Origin: Escherichia coli
GTDB lineage: Bacteria > Pseudomonadota > Gammaproteobacteria > Enterobacterales > Enterobacteriaceae
Direction: 5' to 3' (one strand)
DNA length: 64,000 nucleotides
NCBI RefSeq assembly: GCF_046105845.1
Contig: NZ_CP151004.1
In this document: positions 1 to 64,000 of the stretch, one piece after another
Position numbering within the stretch: the stretch's first letter is position 1
Layout: every line of letters starts with the position of its first letter
Notes under the pieces: generated by a model
What the model saw: only the letters and a program-made list of their open reading frames with translations
The model's database searches: none
What the model was told of the DNA's origin: nothing
Made by a program: the position numbers and the translations under genes

Positions 1-474
1 GGTGCCTTTGTAGACCAGACGAAATTGCGGCACGCCTTCGGTCATAAATTTTTGAAAAGTAAACTCTACATCGCGGGCAGTAATGGGAGAACCATCATGA
101 AAACGGGCGCGCGGATTAATAGCGACCTCCACCCAGGAATAATCGTCAGCATAGCGTGCGCTTTCAGCAATCAGCGGGTAATAACTGCCTGGTTCGTCAT
201 CGGAAGTCGTAAATAGCGTGTCGTACAGCTGCTCGGTGCGTGCGCCCGGGTTGCCGCGCAGTGCATAGCGGTTGAAATTATCGAAGGTGCCGAGGGCTGA
301 CAACGTTATCTGCCCCCCTTTTGGCGCGGCGGGGTTCACATAATCAAAATGGTTGAAATTAAACGCGTACCGGGGTTCGCCCAGCACGGCAAAGGCATAG
401 CTTTCCTTGATAGCCTGCGCCTGCGCACCGAAGGTGAACAGAGCGATAAACAGCAGCAGTATGCGCACAATCAT
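1..474 (-). CDS. yejA: Periplasmic oligopeptide/microcin-C ABC transporter substrate-binding protein, N-terminal part (runs off window start)
   Basis: Reverse-strand ATG at 474-472 translates MIVRILLLFIALFTFGAQAQAIKESYAFAVLGEP... (signal peptide) and stays open to position 1. Not in the ORF track because no stop lies inside the window. Confidence 0.85.
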   Translation of the reverse strand, partial: MIVRILLLFIALFTFGAQAQAIKESYAFAVLGEPRYAFNFNHFDYVNPAAPKGGQITLSALGTFDNFNRYALRGNPGARTEQLYDTLFTTSDDEPGSYYPLIAESARYADDYSWVEVAINPRARFHDGSPITARDVEFTFQKFMTEGVPQFRLVYKGT

Positions 475-555
475 CTGCAACGGATTTCCTTTTACTCATC
501 ATTAGCCGCAATCCGGCATGCTTTCACTATGAATAATAAGGGACGTAAGCACACC

Positions 556-2112
556 TTACCACTGCGGCGTATACGGTTTCTTCAGCCAGCGGACAAAATC
601 GTCCAGCGGTAACGGGCGACTAATCCAGTAGCCTTGCATGAAATTAACGCCGCGTTCGCTTAGCCATCGCGCCTGTTCCGGCGTTTCGACCCCTTCAGCA
701 ACCGTCAGCATATTGAGGCGTTTCGCCAGCGTCAGCACCGCGTCAAGTACGGGTGAAGTGATCGTTTCCGTACCGATGGCGTTGATAAATCCACGGTCAA
801 TTTTCAGATAATCGAGCGTAAAACGCTCAAGATAGATAAGCGCGCTGTGCCCGGTGCCGAAGTCATCAATAGCAATTTCTACGCCGACCGAGTGTAGCCA
901 GGCGAAGAGTTGTGTGGCTTCTTGCTCTTTCAGCATATCGCGCTCGGTAATTTCCAGCACAATCTGGAAGTGGTGCGCGGGTAGGGAAGTGAGCAGTTTC
1001 TGGATATCTGCTTTAAAGCTTTCGCTGTGCAGATGGTCCGGCGCAATGTTAATGCCAAATTTGACGCCTACCGGCAGTACTTTTTCTAATTCTGCGGCAT
1101 CGCGGGCAATTAACTCAAACAGGTGCTGAGTCAGCGGCACAATCATCTTTTGCGATTCGGCAAAGTTAATGAAGGCATCCGGGGGAATTTCTCCCGCTAC
1201 AGGATGCCGCCAGCGTAGCAGTACTTCCAGGCCCGTTACCCGCAAAGCTTGTGTATCCACCACCGGTTGATACGCCACGTAAAATTGTTCGCGCTTGATG
1301 GCGGTCATGATTTCTCTGCCGGGGCGCATACGTACGCTCATCAGGTAATAGCAAAGCAGGCCAACGACAGTTCCACTCATGCCGCCCAGTAAAAATGCGT
1401 ACCACACATCGTTCCATGTCCAGTCATCCGCATAAAGCCGAACGGTCAGAGGAATGCCCGCAATTTTAGTTTCACGGACCGGCATGTCGGTTAATTCATT
1501 AACGTTCATCAAACGTGACGAAAAGGTAGATAGCGCAGTATTGCCAATAATGAGGGCGACGCCATCGTAATCTTCCTGCCGTGAACTATAAAAGAGAGAA
1601 GGCGTCAGATTGAGATTCAGCGCGGCAAAGACGCCGCTATTTTTCAACAACGGGTTGCGATACCAAATGACGATTGCGGGTTTGTTCGGCACCATCGGCG
1701 TGCCGGGTAAGATCGCCATATCGACGTTTTTATTAATGTCGAGCGCCGGAATCAATTCATTGAGTGGAATGTCCATCTCACCAGTCGCAGATGAACAGAA
1801 TGTTTTTTTATCTTTTACCAGCACAAACGTACGGACATTCATGCTAAACGCCGCGCGGGCAGTCAGTTCGGGGTTAGCCTGCTGGCAGGTATCTAAGGTC
1901 AGCGGCTGGAGCCGGTCAGTAGTGGATTTCAGGTCGGCAAAATAGGTATCGAGATACTTTTGTACGTCGGTAATCAGTGTGTCGTATTTGACTTCGTGCT
2001 TATGCCAGGCCACTAAAAACTGAAGGCAGCTCACCAGTATCGCAATCATCACGCCTGCAACAATGCAGGTAAGCAGGAGCTTACGTCCAGAATTGGGAGC
2101 GCGTATGAACAT
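556..2112 (-). CDS. rtn: c-di-GMP phosphodiesterase, membrane sensor plus EAL domain
   Basis: 518-aa ORF with an N-terminal TM segment, a periplasmic region, and EAL signatures (…EVLLRWRHP…, …IAIDDFGTGHSALIYL…). Confidence 0.9.
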   Translation of the reverse strand: MFIRAPNSGRKLLLTCIVAGVMIAILVSCLQFLVAWHKHEVKYDTLITDVQKYLDTYFADLKSTTDRLQPLTLDTCQQANPELTARAAFSMNVRTFVLVKDKKTFCSSATGEMDIPLNELIPALDINKNVDMAILPGTPMVPNKPAIVIWYRNPLLKNSGVFAALNLNLTPSLFYSSRQEDYDGVALIIGNTALSTFSSRLMNVNELTDMPVRETKIAGIPLTVRLYADDWTWNDVWYAFLLGGMSGTVVGLLCYYLMSVRMRPGREIMTAIKREQFYVAYQPVVDTQALRVTGLEVLLRWRHPVAGEIPPDAFINFAESQKMIVPLTQHLFELIARDAAELEKVLPVGVKFGINIAPDHLHSESFKADIQKLLTSLPAHHFQIVLEITERDMLKEQEATQLFAWLHSVGVEIAIDDFGTGHSALIYLERFTLDYLKIDRGFINAIGTETITSPVLDAVLTLAKRLNMLTVAEGVETPEQARWLSERGVNFMQGYWISRPLPLDDFVRWLKKPYTPQW

Positions 2113-2211
2113 GATTCCGTTAATTTCCTGAAATTACGACAACATTTAAAAGATAACAATGACCGGACTATAGCCTGGATCAAGACGCGGAAACATCATT
2201 TTCTCTGATGA

Positions 2212-2246
2212 ATGAAAACAAAAAAGCACTGCCTAAGCAGTGCTTT
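2212..2246 (-). terminator. Intrinsic terminator downstream of mepS
   Basis: Perfect 10-bp stem (aaagcactgc / gcagtgcttt, loop ctaa) followed on the reverse strand by a T-rich run (ttttttgtttt). Confidence 0.75.
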
Positions 2247-2292
2247 CAGTTAACTCGTCAGGATAGCCAAGGGATTGCATCCAAACGGTTTA

Positions 2293-2859
2293 TTAGCTGC
2301 GGCTGAGAACCCGGCGTGCTTCGTTGTAACGCTTCTTCCAGTACGGTTCATTCATGCTGGAAATAATAACACCACTGCTGGTGGAAGCATGGACAAACTG
2401 ATTGTTGCCGATATAAATACCGACATGGCGTCCTGTTGAACCGGCACGGAACAGAACTAAATCACCCGTACGCAAATTACTGCGGGAAACAGATTTACCC
2501 ATTTCCTGCTGTTCGTAAGTCGAACGCGGAAGTTCTAAGCCAAATTGCTCACGGAATGTACGCTGTACGAAACCAGAACAATCGATACCTTTTTTAGTGC
2601 TGCCGCCCAGACGATAGCGTACGCCTTTCCAGTCAGCATACTGATCCATAATTCGCGATTTTACGTCGACATTACGAACCAGGTTTTCAAATTCATCCTG
2701 AGAAGCTTGCAGTGATGATGTTTCACTACCCACTGCACGTGTCTCAGGATGCATATTCTTTGCGGTGTTATTTGCACTACATGCAGAAAGCAGAACCGCT
2801 ACTGCAATCGCGGGGATCCCGCGCAAGATATATCTCAAAATCGGTTGAGATTTGACCAT
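2293..2859 (-). CDS. mepS: Murein DD-endopeptidase / LD-carboxypeptidase, NlpC/P60 lipoprotein
   Basis: 188-aa ORF with a lipoprotein signal (…AVLLSAC) and an NlpC/P60 catalytic Cys context (…GIDCSGFV…). Confidence 0.93.
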
Positions 2860-3270
2860 GTTGTTTGTTTTCCCTTGAAGTCCTTAACGACAAATATCGT
2901 TATAAAAAAATGCCAAGCGACACGAGACTAATTACCTGGGCATGTTGAAACAATTCCTTAAGGCCAAATCTGTGGACTAACGCACAAAATTATATGCTGT
3001 GAGGATAATCTACCGCCGAGGCAAAACGAGTTCGAGATTACCCGATTGGTGCGGTCTTGGCGAGCGGTTTTACATGATTTTTTATAAGAAAAAGTGATAC
3101 AGAAAGTTAATAAACGGGATTGGTCAATTAAAGTACGATTGAGTGAAACGCATGCAATCCATTCATTTACTTAGAGAATGATTTTTGCGCGCGATGGATG
3201 AAAGCACGGTGCGCATCATCAGGATTATCCTCACTATAAAAATAACCCTGATGATGTTAATTACTGTGAG

Positions 3271-3984
3271 TTATTTGTTTTGGAAATGTTTGTTTTTTCC
3301 CGGTAGTGATTTGTCAAAAAAGGTGATTAATCGATCACTTAATGGCGTCAGCAACACCCAGGGCAAACCGATTAATATCACGGTCATCGAACCGACAATG
3401 ATGTCAGTAAACCAGTGTGCGCCAATCATTACTCTGGGAAACGCAAAAACCACAAAAATAATAAGGGCGATAAGGCCTGCAACTTTGCCGAAATAACGCC
3501 ACATGAATGCCGAAAAAATAAGCAGCATCATACCGTGATCGCCGGGAAAGCTATCTCGTGAGGCATCTTTAGTGGGAACAGAGAGCAGTTCGCTGACGCG
3601 GTTAATATCGGTAAAAGTCAATGTTGGGCTGGCCCGTTTTACAGGAATTAATGCCTGACCCAGCTGGTTTAATACCACTGCAGTTAATAGCATGACCAGA
3701 CCAATAATCACGATACGTCGTCTGCCTGGGGCGTTTTCTTTCAGCCAGAAACTCAGCATCAACATTCCCATCGCCAGCAGTGAACAACCGTCGAAAGCGC
3801 GATTGTTGGTCAATGCAACCAGCCACAAAAAGGCCTTACTTTCGACCAGTTTCTGATTAAAGAAATAAAAAATATCCGCATCAATCGGCAACCAGAATCC
3901 ATGATTAACGGGTATATACCAGGAAAGAAACAGCGCGAGGCCGACAATATTCAACAACACTATTTGCGGCAAATTTTTAATCAT
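3271..3984 (-). CDS. lpxT: Lipid A 1-diphosphate synthase (PAP2-family phosphotransferase)
   Basis: 237 aa from ATG at 3984-3982 (MIKNLPQIVLL…); the track ORF from 4020 is over-extended at the 5' end. Multi-TM with PAP2 motifs (…PGDHG…, …GAHWFTD…). Confidence 0.85.
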   Translation of the reverse strand: MIKNLPQIVLLNIVGLALFLSWYIPVNHGFWLPIDADIFYFFNQKLVESKAFLWLVALTNNRAFDGCSLLAMGMLMLSFWLKENAPGRRRIVIIGLVMLLTAVVLNQLGQALIPVKRASPTLTFTDINRVSELLSVPTKDASRDSFPGDHGMMLLIFSAFMWRYFGKVAGLIALIIFVVFAFPRVMIGAHWFTDIIVGSMTVILIGLPWVLLTPLSDRLITFFDKSLPGKNKHFQNK

Positions 3985-4022
3985 ATTTTCTCTAATTATC
4001 TTACTGAAAAACGCAGGCAACC

Positions 4023-5009
4023 TTACGCGGTAGTCGCTAAACGAAGCTTCAACAGCGCGCTCTGCAAGGCATTCCAGTCAGCTTCGCTGCTGGAAATCAG
4101 CTCAATACGACTGTCCGGTGGCGCAACGTTTTGCGTTTCAATGTGCAGGTCATCGCCCTGACGGTTGATTCGCACCAGCCCTTCGGGAATACGCATCACG
4201 CCTTTGACGCGTTCCACCGGTGCAAGTCGCGCCCATTCCAGAATGCCAATGGTGTCGAATACCGTATCAGCGTCGAATATCCAGCCACAGGCCTGATATC
4301 CTTGCCCGCTGTTCAGACTGCGACGCCAGCGTTGATGCTCTGGCAGGCTTAACGCTGCTAACCCTTTTTTCACGCCATGCTGATGAGAATGCGCGGCGCT
4401 GGCGGGCAACTCGGCTAAATTGCGACGCGGCAAATCCAGAAGATGACCGTCAACTTTCCCATGCTCACTGTGAATTAATTGTCGATCGCCACCATTTTGC
4501 TGCCACCAGCGCTGTAGCGCTTGCTCACTTTCAGGCGTCGCACGGTCGGATTTATTGGCGACAATAATGTCTGCGGCAGCCAGCTGGTCACGGAAGTTTT
4601 CATTGCTGGCGCTTTTTTCGTCCAGCAGCAGGCGTGGATCGAGAATGCACAACGTGGCGCGCAGATCTATCCACGGTTCATACACGGGCGCGGTTAAGAG
4701 ATCTAGGATCTGTTTCGGATGACCCAGTCCGGTCGGCTCTATCAACAAGCGGTCTGGTTTTCCCTGACGCAGTAAGGTATTCAATCCTACCTGCATGGGT
4801 AAACCATTAACGCAGCACATGCAGCCGCCGGGGATCTCTTTCAGCAGTGCGCCGCTATCGGCGAGCAAAGCACCATCAATTCCGACTTCCCCAAATTCAT
4901 TAACCAGTACCGCCCATTTTTCGTTGGGATCTTTATGGGCTAACAGATGAAGAATCGACGTGGTTTTCCCGCTGCCGAGAAAACCGGTGATGAGGTTGGT
5001 CCTGGTCAC
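4023..5009 (-). CDS. yeiR: COG0523 / CobW-family Zn-associated GTPase
   Basis: 328-aa ORF with N-terminal Walker A (GFLGSGKTT), a CobW-like fold and a His-rich stretch (…SAAHSHQHG…). Ends 38 bp upstream of lpxT on the same strand. Confidence 0.9.
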   Translation of the reverse strand: MTRTNLITGFLGSGKTTSILHLLAHKDPNEKWAVLVNEFGEVGIDGALLADSGALLKEIPGGCMCCVNGLPMQVGLNTLLRQGKPDRLLIEPTGLGHPKQILDLLTAPVYEPWIDLRATLCILDPRLLLDEKSASNENFRDQLAAADIIVANKSDRATPESEQALQRWWQQNGGDRQLIHSEHGKVDGHLLDLPRRNLAELPASAAHSHQHGVKKGLAALSLPEHQRWRRSLNSGQGYQACGWIFDADTVFDTIGILEWARLAPVERVKGVMRIPEGLVRINRQGDDLHIETQNVAPPDSRIELISSSEADWNALQSALLKLRLATTA

Positions 5010-5126
5010 AACGGCTCCGCAATACTCTGGTAAGTTAACTGAGCGTTAATCCTGGCTAAAAAAGGCAGAAAAGAGAAGGGGAGAGCGGACGAAGGCGAGC
5101 TTCATCCGCTTTAACCGCAGAAATCG

Positions 5127-6593
5127 TTAAATTTTGAGGGTGTTTAATAGCGCCTGATGTGCGCCGAATTGTACGATTTGTTGCCAGGCTCGTTCGATGG
5201 CCTGCACAAAATGCGGGTTATCTGGCAGATCATCACCGAAAACTTCACGCAGAGAAAGCAGGGCGGTTACGCGTTGTTCACTGCTACTGCCCGCAACAAG
5301 TTCGCAAATTTTATCGCTAAGCGGATCGCGAACATCAATGGCATTTCCGGCATCATCAACGCCGCTGACGTAACGCATCCAGCCTGCAACGCCTAATGCC
5401 AGCAACGACCAGTCCGTTTCGCGCGCCAGATGTATGCGAATACCTGCCAGCATACGTTGCGGTAATTTCTGGCTCCCATCCATCGCGATTTGCCAGGTCT
5501 TATGTTTCAGCGCCGGGTTAGCAAAACGTGCAATTAACTTATCCGCATATTGTGTTAAATCGACATCTTTAATTCGCAGTGTCGGCGCTTGCTCATCCAG
5601 CATTAATGCTCTGGCGGCATGGCGAAATGTACGATCCTGCATGCAATCACTGATATGGGCGAATCCTGAGAGGTAACCCAGATAAGCGAGAAAAGAGTGG
5701 CTGCCATTAAGCATACGCAGTTTCATCTCTTCCCATGGCAGGACATCATGCACCATTTGTACACCTGCGACTTCCCAGGCAGGACGCCCAGCGACGAAGT
5801 TATCTTCCACCACCCACTGGATAAACGGTTCGCAGCTAATCGCGCAGGGATCATTTACCCCCAGATGCTGGCTGATTTCCGCCAGTGATTCGTCGGTTGC
5901 TGCCGGAACAATACGGTCGACCATGGTTCCCGGAAAACTGACGTGTTCTTTTATCCACCCGGCGAGTTCTGGCGAACGTTTTTCCGCCATCCCCAGCACC
6001 GCGTTTTTCACCACATGGCCATTGTCGGGAATATTGTCGCAGGAGAGTACGGTAAACGGTGCAAGGCCGCGTTCACGGCGTCGTTTCAGTGCTTCGACGA
6101 GAATACCCGGCGCGGAGTGAGGTTCTTCAGGATTTTGAAGATCGTGAATAATCCGCAGATTGCTGGTGTCGAGTGCACCGGTGGCCGGGTCAATACAATA
6201 GCCTTTTTCGGTAATCGTCAGGGAAACAATTGCCACCTGTGGCTCGCAAAATTTCTCAATAATTGCCGCTAAGGAATCCAGTTTTGCATTCAGGCATTCG
6301 TGAACGGCACCGACAATTATCGCCTGATTGCCGTCCGCACCTTTCTCCAGCACGGTATATAAATGGTTCTGTGCGCGGAGCTGGCTCATCAGTTGATCGC
6401 CGCTGAACAAGCTGATCTCACAGATCCCCCAGTCGCCGCCCTGGGCATTCAACACACGATCGGTCAGTAACGCCTGATGTGCGCGGTGAAAGGCTCCAAA
6501 GCCAAAATGAACGATACGTGATTGCAACTGCTGGCGATCGTAGCGTGGAGCGTGTACATGATGCGGGAGCGTAGCGGAGGCGATTGTATTCAT
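5127..6593 (-). CDS. yeiQ: Mannitol-dehydrogenase-family oxidoreductase
   Basis: 488 aa from ATG 6593 (GTG at 6602 would add 3 aa). N-terminal Rossmann segment (…HFGFGAFHRAHQA…). Confidence 0.88.
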   Translation of the reverse strand: MNTIASATLPHHVHAPRYDRQQLQSRIVHFGFGAFHRAHQALLTDRVLNAQGGDWGICEISLFSGDQLMSQLRAQNHLYTVLEKGADGNQAIIVGAVHECLNAKLDSLAAIIEKFCEPQVAIVSLTITEKGYCIDPATGALDTSNLRIIHDLQNPEEPHSAPGILVEALKRRRERGLAPFTVLSCDNIPDNGHVVKNAVLGMAEKRSPELAGWIKEHVSFPGTMVDRIVPAATDESLAEISQHLGVNDPCAISCEPFIQWVVEDNFVAGRPAWEVAGVQMVHDVLPWEEMKLRMLNGSHSFLAYLGYLSGFAHISDCMQDRTFRHAARALMLDEQAPTLRIKDVDLTQYADKLIARFANPALKHKTWQIAMDGSQKLPQRMLAGIRIHLARETDWSLLALGVAGWMRYVSGVDDAGNAIDVRDPLSDKICELVAGSSSEQRVTALLSLREVFGDDLPDNPHFVQAIERAWQQIVQFGAHQALLNTLKI

Positions 6594-6764
6594 AGGAGTC
6601 ACGTCTTAGTAACGATTGATTAACAATGACAGTGTAAAGTTATATGACAGCAATTGAAATTGGTCTGGATTGTTAATGCGATGAAGTGTGAGGGCGATCA
6701 ATGAACTGGTGAATATTACGGGAGAACTATATTCAGGAAGCGCAAAATAGAAGATTGGTATAAT

Positions 6765-6799
6765 AAATTAAAAAAGGGACAGCCTGAGCTATCCCTTTT
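6765..6799 (-). terminator. Putative intrinsic terminator downstream of yeiP
   Basis: AT-rich 8-bp stem (aaaaggga / tccctttt) with a 12-nt loop and trailing T-run on the reverse strand; weak stem. Confidence 0.4.
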
Positions 6800-6815
6800 C
6801 TGCATGCGGCTGAAG

Positions 6816-7388
6816 TTAGTCAGCACGACCCATATAACGGCGTTCTTCGATATGGATACGAATTTTTTCGCCCGGGCTTAAGTATTCTGGTACCTGAATC
6901 ACCAGACCAGTGCTCAATGTCGCCGGTTTGTTACGGGCGCTGGCAGATGCCCCTTTGATGCCAGGTGCGGTTTCAACGATTTCCAGATCAACGGTCTGCG
7001 GCAGCTCAAGCGCCAGCAGTTGACCGTCCCAGGTCAGCACCTGCATGTCCGGCATGCCGCCCTCAGGCATAAACAGCAACTCTTCTTCAATCTGATCTTT
7101 GGTGAAGGTATACGGGGTATAGTCTTCTTTATCCATAAAGACATATTCGTTGCCATCGACATAGGAGAAGTCAACGTAACGGCGGGTCAGCGTCACGGTG
7201 TCAACGATATCATCACCTTTGAAACGCTCTTCTACTTTCAGCCCGGTACGGACATCAGAAAAACGCATTTTGTACAGCGTAGCGGCACCGCGGGCAGTGG
7301 GCGACTGAATATCAATGTCCTTAACCAGCAGCAGTTTGCCGTTGTAATTCAGTACCATACCTTTTTTAATTTCGTTCGCTCTTGGCAT
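6816..7388 (-). CDS. yeiP: Elongation factor P-like protein
   Basis: 190 aa from ATG at 7388-7386 ([22 protein letters not shown]…, EF-P fold). The 275-aa track ORF is a 5' over-extension. Confidence 0.88.
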
Positions 7389-7542
7389 CGAAAAATTCCT
7401 GTAGTCGAAAATGTCAAAAATATCGCGACAAAGTACTCGCGACGGGCCTTTCGGGCAAGTGGTATTCGCACTTTTGCTGGTGCAAAAAAGGTGGTACTGT
7501 GCGCGCTCATCAATCCGGTGGTTAACCTTAAGAGAACAACGT

Positions 7543-7797
7543 ATGGAATGCCGTCCGGGTTGCGGGGCGTGTTGCACCGCCCCTTCAATTTCCAGCCCTA
7601 TTCCCGGTATGCCAGATGGCAAGCCCGCCAATACGCCCTGCATTCAGCTTGATGAACAGCAACGCTGTAAAATTTTCACTTCGCCACTGCGACCGAAAGT
7701 TTGTGCGGGCTTACAAGCCAGCGCTGAAATGTGCGGTAACTCGCGTCAGCAGGCAATGACCTGGCTTATCGATCTGGAAATGCTGACCGCGCCTTAG
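7543..7797 (+). CDS. yeiW: Small cysteine-rich protein (84 aa)
   Basis: ATG at 7543 gives [15 protein letters not shown]… with 8 Cys; the track ORF from 7411 is 5'-extended. Its stop overlaps the setB stop in a convergent arrangement. Confidence 0.75.
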
Positions 7798-8975
7798 ACA
7801 TCTTTAATCCGCAGTAAGCAAAACAGAGTGGCGATAATCATCACCATCGCAAACCAGAACACAGCGTGATAACTCCAGATCTCGGCGACGATGCCCGCCA
7901 CTGATCCTGCGATGATCCAGCCCACGCGCGACGTATTGGTATAGAGCGTGGTGGCTGAACCTGCCTGACCGGGCATCAAATCCTGAAAATAGAGCATCCC
8001 GATGCCGCCCAGAATGCCAATAAAAATAGCATTTAGCAGCTGCAAGCCCAACAGAATGGCAGGTGAATGCGCCATCAGCATTCCTGCGTAAAAACAGACG
8101 CCACCCACGGCAGCAACGCGCATTAAGAAGCGCTTACCCAGACGTTTGGCGAAATATCCGGCAATCAACATGGTCGGGATTTCCAGCCCGGCGGCGGTCC
8201 CCATCATCACACCGGCCAGTTTCTCGGGAAGATGCAGTTCGTTGATAATAAATAGCGGCATGTTGATGATGTACAGGCTGTTCGAGCCCCACATCAATGT
8301 ACAAATGACAAACAGCAGCAGCGTATCGCGACGGTTACGGCGCGGCGCTTCAACCGTGCCGGTCGCCAGCGGAAGCTCTTTTTGCATCGACGGTAAAAAC
8401 AGCCACACCATCACGCCGCAAACAATAAACGCTACCGCTGCGCTCAGATACATTACCGTAAAGCTGAAACCCATCGCTAAGGCATAAGCCAGCGGCGGGC
8501 CAATGACCCATGCCAGTGAAACCTGAGCGCGTAAAAAAGAGCTGAACATCACCGCTTCACGTCCGGTTTTGTCAGCATGTTCACGGGCGAGGGCAAACAT
8601 TTGCGGGTTAGCAGTCGAGCCAAAGCTGCTAAGAAAGACGCCAACGAATAGCAAAACAAAGTAGTTGCGATTCCAGGCAAAAAGAGTGCAGGCCAGCACG
8701 CCTAACAGGCAGCAAAAGACAATCAGCGATTTGCGATCGCCGCGCTTATCAGAGCGCCCGGCGAGAAACTGACTTACCAGAATCCCAATGACAGCGCTGC
8801 CGGTAAAGAAGAATCCCACCATCGCCGGGCGGGCATGTACTTCATCAGTAAGAAAAATACTGAGTGTCGGGGTTTGCAGAGCGCCCGCAATACCGGTGAG
8901 AAAGGCAACGATTAAAAACGCCGTCGAGGTCAGATCAAACGATTTCGCGCTGGAGACTGCGGGGGAGTTATGCAT
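7794..8975 (-). CDS. setB: MFS sugar efflux transporter
   Basis: 393-aa ORF with a 12-TM hydrophobic profile, SetA/SetB family. Confidence 0.9.
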
Positions 8976-9241
8976 GCTGGTCGATCACTGGAAGAGGAAG
9001 ACGCGGAGTTTACGCTGCTTGTCAGAAAATAAACAGACAGCGAAATCAAAAGCGCCACGAATAATCAAAATGCCATTTCACTGTTGCTGATTGGCTGCTG
9101 ACGCTGCTGAAATGAAATTGCTGATAACGGATTTTCCCATCAGCAATTAGGAAAAATGACAAAAAATTGTGCAGCACATCAAACTTTTGCTCATAACTTT
9201 ACGGCTTTCCTTGCGTGCTGAAACAGAAGTATTATGCTTTC

Positions 9242-9255
9242 TTGAAACGTTTCAG
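9242..9255. promoter_or_regulatory. Cra (FruR) operator, fruB promoter
   Basis: Perfect palindrome TTGAAACGTTTCAG matching the Cra consensus half-sites (TGAAAC|GTTTCA), ~90 bp upstream of the fruB ATG. Confidence 0.75.
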
Positions 9256-9307
9256 CGCGATCTTGTCTTTAACCCTAAGCCAGGTTGGCGCTTTTTTTCT
9301 CATAGAA

Positions 9308-9328
9308 GCTGAATCGTTTCAATTCAGC
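9308..9328. promoter_or_regulatory. Second Cra (FruR) operator, fruB leader
   Basis: GCTGAATCGTTTCAATTCAGC, an extended palindrome containing TGAATC|GTTTCA, 15 bp upstream of the fruB ATG. Confidence 0.75.
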
Positions 9329-9342
9329 AAGAGAGGAGAACT

Positions 9343-10473
9343 ATGTTCCAGTTATCCGTACAGGACATCCATCCGGGCGAAAAGGCCGGAGACAAAGAAG
9401 AGGCGATTCGTCAGGTCGCTGCGGCGCTGGTGCAGGCCGGTAATGTAGCTGAAGGCTACGTCAATGGCATGCTGGCGCGCGAACAGCAAACCTCTACGTT
9501 CCTCGGCAATGGTATTGCTATTCCACACGGCACTACCGACACCCGCGATCAGGTGCTGAAAACCGGCGTTCAGGTATTTCAGTTCCCGGAAGGCGTCACC
9601 TGGGGTGACGGCCAGGTAGCGTACGTGGCGATCGGTATTGCTGCCAGCTCGGATGAACATTTGGGCCTGCTACGCCAGCTGACCCACGTACTGAGCGATG
9701 ATTCCGTTGCTGAACAACTGAAGTCAGCAACAACAGCAGAAGAACTTCGCGCATTGCTGATGGGCGAAAAGCAGAGTGAGCAGCTGAAGCTCGACAACGA
9801 AATGCTGACGCTGGATATCGTCGCCAGCGATCTGCTGACTCTTCAGGCGCTGAACGCTGCACGTCTGAAAGAAGCGGGGGCAGTTGACGCCACTTTCGTC
9901 ACCAAAGCCATCAATGAACAACCGCTGAACCTCGGACAGGGCATCTGGCTGAGCGATAGCGCCGAAGGCAATCTGCGTAGCGCGATTGCGGTAAGCCGTG
10001 CGGCAAATGCTTTTGATGTGGACGGCGAAACGGCAGCCATGCTGGTGAGTGTGGCGATGAATGACGATCAGCCCATTGCGGTTCTTAAGCGTCTCGCTGA
10101 TTTGTTACTCGACAATAAAGCTGACCGCTTGCTGAAAGCGGATGCGGCAACGTTGCTGGCGCTGCTGACCAGCGATGATGCGCTGACCGACGACGTGTTA
10201 AGCGCGGAGTTTGTGGTGCGCAATGAACACGGCCTGCATGCTCGTCCAGGTACCATGCTGGTCAATACCATTAAACAATTTAACAGTGATATTACCGTGA
10301 CAAACCTTGATGGCACCGGCAAACCGGCAAACGGACGTAGTCTGATGAAAGTTGTGGCACTTGGCGTTAAGAAAGGTCATCGCCTACGCTTTACCGCCCA
10401 GGGTGCAGATGCTGAACAGGCGCTGAAAGCCATTGGCGACGCTATCGCTGCTGGTCTTGGGGAGGGCGCATAA
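9343..10473 (+). CDS. fruB: PTS fructose-specific multiphosphoryl transfer protein (EIIA-M-HPr-like, FPr)
   Basis: 376-aa ORF with a C-terminal HPr-like domain (…[14 protein letters not shown]…). Shine-Dalgarno gagaggag at 9331-9338. First gene of fruBKA. Confidence 0.93.
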
Positions 10474-11411
10474 TGAGCAGACGTGTTGCTACTATCACCC
10501 TTAATCCGGCTTATGACCTTGTTGGTTTCTGCCCGGAAATTGAACGCGGCGAAGTGAACCTGGTGAAAACCACCGGTCTGCATGCGGCGGGTAAAGGCAT
10601 CAACGTGGCCAAAGTATTAAAAGACCTGGGAATTGATGTCACCGTTGGCGGCTTCCTCGGTAAAGACAATCAGGATGGTTTTCAGCAACTGTTCAGCGAG
10701 CTGGGCATTGCCAACCGTTTCCAGGTTGTACAGGGGCGCACCCGAATTAACGTTAAGCTGACGGAAAAAGACGGCGAAGTGACCGACTTCAACTTCTCGG
10801 GTTTTGAAGTCACCCCCGCCGACTGGGAACGCTTTGTGACTGATTCTCTGAGCTGGCTCGGTCAGTTCGATATGGTCTGTGTCAGCGGAAGCTTACCGTC
10901 AGGCGTCAGCCCGGAAGCGTTCACCGACTGGATGACTCGCCTGCGTAGTCAGTGTCCTTGCATTATCTTTGATAGTAGCCGCGAAGCGTTAGTAGCAGGT
11001 TTGAAAGCGGCACCGTGGCTGGTGAAACCTAACCGCCGCGAGCTGGAAATCTGGGCGGGCCGTAAACTGCCTGAAATGAAAGATGTGATTGAAGCTGCGC
11101 ATGCGCTGCGTGAACAAGGTATCGCGCATGTCGTTATTTCACTGGGTGCCGAAGGCGCGCTTTGGGTTAATGCCTCCGGCGAATGGATCGCCAAACCACC
11201 GTCAGTCGATGTCGTAAGCACCGTTGGCGCAGGGGATTCTATGGTTGGTGGCCTGATTTATGGCTTGCTGATGCGTGAATCCAGTGAACACACACTGCGT
11301 CTGGCGACAGCTGTTGCAGCCCTGGCGGTAAGTCAAAGCAATGTGGGTATTACCGATCGTCCGCAGTTGGCCGCAATGATGGCGCGCGTCGACTTACAAC
11401 CTTTTAACTGA
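10473..11411 (+). CDS. fruK: 1-phosphofructokinase (PfkB family)
   Basis: 312-aa ORF with the PfkB signature (…GAGDSMVGG…). Its ATG overlaps the fruB stop (taATGa). Confidence 0.93.
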   Translation: MSRRVATITLNPAYDLVGFCPEIERGEVNLVKTTGLHAAGKGINVAKVLKDLGIDVTVGGFLGKDNQDGFQQLFSELGIANRFQVVQGRTRINVKLTEKDGEVTDFNFSGFEVTPADWERFVTDSLSWLGQFDMVCVSGSLPSGVSPEAFTDWMTRLRSQCPCIIFDSSREALVAGLKAAPWLVKPNRRELEIWAGRKLPEMKDVIEAAHALREQGIAHVVISLGAEGALWVNASGEWIAKPPSVDVVSTVGAGDSMVGGLIYGLLMRESSEHTLRLATAVAALAVSQSNVGITDRPQLAAMMARVDLQPFN

Positions 11412-11427
11412 CAGCAGGAGAGGCATA

Positions 11428-13119
11428 ATGAAAACGCTGCTGATTATTGACGCTAATCTCGGTCAGGCACGCGCCTATATGGCGAAGACCCTGCTGGGCG
11501 CGGCGGCGCGAAAAGCAAAACTGGAAATCATCGACAATCCGAACGACGCTGAAATGGCGATTGTTCTCGGTGATTCCATCCCGAACGACAGCGCGCTGAA
11601 CGGTAAAAATGTCTGGCTGGGCGATATTTCCCGGGCAGTTGCGCACCCTGAGCTGTTCCTGAGTGAAGCCAAAGGCCATGCGAAACCTTACACTGCGCCG
11701 GTCTCTGCGACAGCACCGGTTGCCGCCAGCGGTCCGAAACGCGTAGTTGCGGTGACTGCTTGCCCGACTGGCGTAGCACACACCTTTATGGCGGCTGAAG
11801 CCATTGAAACCGAAGCGAAAAAACGTGGCTGGTGGGTGAAAGTTGAAACCCGTGGTTCTGTTGGCGCGGGTAATGCAATCACTCCCGAAGAAGTCGCAGC
11901 AGCGGATCTGGTGATTGTGGCGGCAGATATCGAAGTGGATCTGGCGAAATTTGCTGGTAAACCGATGTATCGTACCTCTACCGGTCTGGCGCTGAAGAAA
12001 ACCGCGCAGGAACTGGATAAAGCGGTTGCTGAAGCAACGCCGTATGAACCGGCGGGCAAAACTCAAACAGCGACCACTGAAGGTAAGAAAGAGAGTGCAG
12101 GCGCTTACCGTCACTTGCTGACGGGCGTCTCTTACATGCTGCCGATGGTCGTTGCAGGTGGTCTGTGTATCGCGCTTTCTTTTGCTTTTGGTATCGAAGC
12201 GTTTAAAGAGCCGGGTACGTTGGCTGCGGCGCTGATGCAGATTGGTGGTGGTTCAGCCTTTGCGTTGATGGTGCCGGTACTGGCAGGTTATATTGCCTTT
12301 TCCATTGCCGATCGTCCGGGTCTCACGCCGGGTCTGATTGGCGGTATGCTGGCGGTCAGCACCGGTTCTGGCTTCATTGGCGGTATTATTGCGGGCTTCC
12401 TGGCTGGTTACATTGCGAAGTTAATCAGTACGCAATTGAAACTGCCACAGAGTATGGAGGCGCTGAAACCGATTCTGATCATTCCGCTAATTTCCAGTCT
12501 GGTGGTCGGTCTGGCGATGATCTACCTGATCGGTAAACCGGTTGCTGGCATTCTCGAAGGGTTGACTCACTGGCTGCAGACCATGGGGACTGCGAATGCG
12601 GTTCTGCTGGGGGCGATCCTCGGTGGCATGATGTGTACTGACATGGGCGGTCCGGTAAACAAAGCAGCGTACGCGTTCGGTGTGGGTCTGCTGAGTACTC
12701 AAACCTATGGCCCGATGGCGGCGATTATGGCGGCAGGTATGGTGCCACCGCTGGCAATGGGCCTGGCAACAATGGTGGCGCGTCGCAAATTCGACAAAGC
12801 GCAGCAGGAAGGTGGCAAAGCCGCTCTGGTATTGGGACTGTGCTTCATTTCGGAAGGTGCAATTCCGTTTGCTGCCCGTGATCCGATGCGAGTGCTGCCG
12901 TGCTGTATCGTGGGTGGGGCGCTGACTGGCGCAATCTCAATGGCGATTGGTGCGAAACTGATGGCACCGCACGGTGGTCTGTTTGTTCTGCTGATCCCTG
13001 GCGCGATTACGCCGGTATTGGGTTACCTGGTAGCCATTATTGCCGGTACGCTGGTGGCGGGTTTGGCCTATGCCTTCCTGAAACGTCCGGAAGTGGACGC
13101 AGTAGCGAAAGCAGCGTAA
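11428..13119 (+). CDS. fruA: PTS fructose EIIB'BC permease
   Basis: 563-aa ORF with N-terminal IIB-like domains followed by a polytopic IIC domain. Confidence 0.93.
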   Translation: MKTLLIIDANLGQARAYMAKTLLGAAARKAKLEIIDNPNDAEMAIVLGDSIPNDSALNGKNVWLGDISRAVAHPELFLSEAKGHAKPYTAPVSATAPVAASGPKRVVAVTACPTGVAHTFMAAEAIETEAKKRGWWVKVETRGSVGAGNAITPEEVAAADLVIVAADIEVDLAKFAGKPMYRTSTGLALKKTAQELDKAVAEATPYEPAGKTQTATTEGKKESAGAYRHLLTGVSYMLPMVVAGGLCIALSFAFGIEAFKEPGTLAAALMQIGGGSAFALMVPVLAGYIAFSIADRPGLTPGLIGGMLAVSTGSGFIGGIIAGFLAGYIAKLISTQLKLPQSMEALKPILIIPLISSLVVGLAMIYLIGKPVAGILEGLTHWLQTMGTANAVLLGAILGGMMCTDMGGPVNKAAYAFGVGLLSTQTYGPMAAIMAAGMVPPLAMGLATMVARRKFDKAQQEGGKAALVLGLCFISEGAIPFAARDPMRVLPCCIVGGALTGAISMAIGAKLMAPHGGLFVLLIPGAITPVLGYLVAIIAGTLVAGLAYAFLKRPEVDAVAKAA

Positions 13120-13128
13120 TAAAAGGTG

Positions 13129-13161
13129 TGTTACAGGGCAGAAATTTCCTGCCCTGTAACA
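13129..13161 (+). terminator. Stem-loop immediately downstream of fruA (13-bp stem, no U-tract)
   Basis: tgttacagggcag-aaatttc-ctgccctgtaaca, a perfect 13-bp stem starting 10 nt after the fruA stop; followed by only ttt. Confidence 0.5.
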
Positions 13162-13274
13162 TTTGATGAGCGCAAAGGGAATGACCGGTTTGTGAATGTA
13201 ATTTTATGAATTTAAATGGTTTTATCTTTTAGTAGAAACCTGAAACTTTCATCAAACACTAAGGTTATTTCCTC

Positions 13275-13306
13275 AAGGGCAGATTAATTTCTGCCCTTTT
13301 TTATTG
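13275..13306 (+). terminator. Canonical intrinsic terminator downstream of fruA
   Basis: aagggcag-attaattt-ctgccctt followed by ttttttattgtt. The stem core (agggcag/ctgccct) is shared with the hairpin at 13129-13161. Confidence 0.75.
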
Positions 13307-13440
13307 TTCCTGTTCTGTGCATCCCGTCACAAATTCCCCGTTTTTGTAATTCAGGCATTTAATCGCGTTTTGTGAGCCTGCTCAAATCTGCCCATTTTGC
13401 CTCTCTGGCGGTAATTTACTTTACGTAAAACATGCATACT

Positions 13441-13476
13441 ATGAGCACATGTTTAAATATGAACACATGTTTAAAC
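13441..13476. repeat. Tandem 18-bp direct repeat upstream of psuK
   Basis: atgagcacatgtttaaat | atgaacacatgtttaaac: two adjacent 18-mers with 2 mismatches, each containing the palindromes acatgt and tttaaa, ~70-100 bp upstream of the psuK ATG. Confidence 0.7.
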
Positions 13477-13542
13477 CGTCTTTGCAGTATCAATATTCTT
13501 GTGGATTGACAGGGTTGGTAATTTTTTACCAGAGGACGTGCT

Positions 13543-14484
13543 ATGCGCGAAAAGGATTATGTCGTAATTATAGGTTCGGCGAATATTGATGTCGCCGGAT
13601 ATTCACATGAATCATTAAATTATGCGGATTCAAATCCAGGTAAAATAAAATTTACGCCTGGTGGAGTCGGGCGCAATATTGCACAAAACCTGGCGTTGCT
13701 GGGGAATAAATCCTGGCTACTGAGCGCAGTAGGCAGTGATTTTTATGGTCAATCGTTGCTAACGCAAACCAATCAATCTGGTGTTTATGTCGATAAATGC
13801 CTGATTGTGCCGGGAGAAAACACGTCGAGCTATTTATCATTACTCGATAATACCGGTGAAATGCTGGTTGCTATAAATGACATGAATATTAGCAACGCTA
13901 TTACAGCTGAATATCTCGCACAGCACCGTGAATTTATTCAAAGGGCAAAGGTCATTGTCGCGGACTGTAATATCAGTGAAGAGGCACTGGCATGGATTCT
14001 GGATAATGCCGCCAATGTACCTGTATTTGTCGATCCGGTTTCGGCATGGAAATGTGTCAAAGTGCGCGACCGTCTAAATCAGATCCACACCCTGAAGCCA
14101 AACCGCCTTGAAGCGGAAACCCTGAGTGGGATTGCTTTGTCAGGGCGTGAAGATGTGGCAAAAGTTGCTGCCTGGTTCCATCAACATGGCCTGAACCGAC
14201 TGGTATTGAGCATGGGCGGCGATGGCGTTTATTACAGCGATATCAGCGGTGAAAGTGGCTGGTCTGCGCCGATCAAAACCAATGTTATTAATGTTACCGG
14301 AGCGGGCGATGCCATGATGGCTGGACTTGCTTCGTGTTGGGTAGACGGAATGCCGTTTGCCGAATCTGTTCGTTTCGCACAGGGATGTTCGTCAATGGCG
14401 CTCTCCTGTGAATACACCAATAACCCCGATTTATCGATTGCCAACGTTATATCTTTAGTGGAGAACGCAGAATGTCTGAATTAA
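13543..14484 (+). CDS. psuK: Pseudouridine kinase (PfkB family)
   Basis: 313-aa ORF with ribokinase-like motifs (…GGVGRNIAQNLALLG…, …GAGDAMMAG…). SD gagga at 13532-13536. Confidence 0.88.
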   Translation: MREKDYVVIIGSANIDVAGYSHESLNYADSNPGKIKFTPGGVGRNIAQNLALLGNKSWLLSAVGSDFYGQSLLTQTNQSGVYVDKCLIVPGENTSSYLSLLDNTGEMLVAINDMNISNAITAEYLAQHREFIQRAKVIVADCNISEEALAWILDNAANVPVFVDPVSAWKCVKVRDRLNQIHTLKPNRLEAETLSGIALSGREDVAKVAAWFHQHGLNRLVLSMGGDGVYYSDISGESGWSAPIKTNVINVTGAGDAMMAGLASCWVDGMPFAESVRFAQGCSSMALSCEYTNNPDLSIANVISLVENAECLN

Positions 14485-15410
14485 AAATTTCCCCTGAATT
14501 ATTACAAATTTCCCCGGAAGTGCAGGACGCTTTAAAAAACAAAAAACCGGTTGTGGCGCTGGAATCGACCATTATTTCTCACGGGATGCCGTTCCCACAA
14601 AATGCCCAGACCGCAATTGAAGTTGAAGAAACTATTCGTAAACAGGGCGCTGTACCTGCCACTATCGCCATTATTGGCGGCGTGATGAAAGTGGGTTTAA
14701 GCAAAGAAGAAATTGAATTGCTGGGTCGTGAAGGGCATAACGTGACCAAAGTTAGTCGTCGCGATTTACCTTTTGTTGTTGCCGCCGGAAAAAATGGCGC
14801 AACCACCGTTGCTTCAACGATGATTATTGCGGCGCTTGCCGGAATTAAAGTATTTGCCACCGGGGGAATTGGTGGTGTGCATCGCGGGGCGGAACATACC
14901 TTCGATATTTCTGCCGATTTGCAAGAACTGGCGCACACCAATGTCACCGTCGTTTGTGCCGGGGCGAAATCTATTCTCGATTTAGGCTTAACTACCGAAT
15001 ATTTAGAAACTTTCGGTGTACCGCTAATTGGCTATCAGACCAAAGCGCTGCCTGCGTTTTTCTGCCGCACCAGCCCGTTTGAAGTCAGTATTCGCCTTGA
15101 TAGTGCCACGGAAATTGCTCGTGCAATGGCAGTGAAATGGCAAAGCGGTCTGAACGGTGGCCTGGTGGTGGCAAATCCGATCCCGGAACAGTTTGCGATG
15201 CCGGAGGAATCTATCAATGCAGCCATAGATCAAGCCGTCGCCGAAGCCGAAGAGCAGGGCGTTATTGGTAAAGAAAGCACACCGTTCCTGCTGGCTCGTG
15301 TTGCTGAACTGACTGGCGGTGACAGCCTGAAATCCAACATCCAACTGGTGTTCAACAACGCCATTCTGGCGAGCGAAATTGCCAAAGAATATCAGCGTCT
15401 CGCGGGTTAA
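14472..15410 (+). CDS. psuG: Pseudouridine-5'-phosphate glycosidase
   Basis: 312-aa ORF of the IndA-like glycosidase family; overlaps the psuK 3' end by 13 bp. Confidence 0.88.
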   Translation: MSELKISPELLQISPEVQDALKNKKPVVALESTIISHGMPFPQNAQTAIEVEETIRKQGAVPATIAIIGGVMKVGLSKEEIELLGREGHNVTKVSRRDLPFVVAAGKNGATTVASTMIIAALAGIKVFATGGIGGVHRGAEHTFDISADLQELAHTNVTVVCAGAKSILDLGLTTEYLETFGVPLIGYQTKALPAFFCRTSPFEVSIRLDSATEIARAMAVKWQSGLNGGLVVANPIPEQFAMPEESINAAIDQAVAEAEEQGVIGKESTPFLLARVAELTGGDSLKSNIQLVFNNAILASEIAKEYQRLAG

Positions 15411-15437
15411 TTTCTGACGGGCAGAAAGCCGTCGCCC
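15411..15437 (+). promoter_or_regulatory. Conserved 27-nt leader motif upstream of psuT (copy 1)
   Basis: tttctgacgggcagaaagccgtcgccc begins immediately after the psuG stop; 26/27 identical to 18639-18665 upstream of nupX. Confidence 0.5.
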
Positions 15438-15503
15438 GTACTCATCAAGCATACCAAAACCTGGCGCTGACGCCGGGTTTACTGGCATGAAGGGAAAATC
15501 ATT

Positions 15504-16754
15504 ATGGATATAATGAGAAGTGTTGTGGGGATGGTGGTGCTACTGGCAATAGCATTTCTGTTGTCAGTGAATAAAAAGGGCATCAGTTTGCGCACGGTTG
15601 GAGCCGCACTGCTGCTGCAAATCGCTATTGGTGGCATCATGCTCTACTTCCCACCGGGAAAATGGGCAGTAGAACAGGCGGCATTAGGCGTTCATAAAGT
15701 GATGTCTTACAGTGATGCCGGTAGCGCCTTTATTTTTGGTTCATTGGTCGGGCCGAAAATGGATGTCCTGTTTGATGGCGCGGGCTTTATCTTCGCCTTT
15801 CGCGTACTCCCGGCGATTATCTTCGTCACTGCGCTCATCAGTCTGCTGTACTACATTGGCGTGATGGGGCTGCTAATCCGCATTCTTGGCAGTATTTTTC
15901 AGAAAGCTCTCAACATCAGCAAAATCGAATCTTTTGTTGCGGTTACCACTATTTTCCTCGGGCAAAATGAGATCCCGGCGATTGTAAAACCGTTTATCGA
16001 TCGCATGAATCGCAACGAGCTGTTTACCGCAATTTGTAGCGGGATGGCGTCCATTGCGGGTTCGATGATGATTGGTTATGCCGGAATGGGCGTACCAATT
16101 GACTACCTGTTAGCGGCATCGCTGATGGCGATCCCTGGTGGTATCTTGTTTGCACGTATTCTTAGTCCGGCAACCGAGCCTTCGCAGGTCACATTTGAAA
16201 ATCTGTCGTTCAGCGAAACGCCGCCAAAAAGCTTTATCGAAGCAGCGGCGAGCGGTGCGATGACCGGGTTGAAAATCGCCGCTGGTGTGGCGACGGTGGT
16301 AATGGCGTTTGTCGCAATTATTGCGCTGATCAACGGTATTATCGGCGGAATTGGCGGCTGGTTTGGTTTTGCCAATGCTTCTCTGGAAAGTATTTTTGGC
16401 TATGTGCTGGCACCGCTGGCGTGGATCATGGGTGTGGACTGGAGTGATGCCAACCTGGCGGGTAGCCTGATTGGGCAGAAACTGGCGATTAACGAATTCG
16501 TCGCTTACCTGAGCTTCTCCCCATACCTGCAAACGGGCGGCACGCTGGAAGTGAAAACCATTGCGATTATCTCCTTTGCGCTTTGTGGTTTTGCTAACTT
16601 TGGTTCTATCGGTGTTGTCGTTGGCGCATTTTCGGCTATTTCGCCAAAACGCGCACCGGAAATCGCCCAGCTTGGTTTACGGGCGCTGGCAGCAGCAACG
16701 CTTTCCAACCTGATGAGCGCGACCATTGCCGGGTTCTTTATTGGTTTAGCTTGA
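15504..16754 (+). CDS. psuT: NupC-family (CNT) nucleoside transporter
   Basis: 416-aa polytopic membrane ORF; close paralog of the ORF at 18691-19941. Confidence 0.88.
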   Translation: MDIMRSVVGMVVLLAIAFLLSVNKKGISLRTVGAALLLQIAIGGIMLYFPPGKWAVEQAALGVHKVMSYSDAGSAFIFGSLVGPKMDVLFDGAGFIFAFRVLPAIIFVTALISLLYYIGVMGLLIRILGSIFQKALNISKIESFVAVTTIFLGQNEIPAIVKPFIDRMNRNELFTAICSGMASIAGSMMIGYAGMGVPIDYLLAASLMAIPGGILFARILSPATEPSQVTFENLSFSETPPKSFIEAAASGAMTGLKIAAGVATVVMAFVAIIALINGIIGGIGGWFGFANASLESIFGYVLAPLAWIMGVDWSDANLAGSLIGQKLAINEFVAYLSFSPYLQTGGTLEVKTIAIISFALCGFANFGSIGVVVGAFSAISPKRAPEIAQLGLRALAAATLSNLMSATIAGFFIGLA

Positions 16755-16759
16755 GTTTC

Positions 16760-16800
16760 ATTGCCGGATGTACGCGCTTATTTAGCGTCACATCCGGCAA
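16760..16800. repeat. REP-like palindromic element between convergent psuT and yeiL
   Basis: gccggatgtacgcgcttatttagcgtcacatccggc, an inverted repeat with REP-type GCCGGATG arms. Confidence 0.65.
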
Positions 16801-16821
16801 TCGCTCTATTGCAAATAATTT

Positions 16822-17481
16822 TTACTGCATCATCCCTGAGAATTTATTTTCCGGGTCCATCTCCAGTGCCAGTCCTGACAACTGCTTTCTGTTTTTAATT
16901 AGATACCCTTTCTTGCTTTTAATTAATAAACCGTCGTGAATGAGTTGAGCGAGAACATATAAAAGATGTCGATAAGAAACGCCTAAATACTCTGCCGCTT
17001 GCGTATGCTTTTCGTGATAAAGATCACCTTCTTGTGAGAGTAATATAAAAGCTGCCAGGCGATTCACTAACGGAAATGATTGATTCTGAGTTAAAGAAAC
17101 AATATTGCGATAATTTTTATGGCTTAAACTAACGCAGAGTTTTCGTAAAAATAGTGTGTCGTTTAATAACAGCGGACGGTAATGTTTCATAGGGAGCGCA
17201 AGGCACCAACACTCTTCAATAGCCTGTACCGCACGCGGTTCATGGTCTTTATCGATTAACTCAATCTCACCAATAAAACAGGGGGCGGCAAAGAAATCGA
17301 TCAGCGACACGCGACCATTAGCAAGCGTGGCGTAAAGCCTGGCGCGGCCTCGCGTCAGGTAAAACAGCCAGGACGGCTGTTGCCCTTCCTGCACTATGTA
17401 GTCACGCGCTAAAAAATGAAACAGCCGCGTATCGGCTGAAACATCCGTTGAAAAGCAATCCTTAAACGCGGATTCACTCAT
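16822..17481 (-). CDS. yeiL: CRP/FNR-family transcriptional regulator
   Basis: 219 aa from ATG 17481 (GTG at 17520 would give 232 aa). cNMP-binding-like domain plus C-terminal HTH (…[14 protein letters not shown]…). Confidence 0.85.
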
Positions 17482-17649
17482 CAATTGCTGCTTAAGATCA
17501 TTATTGTGGATTTCTTTCACGATGTTTATCCGCTATGAGATTTCTCATATTTAGCATACTTACGCTGTTGTTAAGATTCAATCATCGGCCCGGTCGAATT
17601 TTCTTTGCTGTAGAAAAAATAACGCAACTGGAAACAGAGGAAATAAACA

Positions 17650-18591
17650 ATGGAAAAGAGAAAAATTATTCTGGATTGTGATCCGGGTCATGATGATGCT
17701 ATTGCTATAATGATGGCGGCGAAACATCCGGCAATAGATTTATTAGGCATCACCATTGTGGCGGGTAATCAGACGCTTGATAAAACATTAATTAATGGGC
17801 TGAATGTTTGCCAGAAACTGGAGATTAATGTTCCGGTTTATGCGGGGATGCCACAGCCCATTATGCGTCAACAAATCGTTGCCGATAATATTCACGGTGA
17901 AACCGGACTTGATGGCCCGGTATTCGAGCCGCTGACCCGCCAGGCAGAAAGCACTCATGCGGTGAAATATATCATCGATACCCTGATGGCAAGCGATGGC
18001 GATATCACTCTGGTGCCGGTTGGTCCGCTTTCAAATATCGCGGTGGCAATGCGCATGCAGCCCGCAATCCTGCCGAAAATCCGTGAAATTGTGCTAATGG
18101 GCGGCGCTTACGGTACTGGCAACTTTACGCCATCCGCCGAGTTCAACATCTTTGCTGACCCGGAAGCCGCACGCGTGGTGTTCACCTCCGGCGTTCCGTT
18201 GGTGATGATGGGCCTCGATCTCACCAACCAGACTGTTTGCACCCCGGACGTGATTGCTCGGATGGAAAGGGTAGGCGGCCCCGCCGGAGAGCTGTTCAGC
18301 GACATCATGAATTTCACTCTAAAAACGCAGTTCAAAAACTACGGCCTGGCTGGCGGCCCGGTGCATGACGCCACCTGCATCGGTTATCTGATTAACCCTG
18401 ATGGCATTAAAACCCAGGAGATGTACGTCGAAGTGGATGTTAACAGTGGCCCTTGCTATGGGCGTACCGTCTGCGACGAGCTGGGCGTTCTTGGCAAGCC
18501 CGCTAATACCAAAGTCGGCATCACTATTGATACCAACTGGTTCTGGGGATTAGTCGAAGAGTGCGTGCGCGGCTACATCAAAACCCATTAA
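17650..18591 (+). CDS. rihB: Pyrimidine-specific ribonucleoside hydrolase
   Basis: 313-aa ORF with the nucleoside hydrolase N-terminal Asp cluster (…[17 protein letters not shown]…). Confidence 0.92.
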
Positions 18592-18638
18592 GTGTTGATA
18601 ACAAGCCGGGTCAGTATCGCAAGATGCAGGCCCGGCTA

Positions 18639-18665
18639 TTTCTGATGGGCAGAAAGCCGTCGCCC
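18639..18665 (+). promoter_or_regulatory. Conserved 27-nt leader motif upstream of nupX (copy 2)
   Basis: tttctgatgggcagaaagccgtcgccc, preceded by a hairpin (agccggg…cccggct, 18604-18637) downstream of rihB. Confidence 0.5.
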
Positions 18666-18690
18666 AATATGACATGAAGAGATAATAACT

Positions 18691-19941
18691 ATGGATGTCA
18701 TGAGAAGTGTTCTGGGAATGGTGGTATTACTGGCAATTGCATTTTTACTGTCAGTAAACAAGAAGAAGATCAGCCTGCGTACTGTCGGTGCGGCGCTGGT
18801 ATTACAGGTCGTGATTGGCGGGATTATGCTTTGGTTACCGCCAGGGCGTTGGGTCGCAGAAAAAGTCGCTTTTGGCGTCCATAAAGTGATGGCGTACAGC
18901 GATGCAGGTAGCGCTTTTATCTTCGGTTCGCTGGTCGGGCCGAAAATGGACACCTTATTTGATGGCGCAGGATTTATCTTTGGCTTCAGGGTATTACCGG
19001 CAATTATCTTCGTTACAGCACTGGTGAGTATTCTCTACTACATCGGTGTGATGGGGATCTTAATTCGCATTCTCGGCGGTATATTCCAGAAAGCATTGAA
19101 TATCAGCAAGATTGAGTCATTCGTCGCGGTCACTACCATTTTCCTCGGGCAAAACGAAATTCCGGCAATCGTCAAACCCTTTATCGATCGTCTGAATCGC
19201 AATGAATTATTTACAGCGATTTGTAGCGGGATGGCCTCGATTGCTGGTTCGACAATGATTGGTTACGCCGCACTGGGCGTGCCTGTGGAATATCTGCTGG
19301 CGGCATCGTTAATGGCGATCCCCGGCGGGATCTTGTTTGCCCGCCTGTTAAGCCCGGCTACGGAATCTTCGCAGGTTTCCTTTAATAACCTCTCTTTCAC
19401 CGAAACACCGCCAAAAAGCATTATTGAAGCCGCCGCTACAGGGGCAATGACCGGACTGAAAATCGCAGCAGGTGTGGCGACAGTAGTGATGGCATTTGTC
19501 GCCATCATTGCGTTAATTAACGGTATTATCGGCGGCGTTGGCGGCTGGTTTGGTTTTGAACATGCCTCGCTGGAGTCCATTTTAGGTTACCTGCTGGCCC
19601 CGCTGGCGTGGGTGATGGGGGTTGACTGGAGTGATGCGAATCTTGCCGGGAGTTTGATTGGACAGAAACTGGCGATTAATGAATTTGTCGCTTACCTCAA
19701 TTTCTCACCTTATCTGCAAACAGCTGGCACTCTGGATGCTAAAACCGTGGCGATTATTTCCTTCGCGTTGTGCGGTTTCGCTAACTTTGGTTCTATCGGG
19801 GTGGTGGTGGGGGCGTTTTCTGCGGTTGCGCCACACCGTGCGCCGGAAATCGCCCAGCTTGGTTTACGCGCGCTGGCGGCGGCGACACTTTCTAACCTGA
19901 TGAGTGCCACCATTGCAGGATTCTTTATTGGCTTAGCGTAG
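18691..19941 (+). CDS. nupX: NupC-family nucleoside permease
   Basis: 416-aa ORF, largely colinear and highly similar to psuT (MDVMRSVLGMVVLLAIAFLLSVNKK… vs MDIMRSVVGMVVLLAIAFLLSVNKK…). Confidence 0.88.
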   Translation: MDVMRSVLGMVVLLAIAFLLSVNKKKISLRTVGAALVLQVVIGGIMLWLPPGRWVAEKVAFGVHKVMAYSDAGSAFIFGSLVGPKMDTLFDGAGFIFGFRVLPAIIFVTALVSILYYIGVMGILIRILGGIFQKALNISKIESFVAVTTIFLGQNEIPAIVKPFIDRLNRNELFTAICSGMASIAGSTMIGYAALGVPVEYLLAASLMAIPGGILFARLLSPATESSQVSFNNLSFTETPPKSIIEAAATGAMTGLKIAAGVATVVMAFVAIIALINGIIGGVGGWFGFEHASLESILGYLLAPLAWVMGVDWSDANLAGSLIGQKLAINEFVAYLNFSPYLQTAGTLDAKTVAIISFALCGFANFGSIGVVVGAFSAVAPHRAPEIAQLGLRALAAATLSNLMSATIAGFFIGLA

Positions 19942-19949
19942 TGCGCGAT

Positions 19950-19992
19950 TTATGAGCCGGATAAGACGCGGTCAAGCGTCGAATCCGGCAAC
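19950..19992. repeat. REP element between convergent nupX and yeiI
   Basis: gagccggataagacgcggtcaagcgtcgaatccggcaa, REP-type palindrome (CCGGATAAG…CGTC…ATCCGG). Confidence 0.7.
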
Positions 19993-19996
19993 ATTG

Positions 19997-21085
19997 TTAC
20001 ACCATCGGCACTAATGAAAGCGCGTTATCGGCAGACAGGGTAGGGTTGTTTAAGCTGCCGCTGGCGCGTGAAATTGCCGCGCAGGCCATCGCAAAACGGG
20101 CGCTGTCACGGAAATTGTTTCCCTCCAGAAAGCTATATACCAGGCCCGCCATAAAACCATCGTCAGCACCAAAACTGTCTACTGTCGTATGCGCTGGCGC
20201 TGTCAGCAAAAATTGCTCTCCATTCTTTTCGCTGCAATAAACTGACTCATCGGGCAAATAAACAAACAGTTGCTGAACGCCTTGCTGATGCAACGCATTC
20301 ACTGCGGCATTACGGTCAGCATCGCTGGTGATCGCCTGTCCCCATAAAATTTCCAGCTCCGGTAAAGTGGGTTTCAGGGTGTGAATATGCGCCAGCCAGT
20401 GTTTGATTTTGCCCGCTTTGAATTCTGAAACGGTATCGACAAACACCGGGATTTCATCAGCGAGGGTAAAGACCCACTCCAGCGCCTCGGCTGTCAGGTT
20501 GCAATCAGCAAGTACCACGCCCGCATGACGAAGTAAATCGCGCGACCCGTTCAGTAGTTGCGGTGTCAACTGATCCAGCAGATGGGTATCGTTAATCGCC
20601 AGCACGGTTTGATCATCTCGATTGGCAATTGCCAGATACGTCGATGTGCTTTGACCATGTAAACGAACGCAGCCGGAGACATTCACGCCGGCGCGGCGCG
20701 TTTCTTCCAGGAGCATTTCGCCATAAAAGTCATCGCCAATCACTGAAAGCAAATGGACGTCGCGGCCTAACAGCGCCAGATTGTGGGCGATATTGCGTCC
20801 CACGCCGCCCGCCGAGCAATGAATTGTACCGGGATGAGAAGCCGCTTGTGGGTAACGGATATCCGCCATCCCGCGAATATCCATATTGATTGTCCCAACC
20901 ACTACGCAGTATTCCTGCTCGGTGAGAATGTAACCTTTGCCTTTAATCCGGCCTTTGCGCATTAAATCCATAATATGCGCAGCAACGCGCGAACGGCTGA
21001 TTTGCAGCATATCCGCAATTTCGTTCTGCTGAATCAGCGGGTTACGCCGTAAAATTGCAAGGATCTCCTTCTCCCGGTTGTTCAT
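19997..21085 (-). CDS. yeiI: HTH-fused PfkB-family sugar/nucleoside kinase
   Basis: 362-aa ORF. N-terminal ~55-aa winged-HTH-like segment (…QNEIADMLQISRSRVAAHIMDLMRKGRI…) followed by a PfkB kinase domain (…GGVGRNIAHNLALLG…). Confidence 0.88.
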   Translation of the reverse strand: MNNREKEILAILRRNPLIQQNEIADMLQISRSRVAAHIMDLMRKGRIKGKGYILTEQEYCVVVGTINMDIRGMADIRYPQAASHPGTIHCSAGGVGRNIAHNLALLGRDVHLLSVIGDDFYGEMLLEETRRAGVNVSGCVRLHGQSTSTYLAIANRDDQTVLAINDTHLLDQLTPQLLNGSRDLLRHAGVVLADCNLTAEALEWVFTLADEIPVFVDTVSEFKAGKIKHWLAHIHTLKPTLPELEILWGQAITSDADRNAAVNALHQQGVQQLFVYLPDESVYCSEKNGEQFLLTAPAHTTVDSFGADDGFMAGLVYSFLEGNNFRDSARFAMACAAISRASGSLNNPTLSADNALSLVPMV

Positions 21086-21087
21086 CT

Positions 21088-21945
21088 TCAGGCTACCGCT
21101 TTTTCAGTTTGTTGCGCTTTCAGCCAGGCGATCTCTTCTGCCCAGATATCCGGGTTGATGGTTTCAAGGATCAGCGGAATGCCGTCGAAACGGTCGTCCT
21201 GCATGATCCAGCGGAACGCATCATGACCGATATTGCCTTCACCGAGGCTATGATGGCGGTCAACGCGGCTGCCAAAGGTGCTTTTCGCATCGTTAAGGTG
21301 CATCCCGCGCAGATACTTAAAGCCAACAATACGGGCAAAATCCGCGAACGTTTTCTCGCATTCGGCAGAAGTACGCAAATCATACCCGGCAGCGAAAGCA
21401 TGGCAGGTATCAATGCAGACGCCGACGCGGGATTTATCTTCCACGCCGTCGATAATCGCCGCGAGATGTTCGAATTTAAACCCTAAGTTACTGCCCTGAC
21501 CGGCGGTGTTTTCAATCACCGCTGTCACACCATGAGTTTTATCCAGCGCAATGTTGATGGATTCGGCAATACGCGCAAGGCAATCCTCTTCTGAAATTTG
21601 CATCAGATGGCTGCCAGGGTGGAAGTTGAGCAAAGAAAGCCCCAGCTGTTCGCAACGCTGCATTTCATCTATAAACGCATCGCGCGATTTTTCCAGAGCT
21701 TCAGCGACCGGATGTCCGAGGTTAATCAGATAACTGTCGTGGGGAAGAATTTGCGCCGATGTGTAGTGATATTTTTCACAGGCGGCTTTGAATTCATCGA
21801 TGGTTTGCGTCGTGAGCGGTGCGGCACGCCACTGACGTTGGTTTTTGGTGAACAAGGCAAACGCGGTTGCGTCGATTTCGGCGGCGCGAATTGCGGCATT
21901 TGCCAGACCGCCAGCAGCACTAACGTGCGCTCCAATGTATTTCAT
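21088..21945 (-). CDS. nfo: Endonuclease IV (AP endonuclease)
   Basis: 285-aa ORF of the xylose-isomerase-like TIM-barrel AP endonuclease family 2 (…HLNDAK…). Confidence 0.93.
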
Positions 21946-22018
21946 GCGAGGACTCCTGTTAAACCCGCTGGAGGAAAACGGTAATGATAGCGGGTTAACA
22001 GGAGCAAGATGTAGTGGT

Positions 22019-23068
22019 TTATGCGATGACGCTTTGAATCACATAGTTAATCGCACCACCACCAACAATCAGCCAGGCAAACAGTACCAGTGCCATCAGC
22101 AGAGGTTTCGCCCCGGCTTTTTTCAGCGCGCTTACGTGAGTGGTCAGACCCAGCGCCGCCATCGCCATTGCCAGCAGGAAGGTATCCAGCGTTACCAGCA
22201 TGTTCACCACGCTCTGCGGTAACAGGTGGAACGAGTTAAAGATGGCAACTACGATGAACAAGATGGCAAACCACGGAATAGTGATTTTGCTTTTCTCGCC
22301 GCTGTTCGCCCCAGACAGCTGTTTAACACGCGCCGCCAGCAGGATGAGGAACGGAGCCAGCATCATCACGCGCAGCATTTTGGAAATAACTGCTGCGTTT
22401 TCTGCATCCGGGCTGATGGCATGACCTGCCGCCACCACCTGCGCCACTTCGTGCACAGTAGAACCAATGTAGATACCGAAAGTTTCCGGACTAAACCATT
22501 GAGACATCAGCGGATATATCGCCGGGTAGAGGAAAATCGCGACGGTCCCGAAGATAACAACGGTTGCAACAGCCACGGTTACTTTACTGGCTTCCGCTTT
22601 CACTACCGGCTCAGTCGCCAGTACCGCGGCAGCACCACAGATACTGCTACCGGCACCGATCAACCAGCTGGTGTGCTTATCCAGACCAAACACTTTCTGC
22701 CCCAAGAAGCAAGCCAGCAGGAAGGTACTGGACAGCGTCAGCACGTCAATGATGATCCCACTGATACCGACATCGGCAATTTGCGAGAACGTCAGACGGA
22801 AGCCATAAAGAATGATACCCAGACGTAATAAATATTGCTTGGCAAACAGCACACCACCGTCACAGCTTTTCCAGATGTGCGGATAGATGGTGTTGCCTAA
22901 AACCATCCCCAACAAGATTGCGAGGGTGAGGGCACTAAACCCGGCACCCGCAACCGCGGGAATGGAACCACCCCACAGGGCGACCCCGGTGATAACTGCA
23001 CTCAGGGCTAACCCCGGAATAAAATGCCACAGTGTACGATGTTGTTTCTGTAAGGTGATATTCGTCAT
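22019..23068 (-). CDS. yeiH: UPF0324-family inner membrane protein
   Basis: 349-aa polytopic membrane ORF, divergent from the LysR-type gene yeiE. Confidence 0.88.
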
Positions 23069-23166
23069 AACCCTCTCCTTTAACCGGGCATAAGGTTACG
23101 ACTAACTGGTTTAAAAATAAAATTGATTATATATTTATAATTAATCTTTATAAGTGGTAAGCGACT

Positions 23167-24048
23167 ATGCACATCACCCTCCGGCAGTTGGAAGTTTTTG
23201 CAGAAGTATTGAAAAGTGGATCAACCACCCAGGCGTCGGTGATGCTGGCGTTGTCGCAATCAGCAGTGAGCGCAGCCTTGACCGACCTGGAAGGGCAGCT
23301 TGGCGTTCAACTGTTTGATCGCGTGGGGAAAAGACTGGTTGTTAATGAACACGGGCGGCTGCTCTATCCGCGTGCGTTGGCACTGCTTGAACAGGCGGTT
23401 GAAATCGAACAACTGTTTCGCGAAGACAACGGCGCGATTCGTATCTATGCCAGTAGTACCATCGGTAACTACATTCTGCCTGCAGTTATCGCCCGTTATC
23501 GCCATGATTATCCGCAGTTGCCGATTGAACTTAGCGTTGGGAACAGTCAGGACGTGATGCAAGCGGTGCTGGATTTCCGCGTTGATATTGGCTTTATTGA
23601 AGGACCGTGCCACAGCACCGAAATCATTTCTGAACCGTGGCTGGAAGACGAGCTGGTGGTTTTCGCCGCGCCGACTTCGCCATTGGCTCGTGGTCCGGTC
23701 ACCTTAGAACAGCTGGCCGCTGCGCCGTGGATCCTGCGTGAACGCGGCTCCGGCACGCGGGAGATTGTCGATTATCTGTTGCTGTCACATTTACCGAAGT
23801 TTGAGATGGCGATGGAATTAGGTAACTCCGAGGCAATCAAACATGCGGTGCGTCATGGGTTGGGAATTAGTTGCCTGTCGCGACGGGTGATTGAAGATCA
23901 ATTGCAGGCAGGCACATTAAGTGAAGTTGCGGTCCCTCTGCCGCGCCTGATGCGTACGTTGTGGCGTATACATCATCGGCAAAAACACCTTTCCAACGCG
24001 CTACGGCGCTTTCTGGACTATTGCGATCCCGCGAATGTGCCGCGTTAA
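23167..24048 (+). CDS. yeiE: LysR-type transcriptional regulator
   Basis: 293-aa ORF with N-terminal HTH (…[20 protein letters not shown]…) and an LTTR substrate-binding domain. Confidence 0.9.
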
Positions 24049-24252
24049 GTTGCTGTACAAGAACATGCTGGTGCTGTGTCGATTTCGTGACGCAGCGCCC
24101 TCAGCATGCATTCGCCAGAAAAGAGATTGGCTGCTTTACTTATAATCCCAGGGCGATCATGAAGGTGTCTTATAACCGTGTATTTCTGCCGGAAGGATTG
24201 CCAATCGTCTGCTACAATCGCGCCTCATTTTTTAGATGGATAGCATTTTTGT

Positions 24253-25722
24253 ATGGTTTCCGAAACTAAAACCACAGAAGCGCCGGGCTTACGCCGTGAA
24301 TTAAAGGCGCGTCACCTGACGATGATTGCCATTGGCGGTTCCATCGGTACAGGTCTTTTTGTTGCCTCTGGCGCAACGATTTCTCAGGCAGGTCCGGGCG
24401 GGGCATTGCTCTCGTATATGTTGATTGGCCTGATGGTTTACTTCCTGATGACCAGTCTCGGTGAACTGGCTGCATATATGCCGGTTTCCGGTTCGTTTGC
24501 CACTTATGGTCAGAACTATGTTGAAGAAGGCTTTGGCTTCGCGCTGGGCTGGAACTACTGGTACAACTGGGCGGTGACTATCGCCGTTGACCTGGTTGCA
24601 GCTCAGCTGGTCATGAGCTGGTGGTTCCCGGATACACCGGGCTGGATCTGGAGTGCGCTGTTCCTCGGCGTTATCTTCCTGCTGAACTACATCTCAGTTC
24701 GCGGCTTTGGTGAAGCGGAATACTGGTTCTCACTGATCAAAGTCACGACAGTTATTGTCTTTATCATCGTTGGCGTGCTGATGATTATCGGTATCTTCAA
24801 AGGCGCGCAGCCTGCGGGCTGGAGCAACTGGACAATCGGCGAAGCGCCGTTTGCTGGTGGTTTTGCGGCGATGATCGGCGTAGCTATGATTGTCGGCTTC
24901 TCTTTCCAGGGAACCGAGCTGATCGGTATTGCTGCAGGCGAGTCCGAAGATCCGGCGAAAAACATTCCACGCGCGGTACGTCAGGTGTTCTGGCGAATCC
25001 TGTTGTTCTATGTGTTCGCGATCCTGATTATCAGCCTGATTATTCCGTACACCGATCCGAGCCTGCTGCGTAACGATGTTAAAGACATCAGCGTCAGTCC
25101 GTTCACCCTGGTGTTCCAGCACGCGGGTCTGCTCTCTGCGGCGGCGGTGATGAACGCAGTTATTCTGACGGCGGTGCTGTCAGCGGGTAACTCCGGTATG
25201 TATGCGTCTACTCGTATGCTGTACACCCTGGCGTGTGACGGTAAAGCGCCGCGCATTTTCGCTAAACTGTCGCGTGGTGGCGTGCCGCGTAATGCGCTGT
25301 ATGCGACGACGGTGATTGCCGGTCTGTGCTTCCTGACCTCCATGTTTGGCAACCAGACGGTATACCTGTGGCTGCTGAACACCTCCGGGATGACCGGTTT
25401 TATCGCCTGGCTGGGGATTGCCATTAGCCACTATCGCTTCCGTCGCGGTTACGTATTGCAGGGACACGACATTAACGATCTGCCGTACCGTTCAGGTTTC
25501 TTCCCATTGGGGCCGATCTTCGCATTCATTCTGTGTCTGATTATCACTTTGGGCCAGAACTACGAAGCGTTCCTGAAAGATACCATTGACTGGGGCGGCG
25601 TAGCGGCAACGTATATTGGTATCCCGCTGTTCCTGATTATTTGGTTCGGCTACAAGCTGATTAAAGGAACACACTTCGTACGTTACAGCGAAATGAAGTT
25701 CCCGCAGAACGATAAGAAATAA
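24253..25722 (+). CDS. lysP: Lysine-specific permease (APC family)
   Basis: 489-aa 12-TM amino-acid permease followed by an intrinsic terminator. Confidence 0.93.
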   Translation: MVSETKTTEAPGLRRELKARHLTMIAIGGSIGTGLFVASGATISQAGPGGALLSYMLIGLMVYFLMTSLGELAAYMPVSGSFATYGQNYVEEGFGFALGWNYWYNWAVTIAVDLVAAQLVMSWWFPDTPGWIWSALFLGVIFLLNYISVRGFGEAEYWFSLIKVTTVIVFIIVGVLMIIGIFKGAQPAGWSNWTIGEAPFAGGFAAMIGVAMIVGFSFQGTELIGIAAGESEDPAKNIPRAVRQVFWRILLFYVFAILIISLIIPYTDPSLLRNDVKDISVSPFTLVFQHAGLLSAAAVMNAVILTAVLSAGNSGMYASTRMLYTLACDGKAPRIFAKLSRGGVPRNALYATTVIAGLCFLTSMFGNQTVYLWLLNTSGMTGFIAWLGIAISHYRFRRGYVLQGHDINDLPYRSGFFPLGPIFAFILCLIITLGQNYEAFLKDTIDWGGVAATYIGIPLFLIIWFGYKLIKGTHFVRYSEMKFPQNDKK

Positions 25723-25741
25723 GTTTCCTCCCTTCCTTGCT

Positions 25742-25769
25742 AAGCCCTCTCAACCGAGAGGGCTTTTTC
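25742..25769 (+). terminator. Intrinsic terminator downstream of lysP
   Basis: aagccctctc-aacc-gagagggctt followed by ttttt, 20 nt after the lysP stop. Confidence 0.8.
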
Positions 25770-25820
25770 AATTCCATTTCCCTGACAAATCATGCGGATA
25801 TAAAATTTAACATTTGGATT

Positions 25821-25845
25821 GATAATTGTTATCGTTTGCATTATC
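25821..25845. promoter_or_regulatory. Fur box(es) in the cirA promoter
   Basis: gataattgttatcgtttgcattatc, overlapping matches to the Fur consensus GATAATGATAATCATTATC, ~170-190 bp upstream of the cirA ATG. Confidence 0.7.
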
Positions 25846-26014
25846 GTTACGCCGCAATCAAAAAAGGCTGACAAATCAGAGGCTCTTCCGGCTTTCTGGG
25901 ATGATCACCTGCATACAAATAAGTCCACCGCGATGCTGCCGTACGCAAGGGGACATGAAGAAGATGTGAGCGATAACCCATTTTATTTTCGTAGTTACCT
26001 CATGGAGATATGGA

Positions 26015-28006
26015 ATGTTTAGGTTGAACCCTTTCGTACGGGTCGGGCTGTGTTTGTCCGCTATTTCTTGTGCATGGCCTGTGTTAGCGGTCGATGATGA
26101 TGGCGAAACGATGGTTGTCACTGCATCTTCCGTTGAACAAAACCTTAAAGATGCACCTGCCAGTATCAGCGTCATTACCCAGGAAGACCTGCAGCGAAAA
26201 CCGGTACAGAATCTGAAGGATGTCCTCAAAGAAGTGCCTGGCGTACAACTGACGAACGAAGGGGATAACCGTAAGGGCGTTAGTATTCGTGGTCTGGACA
26301 GCAGCTACACCCTGATTCTCGTCGACGGTAAACGCGTTAACTCCCGCAATGCCGTCTTCCGCCACAATGATTTCGATCTGAACTGGATCCCGGTCGATTC
26401 CATCGAACGTATTGAAGTGGTCCGTGGCCCGATGTCGTCGCTGTACGGTTCCGATGCGCTCGGCGGTGTAGTGAATATCATCACCAAAAAAATCGGTCAG
26501 AAATGGTCGGGTACCGTTACCGTCGATACCACCATTCAGGAACATCGCGATCGCGGTGATACCTATAACGGTCAGTTCTTTACCAGCGGACCATTAATTG
26601 ATGGTGTGCTGGGAATGAAAGCTTACGGCAGCCTGGCAAAACGTGAAAAGGATGACCCGCAAAACTCAACGACCACCGATACCGGAGAAACGCCGCGTAT
26701 TGAAGGATTCTCCAGCCGCGACGGCAATGTGGAATTTGCCTGGACACCGAATCAAAATCACGATTTTACTGCCGGATACGGTTTCGACCGTCAGGATCGT
26801 GATTCCGACTCGCTGGACAAAAACCGCCTGGAACGCCAGAACTACTCCGTCAGCCATAATGGGCGTTGGGATTACGGCACCAGCGAACTGAAATACTACG
26901 GTGAGAAAGTCGAGAACAAAAACCCTGGCAACAGCAGCCCGATAACTTCCGAAAGCAATACGGTCGACGGCAAATACACGTTGCCGCTGACGGCGATTAA
27001 TCAGTTTCTCACGGTTGGCGGTGAATGGCGTCACGACAAACTTAGCGATGCGGTGAACCTGACCGGGGGAACCAGCTCCAAAACGTCTGCCAGCCAGTAC
27101 GCGCTGTTTGTGGAAGATGAATGGCGGATCTTCGAGCCGCTGGCGCTGACGACCGGCGTGCGTATGGACGATCACGAAACCTACGGTGAACACTGGAGTC
27201 CGCGTGCCTACCTGGTTTATAACGCCACCGACACCGTAACGGTGAAAGGGGGCTGGGCGACGGCATTTAAAGCACCTTCTCTGTTGCAACTTAGCCCTGA
27301 CTGGACGAGCAATTCCTGCCGTGGCGCATGTAAGATTGTGGGTAGCCCGGATCTGAAACCAGAAACGAGCGAAAGTTGGGAACTGGGGCTTTACTACATG
27401 GGCGAAGAAGGCTGGCTGGAAGGGGTTGAATCCAGCGTGACCGTTTTCCGTAACGATGTGAAAGATCGTATCAGCATCAGCCGTACGTCTGACGTCAACG
27501 CTGCACCAGGCTACCAAAACTTTGTCGGTTTTGAGACGGGCGCTAACGGACGGCGCATACCGGTATTTAGCTACTACAACGTTAACAAAGCTCGTATTCA
27601 GGGCGTGGAAACCGAACTGAAAATTCCGTTCAACGATGAATGGAAACTGTCGATCAACTACACCTATAACGATGGTCGTGATGTCAGCAACGGCGAAAAC
27701 AAACCTTTATCCGATCTGCCGTTCCATACTGCTAACGGTACGCTGGACTGGAAACCGCTGGCGCTGGAAGACTGGTCATTCTATGTTTCTGGTCACTATA
27801 CCGGGCAGAAACGCGCCGACAGCGCGACGGCTAAAACACCGGGCGGTTATACCATCTGGAATACCGGTGCGGCCTGGCAGGTGACTAAAGACGTCAAACT
27901 GCGCGCAGGCGTGCTGAACCTTGGCGACAAGGATCTCAGTCGTGACGACTACAGCTATAACGAAGACGGACGTCGTTACTTTATGGCAGTGGATTATCGC
28001 TTCTGA
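26015..28006 (+). CDS. cirA: TonB-dependent catecholate siderophore / colicin I receptor
   Basis: 663-aa ORF with a signal peptide, TonB box (…ETMVVTA…), plug and barrel, and C-terminal aromatic residue (…AVDYRF). A Fur box lies upstream. Confidence 0.93.
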
Positions 28007-28037
28007 TGAGAAGATGCCCGGCGAACCGGGCGGACTT

Positions 28038-28907
<870 letters not shown>

Positions 28908-29131
28908 TCATCATACCGTTTATTCAATGTGCTGTGAGTAACTTTCACTTCCGTATTTGCATAACGATGTTTTAACATCTGCTGATGAAAGGCAGCGGCA
29001 ATTACAATAATTATCGCTGTGAATACTGGATTATGTGCGCCGCCTCACGCACAATAATCAGGCTGTAAATCAGCTTAATAACTTTGCCCCCACGCAGGGC
29101 GGAGGCGTCACACCTGCAGGAGAAATCATAA

Positions 29132-29800
29132 ATGCCATCACTCAGTAAAGAAGCGGCCCTGGTTCATGAAGCGTTAGTTGCGCGAGGACTGGAAACACCG
29201 CTGCGCCCGCCCGTGCATGAAATGGATAACGAAACGCGCAAAAGCCTTATTGCTGGTCATATGACCGAAATCATGCAGCTGCTGAATCTCGACCTGGCTG
29301 ATGACAGTTTGATGGAAACGCCGCATCGCATCGCTAAAATGTATGTCGATGAAATTTTCTCCGGTCTGGATTACGCCAATTTCCCGAAAATCACCCTCAT
29401 TGAAAACAAAATGAAGGTCGATGAAATGGTCACCGTGCGCGATATCACCCTGACCAGCACCTGTGAACACCATTTTGTTACCATCGATGGCAAAGCGACG
29501 GTGGCTTATATCCCGAAAGATTCGGTGATCGGTCTGTCAAAAATTAACCGTATTGTGCAGTTCTTTGCCCAGCGTCCGCAGGTGCAGGAACGTCTGACCC
29601 AGCAAATTCTCATTGCGCTACAAACGCTGCTGGGCACCAATAACGTGGCTGTCTCTATCGACGCGGTGCATTACTGCGTGAAAGCGCGTGGCATCCGCGA
29701 CGCAACCAGTGCCACAACAACGACCTCTCTTGGTGGATTGTTCAAATCCAGTCAGAATACGCGCCACGAATTTCTGCGCGCTGTGCGTCATCACAACTGA
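29132..29800 (+). CDS. folE: GTP cyclohydrolase I
   Basis: 222-aa ORF with conserved FolE core (…TSTCEHHFV…). Confidence 0.93.
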
Positions 29801-29816
29801 TTAAAAGGCAGGAACC

Positions 29817-30974
29817 ATGGAGCGCAACGTCACGCTCGATTTTGTTCGCGGCGTCGCCATTCTGGGGATCCTGCTATTAAACATCAGCGCCTTTGGGCTA
29901 CCAAAGGCGGCTTATCTCAATCCCGCCTGGTACGGCGCTATTACGCCGCAGGATGCATGGACCTGGGCATTTCTCGATCTCATCGGCCAGGTGAAATTCC
30001 TCACGCTTTTTGCGCTGCTGTTTGGTGCTGGCCTGCAAATGTTGCTGCCCCGTGGCAGACGCTGGATCCAGTCGCGGTTAACGCTGTTAGTCTTGCTGGG
30101 CTTTATTCACGGTTTATTGTTCTGGGACGGCGATATTCTGCTGGCTTACGGGCTGGTGGGCTTAATCTGCTGGCGGCTGGTGCGCGATGCGCCATCGGTA
30201 AAAAGCCTGTTTAATACAGGCGTCATGCTTTATCTGGTGGGGCTTGGCGTTTTGCTGTTATTGGGGCTGATTTCCGACAGCCAGACCAGCCGCGCCTGGA
30301 CGCCGGATGCATCGGCTATTTTGTATGAAAAATACTGGAAGCTTCACGGCGGCGTTGAAGCGATCAATAATCGTGCCGATGGTGTTGGGAACAGTTTACT
30401 GGCACTGGGCGCACAGTATGGCTGGCAACTGGCAGGGATGATGCTCATTGGTGCGGCGCTGATGCGCAGCGGCTGGCTGAAAGGGCAGTTCAGCTTACGT
30501 CACTATCGTCGTACTGGTTTTGTGCTGGTGGCGATTGGGGTGACCATTAACCTTCCTGCCATCGCCCTGCAATGGCAGCTGGACTGGGCGTATCGCTGGT
30601 GTGCCTTCTTACTTCAGATGCCGCGGGAACTGAGTGCGCCGTTTCAGGCGATTGGCTATGCGTCGCTGTTTTATGGCTTCTGGCCGCAATTAAGCCGCTT
30701 TAAGCTGGTGCTGGCAATCGCCTGCGTCGGACGGATGGCGCTGACCAACTATCTATTGCAAACGCTGATTTGTACCACGCTTTTTTATCACCTCGGTTTG
30801 TTTATGCATTTTGACCGCCTGGAGCTGCTGGCGTTTGTTATTCCGGTATGGCTGGCGAATATCCTCTTCTCTGTTATCTGGCTGCGTTACTTCCGCCAGG
30901 GGCCGGTGGAATGGCTCTGGCGTCAGTTAACTTTGCGTGCTGCCGGACCGGCAATATCTAAAACATCAAGATAA
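29817..30974 (+). CDS. yeiB: DUF418-family inner membrane protein
   Basis: 385-aa polytopic membrane ORF immediately downstream of folE. Confidence 0.85.
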   Translation: MERNVTLDFVRGVAILGILLLNISAFGLPKAAYLNPAWYGAITPQDAWTWAFLDLIGQVKFLTLFALLFGAGLQMLLPRGRRWIQSRLTLLVLLGFIHGLLFWDGDILLAYGLVGLICWRLVRDAPSVKSLFNTGVMLYLVGLGVLLLLGLISDSQTSRAWTPDASAILYEKYWKLHGGVEAINNRADGVGNSLLALGAQYGWQLAGMMLIGAALMRSGWLKGQFSLRHYRRTGFVLVAIGVTINLPAIALQWQLDWAYRWCAFLLQMPRELSAPFQAIGYASLFYGFWPQLSRFKLVLAIACVGRMALTNYLLQTLICTTLFYHLGLFMHFDRLELLAFVIPVWLANILFSVIWLRYFRQGPVEWLWRQLTLRAAGPAISKTSR

Positions 30975-31004
30975 CGATCTGGATCACATTCGTTAACAAA
31001 ACGG

Positions 31005-31020
31005 CTGTAACCGTTTCCAT
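31005..31020. promoter_or_regulatory. Gal-type operator-like site in the galS promoter
   Basis: ctgtaaccgtttccat, resembling the GalR/GalS operator consensus (GTGTAAnCGnTTnCAC). Confidence 0.45.
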
Positions 31021-31024
31021 TGCT

Positions 31025-31040
31025 GTGACTCGATTCACGA
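31025..31040. promoter_or_regulatory. CRP-like site in the galS promoter
   Basis: TGTGActcgatTCACG, matching TGTGA-N6-TCACA at 9/10 core positions. Confidence 0.5.
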
Positions 31041-31115
31041 AGTCCTGTATTCAGTGCTGACAAAATAGCCGCCAGCAAGCAGTCATTTACTGCAATCTCA
31101 TAACAGGTAGTGAAT

Positions 31116-32156
31116 ATGATCACCATTCGTGATGTAGCGCGTCAGGCTGGCGTCTCTGTGGCAACGGTTTCCCGAGTGCTCAATAACAGCACGCTGGTCA
31201 GTGCCGACACGCGTGAAGCAGTAATGAAAGCCGTGAGTGAGCTGGATTATCGGCCAAACGCCAATGCCCAGGCGCTGGCAACTCAGGTTAGCGATACCAT
31301 TGGCGTGGTGGTGATGGACGTTTCTGATGCGTTTTTCGGCGCGCTGGTAAAAGCGGTGGATCTGGTCGCCCAGCAGCATCAGAAATACGTGCTAATCGGC
31401 AATAGCTATCATGAAGCGGAAAAAGAGCGTCACGCCATTGAGGTGTTAATTCGCCAGCGTTGTAATGCATTGATTGTTCACTCAAAAGCATTGAGTGACG
31501 ATGAACTGGCACAATTTATGGATAACATTCCCGGTATGGTGTTAATCAACCGCGTTGTGCCGGGGTACGCCCATCGTTGCGTTTGCCTGGATAATCTCAG
31601 CGGTGCCCGAATGGCGACGCGCATGTTGCTGAATAACGGTCATCAACGTATTGGTTATCTTTCTTCCAGTCACGGCATTGAAGATGACGCCATGCGTAAA
31701 GCAGGCTGGATGAGTGCGTTGAAAGAGCAGGATATTATTCCGCCGGAAAGCTGGATTGGCACTGGCACGCCGGACATGCCGGGTGGTGAGGCGGCGATGG
31801 TTGAACTGCTGGGGCGCAATCTACAACTTACCGCTGTATTTGCTTATAACGACAATATGGCCGCTGGCGCACTGACAGCATTAAAAGATAATGGCATTGC
31901 GATTCCGTTACATCTCTCCATCATCGGTTTCGATGATATTCCCATCGCCCGTTACACCGACCCGCAATTAACGACCGTGCGTTATCCCATTGCTTCAATG
32001 GCTAAATTAGCCACCGAACTGGCCTTGCAGGGGGCAGCAGGCAATATTGATCCGCGTGCCAGCCACTGTTTTATGCCGACGTTAGTGCGTCGTCATTCTG
32101 TCGCAACGCGCCAGAATGCGGCGGCGATCACTAACTCAACAAATCTGGCGATGTAA
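31116..32156 (+). CDS. galS: LacI/GalR-family repressor (mgl/gal isorepressor)
   Basis: 346 aa from ATG 31116 (track ORF starts at GTG 31110). N-terminal [26 protein letters not shown]. Confidence 0.92.
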
Positions 32157-32167
32157 CCGCTTTCAAT
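32152..32167. promoter_or_regulatory. Gal-type operator-like site upstream of mglB (overlaps the galS stop)
   Basis: tgtaaccgctttcaat, resembling the GalR/GalS operator consensus. Confidence 0.45.
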
Positions 32168-32168
32168 C

Positions 32169-32184
32169 TGTGAGTGATTTCACA
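32169..32184. promoter_or_regulatory. CRP binding site, mgl promoter
   Basis: TGTGAgtgattTCACA, a perfect match to both CRP half-sites with 6-bp spacer. Confidence 0.75.
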
Positions 32185-32435
32185 GTATCTTAACAATGTG
32201 ATAGCTATGATTGCACCGTTTTAACGTTGTAACCCGTATGTAACAGTGAATAATCACTTTCACCGAGGTAATAGCGTCATAACAACAATTAAAGCCGTTT
32301 TCTGGAGCGTTACCGGGCATGGAAGAACGAATTTTAAAAAGTGAGCTTCGGCGTTCAGTAACACTTCATTAACTCTACTGCCCCGCCGAGCATTTATCTC
32401 AAGCACTACCCTGCATAAGAAAAACCGGAGATACC

Positions 32436-33434
32436 ATGAATAAGAAGGTGTTAACCCTATCTGCTGTGATGGCCAGCATGTTATTCGGTGCCGCTGCACA
32501 CGCTGCTGATACTCGCATTGGTGTAACAATCTATAAGTACGACGATAACTTTATGTCTGTAGTGCGCAAGGCTATTGAGCAAGATGCGAAAGCCGCGCCA
32601 GATGTTCAGCTGCTGATGAATGATTCTCAGAATGACCAGTCCAAGCAGAACGATCAGATCGACGTATTGCTGGCGAAAGGGGTGAAGGCACTGGCAATCA
32701 ACCTGGTTGACCCGGCAGCTGCGGGTACGGTGATTGAGAAAGCGCGTGGGCAAAACGTGCCGGTGGTTTTCTTCAACAAAGAACCGTCTCGTAAGGCGCT
32801 GGATAGCTACGACAAAGCCTACTACGTTGGCACTGACTCCAAAGAGTCCGGCATTATTCAGGGCGATTTGATTGCTAAACACTGGGCGGCGAATCAGGGT
32901 TGGGATCTGAACAAAGACGGTCAGATTCAGTTCGTACTGCTGAAAGGTGAGCCGGGCCATCCGGATGCAGAAGCACGTACCACTTACGTGATTAAAGAAT
33001 TAAACGACAAAGGCATCAAAACTGAACAGTTACAGTTAGATACCGCTATGTGGGATACCGCTCAGGCGAAAGATAAGATGGACGCCTGGCTGTCTGGCCC
33101 GAACGCCAACAAAATCGAAGTGGTTATCGCCAACAACGATGCGATGGCAATGGGCGCGGTAGAAGCACTGAAAGCACACAACAAGTCCAGCATTCCGGTG
33201 TTTGGCGTCGATGCGCTGCCAGAAGCGCTGGCGCTGGTGAAATCCGGTGCACTGGCGGGCACCGTACTGAACGATGCTAACAACCAGGCGAAAGCGACCT
33301 TTGATTTGGCGAAAAACCTGGCCGATGGCAAAGGTGCGGCTGATGGCACCAACTGGAAAATCGACAACAAAGTGGTCCGCGTACCTTATGTTGGCGTAGA
33401 TAAAGACAACCTGGCTGAATTCAGCAAGAAATAA
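32436..33434 (+). CDS. mglB: Periplasmic galactose/glucose-binding protein
   Basis: 332-aa ORF with a signal peptide (…FGAAAHA↓AD) and periplasmic-binding-protein fold. Confidence 0.93.
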
Positions 33435-33442
33435 GACTGATT

Positions 33443-33465
33443 GGGCGCAGTCGTTTGCTGCGCCC
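33443..33465 (+). terminator. Intercistronic stem-loop between mglB and mglA
   Basis: gggcgcag-tcgtttg-ctgcgccc followed by ttattg; GC-rich 8-bp stem, short T stretch, so likely a partial terminator or RNA-stability element. Confidence 0.55.
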
Positions 33466-33494
33466 TTATTGTATGGCCAACAAGGTAAAATTAT

Positions 33495-35015
33495 ATGGTC
33501 AGCTCAACGACTCCGTCTTCCGGAGAATACTTGTTGGAAATGAGCGGTATCAACAAGTCTTTTCCTGGTGTTAAGGCACTTGATAACGTTAATTTAAAAG
33601 TCCGGCCACATTCTATCCATGCATTAATGGGGGAAAACGGCGCAGGAAAATCAACATTATTAAAATGCCTGTTTGGTATTTATCAAAAAGACTCCGGCAC
33701 CATTTTATTCCAGGGTAAAGAGATCGATTTCCATTCTGCCAAAGAAGCGCTGGAAAATGGTATTTCGATGGTACACCAGGAGTTAAACCTGGTATTACAA
33801 CGTTCGGTGATGGATAACATGTGGCTGGGGCGATATCCCACCAAAGGCATGTTTGTCGATCAGGACAAAATGTACCGCGAAACCAAAGCGATTTTTGATG
33901 AACTGGATATTGATATCGATCCGCGTGCGCGCGTCGGCACATTATCCGTTTCGCAAATGCAGATGATCGAAATCGCCAAAGCGTTTTCCTATAACGCGAA
34001 AATTGTGATTATGGATGAACCGACTTCTTCGTTAACCGAAAAAGAAGTTAATCATCTGTTTACTATTATTCGTAAATTAAAAGAGCGCGGCTGTGGTATT
34101 GTTTATATCTCACATAAAATGGAAGAAATCTTCCAGTTATGTGATGAAGTTACCGTATTGCGCGACGGTCAGTGGATCGCCACTGAACCGCTGGCAGGAC
34201 TGACGATGGACAAGATCATCGCCATGATGGTTGGGCGTTCTCTTAACCAACGTTTCCCTGACAAAGAAAACAAGCCGGGCGAAGTGATTCTTGAAGTGCG
34301 TAACCTGACGTCGCTGCGCCAGCCGTCGATTCGCGATGTCTCGTTTGATCTGCATAAAGGGGAGATCCTCGGTATTGCCGGTCTGGTGGGGGCGAAACGT
34401 ACCGATATTGTTGAGACGTTATTTGGTATTCGCGAGAAATCGGCTGGCACTATTACGTTGCACGGCAAAAAGATCAATAACCATAATGCCAACGAAGCCA
34501 TAAACCACGGATTTGCACTGGTAACTGAGGAGCGCCGCTCAACGGGAATTTATGCCTATCTGGATATCGGTTTTAACTCGTTAATTTCCAATATCCGCAA
34601 CTATAAAAACAAAGTTGGCTTGCTGGATAACTCGCGGATGAAAAGCGATACCCAGTGGGTGATTGACTCGATGCGGGTAAAAACACCGGGTCATCGGACG
34701 CAAATTGGTTCGCTCTCCGGTGGTAATCAGCAAAAGGTGATTATTGGTCGCTGGCTACTAACGCAACCAGAAATATTAATGCTCGATGAACCGACGCGCG
34801 GTATTGATGTCGGGGCGAAGTTTGAGATCTATCAGTTAATTGCCGAACTGGCGAAGAAAGGCAAGGGGATTATTATTATCTCCTCTGAAATGCCTGAGTT
34901 GTTAGGGATAACAGACCGTATTCTGGTTATGAGCAATGGTCTCGTTTCCGGAATTGTCGATACAAAAACAACAACGCAAAACGAAATTCTGCGTCTTGCG
35001 TCTTTGCACCTTTAA
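33495..35015 (+). CDS. mglA: Galactose/methyl-galactoside ABC transporter ATPase
   Basis: 506-aa ORF with duplicated ABC cassettes (Walker [10 protein letters not shown]; signature LSGGNQQK). Confidence 0.93.
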
Positions 35016-35030
35016 GATTAGGGGCTTCCC

Positions 35031-36041
35031 ATGAGTGCGTTAAATAAGAAAAGTTTTCTTACTTACCTGAAAGAGGGCGGTATTTACGTCGTTCTTTTAG
35101 TTTTGCTGGCAATTATTATTTTCCAGGACCCAACATTTTTAAGTCTGTTGAACTTAAGTAATATTCTCACCCAGTCATCGGTGCGTATTATTATCGCGCT
35201 CGGTGTGGCAGGGTTAATTGTCACCCAGGGGACCGACCTTTCTGCAGGTCGCCAGGTGGGGCTGGCGGCAGTAGTAGCGGCGACGTTATTGCAGTCCATG
35301 GATAACGCCAACAAAGTGTTCCCGGAAATGGCGACGATGCCGATTGCGCTGGTTATTCTGATTGTCTGTGCCATTGGTGCGGTGATCGGTTTGATCAACG
35401 GCCTGATTATCGCTTATCTCAACGTGACGCCGTTCATTACCACGCTCGGCACGATGATCATCGTCTATGGCATCAACTCGCTCTATTACGACTTTGTCGG
35501 GGCGTCGCCAATTTCTGGTTTTGACAGTGGCTTCTCTACCTTTGCTCAGGGCTTTGTCGCGCTGGGGAGTTTCCGTCTCTCTTACATCACCTTCTACGCG
35601 CTGATTGCGGTGGCGTTCGTCTGGGTGTTGTGGAACAAAACCCGCTTCGGCAAGAACATTTTTGCTATCGGCGGTAACCCGGAAGCGGCGAAAGTTTCTG
35701 GTGTCAACGTCGGCCTGAACCTGCTGATGATCTACGCGTTGTCTGGTGTGTTCTATGCCTTCGGCGGGATGTTAGAAGCCGGACGTATCGGCTCTGCCAC
35801 CAACAACCTCGGCTTTATGTATGAGTTGGATGCTATCGCGGCGTGCGTGGTGGGCGGCGTATCGTTCAGCGGCGGTGTGGGGACGGTGATTGGTGTGGTG
35901 ACCGGGGTGATTATTTTTACCGTCATCAACTATGGCCTGACGTACATCGGCGTAAACCCATACTGGCAGTACATCATCAAAGGGGCGATTATTATCTTCG
36001 CCGTGGCGTTGGATTCACTGAAATACGCGCGTAAGAAGTGA
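35031..36041 (+). CDS. mglC: Galactose/methyl-galactoside ABC transporter permease
   Basis: 336-aa polytopic permease, last gene of mglBAC; followed by REP repeats. Confidence 0.93.
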   Translation: MSALNKKSFLTYLKEGGIYVVLLVLLAIIIFQDPTFLSLLNLSNILTQSSVRIIIALGVAGLIVTQGTDLSAGRQVGLAAVVAATLLQSMDNANKVFPEMATMPIALVILIVCAIGAVIGLINGLIIAYLNVTPFITTLGTMIIVYGINSLYYDFVGASPISGFDSGFSTFAQGFVALGSFRLSYITFYALIAVAFVWVLWNKTRFGKNIFAIGGNPEAAKVSGVNVGLNLLMIYALSGVFYAFGGMLEAGRIGSATNNLGFMYELDAIAACVVGGVSFSGGVGTVIGVVTGVIIFTVINYGLTYIGVNPYWQYIIKGAIIIFAVALDSLKYARKK

Positions 36042-36049
36042 TGTGATTG

Positions 36050-36111
36050 TGGGTATTGCCGGATGCGTCGCATCCGGCAATCGGTGCCAAATGCCGGATG
36101 CGTCGCTGGTT
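36050..36111. repeat. REP/BIME elements downstream of mglC and preA
   Basis: gccggatgcgtcgcatccggcaa and a second partial copy atgccggatgcgtcgc. Confidence 0.75.
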
Positions 36112-37347
36112 TTACAACGTTACCGGGTGTTCTTTCTCTCCCTTCTTAAACTTCACTTCTCCGAGATCAATACAACCCACCGGGCAGACGTGACCACAAA
36201 GCAGGCAACCAACACATTTCTCGGTATTACAATGCGGTGTACGGGTTTTCTCGCTCCATTCCATCGCCTGGTGACCGCCGTCGTAACAGGAAATATAACA
36301 GCGTCCACAGCCAACACATTTATCAAGATTGATATGGGGATAGACAATATAACTGCGGTCTAAATCTTCCGCGGGAACAATATTGTGATTCGCCAGACCT
36401 ACCATTTCCTGCAACGAATCAAACCCCTGATCGGCAAGATAATGTGACAACCCGCTCGCCATATCTTCCACTATCCGATACCCGTACTGCATAATGCCGG
36501 TGGTCACCTGCAACGTCGCTGCACCGAGCAATAAAAACTCTGCCGCATCTTCCCAGGTTTCAATACCGCCGATACCGCTGATCGGGAAATCGCGCAGCTC
36601 TGGATGGGTGCGCATTTGCTGAATAAAGCGCAGGGCGATCGGTTTTACCGCTTTACCGGAATATCCGGAAATACTCGATTTACCGTTAACGATCGGCATA
36701 CCGATTTTCTGATTAAGATCGATATTGGTGATGGATTTAACGGTGTTAATCGCCGCAATGCCATCTGCGCCGCCGCGCTTCGCCGCCAGCGCCACTTCGC
36801 ACATATCACCGATATTCGGCGTCATCTTCGCCAGCATTGGCAGCGTGGAACCACGTTTTACTGCCCGACAATATTTTTCTACCAGCTCCGGGCTTTGCCC
36901 GACATCGCTACCCATCGCATGAGAAGTCATTTGCGGACAGGAGAAGTTACACTCGATCATATCCGCGCCAGCTTCTTGCACCAGACGCGCCAGCTCTTCC
37001 CATTGCTGCTCATTTTCGCCCATGATTGAAGCGATCAATACTTTGTCCGGGTAATCTTCTTTCAGCCGACGCAGGGCGGCCAGATTATCTTCCAACGGAT
37101 GTTCAGCAATCTGCTCCATATTTTTGAAGCCGATAAAACCGGTATCTTCTTTCACCAGATGATCAAAACGCGGTGAGACTTCGTTGGCGATAAAAAAGCC
37201 GATCGTTTTAAACACCACGCCGCCCCAGCCAGTGTCGTAGGCTTTGGCACACATCTCATAGCAGTTGCCTACCGGCGAAGAAGAGAGGCAGAACGGGTTG
37301 GGAAACTTCACGCCGCAAAAAGTAATCGAAAGATCTTTCGTTAACAT
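36112..37347 (-). CDS. preA: NAD-dependent dihydropyrimidine dehydrogenase subunit PreA
   Basis: 411 aa from ATG 37347 (track starts at TTG 37353). DHOD-like TIM barrel plus two C-terminal 4Fe-4S ferredoxin Cys clusters (…[11 protein letters not shown]…, …[12 protein letters not shown]…). Confidence 0.9.
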
Positions 37348-38579
37348 GAGCAAGCTCCCTCTAAATAATGATGAATCGCCTCGGCGGCTTCTTTCCCGGT
37401 TTTCACGGCATAGACCACGGTTTTGTCACCCTCAACAATATCGCCAGCAGCAAAGACTTGCGGGTCGCGGGTCTGGTAATTTTGTGTATTGATGGTGTTA
37501 CGCTGCGGCTCTAACTCCGCAAAGGCATCCAGTCTGGCATGCTGACCGACGGCGAGAATAATTTTATCTGCCGCCATCGTCAGTTCGCCCGGTAACCGTA
37601 CATGCTTAAACGTGACTTTATTGCCTTCCACGGCTACTGGCGTGAATCCATCAATGATCGAAACGCCCAGCTCCCGGGCGCTGGCAAACTCTTTTTCGCT
37701 TGCCGGAAACTCATCTAACTCTTCACGCGCTACGCAAGTTACTGCCTGACAGCCGAGAACTTTCAGCGTGCTGGCTACGTCCATCGCGACATCACCGCCG
37801 CCGATAATTAATGCGCTTTGTGGAATGCTGATATCGCCTTGCGCCTGTCGTGCACGTTGCAAGAAGTCGACGGCAATCTCAACGTCGCTATGCTCAAACA
37901 GTGGTAGCCCCGAACCGCTCGATAACCCCACGGTGACCAGTACCGCGCGGTTTTCCGCTTTCAGCTGCTCCAGGGTGAGTGTTTTACCGATTTCGTTATT
38001 GCACTTAATGGTCACGCCCATTTTTTCAATACGGGCGATTTCTGCATCCAGTACTGATTGCGGTAACCGGAATTGCGGAATGCCGTTACGCAACCAGCCA
38101 CCGGCTTGTGCTTCTTTCTCATAGATCGTGACGTCATAACCCTGGTTTGTCAGTGTCACACTGGCCTGCAATCCGGCAGGACCCGCGCCAATAATGGCGA
38201 CTTTGCCGAGCGTTTTAGTACCGGGTTGATAAATTTCCATCCCAGTTTGTTGTTCAAAATCAGTAACAAAACGCTGTAAGCGACCGATATCAATGGGAGT
38301 ATCAACACCGGCACGGGTACAACCGCTTTGGCATAATTTCTCCGTCGGGCACACTCTGGCACAAACGGCACCGAGGGCATTATTTTCACGAATTGTCTCG
38401 GCAGCGCCTTTAAAATTACGAAAGTAGATTGAGCGAATAAATTTCCCCGGATCGGTCTGTGCCGGGCAAGCCTGACTACAGGGAGCGTCATGACATAATA
38501 AGCAGCGAGAGGCTTCTTTAATCGCCAGTAAAGGCGTAAAAGCCGGAGTGAGTTCATCCAGATAATTTTGTTGCGGCAT
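37341..38579 (-). CDS. preT: NAD-dependent dihydropyrimidine dehydrogenase subunit PreT
   Basis: 412-aa ORF with an N-terminal Cys cluster and FAD/NAD(P)-binding Rossmann motif (…IIGAGPAGL…). Its stop overlaps the preA start by 7 bp. Confidence 0.9.
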
Positions 38580-38772
38580 GTGATCTTCCTTAATGCTATG
38601 AGTAATTAAGGCGAACGCTAAATAAATATTGCGTGCTGATATTAAGGCTATGCGCGTGGGGAAATTTAAACTGTGAAAGGATTCACAAATAGCTGCGGTT
38701 CAGAATGTTATATCCGCAGCTTATTGAGTGAAGTAATAATTATTCTCAATAATTAACAGAAAAGAGAAAATA

Positions 38773-40768
<1,996 letters not shown>

Positions 40769-40827
40769 GGCGTTGCCTCATAATCATGTAATGGGATAAC
40801 AGTTTACGAACCCGTTATGGCTTTATA

Positions 40828-40843
40828 TGTGATCTGAATCTCA
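40828..40843. promoter_or_regulatory. CRP site in the cdd promoter (proximal)
   Basis: TGTGAtctgaaTCTCA, 60-75 bp upstream of the cdd ATG on the reverse strand; cdd promoters carry tandem CRP sites. Confidence 0.6.
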
Positions 40844-40877
40844 TTAATTATGCAACGCGTGAAACTTACATCAAAAA

Positions 40878-40893
40878 TGCGCGACGCATCGCA
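40878..40893. promoter_or_regulatory. CRP-like site in the cdd promoter (distal)
   Basis: TGCGCgacgcaTCGCA, a degenerate CRP-type palindrome ~50 bp from the proximal site. Confidence 0.45.
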
Positions 40894-40897
40894 AATT

Positions 40898-42024
<1,127 letters not shown>

Positions 42025-42186
42025 TTAATTCGTAAAACGTGCTACCGATCACATTAAGAAATCAGCGCTTATTTTTTCGCTCCCGGGCATTACGCAATGA
42101 GCAGCGAACTCAGGCATACATCAAGCATAGAGAGGGATTGCAGTTTGCAGCAATCCCTCTTTGCAGACCTTTAATCCGCTGACCAT

Positions 42187-42214
42187 AGGCGCTAACATAG
42201 CGCCTCATTTTTTT
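42187..42214 (+). terminator. Terminator-like hairpin plus T-run in the dusC 5' leader
   Basis: aggcgcta-aca-tagcgcct followed by catttttttt, ending 12 nt before the dusC ATG. Hairpin then T-run only on the + strand. Confidence 0.5.
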
Positions 42215-42226
42215 GCGGGTGATGAT

Positions 42227-43174
42227 ATGCGTGTGTTACTGGCTCCGATGGAGGGTGTACTCGACTCTCTGGTGCGTGAATTGCTGACCGAAGTTAACGA
42301 CTACGATCTGTGCATCACCGAGTTTGTCCGCGTGGTGGATCAACTGCTGCCGGTAAAAGTCTTTCATCGCATTTGCCCTGAACTACAAAACGCCAGCCGG
42401 ACACCATCCGGTACGCTGGTGCGCGTGCAGTTGTTAGGCCAGTTCCCACAATGGCTGGCAGAGAACGCCGCCCGTGCAGTTGAGTTAGGTTCCTGGGGCG
42501 TGGATCTCAATTGCGGCTGCCCGTCGAAAACGGTTAACGGTAGCGGCGGTGGGGCGACGTTACTCAAAGATCCTGAACTCATCTATCAGGGTGCAAAAGC
42601 GATGCGCGAAGCTGTACCGGCGCATTTGCCCGTCAGCGTAAAAGTGCGTCTGGGCTGGGACAGCGGTGAGAAGAAATTTGAAATCGCCGATGCGGTGCAA
42701 CAGGCTGGTGCTACAGAGCTGGTGGTGCATGGGCGGACGAAAGAGCAGGGTTACCGCGCGGAGCATATTGACTGGCAGGCGATTGGCGAGATTCGCCAGC
42801 GGCTGAATATTCCGGTGATTGCCAACGGTGAAATCTGGGACTGGCAGAGTGCGCAACAATGCATGACGATCAGCGGATGCGACGCAGTGATGATTGGTCG
42901 CGGGGCGCTCAATATTCCCAACCTGAGCCGGGTGGTAAAATATAACGAACCGCGAATGCCGTGGCCGGAGGTGGTTGCTTTGCTGCAAAAATATACTCGT
43001 CTGGAAAAGCAGGGCGATACCGGGTTATATCACGTAGCGCGGATTAAACAGTGGTTGAGTTATTTGCGTAAAGAATACGATGAAGCAACGGAATTATTTC
43101 AGCATGTTCGGGTGTTGAATAATTCCCATGATATTGCAAGGGCTATTCAGGCAATTGATATCGAGAAACTCTAA
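42227..43174 (+). CDS. dusC: tRNA-dihydrouridine synthase C
   Basis: 315 aa from ATG 42227 ([13 protein letters not shown]…), Dus TIM-barrel flavoenzyme; the track ORF from 42161 is 5'-extended. Confidence 0.9.
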
Positions 43175-43239
43175 GAAACCATAGTGATGTTTTTTGACAA
43201 TGTGTTAGCTCTTTATCAATAGGCCGCACGGTTGTTTGG

Positions 43240-43445
43240 TGGCGTCAAAATCGCCGAGGCGTTCCCTGAAGGCCGGGGCAGCCCACATGGATGTGGGCTG
43301 AGGGCGCGTTTTACAGGGATGTTACCTCGCGCCCGACCCGGTAGCCGTAAGGGATAAGCCGAGGGCACCGCGCAGCGGCGATTTTGTTCGCCAGAGCCCG
43401 GGGGTGCAGGGGGCGGCGGCGATTGGCCGCCCCCTGCGCGCTCCT
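43240..43445. repeat. GC-rich multi-hairpin intergenic element (unclassified)
   Basis: Outer 11-bp inverted repeat caaaatcgccg (43246-43256) / cggcgattttg (43377-43387). Internal perfect hairpins at 43279-43300, 43302-43335 and 43407-43438. Confidence 0.6.
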
Positions 43446-43546
43446 TGCGCCAGTGATTATATGAAGCAATGCACATGACAGGAGCGCAACAGGATGAGAG
43501 ACTGAAATATTCTCGTTATTTTCGGATCTGATGACATTAATTAATT

Positions 43547-43630
43547 TTAAAATATCATCTTAAATACGCCAGTCACCACCAGTAGCCCAATCAGGAAAAT
43601 AATCAATACAGCCCAGAGTATAATTTTCAT
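43547..43630 (-). CDS. yohP: 27-aa single-TM small membrane protein
   Basis: Below the 60-aa track threshold; manual reverse-strand translation from ATG 43630 gives MKIILWAVLIIFLIGLLVVTGVFKMIF*. Confidence 0.7.
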   Translation of the reverse strand: MKIILWAVLIIFLIGLLVVTGVFKMIF

Positions 43631-43853
43631 TGGCGTTCCTTTATTTGTGAGTGCTGAATAAGTATAGGAAAAAACGAAGCCCTTTGCCGCTATCCATAAA
43701 CTATTAAGATAAATCGGAAGATATCATTCACTTAGTGTATATTTTTCTGGATATGTCGTTTTATTGCCACTGATGTATTGCCACGCGAAACTAAAAAATA
43801 TATCGCAACACACGGTAATCTCCGCGCACCTTTTCTTACCTGATTATTCCCCC

Positions 43854-45290
43854 ATGAATCGTGATTCTTTTTATCCCGCCATCGCCTGTTTTCCGCTGTT
43901 ACTGATGCTGGCCGGGTGTGCGCCTATGCATGAAACCCGCCAGGCGTTAAGCCAGCACACGCCCGCTTCACAAGTTGACACCGCATTACCCACGGCGCTG
44001 AAAAATGGTTGGCCAGACAGCCAATGGTGGCTGGAGTATCACGATAATCAACTCACTTCCTTAATTAATAACGCACTACAGAACGCACCGGATATGCAGG
44101 TGGCTGAACAACGCATTCAACTGGCTGAAGCCCAGGCGAAGGCAGTTGCCACTCAGGATGGTCCGCAGCTCGACTTTTCTGCGGATATGGAGCGACAAAA
44201 AATGTCGGCAGAAGGCTTAATGGGGCCGTTTGCTCTGAACGATCCGGCCGCAGGTACGACCGGTCCGTGGTACACCAACGGTACTTTTGGCTTAACGGCG
44301 GGCTGGCATCTCGATATCTGGGGAAAGAATAGGGCGGAGGTAACTGCTCGCCTGGGAACGGTTAAAGCACGGGCGGCGGAACGCGAGCAAACCCGCCAAT
44401 TGCTGGCTGGCAGCGTAGCCCGCCTGTACTGGGAGTGGCAAACCCAGGCGGCGTTAAACACTGTCTTACAGCAAATCGAAAAAGAGCAGAACACCATTAT
44501 CGCCACCGATCGCCAGCTATATCAGAACGGGATTACTTCTTCAGTTGAAGGTGTGGAAACCGATATTAATGCCAGCAAAACCCGGCAGCAGCTCGACGAT
44601 GTCGCGGGGAAAATGAAAATTATTGAGGCACGGTTAAGCGCACTTACAAATCACCAGACAAAGGCATTGAAGCTTAATCCGGTCGCGTTGCCGAAAGTGG
44701 CAAGCCAGCTTCCTGATGAACTGGGGTACTCCTTACTGGCGCGGCGGGCAGATTTGCAGGCGGCGCACTGGTACGTTGAGTCATCGTTAAGCACTATTGA
44801 TGCGGCAAAAGCGGCATTTTATCCTGACATCAACCTGATGGCCTTCCTGCAACAGGATGCGTTGCACTTAAGCGATCTGTTCCGTCATTCCGCGCAGCAA
44901 ATGGGCGTTACGGCAGGCCTGACGCTACCCATTTTCGATAGTGGTCGTCTTAACGCCAACCTCGATATCGCAAAAGCCGAAAGCAACTTGTCTATCGCCA
45001 GCTACAACAAAGCGGTGGTTGAAGCGGTGAATGACGTGGCGCAGGCAGCCAGTCAGGTTCAGACACTGGCGGAGAAAAACCAGCATCAGGCGCAAATTGA
45101 GCGCGATGCCTTGCGTGTAGTAGGTCTTGCGCAGGCGCGCTTTAACGCGGGCATCATTGCGGGTTCCCGCGTCAGCGAAGCCAGAATCCCCGCGCTGCGT
45201 GAGCGGGCCAATGGCCTGTTATTGCAAGGGCAGTGGCTGGATGCCTCCATTCAACTCACTGGTGCGTTGGGCGGGGGTTACAAACGTTGA
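43854..45290 (+). CDS. mdtQ: Outer-membrane-factor (TolC-like) efflux lipoprotein
   Basis: 478 aa from ATG 43854 (MNRDSFYPAIACFPLLLMLAGC, lipobox LAGC); the track ORF starts at 43764. The reading frame is uninterrupted in this window. Confidence 0.85.
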   Translation: MNRDSFYPAIACFPLLLMLAGCAPMHETRQALSQHTPASQVDTALPTALKNGWPDSQWWLEYHDNQLTSLINNALQNAPDMQVAEQRIQLAEAQAKAVATQDGPQLDFSADMERQKMSAEGLMGPFALNDPAAGTTGPWYTNGTFGLTAGWHLDIWGKNRAEVTARLGTVKARAAEREQTRQLLAGSVARLYWEWQTQAALNTVLQQIEKEQNTIIATDRQLYQNGITSSVEGVETDINASKTRQQLDDVAGKMKIIEARLSALTNHQTKALKLNPVALPKVASQLPDELGYSLLARRADLQAAHWYVESSLSTIDAAKAAFYPDINLMAFLQQDALHLSDLFRHSAQQMGVTAGLTLPIFDSGRLNANLDIAKAESNLSIASYNKAVVEAVNDVAQAASQVQTLAEKNQHQAQIERDALRVVGLAQARFNAGIIAGSRVSEARIPALRERANGLLLQGQWLDASIQLTGALGGGYKR

Positions 45291-45342
45291 TGATATGCGC
45301 CTTCTATACTTAACGTTTATTCAGCGTTAAGTGGAGAACTCG

Positions 45343-46104
45343 ATGGCACAGGTCGCGATTATTACCGCCTCCGATTCGGGGATCGGCAAAGAGTGCGCGT
45401 TATTACTGGCGCAGCAGGGGTTTGATATTGGTATTACCTGGCACTCTGATGAAGAAGGGGCAAAAGATACCGCGCGTGAGGTGGTTAGCCACGGCGTACG
45501 TGCGGAGATCGTGCAGCTGGATCTCGGCAATCTACCAGAAGGGGCACTGGCGCTGGAGAAACTCATTCAACGGCTGGGGCGTATTGATGTGCTGGTGAAT
45601 AATGCGGGCGCAATGACCAAAGCGCCGTTTCTTGATATGGCTTTCGATGAGTGGCGCAAGATTTTTACCGTTGATGTCGATGGTGCATTTTTATGCTCGC
45701 AAATTGCTGCCCGCCAGATGGTGAAACAAGGGCAGGGTGGTCGCATCATCAACATTACGTCGGTGCATGAACATACGCCGTTGCCGGATGCCAGCGCCTA
45801 CACAGCCGCTAAACATGCGCTCGGCGGGTTAACCAAAGCGATGGCGCTGGAGCTGGTCAGGCATAAGATTTTGGTGAATGCGGTTGCACCTGGGGCGATC
45901 GCCACGCCAATGAACGGCATGGATGATGGCGACGTGAAGCCCGGCGCGGAGCCTTCGATTCCCTTGCGGCGTTTTGGCGCAACGCATGAGATTGCCAGCC
46001 TGGTGATGTGGCTTTGTTCGGAGGGCGCAAATTACACCACTGGGCAGTCGTTGATAGTGGATGGCGGCTTTATGTTGGCGAATCCGCAGTTCAACCCAGA
46101 ATAG
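45343..46104 (+). CDS. yohF: Short-chain dehydrogenase/reductase
   Basis: 253 aa from ATG 45343 (MAQVAIITASDSGIGK…), SDR Rossmann motif. Confidence 0.88.
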   Translation: MAQVAIITASDSGIGKECALLLAQQGFDIGITWHSDEEGAKDTAREVVSHGVRAEIVQLDLGNLPEGALALEKLIQRLGRIDVLVNNAGAMTKAPFLDMAFDEWRKIFTVDVDGAFLCSQIAARQMVKQGQGGRIINITSVHEHTPLPDASAYTAAKHALGGLTKAMALELVRHKILVNAVAPGAIATPMNGMDDGDVKPGAEPSIPLRRFGATHEIASLVMWLCSEGANYTTGQSLIVDGGFMLANPQFNPE

Positions 46105-46147
46105 CGCAGTGAGGTGCGTGGTTATTTCATTGGGTAATATTTGGGTA

Positions 46148-46225
46148 GGCATGATAAGACGCACAAGCGTCGCATCAGGCATGGTGCACCGGATGTCGGA
46201 TGCGGCGCGAACGCCTTATCCTAGG
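46148..46225. repeat. REP/BIME cluster between yohF and yohD
   Basis: ggcatgataagacgcacaagcgtcgcatcaggca followed by ccggatgtcggatgcggcgcgaacgccttatcc: two REP-type palindromes. Confidence 0.75.
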
Positions 46226-46233
46226 CAATGGTT

Positions 46234-46812
46234 TTACGCCTGATTATCCGGCTTTTTCTTCCCGCGTCGTTTCAGCCACCAGCGCACGCCTACCACCAGA
46301 ACCACGACCAGAATCAACCAGACCCAGTGTTTCAAATGCTGGTCGAGATTGTGCAACCACGGCGCAATCACCTGACCACCAGCGTAACCGATAGTTGTAA
46401 AAATCAACGCCCAGGCAAATGCGCCAAGGATATTCAGTGGCAGAAAGATTTTCGGCGGCAGCTGGCTGGCACCAATCAGCGTCGGGCCAATCACCCTAAA
46501 GCCATACATAAAACGCGTACCAATGACAAACAGATACGGATGGCGTTGGATAAGTTTCTGCGCCCGCTCAATTTTATCCTGATGTTTCGAGAAACGGCGT
46601 AATAGCTTGCCGCCAAAGCGCCGCCCGCACAGATAAAGCACCTGGTCGCCAATCATGCCGCCAAGCGCCACAGAAAGTACCACCAGCGGGAACTTTAATA
46701 GCCCCTGATGTGCCGCAACGCCTCCCAGCAAAGTCACGGTTTCACCTTCCGCCAGGCTACCGATCACCAGCGCGGCATAACCATATTGTGAGATGAGTGT
46801 ATTGAGATCCAT
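46234..46812 (-). CDS. yohD: DedA-family inner membrane protein
   Basis: 192 aa from ATG 46812 (MDLNTLISQYGYAALVIGSL…); the track ORF is 5'-extended by 12 codons. Confidence 0.85.
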   Translation of the reverse strand: MDLNTLISQYGYAALVIGSLAEGETVTLLGGVAAHQGLLKFPLVVLSVALGGMIGDQVLYLCGRRFGGKLLRRFSKHQDKIERAQKLIQRHPYLFVIGTRFMYGFRVIGPTLIGASQLPPKIFLPLNILGAFAWALIFTTIGYAGGQVIAPWLHNLDQHLKHWVWLILVVVLVVGVRWWLKRRGKKKPDNQA

Positions 46813-46981
46813 AGGCCAGTCTGTCTCCCTTTGGTTGCCTGTAAGCATACACCCTGTAAATCATTCACGCTGAAAAAGGACGTACATCAGACGGTGCAAA
46901 TTACATGAGCGAACAAAAAATAATCACAAGCTGACTTATACTTGAACTGTCAGGTTCATGAACTCACAACAAGGGGGCGGT

Positions 46982-47569
46982 ATGAGCCATGTCTGGGGAC
47001 TGTTTTCCCATCCCGATCGTGAAATGCAGGTGATTAATCGCGAAAACGAAACGATTTCTCATCACTACACCCACCACGTTTTGCTGATGGCGGCGATTCC
47101 GGTGATTTGCGCCTTCATTGGCACTACACAGATTGGCTGGAATTTTGGCGATGGCACTATCCTGAAGTTATCCTGGTTTACCGGACTGGCGCTGGCTGTC
47201 CTGTTTTATGGCGTTATGCTGGCTGGGGTTGCGGTGATGGGGCGGGTCATCTGGTGGATGGCGCGCAATTACCCACAGCGTCCGTCACTTGCGCACTGCA
47301 TGGTCTTCGCGGGCTACGTTGCAACTCCGCTGTTTTTAAGCGGTCTGGTGGCGCTTTATCCGCTGGTCTGGTTGTGTGCGCTGGTCGGCACGGTGGCGCT
47401 GTTTTACACCGGCTACCTGCTGTATCTCGGTATTCCGAGCTTCCTGAATATCAACAAAGAGGAAGGCCTTAGCTTCTCCAGTTCGACGCTGGCGATTGGC
47501 GTGCTGGTACTGGAAGTGCTGCTCGCCCTTACCGTTATACTATGGGGTTACGGTTATCGTTTGTTCTAG
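46982..47569 (+). CDS. yohC: Yip1-family inner membrane protein
   Basis: 195 aa from ATG 46982 (MSHVWGLFSHPDRE…), multi-TM. Confidence 0.85.
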   Translation: MSHVWGLFSHPDREMQVINRENETISHHYTHHVLLMAAIPVICAFIGTTQIGWNFGDGTILKLSWFTGLALAVLFYGVMLAGVAVMGRVIWWMARNYPQRPSLAHCMVFAGYVATPLFLSGLVALYPLVWLCALVGTVALFYTGYLLYLGIPSFLNINKEEGLSFSSSTLAIGVLVLEVLLALTVILWGYGYRLF

Positions 47570-47742
47570 AAAGTTCTTTTGTGTTGCATTGCTGGCGTAA
47601 ATGTCAGCAATGCAGCATTTCCTCACGATTCTCCTTTGACGATCGCACTTTTTGCTCGTTATGATGGCGTCGCTAGCCTCAGTAAATCCTTACTCCGGCG
47701 GTGCGCAACCCGTGCGCGTGAACCACTATCTGAATGCTCATC

Positions 47743-48675
47743 ATGCCGAAATTTCGAGTTTCTTTATTTAGCCTGGCCCTGATGCTGGCTGTGCCTTTTG
47801 CACCGCAGGCCGTTGCGAAAACGGCAACCGCTACCACCGCTTCACAACCGGAAATTGCCTCCGGTAGCGCGATGATTGTTGATCTGAATACCAACAAAGT
47901 GATCTATTCGAACCACCCGGATCTGGTGCGTCCGATTGCGTCTATCAGCAAATTAATGACCGCGATGGTTGTGCTGGATGCGCGACTGCCGCTGGATGAA
48001 AAACTAAAAGTGGATATCAGCCAGACGCCGGAGATGAAAGGGGTCTATTCGCGCGTACGACTGAATAGCGAAATCAGCCGTAAAGATATGCTGTTGTTGG
48101 CGCTGATGTCTTCAGAAAACCGCGCGGCGGCAAGCCTTGCGCACCATTATCCCGGTGGTTACAAAGCCTTTATTAAGGCGATGAATGCGAAAGCGAAATC
48201 GCTCGGAATGAACAACACGCGCTTTGTTGAACCGACCGGATTGTCGGTGCATAACGTTTCAACCGCCCGTGACTTAACCAAACTGCTCATTGCCAGCAAA
48301 CAATATCCGTTGATCGGGCAGTTAAGTACTACCCGGGAAGATATGGCAACCTTCTCTAACCCGACGTATACGCTGCCGTTCCGCAATACTAACCATCTGG
48401 TGTATCGCGATAACTGGAATATTCAGTTAACCAAAACCGGCTTTACCAATGCGGCGGGCCATTGTCTGGTGATGCGTACGGTTATCAATAATAAACCGGT
48501 GGCGCTGGTAGTGATGGACGCGTTTGGCAAATATACCCATTTTGCCGATGCCAGCCGCCTGCGTACCTGGATTGAAACCGGTAAAGTGATGCCTGTTCCG
48601 GCAGCAGCGTTGAGCTATAAAAAACAAAAAGCCGCCCAGATGGCGGCGGCGGGGCAGACGGCACAGAACGATTAA
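47743..48675 (+). CDS. pbpG: D-alanyl-D-alanine endopeptidase (PBP7)
   Basis: 310 aa from ATG 47743 with a signal peptide and active-site SxxK (…SISKLMT…). Confidence 0.9.
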
Positions 48676-48713
48676 ATGAATGACGGATGGCGATACTCTG
48701 CCATCCGTAATTT

Positions 48714-50429
48714 TTACTCCACTTCCTGCCAGTTTTTCCGCTTACTGGTTTTACCGATCCCCGGATTCATGCTGTTGGTCGGATCGTTCTCGCGATAAAA
48801 CTTCTGCAACGTCTCCGGTGCTTTATACAAATGACCGACGTTATGCTCGGCAGGGTACTGCGCGCCGCGCTGCTGTAGCAGTTCCAGCATCTGTTCTTTC
48901 AACGCATGCACATCCACGCCTTTTTTAACGATGTAATCCTGATGGAAGACATAGCACATAAAATGGCCGTAATAGAGCTTGTGCACCAGCTGGCTGTCGA
49001 TCTCCGGCGGTAAATGCTCATACCACTCGGTGTCGTTACGCCGCAGAGCGATATCCAGTGCCAGAATGTCTTCGACTTCATCGGAATGCACCGCCTGATA
49101 ACGAATTGCTGCGCCCGCAGCGGCGAAACGGTGTAAAAACGCTTTGCTACCTTCCTCCGGCGTACAGACAAAGAAATCGCCTTCGGCCTGTTTGAAATAA
49201 TCCACCAGCCACGATTTGGCTTCACCGACGCCATCGCCCGCCATTTTTAACAGCAGATGATGTTCGTATTTATCGCGCCAGTTTTTCATGCGCGGCGGTA
49301 AATGGCTGGGGAACAGGTGACCGAATTTTTGCATCGCACGGTCGGTAAAATGCGGACGGAAGAATTTCACTTTCTCCAGCATCGCATCGGTGCGCCCCTT
49401 GAGATTAAAGAAGAACGGCATCTTGTCGGTGCCTAACTTATCAATCATCAGGAAGGTGTCTTTGCCGTATTTTTCCGCAATATCGTAGATATCCCGGTGC
49501 ATATATTCCCCGGCAACCGGCAGATTTTCGAAATTAGCCAGAATATGACGGCGGATTTCGGTCAGTACTTCCGGCTGGTTGGTGCCGATATAAAACACCT
49601 GCTGATTTTTTTCCGCTTCGAAGGTATCAAGACGTACCGCAAAGACGGCCAGCTTCCCGGCGCAACCAGAAGATTCAAATAACCGATCCGGATCGGCGTT
49701 ATAACGTGCAGGCGTGTCGGCTTCAATATCACGAACGCGGTGGACATAGTCATAATCGTGGGCGTGACGACCATCGTGACGCACATCGTCATCTTTGATG
49801 CGATCGTCATCCAGCTTGCTAAGGATCTGCTCCGGCGTTTCGCCCAGATCAATCCCGAGATGGTTAACCAGCGTCAGCTTGCCATCTTCATTTATACGCG
49901 CGAATAACGACATTTCGGTATACGCCGGGCCACGTTGCACCAACGAGCCGCCGGAGTTGTTACAAATACCGCCGATGACCGATGCGCCTATACACGATGA
50001 TCCAATCACTGAGTGCGGTTCGCGTCCCAGCGGTTTGAGGGCTTTTTCCAGCGAATAAAGCGTGGTGCCCGGATAGGCCAGCACCTGTTCGCCCTTGCCA
50101 AGAACGTGCAGCTTGTCGAGACGCAGGGTGCTGATGATCACGATATCGCGATCATAGTCGTTACCGTTTGGCGTCGAGCCTTCGGTCAGACCTGTATTGG
50201 CAGCCTGCATCAGAATAATTTTGTCGGCGGTGACGCAGGCTTTCAGCACCCGCCACAATTCCAGTAGTGAGCTAGGGAAAACGACAGCCAGCGCGTCGCC
50301 CTGACCAGAACGGAAGCCCTTGCGATAGCGGGCCGTTTTTGCGGGATCGGTGAGCAGGTGTGAATGACCGACCAGACGGGCAAGTTCATTCAAAAAGGCT
50401 TTATTATCAATTGTTGTCATGGAAGACAT
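48714..50429 (-). CDS. dld: FAD-dependent D-lactate dehydrogenase
   Basis: 571 aa from ATG 50429 (MSSMTTIDNKAFLNEL…), FAD-binding PCMH-type domain. Confidence 0.92.
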   Translation of the reverse strand: MSSMTTIDNKAFLNELARLVGHSHLLTDPAKTARYRKGFRSGQGDALAVVFPSSLLELWRVLKACVTADKIILMQAANTGLTEGSTPNGNDYDRDIVIISTLRLDKLHVLGKGEQVLAYPGTTLYSLEKALKPLGREPHSVIGSSCIGASVIGGICNNSGGSLVQRGPAYTEMSLFARINEDGKLTLVNHLGIDLGETPEQILSKLDDDRIKDDDVRHDGRHAHDYDYVHRVRDIEADTPARYNADPDRLFESSGCAGKLAVFAVRLDTFEAEKNQQVFYIGTNQPEVLTEIRRHILANFENLPVAGEYMHRDIYDIAEKYGKDTFLMIDKLGTDKMPFFFNLKGRTDAMLEKVKFFRPHFTDRAMQKFGHLFPSHLPPRMKNWRDKYEHHLLLKMAGDGVGEAKSWLVDYFKQAEGDFFVCTPEEGSKAFLHRFAAAGAAIRYQAVHSDEVEDILALDIALRRNDTEWYEHLPPEIDSQLVHKLYYGHFMCYVFHQDYIVKKGVDVHALKEQMLELLQQRGAQYPAEHNVGHLYKAPETLQKFYRENDPTNSMNPGIGKTSKRKNWQEVE

Positions 50430-50624
50430 TTTCCACTCCTTGTGGTGGCGAAAAAATATCACAACCTAGAATAGCGCCTTGTATGACAATTCAGCGAGTG
50501 AATATTTTGAAAATTCAGACAATAAACTGAGCATTCTTTTTCTCTCTCCATCATGCTTATGGCAAACTACGGTTTTTGCACCATTTTCGCTGCCACGTCG
50601 GGCAACAAAGGAAGAAAAATCCAT

Positions 50625-52922
50625 ATGAAATGGCTATGTTCAGTAGGAATCGCGGTGAGTCTGGCCCTGCAGCCAGCACTGGCGGATGATTTATTCGGTA
50701 ACCATCCATTAACGCCTGAAGCGCGGGATGCGTTCGTCACCGAACTGCTTAAGAAAATGACAGTTGATGAGAAAATTGGTCAGCTGCGCTTAATCAGCGT
50801 CGGCCCCGATAACCCGAAAGAGGCGATCCGCGAGATGATCAAAGACGGTCAGGTTGGGGCGATTTTCAACACCGTAACCCGTCAGGATATCCGCGCCATG
50901 CAGGATCAGGTGATGGAATTAAGCCGCCTGAAAATTCCTCTTTTCTTTGCTTACGACGTGCTGCACGGTCAGCGCACGGTGTTCCCGATTAGCCTCGGTC
51001 TGGCCTCGTCTTTTAACCTCGATGCGGTGAAAACGGTCGGACGTGTCTCTGCTTATGAAGCGGCAGATGATGGCCTGAATATGACCTGGGCACCAATGGT
51101 CGATGTTTCGCGCGATCCGCGCTGGGGACGTGCTTCCGAAGGTTTTGGCGAAGATACGTATCTCACCTCAATAATGGGTAAAACCATGGTGGAAGCGATG
51201 CAGGGTAAAAGTCCGGCAGATCGCTACTCGGTGATGACCAGCGTCAAACACTTTGCCGCTTACGGCGCGGTAGAAGGCGGTAAAGAGTACAACACCGTCG
51301 ATATGAGTCCGCAGCGCCTGTTTAATGATTATATGCCGCCGTACAAAGCGGGGCTGGACGCAGGCAGCGGCGCAGTGATGGTGGCGCTGAACTCGCTGAA
51401 CGGTACGCCAGCCACCTCCGACTCCTGGCTGCTGAAAGATGTTCTGCGCGACCAGTGGGGCTTTAAAGGCATCACCGTTTCCGATCACGGCGCAATCAAA
51501 GAGCTGATTAAACACGGCACGGCGGCAGATCCGGAAGATGCGGTGCGCGTGGCGCTTAAGTCCGGGATCAACATGAGCATGAGCGACGAGTATTACTCGA
51601 AGTATCTGCCTGGGTTGATCAAATCCGGCAAAGTGACCATGGCAGAGCTGGACGATGCTGCCCGCCATGTACTGAACGTTAAATATGATATGGGGTTGTT
51701 TAACGACCCATACAGCCATCTCGGTCCGAAAGAGTCTGACCCGGTGGATACCAATGCCGAAAGCCGCCTGCACCGCAAAGAAGCGCGTGAAGTGGCACGC
51801 GAAAGCCTGGTGTTGCTGAAAAACCGTCTCGAAACGTTACCGCTGAAAAAATCAGCCACCATTGCGGTGGTTGGGCCACTGGCGGACAGCAAACGTGACG
51901 TGATGGGCAGCTGGTCCGCAGCCGGTGTTGCCGATCAATCCGTGACCGTACTGACCGGGATTAAAAATGCCGTCGGTGAAAACGGTAAAGTGCTGTACGC
52001 CAAAGGGGCGAACGTCACCAGTGACAAAGGCATTATCGATTTCCTGAATCAGTATGAAGAGGCGGTCAAAGTCGATCCGCGTTCGCCGCAAGAGATGATT
52101 GATGAAGCGGTGCAAACCGCGAAACAATCTGATGTGGTGGTGGCTGTGGTCGGTGAAGCTCAGGGGATGGCGCACGAGGCCTCCAGCCGTACCGATATTA
52201 CTATTCCGCAAAGCCAACGTGACTTGATTGCGGCGTTGAAAGCCACTGGTAAACCGCTGGTGCTGGTGCTGATGAATGGGCGTCCGCTGGCGCTGGTGAA
52301 AGAAGATCAGCAGGCTGATGCGATTCTGGAAACCTGGTTTGCGGGTACGGAAGGGGGTAATGCGATTGCCGATGTATTGTTTGGCGATTACAACCCGTCC
52401 GGTAAGCTACCGATGTCCTTCCCGCGTTCTGTCGGGCAGATCCCGGTGTACTACAGCCATCTGAATACCGGGCGTCCGTATAATGCCGACAAGCCGAACA
52501 AATATACATCGCGTTATTTTGATGAAGCTAACGGGGCGCTGTATCCGTTCGGCTATGGTCTGAGCTATACCACCTTCACCGTCTCTGATGTGAAACTTTC
52601 CGCGCCGACCATGAAGCGTGACGGCAAAGTGACCGCCAGTGTGCAGGTGACGAACACCGGTAAGCGCGAAGGGGCGGCGGTAGTGCAGATGTACTTGCAG
52701 GATGTGACGGCTTCCATGAGTCGTCCGGTGAAGCAGCTGAAAGGCTTTGAGAAAATCACCCTGAAATCGGGCGAAACTCAGACCATCAGCTTCCCGATTG
52801 ATATCGAGGCGCTGAAGTTCTGGAATCAACAGATGAAATATGACGCCGAGCCTGGCAAGTTCAACGTCTTTATCGGCACTGATTCCGCACGCGTTAAGAA
52901 AGGCGAGTTTGAGTTGCTGTAA
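50625..52922 (+). CDS. bglX: Periplasmic beta-glucosidase (GH3)
   Basis: 765 aa from ATG 50625 (MKWLCSVGIAVSLALQPALA signal peptide), glycoside hydrolase family 3. Confidence 0.92.
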   Translation: MKWLCSVGIAVSLALQPALADDLFGNHPLTPEARDAFVTELLKKMTVDEKIGQLRLISVGPDNPKEAIREMIKDGQVGAIFNTVTRQDIRAMQDQVMELSRLKIPLFFAYDVLHGQRTVFPISLGLASSFNLDAVKTVGRVSAYEAADDGLNMTWAPMVDVSRDPRWGRASEGFGEDTYLTSIMGKTMVEAMQGKSPADRYSVMTSVKHFAAYGAVEGGKEYNTVDMSPQRLFNDYMPPYKAGLDAGSGAVMVALNSLNGTPATSDSWLLKDVLRDQWGFKGITVSDHGAIKELIKHGTAADPEDAVRVALKSGINMSMSDEYYSKYLPGLIKSGKVTMAELDDAARHVLNVKYDMGLFNDPYSHLGPKESDPVDTNAESRLHRKEAREVARESLVLLKNRLETLPLKKSATIAVVGPLADSKRDVMGSWSAAGVADQSVTVLTGIKNAVGENGKVLYAKGANVTSDKGIIDFLNQYEEAVKVDPRSPQEMIDEAVQTAKQSDVVVAVVGEAQGMAHEASSRTDITIPQSQRDLIAALKATGKPLVLVLMNGRPLALVKEDQQADAILETWFAGTEGGNAIADVLFGDYNPSGKLPMSFPRSVGQIPVYYSHLNTGRPYNADKPNKYTSRYFDEANGALYPFGYGLSYTTFTVSDVKLSAPTMKRDGKVTASVQVTNTGKREGAAVVQMYLQDVTASMSRPVKQLKGFEKITLKSGETQTISFPIDIEALKFWNQQMKYDAEPGKFNVFIGTDSARVKKGEFELL

Positions 52923-52997
52923 TGCTTTAGTAAGGGCGCGACGTCTGCGCCCTTTGCCTGATGTTCATATCTTAACTTGCTGAATTTTCGCCCTTTG

Positions 52998-53032
52998 TAG
53001 GCCGGATAAGGCGCTCGCGCCGCATCCGGCAG
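52998..53032. repeat. REP element between bglX and osmF
   Basis: gtaggccggataaggcgctcgcgccgcatccggca, a canonical REP. Confidence 0.75.
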
Positions 53033-53173
53033 GAAACGCCGGACCGAATATGCCTCTTAAGTATTTATCTGATTCTGCAACTGAATCCGTCCGCTCAGGC
53101 TAACCCCACCATTATCAACTATGCTTTTCTCTTAATTCGCTGAAAACAACAGTAAAAGAATGAGGAAAGCATC

Positions 53174-54091
53174 ATGCCACTCTCAAAGGTCTGGGCCGGT
53201 TCACTGGTTATGTTGGCGGCCGTGAGCCTGCCGCTACAGGCAGCTTCTCCCGTTAAAGTCGGTTCAAAAATCGATACTGAAGGCGCGCTGCTCGGCAACA
53301 TTATTTTGCAAGTGCTGGAAAACCACGGCGTACCAACGGTCAATAAAGTGCAACTTGGAACGACTCCTGTGGTGCGCGGGGCGATCACTTCCGGTGAACT
53401 GGATATCTATCCGGAATATACCGGCAATGGCGCGTTTTTCTTTAAAGATGAAAACGATGCGGCGTGGAAAAATGCCGGGCAAGGCTACGAGAAAGTCAAA
53501 AAGCTCGATGCAGAGCAAAACAAGTTAATCTGGCTGACGCCTGCGCCTGCAAATAACACCTGGACCATCGCCGTGCGTCAGGATGTGGCAGAGAAAAACA
53601 AACTCACTTCGCTTGCTGACCTGAGTCGTTATCTGAAAGACGGTGGCACCTTCAAACTGGCGGCCTCAGCAGAGTTTATCGAACGCGCCGATGCGTTACC
53701 TGCGTTTGAAAAAGCCTATGGCTTTAAGCTCGGTCAGGATCAGTTGCTGTCACTGGCTGGTGGCGACACGGCGGTGACGATCAAAGCCGCTGCCCAGCAA
53801 ACCTCTGGCGTTAATGCCGCAATGGCTTACGGCACTGACGGCCCGGTCGCGGCGCTGGGGCTGCAAACCTTAAGCGATCCGCAAGGCGTGCAACCTATCT
53901 ACGCGCCTGCACCAGTGGTGCGTGAGTCGGTGTTGAAAGAGTATCCACAAATGGCACAGTGGCTACAGCCAGTCTTCGCCAGCCTCGATGAAAAAACATT
54001 GCAGCAACTGAATGCCAGCATTGCTGTGGAAGGACTGGATGCCAAAAAAGTGGCTGCCGACTACCTGAAACAAAAAGGGTGGACGAAGTAA
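53174..54091 (+). CDS. osmF: Glycine betaine ABC transporter periplasmic binding protein
   Basis: 305-aa ORF with a signal peptide (…AAVSLPLQAASPV…), first gene of a four-gene ABC cluster. Confidence 0.9.
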   Translation: MPLSKVWAGSLVMLAAVSLPLQAASPVKVGSKIDTEGALLGNIILQVLENHGVPTVNKVQLGTTPVVRGAITSGELDIYPEYTGNGAFFFKDENDAAWKNAGQGYEKVKKLDAEQNKLIWLTPAPANNTWTIAVRQDVAEKNKLTSLADLSRYLKDGGTFKLAASAEFIERADALPAFEKAYGFKLGQDQLLSLAGGDTAVTIKAAAQQTSGVNAAMAYGTDGPVAALGLQTLSDPQGVQPIYAPAPVVRESVLKEYPQMAQWLQPVFASLDEKTLQQLNASIAVEGLDAKKVAADYLKQKGWTK

Positions 54092-54097
54092 TTTCCC

Positions 54098-55255
54098 GTG
54101 ACTTATCTACGTATTAATCCTGTTCTGGCGCTGCTGCTGTTGCTGACGGCAATCGCAGCGGCGCTGCCGTTTATCAGTTACGCGTCTAATCGTTTAGTTT
54201 CGGGTGAGGGGCGTCATCTCTGGCAGCTGTGGCCGCAAACGATCTGGATGCTGGTGGGCGTTGGTTGCGCCTGGCTGACCGCCTGTGTTATTCCCGGTAA
54301 AAAAGGCAGCATTTGTGCACTCATTCTGGCGCAATTCGTCTTCGTATTGCTGGTGTGGGGAGCTGGAAAGGCGGCGACACAACTGGCGCAAAATGGCAGT
54401 GCGCTGGCGCGTACCAGCCTCGGCAGTGGTTTCTGGCTGGCTGCGGCGCTGGCATTGCTGGCCTGTAGCGATGCCATCCGCCGAATCTCCACGCATCCGC
54501 TGTGGCGCTGGTTGTTGCATATGCAGATTGCCATCATTCCGCTGTGGTTGCTGTATTCCGGCGCGCTTAACGATCTCTCGCTAATGAAAGAATACGCCAA
54601 CCGTCAGGATGTGTTTGATGACGCGCTGGCGCAACATCTGACGTTGCTGTTTGGTGCGGTGCTGCCTGCGTTAGTGATTGGTGTGCCGCTGGGCGTCTGG
54701 TGCTACTTTTCCACTGCGCGGCAGGGGGCGATTTTTTCTCTGCTGAATGTCATTCAGACCGTGCCTTCGGTGGCGCTCTTTGGCCTGTTGATTGCGCCGC
54801 TTGCCGCGCTGGTTACGGCCTTTCCGTGGCTGGGTAAGCTCGGCATAGCAGGAACCGGAATGACACCCGCACTGATTGCGCTGGTGCTCTATGCCTTGCT
54901 GCCGCTGGTGCGCGGCGTGGTAGTCGGCTTGAACCAGATCCCGCGCGATGTGCTGGAGAGCGCCAGAGCGATGGGCATGAGCGGGGCGCAGCGATTCCTG
55001 CATGTTCAGTTACCGCTGGCGTTACCGGTATTTCTGCGCAGCCTGCGGGTGGTGATGGTGCAAACCGTCGGCATGGCGGTGATTGCGGCGTTAATCGGCG
55101 CAGGCGGTTTTGGGGCGCTGGTTTTCCAGGGGCTGCTAAGCAGTGCCATTGATTTAGTGTTGCTGGGGGTGATCCCGGTAATTGTTCTGGCGGTGCTGAT
55201 CGATGCGCTGTTCGATTTGCTTATCGCACTGCTGAAGGTGAAACGTAATGATTGA
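54098..55255 (+). CDS. yehY: Glycine betaine ABC transporter permease
   Basis: 385-aa polytopic permease with a BPD-transporter domain. Confidence 0.9.
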
Positions 55256-56174
55256 ATTTAGCCATGTCAGCAAACTGTTCGGCGCACAAAAAGCCGTTAA
55301 CGATCTCAATCTCAATTTTCAGGAAGGGAGTTTTTCGGTGCTGATTGGCACATCTGGTTCCGGCAAATCCACCACCCTGAAAATGATTAACCGCCTGGTG
55401 GAGCATGACAGCGGCGTGATCCGCTTTGCCGGAGAAGAAATTCGCTCGCTGCCAGTACTGGAGTTGCGCCGCCGGATGGGCTACGCCATTCAATCTATTG
55501 GCCTGTTCCCCCACTGGAGCGTGGCGCAAAACATCGCTACCGTGCCGCAATTACAAAAATGGTCGCGGGCGCGGATTGACGATCGTATCGACGAATTAAT
55601 GGCGCTACTGGGGCTGGAGCCAAATTTGCGTGAGCGTTATCCGCATCAGCTTTCTGGCGGTCAGCAGCAACGTGTGGGAGTGGCGCGCGCACTGGCTGCC
55701 GATCCGCAAGTCTTACTGATGGATGAACCTTTTGGCGCACTGGACCCGGTAACGCGCGGCGCGTTGCAACAAGAGATGACGCGCATTCACCGTTTGCTGG
55801 GGCGCACTATTGTGCTGGTCACTCATGATATTGATGAGGCGCTACGGCTGGCAGAACATCTGGTGTTGATGGATCACGGTGAAGTGGTGCAGCAGGGCAA
55901 TCCGCTGACGATGCTGACTCGTCCGGCGAATGATTTTGTCCGCCAGTTTTTTGGGCATAGTGAACTGGGTGTCCGCCTGCTTTCGTTACGTAGCGTGGCG
56001 GATTACGTGCGTCGCGAAGAACGGGCAGAAGGTGAGGCGCTGGCAGAAGAGATGACGCTACGCGATGCGCTCTCCCTGTTTGTCGCGCGGGGATGTGAAG
56101 TGCTGCCGGTGGTGAACACGCAGGGCCAGCCTTGCGGCACGCTGCATTTTCAGGATCTGCTGGTGGAGGCGTAA
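55248..56174 (+). CDS. yehX: Glycine betaine ABC transporter ATPase
   Basis: 308-aa ORF with Walker [10 protein letters not shown], signature LSGGQQQRV and a C-terminal CBS-like tail; overlaps yehY by 8 bp. Confidence 0.9.
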
Positions 56175-56178
56175 GCGT

Positions 56179-56910
56179 ATGAAGATGTTGCGCGATCCGC
56201 TGTTTTGGCTCATTGCTTTGTTTGTGGCACTGCTTTTCTGGCTGCCTTACAGCCAGCCGCTGTTTGCTGCTTTGTTCCCACAACTGCCACGACCCGTTTA
56301 TCAGCAGGAAAGCTTTGCAGCTCTGGCACTGGCTCATTTCTGGCTGGTGGGAATTTCGAGTTTGTTTGCGGTGATCATTGGTACTGGTGCCGGAATTATT
56401 GTTACTCGCCCGTGGGGCGCGGAATTTCGCCCACTGGTGGAAACTATTGCCGCCGTTGGGCAGACTTTTCCGCCCGTTGCGGTGCTGGCGATTGCCGTTC
56501 CGGTGATTGGGTTTGGTCTGCAACCCGCGATTATCGCCTTGATCCTTTACGGTGTGCTGCCCGTCCTGCAGGCGACACTTGCCGGGCTGGGAGCGATTGA
56601 TGCCAGCGTGACAGAAGTTGCGAAAGGTATGGGAATGAGCCGTGGTCAGCGACTGCGTAAGGTCGAGCTACCGCTGGCGGCTCCGGTGATTCTGGCGGGC
56701 GTGCGAACTTCGGTGATTATCAACATTGGTACGGCGACGATCGCCTCAACGGTAGGGGCCAGCACGCTGGGTACGCCGATCATCATCGGGCTTAGCGGAT
56801 TTAATACCGCGTATGTGATCCAGGGGGCGTTACTGGTGGCACTGGCGGCGATCATTGCAGACCGCCTGTTTGAAAGGCTGGTGCAGGCGCTTAGCCAGCA
56901 CGCAAAATAA
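56179..56910 (+). CDS. yehW: Glycine betaine ABC transporter permease
   Basis: 243-aa permease; its stop overlaps the 3' end of the convergent yohO. Confidence 0.9.
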
Positions 56911-56998
56911 AGGTATAACCTGCGAGCATGACGCCACCAATTCCGCCTAACGCCATAAACAGGAACAGGGCGATGACCCCAATTTTAGCTATGCGCAT
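56891..56998 (-). CDS. yohO: 35-aa single-TM small membrane protein
   Basis: Below the track threshold; manual reverse-strand translation from ATG 56998 gives [35 protein letters not shown]. Confidence 0.7.
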
Positions 56999-57057
56999 AA
57001 TGCACTCCTTATGTTAACGAAAGGATTGTACAGTAAAGCGCATTTGTTAACGAATCA

Positions 57058-57789
57058 TTAAATGCCGAGTGGGAAAATATCATGGCCTTGTTCCTGCCAA
57101 CTGGTGAGTTGCTGCTGTTGGGCGGAGGTTCGATTTTCACCGCACCACACCAGCAATGTACGGCCTTCGAACAGTTCAGGGCGTAGTTGATTGAGCGAGT
57201 GGGCGAGGACATCAATGCGCCATCCTTGTTGACTGGCAATCCAGCCCTCCAGCCACAGACGGGTGGTATCATGAATATTCCAGCCAACCACCAACGCATC
57301 TTTACCCTGTTTTTTACGTGCCGAAGCCAGGCAAATGGCGATGTAGTTGATCAGTACGCCGTCGAGGATCGCCAGCAGCGCCTGGAGAGTCGGTTGTTGG
57401 CACTGAAGTCGTCGGCGCAGAGGAATAAACAGATGTGTGGTGAGCGTCTGGGCGGGGTAATCCTGACCGCGCTCTTTGATCCACGTTCGCAGGCTATGCA
57501 GATTGCCGCTTTGCAGGTAAGTCAGTAATGTTTCTTGCTGATCGCGCCAGCCGTTCTGCACATCAACATTTTCATTACTGAGCAGCATTTTAACTTTGCT
57601 GACCTGCACGCCGTTGTCGATCCAGCGTTTGATCTCGCGGATCCGGTCAATATCGGCATCATTGAACAGCCGATGACCGCCGTCTGTCCGTTGCGGTTTC
57701 AGCAATCCGTAACGCCTCTGCCACGCGCGTAACGTGACAGGGTTAATATCACAAAGCAACGCCACTTCACCAATTGTGTAAAGCGCCAT
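57058..57789 (-). CDS. mlrA: MerR-family transcriptional regulator (curli/csgD activator type)
   Basis: 243-aa ORF with N-terminal MerR HTH (MALYTIGEVALLCDINPVTLRAWQRRYGLLKPQRTDGGHRLF…). Confidence 0.9.
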   Translation of the reverse strand: MALYTIGEVALLCDINPVTLRAWQRRYGLLKPQRTDGGHRLFNDADIDRIREIKRWIDNGVQVSKVKMLLSNENVDVQNGWRDQQETLLTYLQSGNLHSLRTWIKERGQDYPAQTLTTHLFIPLRRRLQCQQPTLQALLAILDGVLINYIAICLASARKKQGKDALVVGWNIHDTTRLWLEGWIASQQGWRIDVLAHSLNQLRPELFEGRTLLVWCGENRTSAQQQQLTSWQEQGHDIFPLGI

Positions 57790-58010
57790 CGTCTCACCCT
57801 TGCTCGCGAGGTCCCGGTTTAACTTTAGACGCAGTTTTGCGAACCAGGTAGTTTTGCCCGTTTTTTGTGCATCTATAGGGTGATTTTATTTTTGCCAGGC
57901 GATTTTGAGTGATCGTACTCACGAATTCTCATTTTTCTGCAAGAGTTCAAAGAAAGTTAAACGCAGGCAATGTATGTTACGCGTTTTAAAGGGAAGTGTG
58001 GTTTGCGGGT

Positions 58011-59696
58011 ATGTACGATTTTAATCTGGTGTTGCTGCTGCTTCAGCAGATGTGCGTTTTTTTAGTCATTGCGTGGTTAATGAGTAAAACGCCATTATTC
58101 ATACCGTTAATGCAGGTCACGGTTCGTCTGCCGCATAAATTTCTCTGCTACATCGTCTTTTCCATCTTCTGCATCATGGGCACCTGGTTTGGGCTGCATA
58201 TTGACGATTCTATTGCCAATACCCGTGCGATAGGCGCGGTAATGGGCGGCTTACTCGGCGGTCCGGTCGTCGGTGGGCTGGTTGGTCTGACCGGCGGGTT
58301 ACATCGATATTCGATGGGGGGCATGACCGCGCTAAGTTGCATGATCTCGACCATCGTTGAAGGGTTGCTCGGCGGCCTGGTACACAGCATCCTGATCCGT
58401 CGCGGGCGCACTGATAAAGTCTTTAACCCCATTACCGCCGGTGCCGTCACGTTCGTCGCTGAAATGGTGCAAATGTTGATCATCCTGGCGATCGCCCGAC
58501 CTTATGAAGATGCGGTGCGTTTGGTGAGTAATATTGCTGCGCCAATGATGGTCACCAATACCGTCGGCGCGGCGCTGTTTATGCGTATATTGCTCGATAA
58601 ACGCGCGATGTTTGAAAAATACACTTCGGCTTTTTCTGCCACTGCGCTAAAAGTGGCTGCCTCGACGGAAGGCATTTTGCGCCAGGGGTTTAACGAAGTG
58701 AACAGCATGAAAGTGGCACAGGTGCTGTATCAGGAGCTGGATATTGGTGCAGTCGCGATTACCGATCGAGAAAAATTGCTGGCCTTTACCGGAATTGGTG
58801 ACGACCACCATTTACCCGGCAAACCGATTTCTTCGACTTATACCTTAAAAGCGATTGAAACCGGTGAAGTGGTCTACGCTGATGGCAACGAAGTACCTTA
58901 TCGTTGCTCTTTGCATCCGCAATGCAAACTGGGATCGACGCTGGTAATTCCGTTGCGTGGCGAAAATCAGCGGGTGATGGGCACCATCAAATTGTATGAA
59001 GCCAAAAACCGTTTATTCAGTTCAATCAACCGCACGCTGGGCGAGGGGATTGCGCAACTGCTTTCGGCGCAGATCCTCGCCGGGCAATATGAGCGGCAAA
59101 AAGCGATGCTCACCCAGTCAGAGATCAAACTGCTTCACGCCCAGGTGAACCCCCATTTTTTGTTTAATGCGCTTAACACCATTAAAGCGGTGATCCGCCG
59201 CGACAGCGAACAGGCCAGCCAGCTGGTGCAGTATCTTTCCACTTTTTTCCGCAAAAACTTAAAGCGGCCTTCGGAGTTTGTTACTCTCGCAGACGAAATT
59301 GAACATGTGAACGCTTATCTGCAAATTGAAAAGGCGCGCTTCCAGTCGCGGTTGCAGGTCAACATTGCTATTCCGCAAGAATTATCCCAGCAGCAATTGC
59401 CCGCGTTTACCCTGCAACCGATAGTGGAAAACGCCATTAAACATGGGACATCACAACTGCTCGATACAGGGCGAGTGGCAATCAGCGCCCGACGTGAGGG
59501 GCAACATTTGATGCTGGAGATCGAAGACAATGCCGGTTTGTATCAACCGGTAACCAATGCCAGTGGGCTGGGGATGAATCTGGTGGATAAGCGTTTACGT
59601 GAACGGTTTGGCGATGACTATGGGATAAGCGTCGCCTGTGAGCCTGATAGTTACACCCGAATAACGTTACGACTACCATGGAGGGACGAGGCATGA
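58011..59696 (+). CDS. btsS: LytS-type sensor histidine kinase (pyruvate-sensing two-component system)
   Basis: 561 aa from ATG 58011; 5TM-LytS N-terminus, GAF-like region, His-kinase with conserved …[14 protein letters not shown]… H-box. Confidence 0.9.
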
Positions 59697-60412
59697 TTAA
59701 AGTCTTAATTGTCGATGATGAACCGTTAGCACGGGAGAACCTGCGCGTATTTTTGCAGGAGCAGAGCGATATTGAAATCGTTGGTGAGTGTTCAAACGCC
59801 GTGGAAGGGATCGGCGCGGTGCATAAACTGCGCCCGGATGTGCTGTTTCTTGATATCCAGATGCCGCGCATCAGTGGTCTGGAAATGGTGGGAATGCTCG
59901 ACCCGGAACATCGTCCGTATATCGTTTTTCTCACCGCGTTTGACGAATACGCTATTAAAGCCTTTGAAGAACATGCCTTTGATTATCTGCTGAAGCCAAT
60001 TGACGAAGCGCGACTGGAGAAAACGCTGGCGCGATTGCGTCTGGAGCGCAGCAAGCAGGATGTTTCGCTGTTACCGGAAAATCAACAGGCGCTGAAATTT
60101 ATCCCTTGTACGGGGCATAGTCGGATTTATTTGCTGCAAATGAAAGATGTGGCATTTGTCAGCAGTCGGATGAGCGGTGTCTACGTTACCAGTCACGAAG
60201 GGAAAGAGGGCTTTACCGAACTGACATTACGTACCCTGGAGAGTCGTACACCACTACTACGCTGCCATCGTCAGTATCTGGTTAACCTCGCGCATTTACA
60301 GGAGATTCGTCTGGAAGATAACGGCCAGGCCGAGTTGATTTTGCGTAATGGCTTAACCGTGCCGGTCAGCCGTCGTTATCTGAAAAGCTTAAAAGAGGCG
60401 ATTGGCCTGTAA
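59693..60412 (+). CDS. btsR: LytTR-family response regulator
   Basis: 239 aa from ATG 59693 ([16 protein letters not shown]…); receiver domain plus LytTR DNA-binding domain; start overlaps the btsS stop (ATGA). Confidence 0.9.
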
Positions 60413-60458
60413 AAGACTGCTAAAATGGCTTTTTGCCTCATCAACACCTGAAGGCCTC

Positions 60459-60929
60459 ATGCTAAGTAACGATATTCTGCGCAGCGTGCGCTACATTTTG
60501 AAAGCCAATAATAATGACCTGGTGCGTATTCTGGCGCTGGGTAATGTCGAAGCCACCGCGGAACAGATCGCCGTCTGGCTACGTAAAGAAGACGAAGAGG
60601 GTTTTCAGCGTTGTCCGGACATTGTTTTGTCTTCCTTCCTCAATGGCCTGATTTATGAAAAACGCGGCAAGGATGAGTCTGCTCCGGCACTGGAGCCGGA
60701 ACGTCGCATTAATAACAACATCGTGCTGAAAAAATTACGCATCGCGTTTTCGCTGAAAACCGATGACATTCTGGCGATCCTTACCGAACAGCAGTTCCGC
60801 GTTTCGATGCCGGAAATTACGGCGATGATGCGTGCACCGGATCATAAAAACTTCCGCGAATGCGGCGATCAATTTTTACGTTATTTTCTGCGTGGACTGG
60901 CAGCGCGCCAGCATGTGAAGAAAAGCTAA
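60459..60929 (+). CDS. yehS: DUF1456-family protein
   Basis: 156 aa from ATG 60459 (MLSNDILRSVRYILK…); the track ORF from 60402 is 5'-extended. Confidence 0.85.
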   Translation: MLSNDILRSVRYILKANNNDLVRILALGNVEATAEQIAVWLRKEDEEGFQRCPDIVLSSFLNGLIYEKRGKDESAPALEPERRINNNIVLKKLRIAFSLKTDDILAILTEQQFRVSMPEITAMMRAPDHKNFRECGDQFLRYFLRGLAARQHVKKS

Positions 60930-60938
60930 GACGGGTAT

Positions 60939-60963
60939 GGCGGCCATGCGAAACATGGCCGCC
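60939..60963. terminator. Hairpin between convergent yehS and yehR (possible bidirectional terminator)
   Basis: ggcggccatg-cgaaa-catggccgcc, a perfect 10-bp GC-rich stem; flanking T/A runs are short. Confidence 0.5.
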
Positions 60964-60969
60964 GACAGA

Positions 60970-61431
60970 TTATTTCACTTCTTTAAAACCAGCGGCTTTC
61001 ATCACCAGTTCCATTTGCGCCATAGTGATACCTTTTTTGGCATCTTCAGCAGAAACGTTGATTCCTGAAATACCCTGCAGGGCTTTAAAATCCACTTTTT
61101 CCATATCGATAGTCACGTTTTCCTGCGCGTAGGTATCGGTATAGGTTAATTTTTCTTCAACACCCGCGATGTTTTTGTATTTGGCGCTTAACGGCTCAAG
61201 TGTCTTGGCAGCATCTTCTTTGGTGGTTGCACCAATGGAGGCAAATTGAATTTTGGTTTCAGAAGATTGCTTAAGCACCTTGTCACCTTTGTAGACATAG
61301 GTAATGGCAATTTCAGTGCCGTTCAGATTGGCGCTGAATTTTTTCGATTCTTCTTTGTCACCGCAGCCAGCAAGAGAGAAAACCAGAACAGATGCAACAA
61401 CGAGGGAAAACAGCTTATTGAAAGCCTTCAT
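60970..61431 (-). CDS. yehR: Lipoprotein (DUF1307)
   Basis: 153 aa from ATG 61431 (MKAFNKLFSLVVASVLVFSLAGC, lipobox). Confidence 0.85.
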   Translation of the reverse strand: MKAFNKLFSLVVASVLVFSLAGCGDKEESKKFSANLNGTEIAITYVYKGDKVLKQSSETKIQFASIGATTKEDAAKTLEPLSAKYKNIAGVEEKLTYTDTYAQENVTIDMEKVDFKALQGISGINVSAEDAKKGITMAQMELVMKAAGFKEVK

Positions 61432-61876
61432 GTAAAACTCCATTTTATTTAATCAAGGAACTGGTGACTCTCACCAGGGGCTATATAGGATATGCCTAAT
61501 ACCGTGGCGTGAGCAGTCCGGAACTGGAGTAGAACTCTTAGTAAAAAGCACTATTTCATCCTTGTTGCTGAAGCATGGGGAATAATTGTTCGCAAAGCAA
61601 AACACCGTTATTCATTGCTTCTACCCGTGCCTCGCTTTCTGTATTACGAAATTGTGCCAACACATGTGCCAGCCGATAAAAACCCACCGCGGTGAGGTCA
61701 TTCGCCAGCAACTCTGCCTGACCAATAGCACTCTGTTCCTGATAGCGCCAGCCGTTATGGAGCAGTTGAATAAGTAACGCCTGGCAGCGCATCAGCAACT
61801 GATGAGCGGTAGACGGCACAGGCAGAACGCTGGCAGAAGGTAGCGGTGCCACAGGCGCAGTTTCTGCGTCCAGCGC

Positions 61877-63556
61877 TCAGGCGCGGGTTTTGGTCATCAT
61901 TACCCGTGGTTCCAGTGTCAATTGCCCCTCAACAAAACTGACAAAGCCAGAAACCAGACTCACGGGGTCGTCTGTGTGTTGCAAAAGTGCCGCCATGCGT
62001 TCAACGGCAAAAGGAGAACAGGCAGATGCCGGAAGGGATAACGTCAGCACATTATCTTCCCCTTCGCCGCTAATGACCTGCGCGTCCAGTGTCTGGCGGC
62101 TGCTATCCCAACCAAGCGAAATACACTCCGCTACCGGCAGAATAAATAAGTTATCGACCTGGTTGAGTGGTCGTATGCAGGCGGGGGGACGCTGGCGTAA
62201 ATATTCCCGCAAAGCCACAATGCCCGACTGGCGCAACGGCGCGCTCAACATTTGCCAGGCGTCTGGCGACAGCGGCACAACGCTGCTTAAGCGGTTGCGG
62301 GTAGCTAACAACAGCTCGCCATCGGCACTGCGTTTTGCTGCTTGTGAAACAATTTGCCCACCTGCCAGTGCGCCAGCCAGAAAACTAAACAGCCGACGCG
62401 TCGCTGCCGGTGAGTTTTCCTGTTCGCTTCTCGGCCAACTACGCGAAAGATGCAAAATACTGCCAGTGTCGGGATCGGTAAACCAGATGCGTAAACCATA
62501 ATGCTCAATATCCTGCCAGCAACGCATACCTAAAGACACCAGCCGCAGATGATCAAGCTTTGCTTCTCCGGCAATGCCAGAGCCAACGACCGTGCGCCAC
62601 GGCACAGGAGGAACTTCACCAACACTGTCGCGCCGGGCCATCTCTTGTGCGCAATTTAATCGACTGTTTAATGCCGCAAGCTGACGTAAGCATTCTCCGA
62701 CATGATAGTGGCTGGCGCGGGCGTGGAAGGCATCAACGCTGGCGCGCAGTTGCCGTAGCGATTCACTCACCCAGCGCCAGTTGCAGCGTTCCGCCGCTTG
62801 CTGCGCGCGGCTGAAAGCAGCCTTGTAATGAATAAGCGGCTGGCTGATGCCGCCAAGCCATAACGCCTGGCTTAATTGCTGAACATATTGACGACACGCG
62901 TCGCCCTCATCGTTGGCAAACGGATCGTCAGATGATGTGACGTGTTCGCTGCGCATCTGCCAGATTAAATGAGTAAATTCCGCTTGCTGCGCTTTGGCCT
63001 GGACAAAGGCCTGTACTGCCAGTACGACATGTTCGCAAAGTGTGCCGTCAATACAATCACAGCGTGCGAAACGAATGCTGCTGCGGGAATAAAAACGTAC
63101 ATCGCTCATCGGTAAGCGGGCAGAGGGAATTTCGCCCGGCGTACAGAACAACTCAATGGTGATGCCTTTAGCGACCAGTGTCTGTGCGCGTTTGCGGGTG
63201 GCATCGGGCAGGGTAGCCAGTTCTTCCAGCCAGATTGCCGGATCCCACTCTTCTTCTTTTTCCGTAGGCTGGGTGGTGGCGCAAAGTCGCTGATAACTTA
63301 AAACCAGCATCACGCGATGGCGGCACATGCCGCTGGCCCCGCAGCTGCATTGAGCCTCTTTCAGTGCCTGACCGTTCGCCAGCTGGGTGCGGACACCGTC
63401 ACTGAAGGTGGCGATTAAAGCGCCGTTCTCATGGCTGATTTCCGGGACGTTGCCATTTTCCAGTTCTTTAAGGCTGCGCTTAACAAAACCGGCATTGCTT
63501 AACGCCGTCAAAGCTTGTGGTGTCAGTTCTAATAATTCCGGCCGTAGTGAATTCAT
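61877..63556 (-). CDS. yehQ: SWIM zinc-finger domain protein (reading frame ends at an in-frame TGA; see findings)
   Basis: 559-aa ORF; start ATG overlaps the yehP stop (ATGA at 63553-63556). Contains Cys/His SWIM-like clusters (…CSCGASGMCRHRV…, …CDCIDGTLCEHV…). Confidence 0.75.
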   Translation of the reverse strand: MNSLRPELLELTPQALTALSNAGFVKRSLKELENGNVPEISHENGALIATFSDGVRTQLANGQALKEAQCSCGASGMCRHRVMLVLSYQRLCATTQPTEKEEEWDPAIWLEELATLPDATRKRAQTLVAKGITIELFCTPGEIPSARLPMSDVRFYSRSSIRFARCDCIDGTLCEHVVLAVQAFVQAKAQQAEFTHLIWQMRSEHVTSSDDPFANDEGDACRQYVQQLSQALWLGGISQPLIHYKAAFSRAQQAAERCNWRWVSESLRQLRASVDAFHARASHYHVGECLRQLAALNSRLNCAQEMARRDSVGEVPPVPWRTVVGSGIAGEAKLDHLRLVSLGMRCWQDIEHYGLRIWFTDPDTGSILHLSRSWPRSEQENSPAATRRLFSFLAGALAGGQIVSQAAKRSADGELLLATRNRLSSVVPLSPDAWQMLSAPLRQSGIVALREYLRQRPPACIRPLNQVDNLFILPVAECISLGWDSSRQTLDAQVISGEGEDNVLTLSLPASACSPFAVERMAALLQHTDDPVSLVSGFVSFVEGQLTLEPRVMMTKTRA

Positions 63557-64000
63557 GACTGAAGATTCTCCGCAAGCCAGGTCGCCAGTTCGCCCGGCGT
63601 CATGGCGGCTATTTGTGCGCCGACATTAACCAGCGCCTGGGCCGTATCGTGGTCATAGCAAGGTGTTGCGGTGCTATCGAGCGCCGCCAGTCCCAGTACT
63701 TTGATGCCGCTCTGGACACACTTTTTCACCTGATGCGTCAGTAATGATGATGAACCCCCTTCGTAAAAATCGCTCACGAGGATAATGACGCTTTTCGCTG
63801 GTTGTTCAATAAGTTGCCGACCATATTCCATGGCACTGGCGATATTGGTTCCGCCGCCTAATTGCACTTTCATTAATAACTCTACCGGATCGGCAACGTC
63901 TGCCGTGAGATCAACCACGCTGGTGTCAAACGCCACCAGATGGGTACGAATACCGGGTAACTGCCATAAACAGGTCGCCATCACCGCTGAGTGGATCACC
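63553..64000 (-). CDS. yehP: von Willebrand factor A (VWA) domain protein, C-terminal part (N-terminus beyond window end)
   Basis: Open reverse-strand frame to the window edge; VWA-like sequence (…VAFDTSVVDL…GGGTNIASAMEYG…ILVSDFYEGG…). Confidence 0.8.
   Translation of the reverse strand, partial: VIHSAVMATCLWQLPGIRTHLVAFDTSVVDLTADVADPVELLMKVQLGGGTNIASAMEYGRQLIEQPAKSVIILVSDFYEGGSSSLLTHQVKKCVQSGIKVLGLAALDSTATPCYDHDTAQALVNVGAQIAAMTPGELATWLAENLQS

Follow-up and report, generated by a model that had tools for sequence, protein, structure and literature searches.

The inverted repeat located downstream of lpxT in Escherichia coli is genuine; it forms a conserved RNA structure that belongs to a known class. 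We concluded that it is probably the 3'-terminal stem-loop of the yeiR-lpxT mRNA, with termination occurring downstream of the stem and probably through Rho. The hairpin very likely defines the 3' end of the lpxT mRNA, and our analysis somewhat favors Rho as the factor that would terminate transcription beyond it. A role as a structure that stabilizes the 3' end, which was one of the functions suggested in the first-pass annotation of this DNA, is supported by covariation on the sense strand and by a published Term-seq end 3 nt past the stem. The present function of the hairpin is most likely protection of the lpxT mRNA at its 3' end, an effect that would stabilize the transcript.

The DNA analyzed (hereafter, the window) was a stretch of 64 kb in which yeiQ, yeiR, lpxT, mepS, and pdeN occur, all on the minus strand. 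The repeat lies in the 411-nt intergenic region between lpxT and mepS (2860-3270), and no RefSeq annotation covers the hairpin after lpxT. The features of the locus are summarized in Table 1. In the short spacer that separates the hairpin from the lpxT stop codon, conservation in the intergenic alignment was 0.55-0.79; the AAUUAAC motif of the spacer continues into the first base of the stem and is kept across genera.

Table 1. Positions in the window of the lpxT 3' stem-loop and neighboring features
Feature	Position	Strand	Description and basis
lpxT CDS	3271..3984	-	237 aa plus stop; ORF list and K-12 b2174 annotation, 100% protein match
lpxT stop codon	3271-3273	-	ORF list and K-12 annotation
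Spacer from lpxT stop to hairpin	3257..3270	-	14 nt, CUCACAGUAAUUAA
RNA hairpin in lpxT 3' UTR	3214..3256	-	20 pairs, 4 of them G-U; inverted repeat, fold, and covariation
Hairpin 5' arm	3256->3237	-	CAUCAUCAGGGUUAUUUUUA
Hairpin loop	3236->3234	-	UAG, 3 nt
Hairpin 3' arm	3233->3214	-	UGAGGAUAAUCCUGAUGAUG
Variable stem position	3246	-	G in window and K-12, G-U wobble with 3224; sampled-strain alignment and folds
Equivalent of Term-seq 3' end	3211	-	3 nt past last paired base, 60 nt after lpxT stop
Candidate zone of Rho loading and diffuse termination (putative)	3044..3213	-	Untranslated; C/G 1.5-3.2
mepS	2293-2859	-	ORF list; protein 100% identical to K-12 b2175

As DNA, the repeat consists of two 15-nt arms, CATCATCAGGATTAT (3214-3228) and ATAACCCTGATGATG (3242-3256), which are 13 nt apart and 93% complementary, with one mismatch. 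The first-pass annotation had described a 15-bp stem with one mismatch and a 13-nt loop; this is accurate for the DNA palindrome, but not for the sense RNA, in which G-U pairing yields a 20-bp stem and a 3-nt loop. It had also placed the element at 3222-3267, 4 bp past the lpxT stop codon. The start was 8 nt and the end 11 nt away from the actual span (3214-3256), and the gap to the stop codon is 14 nt. The repeat was detected by a local search and a dedicated scan; a whole-window repeat listing omitted it, which we took as the behavior of the tool. Three inverted repeats of equal quality (15-nt arms with no more than one mismatch) were present in the 64-kb window and none in 20 block shuffles. 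The other two were located at 13129-13161 and 36065-36106, the latter with a REP-like GCCGGATGCG core.

REP and BIME elements are intergenic palindromes with a shared consensus that occur in many copies per genome and may protect upstream mRNA from 3' exonucleases. The lpxT element is similar in being an intergenic palindrome with a possible protective effect on the upstream mRNA. However, it is a single-copy element (a median of one place per E. coli genome, with the arm motif at no other site in the window), it lacks a REP consensus of the GCCGGATG type, and it has orthologs in other genera at this one locus. Membership in a REP or MITE repeat family was rejected because the element is single-copy per genome and in the window.

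The sense RNA of the minus strand (43-mer) folded into a perfect 20-bp stem with a free energy of -23.7 kcal/mol (z -7.3), and none of 200 shuffled sequences folded as well. The stem is rich in AU and GU pairs, with few G-C pairs in its lower part. In RNA from the opposite strand, the G-U pairs turn into A-C mismatches, and the fold reached only -14.2 kcal/mol (z -5.4). This asymmetry between the strands points away from a DNA palindrome and toward a structure of the lpxT RNA. A permissive E-value Rfam scan of 2200-4200 gave no match at the gathering score over the hairpin. Two sub-threshold hits overlapped it, one to a plant miRNA model (15.7 bits versus a threshold of 70, E = 6) and the other, on the opposite strand, to a snoRNA model (19.7 bits versus 43, E = 1.6); both are chance matches.

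A search with LpxT collected 80 loci, ranging from Escherichia to Franconibacter, which together with the window made 81. According to exhaustive sub-window folding of each locus, a hairpin of -10 kcal/mol or lower directly follows the lpxT stop codon in 80 of the 81, and one of -15 kcal/mol or lower in 67. Of the two strands, the sense strand gave the more stable fold in 55 loci and the antisense strand in 18, as raw locus counts that ignore kinship. Many genera share a core, CAUCAGGGAUCG-UUUU-CGAUCCCUGAUG. The outer eight or nine stem pairs of Escherichia are common to Citrobacter, the inner AU/GU-rich part is lineage-specific, and the lengthening of the stem to approximately 20 bp is confined to Escherichia. 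In Enterobacter sichuanensis (L037), a Kosakonia sp. (L041), and an Enterobacteriaceae MAG (L075), the first in-frame stop codon was found beyond the start of the hairpin; the lpxT frame seems to enter or cross the stem in these loci, which may reflect either a real C-terminal extension or an artefact of stop location.

Covariation was counted, ignoring kinship, on a MAFFT alignment of 68 sequences with a 14-pair structure specified by hand. Pairing was possible in 82.6% of the alignment cells, compared with 24-45% when the partner column was slid by 1-3 positions, and double-sided changes occurred in 12 of the 14 pairs (115 cells). The observed pairing or covariation score was reached in none of 500 shuffles. 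RNAalifold recovered only eight pairs from the same alignment.

Unrelated stem sequences occupy this place, with pairing kept, in Salmonella, C. amalonaticus, Atlantibacter, K. cowanii, and others. Replacement of the sequence with maintenance of pairing is the signature of an RNA structure, not of a protein-binding site. The first-pass annotation had also proposed a protein-binding palindrome in the region upstream of mepS. The element does lie upstream of this gene, and it contains a promoter-like sequence on the minus strand (TTAACA-16-TATAGT, 3260..3233, score 10/12), the TTAAC part of which is kept across genera; it might on these grounds be the DNA site of a dimeric regulator or a promoter acting on mepS. 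In addition to the exchange of stem sequences between genera, however, the G-U wobble pairs are valid on one strand only, and only in RNA, which speaks against recognition of a DNA palindrome. We therefore consider a regulator site or mepS promoter to be extremely unlikely.

Mapped transcription starts argue in the same direction. The mepS P2 start is located at -169 from the ATG, at about position 3028 of the window (Mendoza-Vargas 2009 supplement), and the P1 start 109 nt downstream of P2, at about -60 (Elgrably-Weiss 2024). The hairpin is 186-228 nt upstream of the nearest of these starts and outside the mepS leader. A promoter inside the hairpin was rejected because the -10-like TATAGT occurs in Escherichia only, the single promoter-like hit compares with a mean of 1.5 in shuffles, and the mepS starts map elsewhere.

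Several other observations were made in the intergenic region and mepS. The length of the region is approximately 411-416 nt in most sampled genera (loci L004-L083). Strongly conserved blocks occur 3' of a variable spacer at 3090-3081 (TTCTTATAAA, 0.97 identity), 3040-3021, and 2990-2860; they partly cover the mepS promoters P2 and P1 and the leader, with the 3090-3081 block lying upstream of P2. A weak terminator-like site at 3027-3045 on the minus strand, consisting of a 5-bp stem followed by TTTTG, overlaps the P2 -10 element (GGTAATCT) and start; this site might intercept transcription continuing from lpxT, or the overlap may be coincidental. Two further Term-seq 3' ends were reported on this strand, one at MG1655 2269975 (window ~2863), which precedes the mepS start codon by 4 nt, and the other at 2270136 (window ~2702), inside mepS at codon ~53 (PMC7815308). 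Each was detected under at least two growth conditions and was scored by the authors as not Rho-dependent (PMC7815308).

The locus was present in 5425 of 5426 complete E. coli genomes, once per genome. In the 55 nt centered on the hairpin, 2040 genomes were identical to the window and 3253 carried one or two mismatches, and this stretch was at least 95% identical in 5293 of the 5426 genomes. Within E. coli, the stem hardly varies. In the five sampled strains with an allele other than that of the window (L002 and L084-L087), 3246 was the sole variable stem position, and it corresponds to the one mismatch of the first-pass annotation. O157 and three more of these strains have U at this position, and APEC O78 has C; either base gives a 1x1 mismatch. 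Strain 20A24 (NZ_CP147044.1) carries an IS1A insertion within the 3' arm of the hairpin, at the site equivalent to 3223-3230 of the window, with duplication of the target GGATAATC; lpxT is cut off from the hairpin in this strain, which represents a natural disruption mutant.

RNase III makes staggered cuts in duplexes of approximately 22 bp and leaves 2-nt 3' overhangs. The extension of the stem in Escherichia only, to 20 contiguous pairs in the K-12 allele, approaches the duplex length of ~22 bp that fits RNase III (PMC6212723), and the stem could in principle be a cleavage site that controls the processing or decay of the lpxT mRNA. If so, the mRNA would be destabilized rather than protected. 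However, the helix is broken by the 1x1 mismatch in all five sampled strains that differ, and one or two mismatches over 55 nt were present in the 3253 genomes noted above. Furthermore, the mapped 3' end is outside the stem at +3, and not within it with a 2-nt overhang, and neither lpxT nor mepS is mentioned in the main text of the study on RNase III targets (PMC6212723). Cleavage by RNase III consequently appears highly improbable. We give a similarly slight chance to the idea that stem growth in Escherichia created a switch, dependent on RNase III or another double-stranded RNA-dependent factor, which sets lpxT mRNA stability or read-through into mepS, a cell-wall endopeptidase gene. If true, it would link lipid A phosphorylation to peptidoglycan expansion.

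Mapping of the transcript 3' end, named as a check in the first-pass annotation, is available for MG1655 and places the end just past the stem. Adams et al. (2021, PMC7815308, Supplementary file 1, LB 0.4) listed a Term-seq 3' end at 2269627 (NC_000913.3, plus strand; 1323 reads), with the flanking sequence ATTAACATCATCAGGG...CCTGATGATGCGC|ACCGTGCTTT. MG1655 coordinates were mapped via locus L001, the hairpin of which is identical to that of the window; the K-12 hairpin occupies 2269582-2269624 with the same sequence. The end was classified as "orphan" only because it is more than 50 nt from the gene end. The peak is small, and the end is absent from the LB OD 2.0 and M63 lists (PMC7815308). 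The hairpin itself is unannotated, but the 3' end of lpxT is already in a published table; the mepS P2 start follows about 180 nt downstream of this end.

Canonical intrinsic terminators have a stable, usually GC-rich stem of approximately 5-14 bp and a short loop followed by a U-rich tract of 7-8 nt, and they usually release RNA 7-9 nt from the stem. The 3' end of SgrS, for example, is the eighth U of a U-run (Adams et al. 2021, PMC7815308, Term-seq table). The lpxT hairpin of E. coli shares the position and ancestry of such terminators, but differs in the absence of a U-tract, in its AU-rich lower stem, and in a mapped 3' end that lies at +3 rather than in a U-tract ~7-9 nt from the stem. 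The nine nucleotides after the stem on the lpxT sense strand (CGCACCGUG) contain a single U, a search for a T-run next to the repeat on both strands found none, and a terminator scan made no call at 3214-3256. The first-pass annotation was accordingly correct in noting the lack of a U-tract and in stating that the E. coli element is not a classical intrinsic terminator, although its orthologs in some other genera are.

In Klebsiella oxytoca, Atlantibacter hermannii, and Pseudenterobacter timonensis, the orthologous hairpin with its T-run passed the terminator scan. At least six U in the next 9 nt were also found in Raoultella, other Klebsiella, one Enterobacter cloacae, and a Lelliottia. No U-tract follows the hairpins of Escherichia, Citrobacter, and Salmonella, and three or fewer U were present in the 9 nt after the hairpin in 51 of the 81 loci. 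In Klebsiella, Raoultella, Atlantibacter, and Pseudenterobacter, hairpin and U-tract together form a canonical intrinsic terminator; the E. coli element is therefore orthologous to classical terminators and has lost the U-tract.

This ancestry, the high stability of the hairpin, and the 3' end adjoining it might suggest that the E. coli copy still acts as a weak, non-canonical intrinsic terminator, which releases RNA without Rho at or just past the stem, with the +3 end being primary or slightly nibbled. Dar and Sorek remarked that sites poor in U might in some cases be inefficient intrinsic terminators with Rho as a backup (PMC6061677). However, an RNA:DNA hybrid over CGCACCGUG would be rich in GC, the lower part of the stem is not, and the consensus scan was silent. 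Because of the GC-rich hybrid and an end at +3 instead of 7-9 nt, direct intrinsic termination in E. coli is unlikely.

Protective 3' stem-loops on Rho-dependent transcripts were reportedly hypothesized by Peters et al. in 2012. Dar and Sorek (2018, NAR 46:6797, PMC6061677) described E. coli transcripts that depend on Rho and end precisely just after stable stem-loops without a U-tract. In their account, PNPase and RNase II are stopped at these stems once termination has occurred diffusely farther downstream, and C is enriched over G downstream of the stems (PMC6061677). The lpxT element resembles this class in having a stable stem-loop without a U-rich tail directly after the CDS of a weakly expressed gene, and a precise steady-state 3' end right after the stem, the latter seen in one condition with low reads. 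C also exceeded G for approximately 170 nt downstream of the hairpin in sliding 78-nt counts, a mild skew that is no specific predictor of Rho loading. The lpxT stem (20 bp, AU/GU-rich) differs in being longer than is typical for the class, and its dependence on Rho and exonucleases is one that we infer from these likenesses. The proposal in the first-pass annotation of a Rho-dependent pause element is plausible in part: the hairpin may serve as an exonuclease barrier before diffuse Rho-dependent termination, but the members of the published class are not pause sites (PMC6061677). A literature search found no paper naming lpxT together with Rho-dependent termination or bicyclomycin, and the TERMITe tables contain no lpxT entry.

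In our reading, the ancestral element was a classical intrinsic terminator, which has remained intact in some Enterobacteriaceae, and in the Escherichia lineage the U-tract disappeared and the stem grew to approximately 20 AU/GU-rich pairs. RNA polymerase would most likely pass this hairpin without stopping, probably enter the C-rich, G-poor untranslated stretch beyond it, and be released there, probably by Rho. The 3'-to-5' exonucleases PNPase and RNase II may then trim the transcript back to the stable stem. Such trimming would leave the transcript defined and protected at the mapped end, 3 nt beyond the last paired base.

The hairpin gives lpxT a defined 3' boundary, and lpxT and mepS are separate transcription units. 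The practical value of this finding is modest, and it opens no new question. The locus is also a clean illustration from nature of how a terminator hairpin at one orthologous site can be canonical and carry a U-tract in some genera of Enterobacteriaceae but lack the tract in others. Dar and Sorek proposed that terminator types could switch in evolution merely through U content (PMC6061677), and the cross-genus series of lpxT hairpins represents such a switch at a single orthologous site.

Follow-up and report, generated by a model that had tools for sequence, protein, structure and literature searches.

A conserved array of short GCTGA repeats as a candidate upstream regulatory module of the fruBKA promoter in Enterobacteriaceae

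The setB–fruB spacer and its GCTGA copies

The stretch of DNA analysed here, hereafter the window, comprises 64,000 nucleotides of an Escherichia coli contig (NZ_CP151004.1, assembly GCF_046105845.1) and contains the divergent genes setB and fruB together with the spacer between them, whose features are collected in Table 1. This spacer shows 100% identity to many E. coli chromosomes, is single-copy in 5413 of 5426 complete E. coli genomes and differs from that of K-12 MG1655 (where the coordinate equals 2272838 minus the window position) by three bases, none of them within the GCTGA cluster. A previous study reported that both genes are activated from one CRP site located in the spacer between fruBKA and setB (PMC3105977). 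Additionally, two Cra operators, O2 and O1, lie downstream of the cluster at the positions given in a preliminary description of this DNA. For E. coli, positions of +7.5 and +73.5 have been stated for the centres of the FruR sites (PMC7897506) and, since these values can be combined with the operator positions, the fruB transcription start was placed around 9242, with TATTAT as its –10 hexamer. Counted from this deduced start, the centre of the CRP site falls near –66.5.

Table 1. Features of the setB–fruB region in window coordinates
Feature	Position	Strand	Sequence	Remark
setB	7794-8975	-		K-12 annotation
setB–fruB spacer	8976-9342			367 bp, divergent genes
Site 1	9086-9090	+	GCTGA (TTGCTGAT)	Escherichia-specific, outside the conserved core
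2-copy 9-bp tandem	9094-9111	+	GCTGCTGAC GCTGCTGAA	Carries sites 2 and 3
Site 2	9097-9103	+	GCTGACG	Distal member of the conserved direct pair; t-GCTGA-[C/A]-G as family consensus
Site 3	9106-9113	+	GCTGAAAT	Proximal member of the conserved direct pair
Perfect 10-bp inverted repeat	9116-9148		AATTGCTGAT-N13-ATCAGCAATT	Arms carrying sites 4 and 5
Site 4	9120-9124	+	GCTGA (TTGCTGAT)	Semi-conserved; forms the left inverted-repeat arm in E. coli
Site 5	9140-9146	-	TCAGCAA on +, TTGCTGA[A/C]GC on -	Conserved inverted copy
CRP site	9164-9186		TGTGC-N6-TCAAA	Centre 9175.5; conserved alignment block
fruB –10	9230-9235	+	TATTAT	Inferred
Cra operator O2, fruB proximal	9241-9256		CTTGAAACGTTTCAGC	Same as the published operator (PMC11157272)
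fruB transcription start	near 9242	+		Inferred
Cra operator O1, fruB distal	9308-9323		GCTGAATCGTTTCAAT	Same as the published operator (PMC11157272)
fruB	9343-10473	+		K-12 annotation

The preliminary description had drawn attention to four GCTGA pentamers on the + strand (9086-9090, 9097-9101, 9106-9110 and 9120-9124), which span 39 bp; these positions and the sequence quoted for them are correct. It had also counted three of the copies as CTGCTGA, when only two have this form (starting at 9095 and 9104), the other two being TTGCTGA. Among the four direct copies, the longer GCTGAA form is found only in that at 9106. A fifth, inverted copy, TCAGC at 9140-9144, had been overlooked. The five copies, centred at about –154, –143, –134, –120 and –100 from the deduced fruB start, form an array located 25–90 bp from the CRP site, toward setB. 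The perfect 10-bp inverted repeat to which the two copies nearest fruB belong is confined to the E. coli/E. albertii lineage.

The density of the cluster was compared with chance expectation under a third-order Markov model. With both strands counted, the window contains 292 copies of GCTGA and a single cluster of four within 40 bp, when 0.007 such clusters per 64 kb are expected for GCTGA and about 0.2 for any pentamer. For a whole E. coli genome these figures would correspond to roughly 0.5 and 14 clusters, respectively; because such clusters are expected by chance genome-wide, the statistics of one genome are suggestive only and not decisive. The combined pattern of a direct pair plus an inverted copy is expected 0.03 times per 64 kb and was absent from 150 kb of other K-12 sequence. 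Pairs of the form GCTGA-N4-6-GCTGA were also observed within the fruB and fruK coding sequences (10120-10135, 10411-10426 and 10682-10697), nine such pairs being present in the window versus 1.75 expected, and the coding-sequence pairs probably result from CTG/GCT codon usage.

Conservation and geometry of the array in Enterobacteriaceae

A FruB scan yielded 80 loci, one genome per species and all from Enterobacteriaceae, in 72 of which setB is the divergent neighbour; 73 distinct species sequences, all from this family, entered the spacer alignment. A protein search directed at other Enterobacterales recovered FruB from Salmonella and E. coli only, so the comparison covers a single family. 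The setB–fruB spacer is about 330–372 bp long, and mostly 361–372 bp, though its sequence has largely diverged among genera, and this near-constant length suggests that it holds many spacing-dependent sites. Across the loci, the upstream segments carry 4.0 pentamers per 160 bp, when 1.4 are expected.

The preliminary description had proposed that conservation of the repeats be checked in other enterobacteria, and the outcome differs between the copies. GCTGA at 9097-9101, GCTGAA at 9106-9111 and TCAGC at 9140-9144 are each at least 90% conserved among the 73 spacers: sites 2 and 3 are each kept in 69 of the 73 species, the latter with the GCTGAA form in 88%, and site 5 in 68. In contrast, site 4 is present in 34 of the 73 and site 1 in only nine, with column identities of 10–30% for the latter. 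Overall, identity to E. coli reaches 96% in the motif columns versus 36% in the remaining columns of 9081-9164 (73 species), so that the sites are conserved well above the flanking non-coding sequence, as in a phylogenetic footprint. The conserved core therefore consists of two direct copies (sites 2 and 3) and one inverted copy (site 5), and the family consensus of the array copies reads t-GCTGA-[A/C]-G-[C]. Judging from this alignment, the core sites are under purifying selection across Enterobacteriaceae, and the outer copies at 9086 and 9120 are recent, lineage-specific additions.

The spacing of the core is also constrained. Sites 2 and 3 lie 9–11 bp apart from start to start, with a gap of 4–6 bp, or 4–7 bp as counted over the loci, in 76 of the 80 loci; the gap from GCTGA to the inverted TCAGC measures 26–29 bp in 72, and the direct pair and this inverted gap occur together in 66. 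The usual start of TCAGC among the genera is at –30 from the TGTG of the CRP core, but it moves to –19/–20 (–19 in Lelliottia and Yokenella) or to –10 (Klebsiella and Raoultella). The internal gap of 27 bp is retained in all these cases, although the array has moved by about 10 or 20 bp with respect to the CRP site. In helical terms, these shifts amount to approximately one and two turns, as a face-of-helix constraint would allow, but slippage between repeats placed 10 bp apart could also have produced them. In sum, the array combines the constrained spacing and the helical phasing of a binding-site array. However, the number and orientation of the copies differ among genera, which is loose for a single fixed oligomer and counts against the explanation preferred below. 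The order is three direct copies followed by one inverted copy (-> -> -> <-) in E. coli and Citrobacter, two direct and two inverted copies (-> -> <- <-) in Enterobacter and Phytobacter, and <- -> <- in Klebsiella, where an inverted copy replaces site 2. Additionally, sites 4 and 5 are separated by 1 to 15 bp depending on the genus, and four species retain the direct pair after loss of the inverted arm.

It had also been suggested that another factor controlling setB could bind the repeats. In this case, the copies would be operator or activator sites for the divergent setB promoter, 111–171 bp upstream of the setB start codon; the cluster is indeed closer to setB than to fruB, and the shared CRP site activates setB (PMC3105977). 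However, the promoter scan revealed no sigma-70-like promoter within the cluster on either strand, and seven loci from at least three lineages, in which setB is absent, replaced or truncated beside fruB, separate the two genes. In the Phytobacter group, a different divergent gene takes the place of setB; Siccibacter has lost setB, and its yeiW, which shares the fruB strand, ends 278 bp before fruB, leaving no divergent gene; and one Enterobacter-like genome has lost the 5′ half of setB. All seven keep GCTGA at –248/–238 and TCAGC at –214/–204 from the fruB ATG, the array thus having unchanged spacing in loci without an intact setB, Siccibacter included, even as the sequence among the pentamers has diverged. 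Because these loci without an adjacent setB keep it, the array belongs to fruB; a further factor stays plausible, and its assignment to setB is unlikely.

It was also proposed that the cluster was a simple-sequence coincidence, that is, a functionless repeat of GCTGCTGAN, generated by slippage in a GCTG-rich genome and located by chance beside the Cra operators. The abundance of GCTGA in the window, the expectation of about 0.2 clusters for any pentamer and the lack of conservation of copies 1 and 4 agree with such an origin, as does the tandem repeat, for which about 0.2% of E. coli genomes show variation in copy number (1 to 4). The 9-bp unit GCTGCTGAN occurs four times in E. coli strain E89, about six genomes carry three units and about three have a deletion of about 11 bp, so that variants with one, three or four units account for about 10–14 of 5413 genomes. 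The remainder, approximately 5399 of the 5413, carry two units; the two-unit tandem is nearly fixed in E. coli, the locus is neither hypervariable nor phase-variable, and TRF called no tandem array at 9094-9111. Moreover, the tandem is conserved across genera, which argues against neutrality. Copies 2, 3 and 5 are retained in 68–69 of the 73 species at constrained spacing, amid flanks of about 36% identity, and they survive the loss of setB. Since the core is conserved far above its neighbouring bases, coincidence was rejected for sites 2, 3 and 5, and as an explanation of the whole array it is highly improbable.

Other segments of the spacer also stand out in the alignment. The block at 9056-9080, AAATCAAAATGnCATTTCA, is strongly conserved and contains an 11-bp palindrome, AAATGnCATTT; its CATTTCA is kept even in the loci devoid of setB, therefore marking the outer edge of the fruB-associated region. 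The part of this block at 9072-9081 resembles one YpdB repeat, GGCATTTCAT, in single copy only. Near the setB start, at 9000-9036, two highly conserved blocks (CTGTTTATTTT and CGTAAACTCCGCGTC on the – strand) probably correspond to the setB promoter or leader; they matched no consensus promoter and no Rfam family, and a promoter and terminator scan of 8900-9400 gave no matches. On the fruB side, an extra TTCAGC at 9323-9328, nearly invariant, directly follows O1 just 5′ of the fruB Shine-Dalgarno sequence, so that O1 plus this copy reads GCTGAAT-N7-ATTCAGC in E. coli and TTCAGTTCAGC in most genera. A lone GCTGAAAC at 9217-9224 (+ strand), which is a perfect Cra left half-site, was observed inside the spacer between the fruB –35 and –10 elements. 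It is about 50–70% conserved, with TGCTGA[A/C] at the matching place in the setB-less lineages, and the activating FruR operator O1 of Vibrio cholerae sits where E. coli fruB has this copy (PMC7897506).

Cra, nucleic-acid structure and other factors as candidate explanations

The Cra consensus, gcTGAAtCGaTTCAgc, has GCTGAA as its outer half (PMC5888115), in agreement with the preliminary description. Because the hexamer of the array corresponds to this outer half and the locus is the primary target of Cra, the idea of Cra binding is a natural one. According to it, the copies would be low-affinity Cra (FruR) half-sites, each GCTGAA half-site accommodating one extra dimer, and contacts with the Cra bound at O2 and O1, either cooperative or bridged by FruK, would stabilise these dimers. 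The CRP site and the promoter would then be looped out and repression tightened until fructose-1-phosphate frees Cra. Loops in the LacI/GalR repressor family typically span distances like the roughly 130 bp between O2 and the centre of the array, and lac O3 and gal OE/OI are known as auxiliary operators for repression loops of this kind. The fru array resembles them in being a cluster of weak sites about 130 bp from the main operator, beyond the CRP site and the promoter, but the known auxiliary operators are complete pseudo-palindromes recognisable by the repressor matrix, while the array is made of isolated 5–7-bp repeats of mixed orientation. As regards a bridge, atomic force microscopy (AFM) pointed to complexes in which Cra dimers may be linked by FruK dimers, holding at least two operators (PMC11157272), and FruK-bridged Cra complexes are thus conceivable in this role. 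The array further shares with O1 and O2 the common locus, the outer hexamer GCTGAA/TTCAGC and the flanking TT...AA on one arm; TTCAGCAA is common to site 5 and the right end of O1, and position 8 of the family consensus, GCTGA[A/C]G[C], is a C, which is also the case in Cra half-sites. The further lone GCTGAAAC within the fruB core promoter points in the same direction.

Nevertheless, the comparisons made do not support a canonical Cra operator. Using a crude weighted consensus over 16-mers, with a maximum of 26, O1 and O2 score 24 and are the sole positions reaching at least 21 in 64 kb, whereas the best 16-mers of the cluster, beginning at 9086 and 9106, reach 16/26 with 10–11 of 16 matches. 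This is background level, given that 313 positions per 64 kb score at least 16; at site 3, the 16-mer in question is 9106-9121. The cluster therefore fails as a canonical operator, that is, a 14–16-bp palindrome gcTGAAwCGwTTCAgc with a central CG, and it also fails to be conserved over a whole operator length: only 5–7 bp are conserved per site, a central CG and a dyad partner at the spacing of an operator both being absent, while O1 and O2 are invariant over 14–16 bp across species. Compared with the left half-site GCTGAAWC, site 3 (GCTGAAAT) matches at 7 of 8 positions and is the only Cra-like left half among the copies, sites 1, 2 and 4 (GCTGATTG, GCTGACGC and GCTGATAA, respectively) matching at 5–6 of 8; site 5 reads GCTGATGG. 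In the motif derived from Cra ChIP-exo, the second A of TGAA is a position of high information (PMC5888115), but 55% of species have C instead at site 2 and 42% do so at site 5. In addition, the arrangement GCTGAA-C-TTCAGC found in Enterobacter is a geometry unusable by a LacI-type dimer, and the array sits at about –100 to –145 from the start, unlike the operators at +7.5 and +73.5. Five other Cra operators of K-12 (pykF, ppsA, pfkA, tpiA and aceB) are devoid of such arrays, having 0–2 extra pentamers within 160 bp versus 1.2 expected. The earlier proposal of extra low-affinity Cra half-sites is therefore not supported by these comparisons. Binding of Cra to these half-sites, a named special case (non-canonical Cra binding) of the explanation preferred below, is regarded as less likely than not, although it deserves consideration.

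The GCTGA and TCAGC arms could also act as a nucleic-acid structure, forming either a leader RNA hairpin or a DNA cruciform. For the inverted repeat of E. coli, the folding energy is –13.4 to –13.6 kcal/mol, with z values between –3.8 and –4.3, and the stems extend up to 9–10 bp in some species; when the spacers alone were shuffled, the mean z was –0.8 to –1.0, a drop in stability of less than one standard deviation on average. However, the E. coli pairs are retained in only 19–56 of the 73 species and the loops measure anything from 1 to 49 nt. No compensatory change was observed in the core, where covariation is restricted to the A/C position of the motif itself. An RNA hairpin or intrinsic terminator thus found no support, as neither a U-tract nor any other terminator-like site was detected in the scan of 8900-9400 and an Rfam search at E≤10 returned only noise. 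The four species that keep the direct pair without the inverted arm also speak against it, making this a weak and very unlikely reading of the array.

Several other factors were confronted with the array. Those reported for the spacer, namely CRP, Cra, FlhDC, PlaR, the RpoH holoenzyme and a predicted CyuR, provided none with a matching motif. The predicted FlhDC site lies within the setB coding sequence and not in the array (PMC9962212), the PlaR box ATnTGAAACnnnGTTCAnTT (PMC6958661) does not match the array, and the gSELEX peak of the RpoH holoenzyme is weak and near the fruB start (PMC5493296). A CyuR site was predicted from a motif scan at 9149-9171, reading GGAAAAATGGCAAAAAATTGTGC in K-12 (PMC11408624). 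This predicted site overlaps the CRP site and abuts the array but lies outside it; within it, the window strain differs from K-12 by one base (A versus G at 9159).

Promoter-like and other readings were equally discarded. GCTGATAA resembles the sigma-28 element, GCCGATAA, but it has no –35 and is not conserved, and TTGCTG as a sigma-70 –35 on either strand has no –10 at the proper distance in any genus. Sigma-54, sigma-32, CRP half-sites, CytR, RbsR, PhoB, CreB and ArcA were rejected by eye. YpdB was likewise rejected, its repeat resembling the 9072-9081 block, and a small open reading frame was rejected because the indels between genera are not multiples of three. UhpA was rejected by eye after comparison with the uhpT promoter, in which K-12 carries TTGCTGCTGA next to the UhpA CCTGA/CCTGG repeats, a superficial resemblance to the fru array. 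Both cases involve short repeats upstream of a CRP-dependent sugar-phosphate promoter, but the first base of the CCTGA repeat differs from the invariant GCTGA and the arrangement is not the same.

A candidate upstream module of the fruBKA control region

Taken together, the conservation, phasing and persistence of the core beside fruB suggest that it is a phased array of short protein-recognition sites forming an upstream regulatory module of the fruBKA promoter, a reading to which we assign a probability of about 60%. This module would comprise two direct tGCTGA[A/C]G copies one helical turn apart (9097 and 9106) and an inverted copy (9140) about three turns further on, at approximately –100 to –145 from the fruB start and just beyond the CRP site. 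A multimeric DNA-binding protein would occupy these sites on one helix face and, once bound, would modulate the CRP-dependent transcription of fruB and possibly also the divergent transcription of setB, through contacts with CRP or with RNA polymerase, or through a loop that reaches the operators downstream. Cra, binding half-sites in a non-canonical mode, is the only named candidate for this role, which some further factor could equally fill.

Oligomeric regulators acting on phased short repeats are well known, such as MraZ (TGGGN), ArcA with its direct repeats and the DeoR/AgaR-type repeats. The fru array is similar to them in its 5–7-bp repeats with a period of about 10 bp, placed on one helix face and variable in number and orientation among species, but it differs in sequence and in having an extra inverted copy three turns away. 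Another parallel is offered by CytR, whose repeat GTTGCATT is placed between two CRP sites. As in the CytR-CRP complexes, short repeats of flexible spacing and orientation are found beside a CRP site at a sugar/nucleoside-type promoter; the repeat sequence, however, is another one, and only one CRP site was reported in the fru spacer (PMC3105977).

No description or footprint of the array was found in the literature examined on the spacer, and the array is apparently unannotated. The fruBKA operon is the founding Cra target and a standard model of sugar-specific repression combined with CRP activation, and the usual depiction of its control region shows one CRP site together with two operators for Cra. 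If a third conserved element operates there, about 100–145 bp upstream of the start, this model would be incomplete, whichever protein binds. We tentatively consider it possible that the array provides a third input to fruBKA, either through a protein that reads the tGCTGA[A/C]G repeats or through a higher-order, for example FruK-bridged, assembly of Cra on isolated half-sites. Since the element is short, defined at the level of bases and easily mutated, its function is directly testable. The array could bear on the formation of higher-order Cra–FruK complexes and on the response of fruBKA to signals besides exogenous fructose, and such a third input, if true, would determine how strongly, or from which threshold, the fructose PTS is expressed across Enterobacteriaceae.

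Follow-up and report, generated by a model that had tools for sequence, protein, structure and literature searches.

Two copies of an apparently ancestral terminator hairpin in the fruBKA 3′ untranslated region of Escherichia

The 3′ untranslated region (3′UTR) of the fruBKA operon, as found in a 64-kb stretch of Escherichia coli DNA to which all coordinates refer (hereafter the window), contains two hairpins, hp1 and hp2, separated by an AT-rich interval. This 183-nt 3′UTR is best explained by the presence of two copies of an ancestral terminator hairpin, and we consider it probable that the distal copy (hp2) terminates transcription, that the proximal copy (hp1) is protective and that the interval represents a spacer. 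The duplication of the ancestral hairpin, which is specific to the genus, forms the main point of this analysis and did not feature in the first-pass annotation of the locus. The feature is real, and is mostly an ordinary long 3′UTR with an unusual, datable origin.

The coordinates of the hairpins and the flanking genes are provided in Table 1. Positions 13000-13600 are 100% identical to the corresponding region of E. coli strain VCSW7. The fruA stop codon (TAA; 13117-13119) is directly followed by a second in-frame TAA, and both hairpins are located within the first 185 nt past the stop codon of a fruA-psuK intergenic region of 423 nt. Nothing is annotated between fruA and psuK in the RefSeq records, save for an occasional 48 amino acid hypothetical CDS on the opposite strand, which is annotated in an O111 record and is truncated in the window. 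A scan of positions 12500-14000 against Rfam 15 (E-value up to 10) produced only chance-level matches (12.7-20.6 bits; E = 0.5-8.7), the best of which score far below the gathering scores, and as such no described RNA family is matched. A search of one literature collection found no paper discussing an RNA from the fruA 3′UTR or the fruA-psuK region, and the TERMITe tables and the Rend-seq and 3′-UTR-valve papers contained no usable entry for this region. The psuK upstream region harbors a CRP-like motif (TGTGA-N6-TCAAA; 13371-13386), an 18-nt tandem repeat (13440-13475) and a psuK leader with its own T6 run (13521-13526).

Table 1. Features of the fruBKA-psuKGT locus in the 64-kb window
Feature	Positions	Strand	Description	Basis
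fruB	9343-10473	+	fruBKA operon	
fruK	10473-11411	+	fruBKA operon	
fruA (PTS fructose IIBC)	11428-13119	+	Last fruBKA gene	ORF list; RefSeq annotation (VCSW7, other E. coli records)
hp1	13129-13161	+	Arms 13129-13141/13149-13161; 13-bp perfect stem; 7-nt loop	
AT-rich interval	13162-13274	+	Part of fruBKA 3′UTR; single-copy, Escherichia-specific	
hp2	13275-13302	+	9-bp stem AAGGGCAGA/TCTGCCCTT (13275-13298); 6-nt loop; T6 run 13297-13302	
psuK upstream region	13303-13542	+		Rho-region table of Adams et al. 2021 (PMC7815308); repeat search; conservation
psuK	13543-14484	+	3′ of the fruA-psuK intergenic region	
psuG	14472-15410	+		
psuT	15504-16754	+		

Origin of the hairpin pair

Both hairpins, including the perfect 13-bp stem of hp1 and its lack of a U-tract, were confirmed, with hp1 (-24.0 kcal/mol) representing the longest perfect hairpin of the window. 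The conserved hp1 core, AGGGCAG…CTGCCCT, spans positions 13135-13155, and the outer six base pairs (TGTTAC/GTAACA) are specific to E. coli. The observation in the first-pass annotation that hp1 and hp2 share the same stem core is real and goes beyond chance, as the pattern GGGCAG-N3-12-CTGCCC occurs exactly twice in the 64 kb, once in each hairpin, against an expected 0.06 occurrences, and two occurrences were reached in 0/100 shuffles. Furthermore, hp1 and hp2 constitute the only pair of nearby hairpins in the window with a common 7-mer, and the fold of the 206-nt region compared with shuffles gives a z-score of -5.7.

The sequence 3′ of the fruA stop codon was inspected in 80 loci coding for close FruA relatives, with one genome included per species. 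Exactly one GGGCAGAG…CTCTGCCC hairpin, followed by four or more T residues and located 16-29 nt past the stop codon, is present in 28/75 non-Escherichia loci, which belong to Citrobacter, Klebsiella, some Enterobacter, Leclercia, Silvania, Pluralibacter and Buttiauxella. When one mismatch per arm is allowed, one such hairpin is present in 45/75 of these loci. Several of the single-hairpin loci run into a psuK-type upstream region (TGTGATTCTGTTCATA…) and therefore have the same synteny as the window. The members of the Enterobacter cloacae group, Lelliottia and most Buttiauxella have another downstream gene and another terminator. The sole second match outside Escherichia, with the arms GTGCAG/CTGCGC, is located at +369 in a single locus (L044), far downstream of fruA, and does not represent a copy.

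All Escherichia loci harbor a copy of the hairpin at +17 without a T-run, and in all except those of lineage L005 and strain SE15 a second copy with a T-run was scored, at +157/158 or +189. The two-copy loci belong to E. coli, E. whittamii, E. albertii and two further Escherichia lineages, and are absent elsewhere among the 80 loci. The core of the proximal hairpin of SE15 (hp1′) is too decayed for a pattern match, yet it folds. Lineage L005 has lost the region corresponding to 13241-14593, so that hp2 and psuK are gone and hp1 is kept. The proposed check on the conservation of both hairpins in orthologous fruA 3′ regions thus finds the pair only in Escherichia and one hairpin in 28 loci of its relatives.

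The presence of a single hairpin in the related genera and of two in Escherichia indicates that hp1 and hp2 are paralogues, both derived from one ancestral terminator hairpin. Relative to the ancestral 22-mer, hp1 carries one substitution and one deletion, and the ancestral T-run is kept by hp2. On the comparison of these loci, hp1 is a genus-specific paralogue of the terminator that lacks the U-tract, and the duplication dates to after the Escherichia/Citrobacter split and before the Escherichia radiation. Position (+17) points to hp1 as the original copy and the T-run points to hp2, with the stop-to-hairpin spacers too variable among genera to decide. An origin through tandem duplication was considered and found no support; local alignment of the interval with the downstream intergenic region scores 18 (shuffle mean 17.1), and the interval, being dissimilar to that region, bears no sign of such an event.

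Constraint on the proximal hairpin

The first base of hp1 lies 9 nt past the fruA stop codon, with the conserved core at +17, the ancestral terminator position. A hairpin that starts 9 nt after a stop codon is located just outside the footprint of the terminating ribosome, and hp1 can therefore fold during fruA translation.

The window was compared with three other Escherichia lineages (L004, L006 and L007). The hp1 core is identical at 14/14 positions in all three and its outer left arm is only 17-50% identical, while hp2 is identical at 23-24/24 positions (96-100%) in the other Escherichia lineages, with an invariant T-run. Within eight E. coli strains which share the haplotype of the window (allele A), 4/13 loop positions are variable and the hp2 stem is invariant. 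A C>T change in the stem of K-12 retains a G·U pair, which argues for constraint at the RNA level. A further substitution, A13158T, which occurs in O111-like strains, breaks one outer hp1 pair and is seen in many E. coli, and the 13-bp stem of hp1 is therefore not universal.

A second haplotype (allele B) is found in E. coli of phylogroup B2 and also in E. albertii. About 1200 of 5426 complete E. coli genomes (about 22%) match the window only up to position 13092. When SE15 (phylogroup B2) is compared with the window, the two are 98.4% identical up to 13092 and about 87% identical from 13414 through psuT, with 45-63% identity inside the 3′UTR. Allele B alters the C-terminal residues of FruA (ETQIVEKNA in SE15 versus EVDAVAKAA), and its stop codon is followed by a hairpin, TCATCATCGGGG…CCCCGATGATGA, with a 12-bp perfect stem (-25.1 kcal/mol), the core of which in E. 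albertii reads GGGGCAGAGATATCTCTTCCCC. This hairpin is followed by a pair of REP sequences and subsequently by GAGGGCAGA(A/G)ACATCTCTGCCCTTTTT, with hp2 still ahead of the T-run. The order of stop codon, U-less hairpin, spacer and terminator is thus common to both alleles, and the architecture therefore survives complete replacement of the spacer. The hp1 stem is extended with different outer base pairs in each haplotype, TGTTAC/GTAACA in allele A and TCATCATC/GATGATGA in allele B, at -24.0 and -25.1 kcal/mol, respectively.

A stable stem-loop is thus retained 3′ of the stop codon with an invariant core, fixed stems and variable loops. From this pattern we infer that hp1 is an RNA stem-loop kept by selection. 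The first-pass annotation proposed that hp1 could be an RNase-protective structure, and this role plausibly fits the pattern of conservation.

The main alternative, which we regard as somewhat unlikely, is that hp1 is a functionless neutral relic, the core of which has been kept similar to that of hp2 by gene conversion or through a short divergence time. Conservation of the hp1 core may accordingly reflect gene conversion with hp2 instead of selection. Within each haplotype, hp1 and hp2 have derived states in common, as would be produced by concerted evolution. Allele A changes the ancestral GGGCAGAG at the eighth base in both copies (GGGCAGAA in hp1 and GGGCAGAT in hp2), and both copies of allele B read ATCTCT where the ancestral sequence is TTCTCT. 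Furthermore, the interior of hp1′ has decayed in SE15 (GGGGATGAGA versus TCTCTGCCCC), and the broken outer pair noted above is common in E. coli. However, the 14 positions of the hp1 core are unchanged across lineages which differ at about 25% of neutral sites, the stems have been lengthened independently to equal stability in both haplotypes, polymorphisms cluster in the loops, and L005 keeps hp1 without hp2, i.e., without a partner for conversion.

Termination at the distal hairpin and the nature of the interval

All the sequence features of an intrinsic terminator are present in hp2, including the stem-loop and U-tract, with five G-C pairs in the stem and a stability of -15.5 kcal/mol, and hp2 was called as a terminator by the scan. 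The orthologous hairpin of the 28 non-Escherichia loci likewise stands with its T-run after fruA. In the published Term-seq data for E. coli MG1655, the "M63 0.4" tab of Supplementary file 1 lists a 3′ end at 2259536(-), with the class 'orphan' and an average count of 28,730.8 (Adams et al. 2021, PMC7815308). The sequence printed for this entry, …CCTCAAGGGCAGATTATTTTCTGCCCTTTTT[T]ATTGTTCTGT, corresponds to hp2, and the end falls within the U-tract, on the last T of the T6 run (window position 13302; PMC7815308). This end was found in one of the three conditions (M63 glucose), and its count lies near the bottom of the minus-strand values inspected in that table (PMC7815308). The Rho table of the same study furthermore includes an entry at 2259533(-) in K-12 (Rho score: 3.54; p = 3e-5), with upstream/downstream reads of 44/28 without bicyclomycin and 43/97 with it (PMC7815308). 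Bicyclomycin thus raises the number of reads past hp2, at the start of the psuK upstream region, and Rho therefore holds back transcription that runs past hp2. The terminator scan and the published 3′ end on the last U bear out the suggestion that the second hairpin is the true terminator, and hp2 represents the intrinsic terminator of fruBKA and the orthologue of the one terminator found in the related genera.

The U-tract right after the stem that characterizes such terminators is lacking in hp1. The sequence directly 3′ of hp1, UUUGAUGA, contains four U residues in eight, and hp1 failed the plus-strand terminator scan. It is unlikely that the two hairpins act as tandem terminators, whereby hp1 would be a weak first terminator, with its long stem and UUUGAU freeing some polymerases, and hp2 would be the back-up, despite the GC-rich stem of 13-14 bp (-24 kcal/mol) which precedes these four U residues. 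Termination at hp1 is expected to be inefficient, as the U-tract has been lost, and the Term-seq table includes no entry at 22596xx or 22597xx, the positions of an hp1 3′ end, on either strand in the three fructose-free conditions (PMC7815308). The latter is weak evidence, because the hp2 count is itself near the lowest and none of the conditions included fructose. The two alleles also differ 3′ of the hairpin (TTTGATGA, with four T residues in eight, in allele A versus CAAACGCA in allele B). The allele B hairpin is followed by CAAACGCAAAA, with zero U residues, and termination therefore cannot be the conserved role of hp1.

The interval has a G+C content of 31.9%, compared with 51.3% for the window. 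Its identity to the three other Escherichia lineages (67%, 76% and 81%) matches the level at the four-fold degenerate sites of fruA (74-77%), and it thus evolves at the neutral rate. Each of 4230 E. coli genomes carries it at a single place, phage records contain no match to it, and its 'plasmid' matches are to E. coli records of 0.37-4.9 Mb in size, over 95% identical, which are apparently chromosomes filed as plasmids. The many copies per genome expected of a repeated mobile element (REP/BIME or MITE) were thus not found. An IS1 element is inserted at about 13185/13186 in strain 203740, splitting the interval. Regarding its coding capacity, the first-pass annotation listed only tiny ORFs of 8-9 amino acids; the size was underestimated, as mechanical ORFs of 23-27 amino acids occur in the region, but none of them is conserved in other Escherichia, and the alignment with E. 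whittamii reduces the 23 amino acid ORF to four codons. The conserved small ORF with a ribosome-binding site that would denote a small protein or a type I toxin-antitoxin system is hence absent. RNAalifold predicts an imperfect long stem in the interval with three compensatory pairs and a covariation term of +0.2, from about four effectively distinct sequences, and a covariation term of about zero gives no net support for a structure. On these sequence comparisons, the interval appears to be a neutrally evolving, dispensable spacer.

The retention of the U-less copy through the Escherichia radiation in both haplotypes, with its stem strengthened independently, also forms the basis for a broader and quite doubtful reading, that of a selected 3′UTR module. 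Endonucleolytic cleavage within the AU-rich or REP spacer would yield a long-lived fruBKA mRNA capped by a hairpin and a fragment bearing the terminator, which could be a lineage-specific ligand or sponge of Hfq/ProQ.

It is very unlikely that the interval and hp2 constitute a 3′UTR-derived small RNA (sRNA), as the first-pass annotation had suggested, released by RNase E cleavage after hp1 or transcribed from an internal promoter and bound by Hfq/ProQ at the hp2 U-tract. An AU-rich stretch followed by a terminator with U6 is typical of 3′UTR-derived sRNAs, the interval has a weak consensus fold, and the Term-seq 3′ end was detected without added fructose (PMC7815308). An RNA of the fruA-psuK intergenic region has been recovered on Hfq by RIL-seq, where the node fruA.psuK.IGR occurs in stationary phase only, with 42 chimeric fragments and one partner (Bar et al. 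2021, Table S1, PMC8175672). However, this node has a 'second in chimera' (SIC) score of -1, being always first in the chimera, and an sRNA score of 0.00103 (PMC8175672). It therefore behaves on Hfq as a target rather than as an sRNA, and the fragment may equally represent the psuK leader. Furthermore, nowhere in the interval does conservation exceed the neutral level, as it would in a conserved seed, and the interval is missing in E. albertii and in the approximately 22% of E. coli genomes in which REP sequences replace it, besides being split by IS1 in one isolate. A sigma-70-like promoter was not predicted in 13120-13300, and no Rfam family was matched. The stretch thus looks like neutral filler and not like a small-RNA gene.

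We consider it highly improbable that the segment from hp1 to hp2 is a present or former small non-autonomous mobile element that was inserted into the terminator. A perfect 12-nt inverted repeat (13135-13146/13286-13297) does flank the AT-rich segment, which represents an insertion relative to the other genera, and mobile REP sequences occupy the same place in the alternative haplotype. The segment is, however, single-copy in the 4230 E. coli genomes, with no phage or true-plasmid copies, its 'terminal repeats' are arms of the two copies of the resident palindrome, and no target-site duplication is visible apart from the hairpin itself.

Two remaining readings were rejected on geometry and missing conservation, and are extremely improbable. 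An attenuator-like switch, in which the right arm of hp1 and the left arm of hp2 would form an anti-terminator whenever a ribosome standing on the fruA stop codon obstructs hp1, coupling fruA translation to readthrough into psuKGT, draws on the mutual complementarity of the four arms and on the Rho-sensitive readthrough past hp2 (PMC7815308), but the alternative pairing comprises no more than 7 bp and would have to close a loop of about 120 nt, both local hairpins are retained in the minimum-free-energy and centroid folds, and the arrangement is missing in other genera with the same fruA-psuK synteny. Termination of an antisense transcript by hp1, after which the minus strand continues with CACCUUUUAU, draws on the minus-strand scan, which scores hp1 with 15 pairs and the tail CACCTTTTAT, but the T-run begins 4 nt past the stem and merely represents the opposite strand of the conserved stop region (TAATAAAA), allele B lacks this run and in other clades its position is shifted, the only minus-strand promoter-like site in 13162-13560 is inside psuK, and no 3′ end is listed for a minus-strand antisense transcript (PMC7815308). 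The start of hp1, outside the terminating ribosome, likewise speaks against the attenuator-like switch. Each of the sRNA, mobile-element, attenuator and antisense-terminator readings conflicts with one or more of the tests.

The duplicated-terminator explanation which we favour would comprise the following steps. In the Escherichia ancestor, a second copy of the terminator hairpin would have arisen, with about 115-150 nt of unrelated DNA between the two. Of these, hp2, the distal one, would have kept its U-tract, so that RNA polymerase lets the transcript go at the last U, window position 13302, with Rho restraining readthrough toward psuK. The proximal copy, hp1, would have remained at the ancestral position, past the edge of the terminating ribosome, with the loss of its U-tract. 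Once the AU-rich spacer is cut or trimmed, hp1 may then block 3′-to-5′ exonucleases and leave a protected end on the fruBKA mRNA. REP stem-loops, such as those in the malE-malF intergenic region, shield the upstream mRNA from 3′-to-5′ exonucleases in this manner.

Comparison with known systems

Little is new with regard to mechanism, as hp2 is a standard terminator with a 3′ end already included in a published Term-seq table (PMC7815308). The evolutionary value is modest and lies in a clean, datable case of bacterial 3′UTR growth, from about 45 nt to about 185 nt, through duplication of a terminator hairpin around foreign DNA, with the U-less copy hp1 afterwards retained and strengthened. Duplication of a terminator hairpin could possibly be a recurrent route of 3′UTR growth, and if hp1 does stabilise the fruBKA mRNA, stabiliser stem-loops can derive from terminators and not from REP elements alone.

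Several known systems resemble parts of this arrangement. The Hfq-dependent 3′UTR-derived sRNAs of the CpxQ, SdhX, NarS and MalH type share its position at the end of an operon and the combination of an AU-rich stretch with a terminator with U6, but the fruBKA interval lacks a conserved seed, is target-like in RIL-seq (score of 0.001) and does not occur in one-fifth of the E. coli genomes. Tandem terminators likewise present two serial hairpins past the last gene; in the fruBKA 3′UTR, however, the U-tract and the mapped 3′ end occur only at hp2, and the hairpins are paralogous rather than unrelated. The stem-loops of REP/BIME elements are, like hp1, stable, without a U-tract and located between the stop codon and the real terminator, and allele B harbors a genuine REP pair in this position. 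Unlike these, hp1 is not a REP sequence but is single-copy and terminator-derived, and its protective effect is one which we only infer. The closest counterpart is the fruBKA terminator of Citrobacter, Klebsiella and Enterobacter (GGGCAGAGATTTCTCTGCCC followed by T6-8), with which hp2 shares the core, the stem length and the T-run, and hp1 shares the core and the distance from the stop codon. In contrast to that single terminator, Escherichia harbors two copies located 140-170 nt apart, of which hp1 has no U-tract and has its stem lengthened by a lineage-specific 6-8 bp.

Haplotype breakpoint at the 3′ end of fruA

A sharp haplotype breakpoint is located 27 nt ahead of the fruA stop codon, at window position 13092, and resembles the edge of an ancient recombination or introgression tract. 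The diverged haplotype beyond this point is found in ~1200/5426 E. coli genomes, which are B2-type, such as SE15. These B2-type genomes share 98.4% identity with the window upstream of the breakpoint, but only ~87% across psuK-psuG-psuT, and the final FruA residues are likewise changed in them. E. albertii carries the same 3′UTR type as the B2-type E. coli.

Coordinates of the features discussed, relative to the window and the compared loci
Feature	Window	Strand	Locus	Remark
Diverged haplotype	13092 to at least 17061		L001 (SE15), L008 (E. albertii), L090, L091
Deletion 1	equivalent to 13241-14593		L005	Distal interval, hp2, psuK and 5′ end of psuG lost
Deletion 2	equivalent to 15521-16547		L005	Most of psuT lost
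48-aa hypothetical protein	13212-13358	minus	L003, 713-859	E.g. O111:H8 strain 99.1145
CRP-like half-palindrome	13371-13386
18-nt tandem repeat	13440-13475

The fruA-psuK intergenic region

Within the AT-rich interval separating the U-tract-less hairpin (hp1) from the intrinsic terminator (hp2), RNAalifold predicts an imperfect long stem (13176-13274), in which roughly 13176-13195 pairs with 13252-13273. This predicted stem has three compensatory pairs among Escherichia lineages; its net covariation term is about zero, and the available sequences are too few for a judgement. In E. coli strain 203740 an IS1 element is inserted into this interval, with its junction at approximately 13185/13186.

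Directly after hp2, at ~13303-13310 of the window (K-12 position 2259533, minus strand), a Rho-dependent termination region has been mapped by DirectRNA-seq with and without bicyclomycin (PMC7815308). Since bicyclomycin raises the reads downstream of hp2 in K-12 from 28 to 97 (PMC7815308), Rho serves as a back-up to the intrinsic terminator, insulating psuK from fruBKA. Some RefSeq records also annotate a hypothetical protein on the opposite strand across hp2, which is probably spurious, as the corresponding minus-strand ORF in the window encodes only 24 aa.

Elements upstream of psuK and operon decay

The pseudouridine operon is decayed in the lineage of Escherichia sp. MOD1-EC7003 (L005), where two deletions, at locus positions 3371 and 4297, are observed and hp1 is the sole hairpin remaining after fruA.

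Some 70-100 nt ahead of psuK is a tandem direct repeat of 18 nt (TATGAGCACATGTTTAAA / TATGAACACATGTTTAAA), which shows no variation among the Escherichia lineages with the window-type fruA 3′UTR, is mostly retained in the diverged haplotype, and is probably an operator for some regulator of psuKGT. A CRP-like half-palindrome, TGTGA-N6-TCAAA, is also present upstream of psuK, and its counterpart at the equivalent position in Citrobacter, Enterobacter and Leclercia loci is TGTGATTCTGTTCATA.

Follow-up and report, generated by a model that had tools for sequence, protein, structure and literature searches.

The stretch of DNA analysed here (the window) comprises 64,000 nucleotides of Escherichia coli contig NZ_CP151004.1, and its positions 13543-21085 hold seven open reading frames: psuK, psuG, psuT, the divergent yeiL, rihB, nupX and yeiI (Table 1). 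The initial annotation had placed these seven named genes within 7.5 kb, and this was confirmed by the ORF coordinates, by the RefSeq gene names of the best-matching E. coli genome, which agreed with all seven assignments, and by Pfam and NCBIfam models. psuK and psuG overlap by 13 nt, and PsuG matched PF04227 far above the cut-off of 25.2 bits over 291 of 291 profile positions. Gene order and content were identical to those of E. coli K-12 (yeiC(psuK)-yeiN(psuG)-yeiM(psuT), yeiL, yeiK(rihB)-yeiJ(nupX), yeiI). The seven-gene annotation was found in 5368 of 5426 complete E. coli genomes, and complete genomes matched the locus with 100% coverage, identities of up to 98.3% and shared RefSeq names. 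The lineage of the window was closest to a soil isolate; differences from the known E. coli locus were minor, among them a 12-nt deletion in the nupX leader relative to the species-representative genome L002. The region is the standard, well-annotated Escherichia psuK-psuG-psuT / yeiL / rihB-nupX / yeiI locus. Its gene content was already known, and as the cluster is textbook annotation, finding it adds nothing new; what is new are the regulatory inferences, which are drawn from sequence. REP-like hairpins follow both transporter genes, and a scan of positions 13000-22000 against Rfam 15 (E up to 1) gave one weak REP-related match at 19955-20003. The gene nfo lies on the yeiI strand, with yeiI starting 2 bp downstream of it.

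Table 1. Genes, candidate regulatory sites and RNA structures of the locus, with positions in the window.
Feature	Position	Strand	Evidence
second CRP-type site TGTGC-N6-TCACA, less conserved	13316-13331	+	pattern match, 1 mismatch
CRP-type site TGTGA-N6-TCAAA upstream of psuK	13371..13386	+	pattern match, 1 mismatch
predicted psuK promoter: -35 TTTACT, 16-nt spacer, -10 TACTAT	13415..13442	+	read from sequence
two operator-like boxes, proposed YeiI site	13444..13471	+	directly downstream of -10, 18 bp apart
psuK box 1 AGCACATGTT	13444-13453	+	AACAYRTGYT match
psuK box 2 AACACATGTT	13462-13471	+	AACAYRTGYT match
psuK, pseudouridine kinase (PfkB family, no HTH)	13543..14484	+	NF007355 715 bits, cut-off 540
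psuG, pseudouridine-5'-phosphate glycosidase	14472..15410	+	PF04227 442 bits; RefSeq name
P1 leader hairpin ACGGGCAG-AAA-GCCGTCGCCCGT, psuG-psuT spacer	15417..15439	+	covariance model 35.4 bits
P2 leader hairpin AACCUGGCG-CUGA-CGCCGGGUU	15457..15480	+	predicted fold, z = -2.6
psuT (yeiM), CNT-family transporter, presumed pseudouridine importer	15504..16754	+	3 CNT Pfam domains, TIGR00804 516 bits
yeiL, CRP/FNR-family regulator	16822..17520	-	NF007707 416 bits (cut-off 180); cNMP_binding + HTH_Crp_2
candidate YeiL operator ATGAG-ATTT-CTCAT (ATGAGATTTCTCAT)	17535..17548	.	yeiL-rihB divergent spacer palindrome
rihB (yeiK), pyrimidine-preferring ribonucleoside hydrolase	17650..18591	+	NF007417 722.9 bits, cut-off 459
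GC-rich hairpin after rihB	18604..18637	+	predicted fold; resembles terminator or 3'-end structure
P1 leader hairpin ATGGGCAG-AAA-GCCGTCGCCCAA, rihB-nupX spacer	18645..18667	+	covariance model 32.9 bits
nupX (yeiJ), CNT-family transporter	18691..19941	+	3 CNT Pfam domains, TIGR00804 500 bits
yeiI, winged-HTH + PfkB-domain protein	19997..21085	-	HTH_24 + PfkB domains

Comparative genomics resolved this apparent supercluster into two modules, module A (psuK-psuG-psuT with yeiI) and module B (yeiL with rihB-nupX). All 34 of 34 testable psuK loci carried yeiI, whereas 13 of 14 loci lacking psuK also lacked yeiI; the one that had it (L028) belongs to Escherichia, and its psu operon is decayed. Among the 28 loci with psuK and without rihB, yeiI directly followed psuT in 27, and the 28th locus was cut off. 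A further 14 loci carried rihB without psuK and 7 carried both modules; yeiL and rihB occurred together in 21 of 21 loci, yeiL always travelling with rihB-nupX. yeiI thus goes with psuKGT and not with rihB-nupX. The proposal of two parallel uptake and cleavage modules was supported, and each transporter is indeed preceded by a nucleoside-processing enzyme, PsuT by the glycosidase PsuG and NupX by the hydrolase RihB. In Escherichia, module B is nested between psuT and yeiI. We consider it likely that the locus represents two functionally separate salvage modules which have an old duplicated transporter in common and each of which probably has its own regulator.

In module A, PsuT would import pseudouridine, PsuK would phosphorylate it and PsuG would cleave the product to uracil and ribose-5-phosphate. 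PsuK and YeiI are paralogs with 40% identity over the kinase domain. While PsuK scored well above the cut-off of the NF007355 equivalog (Table 1), YeiI reached 258.7 bits against the same cut-off of 540. Among PsuK orthologs the NxxE motif was intact in 35 of 35 and the GAGD motif in 34 of 34 sequences, whereas YeiI orthologs showed TxxE (32 of 35) and GADD (34 of 34); with this score and these altered motifs YeiI was not filed as a pseudouridine kinase. It nevertheless keeps the pseudouridine contact residues N14, D16, S30, Y97, N112, N143 and K170 (roles according to PMC9061257). Distant wHTH-PfkB fusion proteins keep both NxxE and GAGD; they are encoded by the first gene of HTH-psuK/psuG(/CNT) operons, where a separate yeiI is absent. 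In the kinase tree PsuK was nested inside these fusions (92% bootstrap) and YeiI formed their sister clade, and by eye the HTH was strongly conserved between YeiI and the HTH-PsuK fusions. YeiI thus appears to descend from an ancestral fusion of HTH and pseudouridine kinase and to have turned into a regulator, and we propose that it might act as a pseudouridine-responsive regulator of psuKGT.

The psuK upstream region is consistent with such a role. The -35 and -10 hexamers of the predicted promoter were both conserved across genera; a simple promoter scan gave fewer matches than in shuffled sequence and was uninformative. The two operator-like boxes were the only AACAYRTGYT matches in the window. 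Of 35 psuK loci, 33 had the paired boxes at the 18-bp distance, a density 137 times background, and none were found in module B (yeiL-rihB-nupX). Related AAACA-N2-TGTTT boxes lie upstream of HTH-psuK operons, two in Pasteurella, two in Shewanella and one clear box, further upstream, in Yersinia. YeiI, with its winged HTH and its pseudouridine-kinase-like sensor domain, would be the probable local regulator of psuKGT and would bind the two boxes, which overlap the predicted psuK transcription start. The promoter would also be CRP-dependent, as judged from the match of its two CRP-type sites to the consensus; the proximal one was kept in all genera aligned.

Alternatively, YeiI could be an active kinase for another nucleoside, e.g. 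a modified uridine, with no part in psuKGT regulation, and another transcription factor could act on the psuK boxes. YeiI retains the catalytic base Asp256 as well as Lys185, Asp164 and Glu190, and may therefore still be a kinase of pseudouridine or a related nucleoside, and in its base pocket Met114 is replaced by Thr. Its NCBIfam name is merely 'sugar kinase', and yeiI is probably co-transcribed with the DNA repair gene nfo (2-bp gap; SELEX signal in PMC3946193); a dedicated local regulator would not normally be placed in this way. On the other hand, yeiI strictly follows psuKGT in inheritance and loss, its HTH is conserved with that of the HTH-PsuK fusions, operons of both kinds have one and the same operator type upstream, and the change in both catalytic motifs is seen in every YeiI, whereas PsuK and the fusions never show it. 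A psuK mutant is unable to use pseudouridine (PMC12506659, citing Preumont 2008); YeiI is therefore not a redundant kinase. Taken together we regard the kinase alternative as unlikely.

It is distinctly improbable that the adjacency is without functional meaning and that the fruA-nfo interval is no more than a place where nucleoside modules come and go. Depending on the species, the interval does hold either module alone, both together, or additional genes, and module B was also found at unrelated sites in Pantoea, Hafnia, Ewingella, Izhakiella and Superficieibacter; the REP-like hairpins behind both transporters, with their weak Rfam match, would also fit such a site. However, the order psuT / [yeiL rihB nupX] / yeiI recurs in four genera, and the PsuT clade was closest, with weak support, to NupX-type copies from the same interval in Enterobacteriaceae, so that local duplication fits better than independent arrival.

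Under the preferred reading of two separate modules, NupX would import uridine and cytidine, both of which RihB would hydrolyse, and the divergently encoded YeiL would be the probable local regulator of module B. YeiL is of the CRP/FNR type (cNMP_binding 52.8 bits, cut-off 27.5; HTH_Crp_2 27.7 bits, cut-off 27; NF007707 as in Table 1) and has four conserved cysteines, Cys81, Cys104, Cys106 and Cys129. The palindrome ATGAGATTTCTCAT, which with its flanking bases reads TATGA-N6-TCATA, was identical in 16 of 17 aligned species, Pluralibacter showing a one-base variant. It occurred exactly in 20 yeiL loci and in 0 of 40 loci without yeiL, and had no second match in the window. Given this strict co-occurrence and its CRP/FNR-like geometry we infer that it is a candidate YeiL operator, which YeiL would bind. 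Both assignments of a protein to an operator, YeiI to its boxes and YeiL to its palindrome, come solely from co-occurrence and are putative. In secondary citations on YeiL and Rih regulation (PMC3590769, PMC2898832), rihB-nupX is reported to be silent in the laboratory.

Regulation shared between the modules via yeiL or yeiI, as suggested in the initial annotation, was not supported, because neither candidate operator occurs in the other module. A single co-regulated supercluster under control of YeiL or YeiI might be expected from the position of yeiL between the two modules, from the adjacency of the modules in Escherichia, Phytobacter diazotrophicus, Citrobacter amalonaticus S646 and Entomohabitans, and from the leader hairpin that both transporter genes carry. 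The CRP-like site of psuK further shows the half-site TCATA in most genera, which is also the half-site of the YeiL box, and there may be some YeiL input at psuK in species with both modules. Nevertheless, about 40 species have the modules apart, and each module then comes with a regulator gene of its own; no YeiL box was found at the psuK promoter or in any A-only locus, and the yeiL-rihB-nupX region contains no psuK boxes. We therefore judge a common control of both modules to be very unlikely.

The two transporters belong to the CNT family. For PsuT and NupX, respectively, the domains Nucleos_tra2_N (81 bits each), Gate (56 bits each) and Nucleos_tra2_C (241 and 242 bits) were recovered, both proteins exceeded the TIGR00804 cut-off of 442, and in an alignment to nwCNT 5L26 both kept the binding motifs GQNE, NEF and FANFGS. 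Near-identity, noted earlier for their length, holds for the length alone (416 aa each): the proteins are 88% identical (95% similar, no gaps), and between the genes the identity is 78.6%, third codon positions differing in 48% of cases. Across about 40 Enterobacterales species the transporter copies sorted by genomic context. All 21 psuG-linked transporters formed one clade (74% bootstrap), nested among rihB-linked copies of Enterobacteriaceae, Erwiniaceae, Hafniaceae and Yersiniaceae; E. coli PsuT grouped with the PsuT of other genera and away from E. coli NupX. As the backbone support was 10-16% and the outgroup distant, an origin of PsuT from a NupX-type gene is merely the favoured reading. 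The claim of a local duplication thus stands insofar as the transporters are paralogous, but the duplication is not recent: with dS of about 1.45 (dN/dS 0.05) and the phylogeny proposed earlier for dating it, it is old and predates the Enterobacteriaceae radiation. A recent Escherichia-specific tandem duplication, or ongoing gene conversion keeping the copies alike, is scarcely credible: equal length and protein identity, the variable loop bases (AAA; C at GC-N-G) and 5' flank TTTCTGA shared by the Escherichia leader hairpins, and a synonymous divergence of about 0.8 at the 5' end that drops to about 0.5 at the 3' end would fit short conversion tracts, yet for the coding regions recent duplication and wholesale conversion are largely refuted by dS, by a longest identical run of 26 nt and by the tree, and four residues are perfectly clade-diagnostic between 21 psuG-linked and 21 rihB-linked sequences.

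One of these residues is position 188. It was Met in 21 of 21 psuG-linked and Thr in 21 of 21 rihB-linked copies, and corresponds to vcCNT Val188, a base-contacting TM4 residue (PMC4139061; bioRxiv 10.1101/2023.02.03.527023). Among the nucleoside-binding residues (HP1 G-Q-x-E, TM4 188, HP2 Glu and TM7 F-x-N-x-x-S, after bioRxiv 10.1101/2023.02.03.527023) it is the sole one that differs, being Val in vcCNT and nwCNT, Thr in NupX and Met in PsuT. RihB is a uridine/cytidine hydrolase and NupX a uridine/cytidine transporter (PMC11241209, PMC10526354), the latter of low efficiency (PMC11241209). psuT is part of the pseudouridine operon (PMC11241209, PMC10526354), and transport of uridine, cytidine and xanthosine by PsuT was undetectable (PMC11241209). 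In our literature search we found no report of pseudouridine being tested as a substrate of PsuT or NupX, or shown to be transported by PsuT. Before the Enterobacteriaceae diversified, a single duplication would have copied the transporter gene and, along with it, the 5' leader, and the copies would then have diverged at the nucleobase-contacting residue 188.

The leader element is the 23-nt hairpin P1 (consensus RYGGGCAG-N3-GC-N-GUCGCCCRY), which is unannotated and precedes psuT and nupX throughout Enterobacterales. Before psuT it begins 7 nt past the psuG stop codon. The two leaders have a 27-nt block in common with 1 mismatch, the outer pairs of P1 showed covariation, and the median number of places where BLAST located it in an E. 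coli genome was 2. P1 is the sole cis-element common to both modules and was inherited with the duplicated transporter. The psuT leader further holds P2, 23 nt ahead of the ATG, with a terminator-like layout of A-tract, GC-stem and U-tract; in a consensus fold over 19 genera and species its 9 pairs were almost invariant. The hairpin after rihB varied in sequence but was, by eye, kept as a hairpin in other genera. By eye, no antiterminator pairing between P1 and P2 and no loop-tail pseudoknot was consistent across genera.

Three explanations of P1 were rejected. An ATG-started mini-ORF covers P1 in E. coli nupX, but a leader peptide was dismissed because psuT-type copies have ACG, GCG or CCG at this place with the pairing preserved. 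The Rfam 15 scan gave no match at either leader, so that P1 is not a known RNA family, and it is not a dispersed repeat of the REP kind, as the covariance model matched only transporter leaders in 736 kb. P1 might represent a novel cis-regulatory RNA that binds a protein or ligand and controls both CNT genes post-transcriptionally, with YeiI as a pseudouridine-sensing repressor ('PsuR'); we put this forward very tentatively and hold it to be rather doubtful. On this reading the regulatory link suspected in the initial annotation would exist, but in the transporter leaders. The ancestral bifunctional HTH-pseudouridine kinase would then have duplicated and split into the enzyme PsuK and the regulator YeiI. 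Nothing relevant on a named pseudouridine regulator ('PsuR') was found in the literature searched. If true, this split of an HTH-kinase into enzyme and regulator would be a clean example of subfunctionalisation.

Urine and the products of RNA turnover are rich in pseudouridine, which now also derives from mRNA therapeutics. Pseudouridine sensing and import by enteric bacteria are therefore of some practical interest. The analysis sharpens three long-standing questions in E. coli, the role of YeiI, the role of YeiL and the specificities of PsuT versus NupX.

A comparable arrangement exists in E. coli in xapAB-xapR, a module of xanthosine phosphorylase, transporter and regulator. There, likewise, a nucleoside-specific enzyme, a dedicated transporter and a local regulator are found together, and XapB is a specialised paralog of the general transporter NupG (PMC11241209); the transporter is however of the NHS family instead of CNT, and the regulator is of the LysR type. 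YeiL shares with E. coli CRP and FNR the cNMP-binding-like domain, the Crp-type HTH and the palindromic geometry of its candidate site, but scored far below the CRP equivalog model (25.8 bits, cut-off 266). Its candidate site differs from TGTGA-N6-TCACA and TTGAT-N4-ATCAA, the cysteine pattern C81, C104, C106 and C129 is its own, and it is apparently a local and not a global regulator like CRP and FNR.

ROK repressors (NagC/Mlc), NadR, BirA and B. subtilis PurR are transcription factors built on enzyme folds. As in these, YeiI joins a predicted DNA-binding domain to an enzyme fold that binds small molecules, and its gene neighbours the pathway that would be its target; the fold is however that of PfkB/ribokinase, and the likeness is put forward as an analogy, not as family membership. 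Beyond the E. coli K-12 locus, close known systems are the HTH-psuK / psuG / CNT operons of Yersinia, Serratia and Pasteurellaceae, which encode for the same enzymes with the CNT gene third, and HTH-psuK / psuG of Shewanella, again with the same enzymes; both kinds have AAACA-N2-TGTTT boxes upstream, and both differ in that the P1 leader hairpin is absent. In these operons the wHTH is carried on the kinase itself, whereas the window encodes for an HTH-less kinase and a separate HTH paralog with altered catalytic motifs.

The seven genes psuK, psuG, psuT, yeiL, rihB, nupX and yeiI were confirmed at the positions where the initial annotation had placed them by an ORF listing covering window positions 11000-24000, by RefSeq gene names in E. 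coli genomes, which agree for all seven, and by concordant Pfam and NCBIfam assignments (see the table). They are flanked by fruBKA upstream and by nfo, yeiH and yeiE downstream, and of 5426 complete E. coli genomes searched by megablast, 5368 contained the entire 7.5 kb region, with identities of up to 98.3%. This is a known, annotated locus, and finding it is in itself ordinary. Its earlier interpretation, a supercluster with duplicated transporters and possibly shared regulation, is partly right, as the two modules exist and the transporters are true paralogs, and wrong on the age of the duplication and on the shared regulation. The by-products of our analysis, namely YeiI as the probable regulator for pseudouridine, with its operator, the YeiL box, residue 188 of the transporters and an unannotated leader hairpin, are testable hypotheses and not results.

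Genes and candidate regulatory features between fruA and nfo (window coordinates)
Feature	Position	Strand or location	Basis
psuK	13543-14484	+	ORF list; pseudouridine kinase equivalog, 715 bits vs cut-off 540
psuG	14472-15410	+	ORF list; PsuG matches PF04227
psuT	15504-16754	+	ORF list; CNT family (Pfam, NCBIfam)
yeiL	16822-17520	-	ORF list; YeiL subfamily of CRP/FNR regulators, 416 vs cut-off 180
rihB	17650-18591	+	ORF list; ribosylpyrimidine nucleosidase equivalog, 723 vs cut-off 459
nupX	18691-19941	+	ORF list; CNT family (Pfam, NCBIfam)
yeiI	19997-21085	-	ORF list; winged HTH (HTH_24), then PfkB domain
Candidate CRP-type site, conserved	13371-13386	upstream of psuK	footprinting
Predicted -35/-10 pair	13415-13442	upstream of psuK	footprinting
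Two AACAYRTGYT boxes, 18 bp apart (psuK boxes)	13444-13453, 13462-13471	immediately 3' of the -10	footprinting
Small hairpin TGGT-N8-ACCA	13516-13531	just 5' of the psuK ribosome-binding site	covaries to TGGC-N8-GCCA in other genera
Palindrome ATGAGATTTCTCAT (candidate YeiL box)	17535-17548	yeiL-rihB spacer	

The closest E. coli match to the region, the soil and leaf-litter isolate VCSW7, is only 98.3% identical, and identity is 80-95% for about half of the genomes, so that the window represents a less commonly sequenced Escherichia lineage. A 13-nt overlap of psuK and psuG (14472-14484) suggests translational coupling; an HTH-psuK/psuG overlap is also seen in Yersinia, Pasteurella and Shewanella.

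To compare gene contents, one genome per species was scanned with an alignment of PsuT and NupX, and the resulting 59 transporter loci with 10 kb flanks were annotated by tblastn using the proteins of the window. The pseudouridine genes psuK-psuG-psuT (with yeiI, module A) occurred without rihB in 28 loci, 27 of which carried yeiI directly downstream and convergent with psuT; the remaining locus ends after psuT and does not cover the position of yeiI. Genes for pyrimidine nucleosides, yeiL and rihB-nupX (module B), occurred without psuK in 14 loci, 13 of them without yeiI and four situated, as in the window, between fruA and nfo (Salmonella enterica arizonae, a Citrobacter, a Buttiauxella and Pluralibacter). 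The sole exception with yeiI was L028 (Escherichia sp. MOD1-EC7003, 5118-11309), which lacks psuK and psuT and retains psuG, yeiL, rihB, nupX and yeiI; its pseudouridine module seems to be in decay, leaving yeiI orphaned. Where both modules were present, module B was nested between psuT and yeiI (7/7 loci), and yeiL and rihB were found together in 21/21 loci. This phyletic pattern indicates that yeiI partners the psu genes, though it lies beside nupX in E. coli, and that yeiL partners rihB-nupX.

Some loci deviated in arrangement. In Klebsiella spallanzanii (L027 and L043, on one contig) psuKGT-yeiI and yeiL-rihB-transporter lie ~22 kb apart and are not nested. The psuT gene is apparently frameshifted or split in Citrobacter amalonaticus AUH_CA_2023_1 (L045) and C. 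koseri NCTC10786 (L047), with matches of 1249 or 1251 nt and no single full-length hit; psuK, psuG and yeiI are retained. REP-like inverted repeats (GCCGGAT...ATCCGGC) follow both transporters in the window (16755-16821 and 19942-20003), the second with a weak Rfam match to naRNA4 (23.6 bits, E = 0.84), which we interpret as a REP-related family. Module B could be lost or inserted by recombination between such repeats.

Shared control via yeiL or yeiI, as previously proposed, was not borne out, since synteny and motif evidence favour separate regulators. The AACAYRTGYT pair, found upstream of psuK by phylogenetic footprinting, occurred in 33 of 35 psuK loci at 137x background density, and the two psuK boxes are its only matches in the 64 kb window. 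Among 17 aligned species, ranging from E. coli to Pantoea, 16 share the YeiL box unchanged and Pluralibacter differs by one base, while YeiL protein identity falls to ~61% across this range. Exact copies of the box were found in 20 yeiL loci, 40 loci lacking yeiL had none, and the window has a single one; extended by its flanking bases, the box is TATGA-N6-TCATA and so has CRP-family geometry. We did not find the YeiL box in module A or the psuK boxes in module B, and this confinement of the motifs is the main evidence against joint control by YeiL or YeiI. Both assignments, the psuK boxes to YeiI and the palindrome to YeiL, are candidates based on co-occurrence and position.

As for the signal sensed by YeiL, Cys81, Cys104 and Cys106 do not vary among the orthologs and 19 of 21 have Cys129, a pattern more in keeping with a redox or metal sensor than with sensing of a nucleoside. 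In the portions of the literature available to us, YeiL has been proposed as a regulator of post-exponential nitrogen starvation (PMC3590769, citing Anjum 2000), the sole target recorded for it is YeiL itself (PMC9308461), and rihB is described as "physiologically silent" in the laboratory with a 25-fold induction by autoinducer-2-conditioned medium (PMC2898832). The yeiL-rihB spacer of Salmonella enterica subsp. arizonae (L032, 6352-6604) carries an insertion of ~120 nt downstream of the palindrome and measures 251 nt vs ~129 nt elsewhere.

The spacer between fruA and psuK, matched in just 4231 of 5426 E. coli genomes, contains two strong terminator-like hairpins, one after fruA (13129-13161) and an isolated one ~110 nt beyond it (13275-13298; AAGGGCAGATTAATTTCTGCCCTT followed by a T-run), with no RefSeq annotation in between. 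A 23-codon ORF spotted by eye (13216-13287) terminates in the loop of the second hairpin. Possible identities of this hairpin region are an orphan terminator, a small RNA and a gene for a small protein.

The paralogy of psuT and nupX is real: both proteins have 416 aa and align without gaps at 88% identity. At the DNA level identity is 78.6%, with differences at 48% of third codon positions and no identical run longer than 26 nt. Together with dS ~1.45 (Nei-Gojobori, near saturation) and dN/dS of 0.05, these figures indicate an old gene pair under strong purifying selection. A neighbour-joining tree of 42 Enterobacterales transporters grouped the copies by genomic context and not by species, so the duplication is ancient and predates the split of Escherichia, Citrobacter, Klebsiella, Enterobacter and relatives. 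All 21 psuG-linked transporters formed a single clade (74% bootstrap) nested among rihB-linked copies, which were also found in Pantoea, Ewingella, Hafnia and Izhakiella. Derivation of PsuT from a NupX-type gene is the favoured reading and not a proven one, because the tree backbone is weakly supported and the outgroup distant.

Four positions were perfectly diagnostic for the two clades (21 vs 21 sequences; PsuT/NupX): 56 (V/A), 112 (I/V), 188 (M/T) and 195 (M/L). Position 188 aligns to Val188 of vcCNT/nwCNT, the sole TM4 residue contacting the nucleobase, which lines a "nucleo-pocket" with G187 and L259 (PMC4139061; bioRxiv 10.1101/2023.02.03.527023). The remaining base and ribose contacts are the same in both proteins by alignment, and residue 188 is a candidate specificity switch. 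NupX transports uridine and cytidine with low efficiency, PsuT takes up neither of these nor xanthosine and was named a pseudouridine transporter solely from its operon context (PMC11241209), and RihB hydrolyses uridine/cytidine (PMC10526354). These published assays fit the picture drawn from residue 188, and two parallel uptake/cleavage modules are a fair description.

The duplicated block reaches upstream of both start codons, with a 27-nt stretch TTTCTGAYGGGCAGAAAGCCGTCGCCC common to psuT and nupX except for one mismatch and present at just these two places in the window vs 0.15 expected by chance. It contains a leader hairpin (P1) with the core RYGGGCAG-N3-GC-N-GTCGCCCRY, shared by ~51 of 54 transporter leaders, psuT-type and nupX-type alike, among them those of Pantoea, Ewingella and Hafnia. 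Its seven pairs were 89.7% paired vs 34-51% with partners slid (47 distinct sequences). Two outer pairs covary (C-G 31/U-A 11 and A-U 16/G-C 11), the inner pair changes from G-C to G-U, and Hafnia shows a compensatory G-C to A-U change; as covariation partly tracks the two lineages, it represents a modest number of independent events. A covariance model matched transporter leaders only (736 kb, both strands), BLAST placed P1 at two unannotated positions in the median E. coli genome, and P1 had no Rfam match and was absent from the Yersinia and Pasteurella operons examined. In psuT-type leaders the psuG stop is followed directly by P1, a conserved linker, a terminator-like hairpin AAACCUGGC...GCCGGGUUU (P2) and the ribosome-binding site; in nupX-type leaders P1 is preceded by a GC-rich hairpin, variable in sequence, that follows rihB. 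We consider it fairly probable that P1 is an RNA-level element setting transporter expression, either as a processing/stability barrier or as a protein or small-ligand site, and conservation of the loop sequence argues for sequence-specific recognition over a purely structural role. A DNA-level operator seems unlikely, and the remaining probability falls to something other than these two.

Further variation was seen in the leaders. The nupX leader of the window (18666-18690) is 12 nt shorter than that of the E. coli species-representative genome (L002, 13166-13201), with 25 vs 37 nt from P1 to the ATG; it lacks TAACGGGATCAG, as in strain VCSW7, E. whittamii and Escherichia sp. E1V33, so the linker after P1 is dispensable in that lineage. 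The rihB-linked leader of Klebsiella spallanzanii retains a P2-type hairpin, elsewhere seen in psuT leaders. The Escherichia P1 hairpins of psuT and nupX (15411-15437 and 18639-18665) agree even at genus-variable positions (loop AAA, GCCG, 5' flank TTTCTGA), and synonymous divergence between the genes drops from ~0.8 to ~0.5 in the 5' to 3' direction; short gene-conversion tracts between the Escherichia copies are possible.

YeiI, still termed uncharacterized (PMC9061257), has a kinase domain 40% identical to PsuK, and E. coli PsuK is its nearest solved structure. Across 35 orthologs YeiI has TxxE and GADD in place of the NxxE and GAGD that PsuK orthologs carry without exception; Asn187 of NxxE is a Mg2+ ligand. 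YeiI retains the catalytic base Asp256, Lys185, Asp164 and Glu190 and the pseudouridine contacts Asn14, Asp16, Ser30, Tyr97, Asn112, Asn143 and Lys170, with Met114 replaced by Thr (residue roles from PMC9061257, PMC9247573). A psuK mutant is unable to use pseudouridine, so YeiI is not a redundant kinase (PMC12506659). No named pseudouridine regulator was found in the literature searched. Judging from motifs and gene context, YeiI is probably such a regulator, with the psuK boxes as candidate operator. One caveat is that YeiI may have residual kinase activity. Another is the position of its gene: the yeiI start lies 2 bp after the nfo stop on the same strand (21085-21088), and the two may be co-transcribed. 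In genomic SELEX the stretch between nfo and yeiI gave a signal for RpoD holoenzyme (PMC3946193), and psuG, upstream of psuT, an internal one for RpoS (PMC5493296).

A database search showed that wHTH-PfkB fusions are widespread in Gammaproteobacteria. The fusions of Yersinia, Serratia, Photorhabdus, Xenorhabdus, Pasteurellaceae, Shewanella, Aliivibrio and Ferrimonas have intact NxxE and GAGD, an HTH highly conserved with that of YeiI, and a kinase domain with 40-60% identity to PsuK, vs 38-41% for YeiI-type proteins. The kinase-domain tree placed HTH-less PsuK among the fusions (92% bootstrap) and, as sister to PsuK plus fusions, a YeiI clade (100%); Shewanella and Vibrio-type fusions fell outside both. 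The simplest reading would be a bifunctional HTH-kinase ancestor that split in the Enterobacteriaceae lineage into a PsuK without HTH and a YeiI that kept HTH and ligand pocket with two altered catalytic motifs, and that would now be chiefly a pseudouridine-responsive regulator of psuKGT; the cited literature on YeiI and on the psuK mutant agrees with this reading. Upstream of the HTH-psuK operons we found AAACA-N2-TGTTT boxes. Pasteurella and Shewanella each have two of them, among which is the perfect palindrome GCAAACATATGTTTGC, and Yersinia has a single clear box at a greater distance. Unlike in E. coli, no separate yeiI accompanies these operons, and the fusion itself heads an HTH-psuK/psuG/CNT operon in Yersinia and Pasteurella and HTH-psuK/psuG in Shewanella.

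Follow-up and report, generated by a model that had tools for sequence, protein, structure and literature searches.

A leader stem-loop conserved ahead of the paralogous nucleoside transporter genes psuT and nupX in Enterobacteriaceae

The 5′ UTR of ompA carries a stabilising stem-loop at its 5′ terminus, and the REP sequence between malE and malF provides an intercistronic hairpin for segmental mRNA stability. The nuoG RNA motif and similar enterobacterial hairpins within operons were reportedly obtained from comparative genomics by Weinberg et al. in 2010. The hairpin described here, P1, is the conserved core of a 27-nucleotide repeat on the Escherichia coli chromosome, and is a small RNA stem-loop in the untranslated leader of the transporter genes psuT and nupX. 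Like the nuoG RNA motif, it is a short, conserved hairpin that precedes one cistron of a polycistronic operon, is found only in enteric bacteria and is supported by covariation, while its sequence, loop and gene context differ and it is present as two paralogous copies per genome. With the ompA and malE-malF hairpins it has in common its stability, the lack of a U-tract, a position in an untranslated operon gap beside a cistron that needs different expression, and the retention of structure over sequence, which is seen in the replacement hairpins of Entomohabitans, Leclercia and Serratia. Unlike the malE-malF REP, P1 has a median of two copies per genome and does not carry the REP consensus. 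The partial conservation of its loop is unusual in comparison with pure barrier hairpins of the ompA and malE-malF type, and a stabilising role for P1 is one that we infer.

The DNA analyzed is a stretch of 64,000 nucleotides (64 kb) of the E. coli chromosome, hereafter the window, in which the gene order is fruBKA, psuK, psuG, psuT, yeiL (opposite strand), rihB, nupX, yeiI (opposite strand) and nfo. The psuKGT genes serve pseudouridine catabolism and rihB-nupX the salvage of pyrimidine nucleosides; to our knowledge, almost nothing is known about the regulation of these two operons in E. coli. The pseudouridine/nucleoside transporter gene psuT (15504–16754, + strand) and the nucleoside transporter gene nupX (18691–19941, + strand) encode paralogous proteins of the CNT family (NupC-type), and each closes a short operon in which an enzyme gene precedes it, psuG for pseudouridine-5′-phosphate glycosidase in the first case and rihB for a pyrimidine nucleosidase in the second. 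The E. coli coding sequences are 88% identical in amino acids, 78.5% in nucleotides and 43% at fourfold-degenerate sites. Between the convergent nupX and yeiI genes there is also a REP-like palindrome (GCCGGATAAG...ATCCGGC, 19955–20003), with weak naRNA4 matches on both strands.

The psuG reading frame ends at 15410, and the first copy of the repeat (TTTCTGACGGGCAGAAAGCCGTCGCCC, 15411–15437, + strand) lies directly 3′ of its stop codon, 66 nt from the psuT start at 15504, while the second copy (TTTCTGATGGGCAGAAAGCCGTCGCCC, 18639–18665, + strand) lies 25 nt 5′ of the nupX start at 18691. The copies differ only at the Y position of the consensus TTTCTGAYGGGCAGAAAGCCGTCGCCC and are thus identical at 26 of 27 positions, an identity that reaches one further base in the 5′ direction (ATTTCTGA...). 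These are the places, the degree of identity and, to within a nucleotide (about 65 and about 25 nt), the spacings that the earlier note on this DNA had given, and they are borne out by the sequence and by a shuffle test: when up to three mismatches are allowed there are exactly two matches in the window and none in 100 dinucleotide shuffles. Since the fourfold sites of psuT and nupX are only 43% identical, a non-coding match of 26 in 27 is far above neutral expectation. A 32-nt probe used to survey 5,426 complete E. coli genomes found the motif in 5,424 of them, at a median of two and a maximum of three places per genome, and the motif is for that reason not a dispersed repeat; REP/BIME and other such families would be expected to have tens to hundreds of copies, compared with the two in the window, which also lack the REP consensus. 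Six of the 10,814 places recorded in E. coli fall on plasmid-labelled records, and some genomes have three places; the plasmid-labelled and third places may be duplicated or mis-assigned psu/nupX segments.

The consensus of P1 is R-Y-G-G-G-C, an 11-nt loop AGnnnGCnGUC, and G-C-C-C-R-Y, giving a G+C-rich stem of 5–6 bp within a core that aligns without gaps. In the psuT leader (15417–15439, + strand) the stem is formed by 15417–15422 (ACGGGC) and 15434–15439 (GCCCGU) around the loop at 15423–15433 (AGAAAGCCGUC), with a minimum-free-energy fold of −11.1 kcal/mol and a covariance-model score of 43.5 bits. In the nupX leader (18646–18666, + strand) 18646–18650 (UGGGC) pairs with 18662–18666 (GCCCA), and the corresponding values are −8.3 kcal/mol and 40.3 bits. 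The two E. coli copies differ by a compensatory closing pair, C15418–G15438 in psuT and U18646–A18666 in nupX. Throughout the 22 sequences of the alignment (A2), 96.2% of the stem cells form standard pairs, and double compensatory changes occur in three of the six pairs (A-U/G-C; C-G/U-A/U·G; G-C/A-U). The covariation score of 0.317 compares with 0.194 ± 0.022 in column shuffles and is reached by none of 500 of them, a test that overstates the significance because the 22 sequences are related; all slid-register controls are at or below 0.17. The compensatory changes trace to few independent events. RNAalifold independently predicts the same helix. Wobble cells (G·U or U·G) number six in the stem and A·C cells only one, and the folding strand is therefore the sense strand (mRNA, +); in E. 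albertii and in E. coli strains of phylogroup B2 the base of the psuT P1 is kept through a G·U plus a U·G.

Mean pairwise identity is 79% in the P1 stem, 64% in the loop and 36% in the 20 flanking nucleotides, and the fourfold-degenerate sites of the adjacent psuT and nupX genes compared are saturated, at about 45%. Of 17 isolated 33-mers, 16 have P1 as their fold of minimum free energy, the common form lying at about −8 to −16 kcal/mol, and the single-sequence z-scores are modest, mostly −0.2 to −2.2, so that P1 would not stand out by thermodynamics alone. Hardly any variation is seen within the loop at G22, G25 and U26 and in its 3′ half, GCnGUC, and the conservation of this 3′ half exceeds what a purely structural role would call for. 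Pairing across the loop is seen for G18·U26 in 20, for 19:25 in 14 and for 20:24 in 11 of the 22 sequences, which makes it probable that the loop forms a weak upper stem, rich in wobbles and capped by a triloop. P1 combines compensatory and wobble pairing on the transcribed strand with above-neutral conservation and a constant position 5′ of a CNT gene, as a selected cis-acting mRNA stem-loop would; it is a selected sense-strand RNA hairpin that belongs to the transporter leader. The earlier note's reading of the motif as a shared cis-element under selective retention is in this way supported, and of the natures that it had listed, an RNA-level signal is the best reading.

The pairing that it had pointed to within the motif, tttctg with cagaaa, did not hold up: it is confined to Escherichia, as is the conservation of TTTCTGA, the 5′ part of the motif, and the conserved helix is instead YGGGC/GCCCR. 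In 20 instances of P1, complementarity of flank to loop was 5.0 bp against 4.8 bp in cross-species controls, with no excess, and complementarity of the loop to downstream sequence was no better than in such controls; the tttctg/cagaaa stem and an H-type pseudoknot built on it were accordingly rejected as conserved features, their complementarity being at control level. A GACGG/CCGUC helix in the minimum-free-energy fold of E. coli psuT was also set aside, as it is not conserved, and the loop (AG...GGU) resembles a tRNA D-arm, an idea with nothing in its favour, E. coli itself having GCCGU.

The psuT and nupX loci for comparison were gathered by a genome scan and by exact-protein look-ups. They include E. 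albertii, three Citrobacter, Kluyvera, Klebsiella michiganensis, K. spallanzanii, Enterobacter and Leclercia types, Buttiauxella, Salmonella, Superficieibacter, Entomohabitans and Dryocola, and the 22 sequences in which P1 precedes psuT or nupX represent about 12 enterobacterial genera. A search for the motif throughout genomes and at orthologous loci had been suggested at the outset, and at the orthologous loci the hairpin is kept rather than lost, so that the refuting outcome named in the earlier note does not arise. In all 22 instances psuT or nupX follows directly on the 3′ side, with P1 on the sense strand; behind psuG, P1 begins 6–12 nt after the stop codon, and behind rihB it follows an extra hairpin of variable sequence. 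A covariance-model search found no P1 elsewhere in the window or in about 635 kb of related loci, and over 88 related loci, including CNT genes of Vibrio, Pasteurellaceae, Burkholderia and Halomonas, the model recovered only enterobacterial psuT and nupX leaders; the best extra match, in a Vibrio locus (L067), is inside a coding region and was discarded. A metagenome scan with YGGGCAGNNNGCGGTCGCCCR gave 80 loci, of which 79 were chance matches in high-G+C coding DNA and one was a Citrobacter-like psuG-psuT spacer. The phylogenetic range of P1 is narrow, and there is no sign of an unusual mechanism.

P1 occurs both at loci that have no yeiI (Salmonella, Buttiauxella, Leclercia and Dryocola) and at psuKGT loci without yeiL-rihB (K. 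michiganensis and Enterobacter FS01), and it travels with the transporter gene independently of the upstream gene, yeiL or yeiI. These loci bear on whether the motif could act as double-stranded DNA, as an operator for YeiL, YeiI or CytR/CRP; the earlier note had named YeiL, CytR and the HTH domain of YeiI as candidate regulators. The motif does contain a short inverted repeat, GGGC-N11-GCCC, in a locus with two uncharacterized regulators; however, its arms are asymmetric beyond 4–6 bp, and it is located inside the operons, downstream of the enzyme genes, where a promoter consensus scan of the + strand of both spacers found no match. The T·G combinations in its arms make sense only as wobble pairs in RNA of one strand, and the motif does not resemble consensus half-sites of the CRP/FNR type. 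The occurrence of P1 without yeiI or yeiL-rihB, its compensatory variation and the lack of a promoter-like site together argue against a YeiL, YeiI or CytR operator, and we consider such a function most improbable. As a separate matter, yeiI (19997–21085), which encodes a winged-HTH domain and a PfkB kinase, is present in every locus that has psuKGT (L086–L089, L092) and missing where rihB-nupX stands alone (L082–L085, L090, L091). This suggests that YeiI regulates the pseudouridine operon, at the psuK promoter and not at the 27-mer.

Other elements accompany P1. In psuT leaders and in the nupX leader of K. spallanzanii the order is P1, a C-rich block, a second hairpin (P2), the Shine-Dalgarno sequence and an AUCAUU-AUG start region. 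The C-rich block of the window (ATCAAGCATACC, 15444–15455, + strand; consensus ATCA-nnn-ATACC) is poor in G and predicted to be unpaired; it is common to psuT leaders and, in other genera, to nupX leaders of the long form, and a deletion has removed it from E. coli nupX. P2 (AAACCUGGCG-CUGA-CGCCGGGUUU, 15457–15480, + strand) is a terminator-like hairpin with only three U after it, in which RNAalifold finds nine conserved pairs, mostly invariant; it is found in psuT leaders, in modified form in Entomohabitans, and before K. spallanzanii nupX, and has been lost from most nupX leaders including that of E. coli. The block catGAAGrGA, reported earlier as preceding each ATG, is found at 15486–15495 and 18673–18682, where its distance of 7–8 nt from the ATG is that of a Shine-Dalgarno sequence; the Shine-Dalgarno regions themselves are GAAGGGA for psuT (15489–15495, + strand) and GAAGAGA for nupX (18676–18682, + strand), each 8 nt upstream of its ATG at 15504 or 18691. 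A leader peptide starting from the ATG in catGAAG was considered and rejected: the mini-ORF has 3–8 codons, does not keep its frame from genus to genus and is missing from K. spallanzanii.

The sequence between motif and start codon had been described in the earlier note as unrelated in the two leaders. This is correct for E. coli as it stands, and incorrect as to origin: the E. coli nupX leader has lost about 41 nt still common to psuT and to other nupX leaders such as that of K. spallanzanii, and the strain of the window has lost 12 nt more than E. coli strain SCPM-O-B-8794. It is because of these deletions that the spacer looks unrelated and the motif appears as an isolated island of identity. 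Judged by comparison of the sequences, the whole leader is homologous between psuT and nupX, and not the motif alone.

The spacer before nupX contains an extra predicted hairpin directly 3′ of the rihB stop codon (AGCCGGGUC...GGCCCGGCU, 18604–18637, + strand), whose trailing AUUUCU overlaps the 5′ end of the motif. A hairpin in this position was seen in nearly every rihB-nupX spacer examined (also in L083, L084, L087, L089, L091 and L013), with a sequence specific to the genus, and the partial U-tract AUUUCU that forms the 5′ end of the motif follows it only in E. coli. Start-codon hairpins are likewise predicted, at 15498–15516 for psuT and 18669–18702 for nupX. That of psuT and most orthologs is UCAUUAU/AUAAUGA, while the E. 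coli nupX hairpin, AUGACAU/AUGUCAU, encloses both the Shine-Dalgarno sequence and the AUG and has a 5′ arm created by a lineage-specific deletion. A second in-frame AUG at codon 4 is conserved.

The presence of P2 raises the question of attenuation, in which P1 would act together with P2 (in psuT), or with Rho loading on the C-rich block, to lessen read-through into the transporter gene. Across psuT leaders P2 is conserved as a G+C-rich hairpin of 9–10 bp followed by UUU or UUUU, the stretch between P1 and P2 is rut-like in being rich in C and poor in G, and in E. coli nupX the hairpin behind rihB runs into an AUUUCU that overlaps the motif. Yet a terminator scan called no terminator-like site on the + strand of either spacer, most nupX leaders keep P1 and lack P2, and inspection of the sequences found no convincing alternative pairing of P1 with P2, nor any with the Shine-Dalgarno sequence. 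P1 is directly followed by GUACUC or AAUAUG, and lacking a U-tract it is not an intrinsic terminator; P2 itself has only 3–4 U behind it. In the Term-seq tables of Adams et al. 2021 (PMC7815308) neither spacer has a 3′ end, probably a consequence of poor expression of the operons in laboratory media. An attenuating function therefore seems unlikely to us on the evidence of both leaders. Rfam scans of the E. coli, K. spallanzanii and Serratia leaders at permissive E-value thresholds returned only sub-threshold noise; the best match on the leader, to isrJ, scored 18.9 bits where the gathering score is 37, and owed this to the generic P2 hairpin. Literature searches on nupX, psuT, rihB, yeiL and yeiI found no RNA element or regulation described for these spacers, and P1 would appear to be a so far uncatalogued representative of a commonplace class of mRNA elements.

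The psuT orthologs form a clade in the protein tree, and the duplication is therefore older than the split of the genera compared. Over the 27-mer, the E. coli paralogs differ at one position and stand at 5–9 differences from the orthologs in Citrobacter, Salmonella, Buttiauxella and Kluyvera; they share two derived states, the TTTCTGA flank and the AGAAAGCC loop. Concerted evolution of the two copies is seen in Escherichia alone, and the paralogous copies in Kluyvera, ‘E. hormaechei’ and Entomohabitans have not been homogenized. The identity of 26 in 27, with a flank and loop absent from the orthologs, is explained by homogenization in the Escherichia lineage, most likely through gene conversion: a short conversion event probably took place in an ancestor of Escherichia, after which complementarity of the closing pair was re-established. 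Against conversion, it is awkward in terms of mechanism that the tract would span about 28 nt with non-homologous DNA on either side, and near-identity may alternatively have arisen by parallel selection.

The earlier note had also considered that the motif is a remnant of the duplication that produced the paralogs, and with the whole leader homologous between them it is indeed a legacy of the duplication as well. It is another matter whether it is only that, a functionless neutral remnant with its identity in E. coli maintained by nothing but gene conversion. The near-identity in flank (TTTCTGA) and loop (AGAAAGCC) is specific to Escherichia, where the paralogs are closer to each other than to their orthologs, and in a B2 strain in which nupX is itself a remnant the motif copy has gained just two extra changes; both would fit a lack of function. 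Against this, the hairpin is kept in both paralogs across about 12 genera in spite of saturated fourfold sites and 36% flank identity, changes in its stem are compensatory, and those lineages that lose the P1 sequence have another hairpin at the same position. The neutral reading is already disfavored by these comparative data, and we take it to be very unlikely.

Several side observations concern individual genomes. The B2 strain is E. coli JJ2434 (phylogroup B2/ST131), in which an internal deletion has cut nupX to a remnant of 66 bp (L213, 6882–6947); the two extra substitutions in the motif copy before it give TTTATG...CAGAGA. Around 1,040 E. coli records have the associated variant of the psuT leader, with G·U plus U·G at the P1 base. 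In E. coli 13C1065T (L214, 2000–3554) an IS1A insertion with its associated deletion has taken out psuT and yeiL completely, together with most of psuG and the 5′ end of rihB, leaving only the nupX copy of the motif. The PsuT and NupX proteins of Kluyvera sp. STS39-E (L087, 3851–5101 and 7001–8251) are 93% identical, compared with 86–89% in E. coli, ‘E. hormaechei’ and Entomohabitans, which hints at gene conversion of the coding region in Kluyvera, although its two leader hairpins have not been homogenized.

Some lineages have remodelled or replaced the hairpin. Before nupX of the Leclercia type the loop has been rebuilt into a continuous stem of 12 bp (−18 to −19.5 kcal/mol). The psuT leader of Entomohabitans teleogrylli (L089, about 3609–3641) has in place of P1 an unrelated stem of about 12 bp, CGCTGTTCCCGG-acggatta-CCGGGAAACAGCG, at −26 kcal/mol, and retains the downstream ATCAGGCATAC block. 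In Serratia, Hafnia and ‘Klebsiella sp. BIGb0407’ the psuG-psuT spacer contains another long and conserved hairpin, CCTGAAAGGTGG...CCTTTCAGG, in which the 9-bp base is invariant and the top varies (Serratia grimesii, L007, 2381–2433; same position in L008, L009 and L010). A comparison of this hairpin with Rfam gave no real family and only spurious microRNA matches. With replacement hairpins at the same place, a stable hairpin before the transporter cistron seems to be the selected trait, and the keeping of structure over sequence weighs against a ligand-specific aptamer.

Such an aptamer would be one form of a putative recognition element, in which P1, with or without the ATCA-nnn-ATACC block, would control transporter expression through an RNA-binding protein, an sRNA or a pseudouridine/pyrimidine-nucleoside switch. 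The near invariance of G22, G25, U26 and GCnGUC would be explained in this way, as would the position of P1 before two transporters of related substrates and the conservation between paralogs of the adjacent single-stranded block, and no known family accounts for P1. Described elements of this kind offer partial parallels. The minimal riboswitches guanidine-II mini-ykkC and preQ1-I are also about 23 nt long, lie in transporter leaders and have a partly conserved loop; P1, by contrast, lacks both a pseudoknot and a tandem hairpin with an invariant tetraloop, and its loop is not invariant. The lambda boxB hairpin is GCCCU-GAAAA-AGGGC, and both boxB and the RAT sequences of BglG/SacY resemble P1 in having a short G+C stem and a purine-rich loop in an untranslated leader, but the stem polarity and loop length of P1 differ from those of boxB and, unlike RAT, it has no overlapping terminator.

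The architecture of P1 also falls short of a riboswitch, as it is a single hairpin of 5–6 bp, with no conserved pseudoknot between loop and flank and no second helix in which the loop takes part. Furthermore, the loop is rewritten before Leclercia-type nupX and the hairpin replaced before Entomohabitans psuT while the genes remain intact, and E. coli nupX has neither the downstream block nor P2. Outside Escherichia the paralogous loops within a genome show no co-adaptation, a point against a trans-acting partner specific to the genome, and among the compared loci no candidate binding protein co-occurs with P1. A recognition element is thus an improbable though not negligible prospect, and we are more doubtful still of its strongest form, in which P1 and the adjacent block would constitute a new and tiny trans-regulated switch, responding to a candidate ligand, protein or sRNA, that co-ordinates the two CNT transporters in Enterobacteriaceae.

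The reading we prefer, to which we give a probability of roughly 55%, is that P1 is a leader stem-loop that predates the duplication, that its pairing has been kept by selection and its E. coli copies homogenized, and that its role is structural, in cis and post-transcriptional. The ancestral leader would have comprised P1, the ATCA-nnn-ATACC block, P2 and a Shine-Dalgarno sequence before the gene was duplicated. Selection on base pairing in the sense transcript would then have maintained P1 in both copies across the Enterobacteriaceae, and in the Escherichia lineage the two copies would have been homogenized, most likely by a short gene-conversion tract. Within the polycistronic psuKGT and rihB-nupX mRNAs P1 would have a structural part to play, and we infer as the preferred mechanism that, at the front of the transporter cistron, it serves as a barrier to processing or decay or as a folding insulator. 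The stability and translation of the transporter segment could in that case be set independently of the enzyme cistron upstream.

If P1 is only a hairpin for stability or insulation, it would be a routine addition to the structures found inside operons. Even so, a defined helix of 23 nt with compensatory variation, together with a map of the leader (P1, C-rich block, P2 and Shine-Dalgarno sequence), gives precise targets for mutagenesis, and the psuT and nupX leaders provide a compact natural case of a non-coding structure that has survived gene duplication, been homogenized in one genus and been replaced by unrelated hairpins elsewhere.
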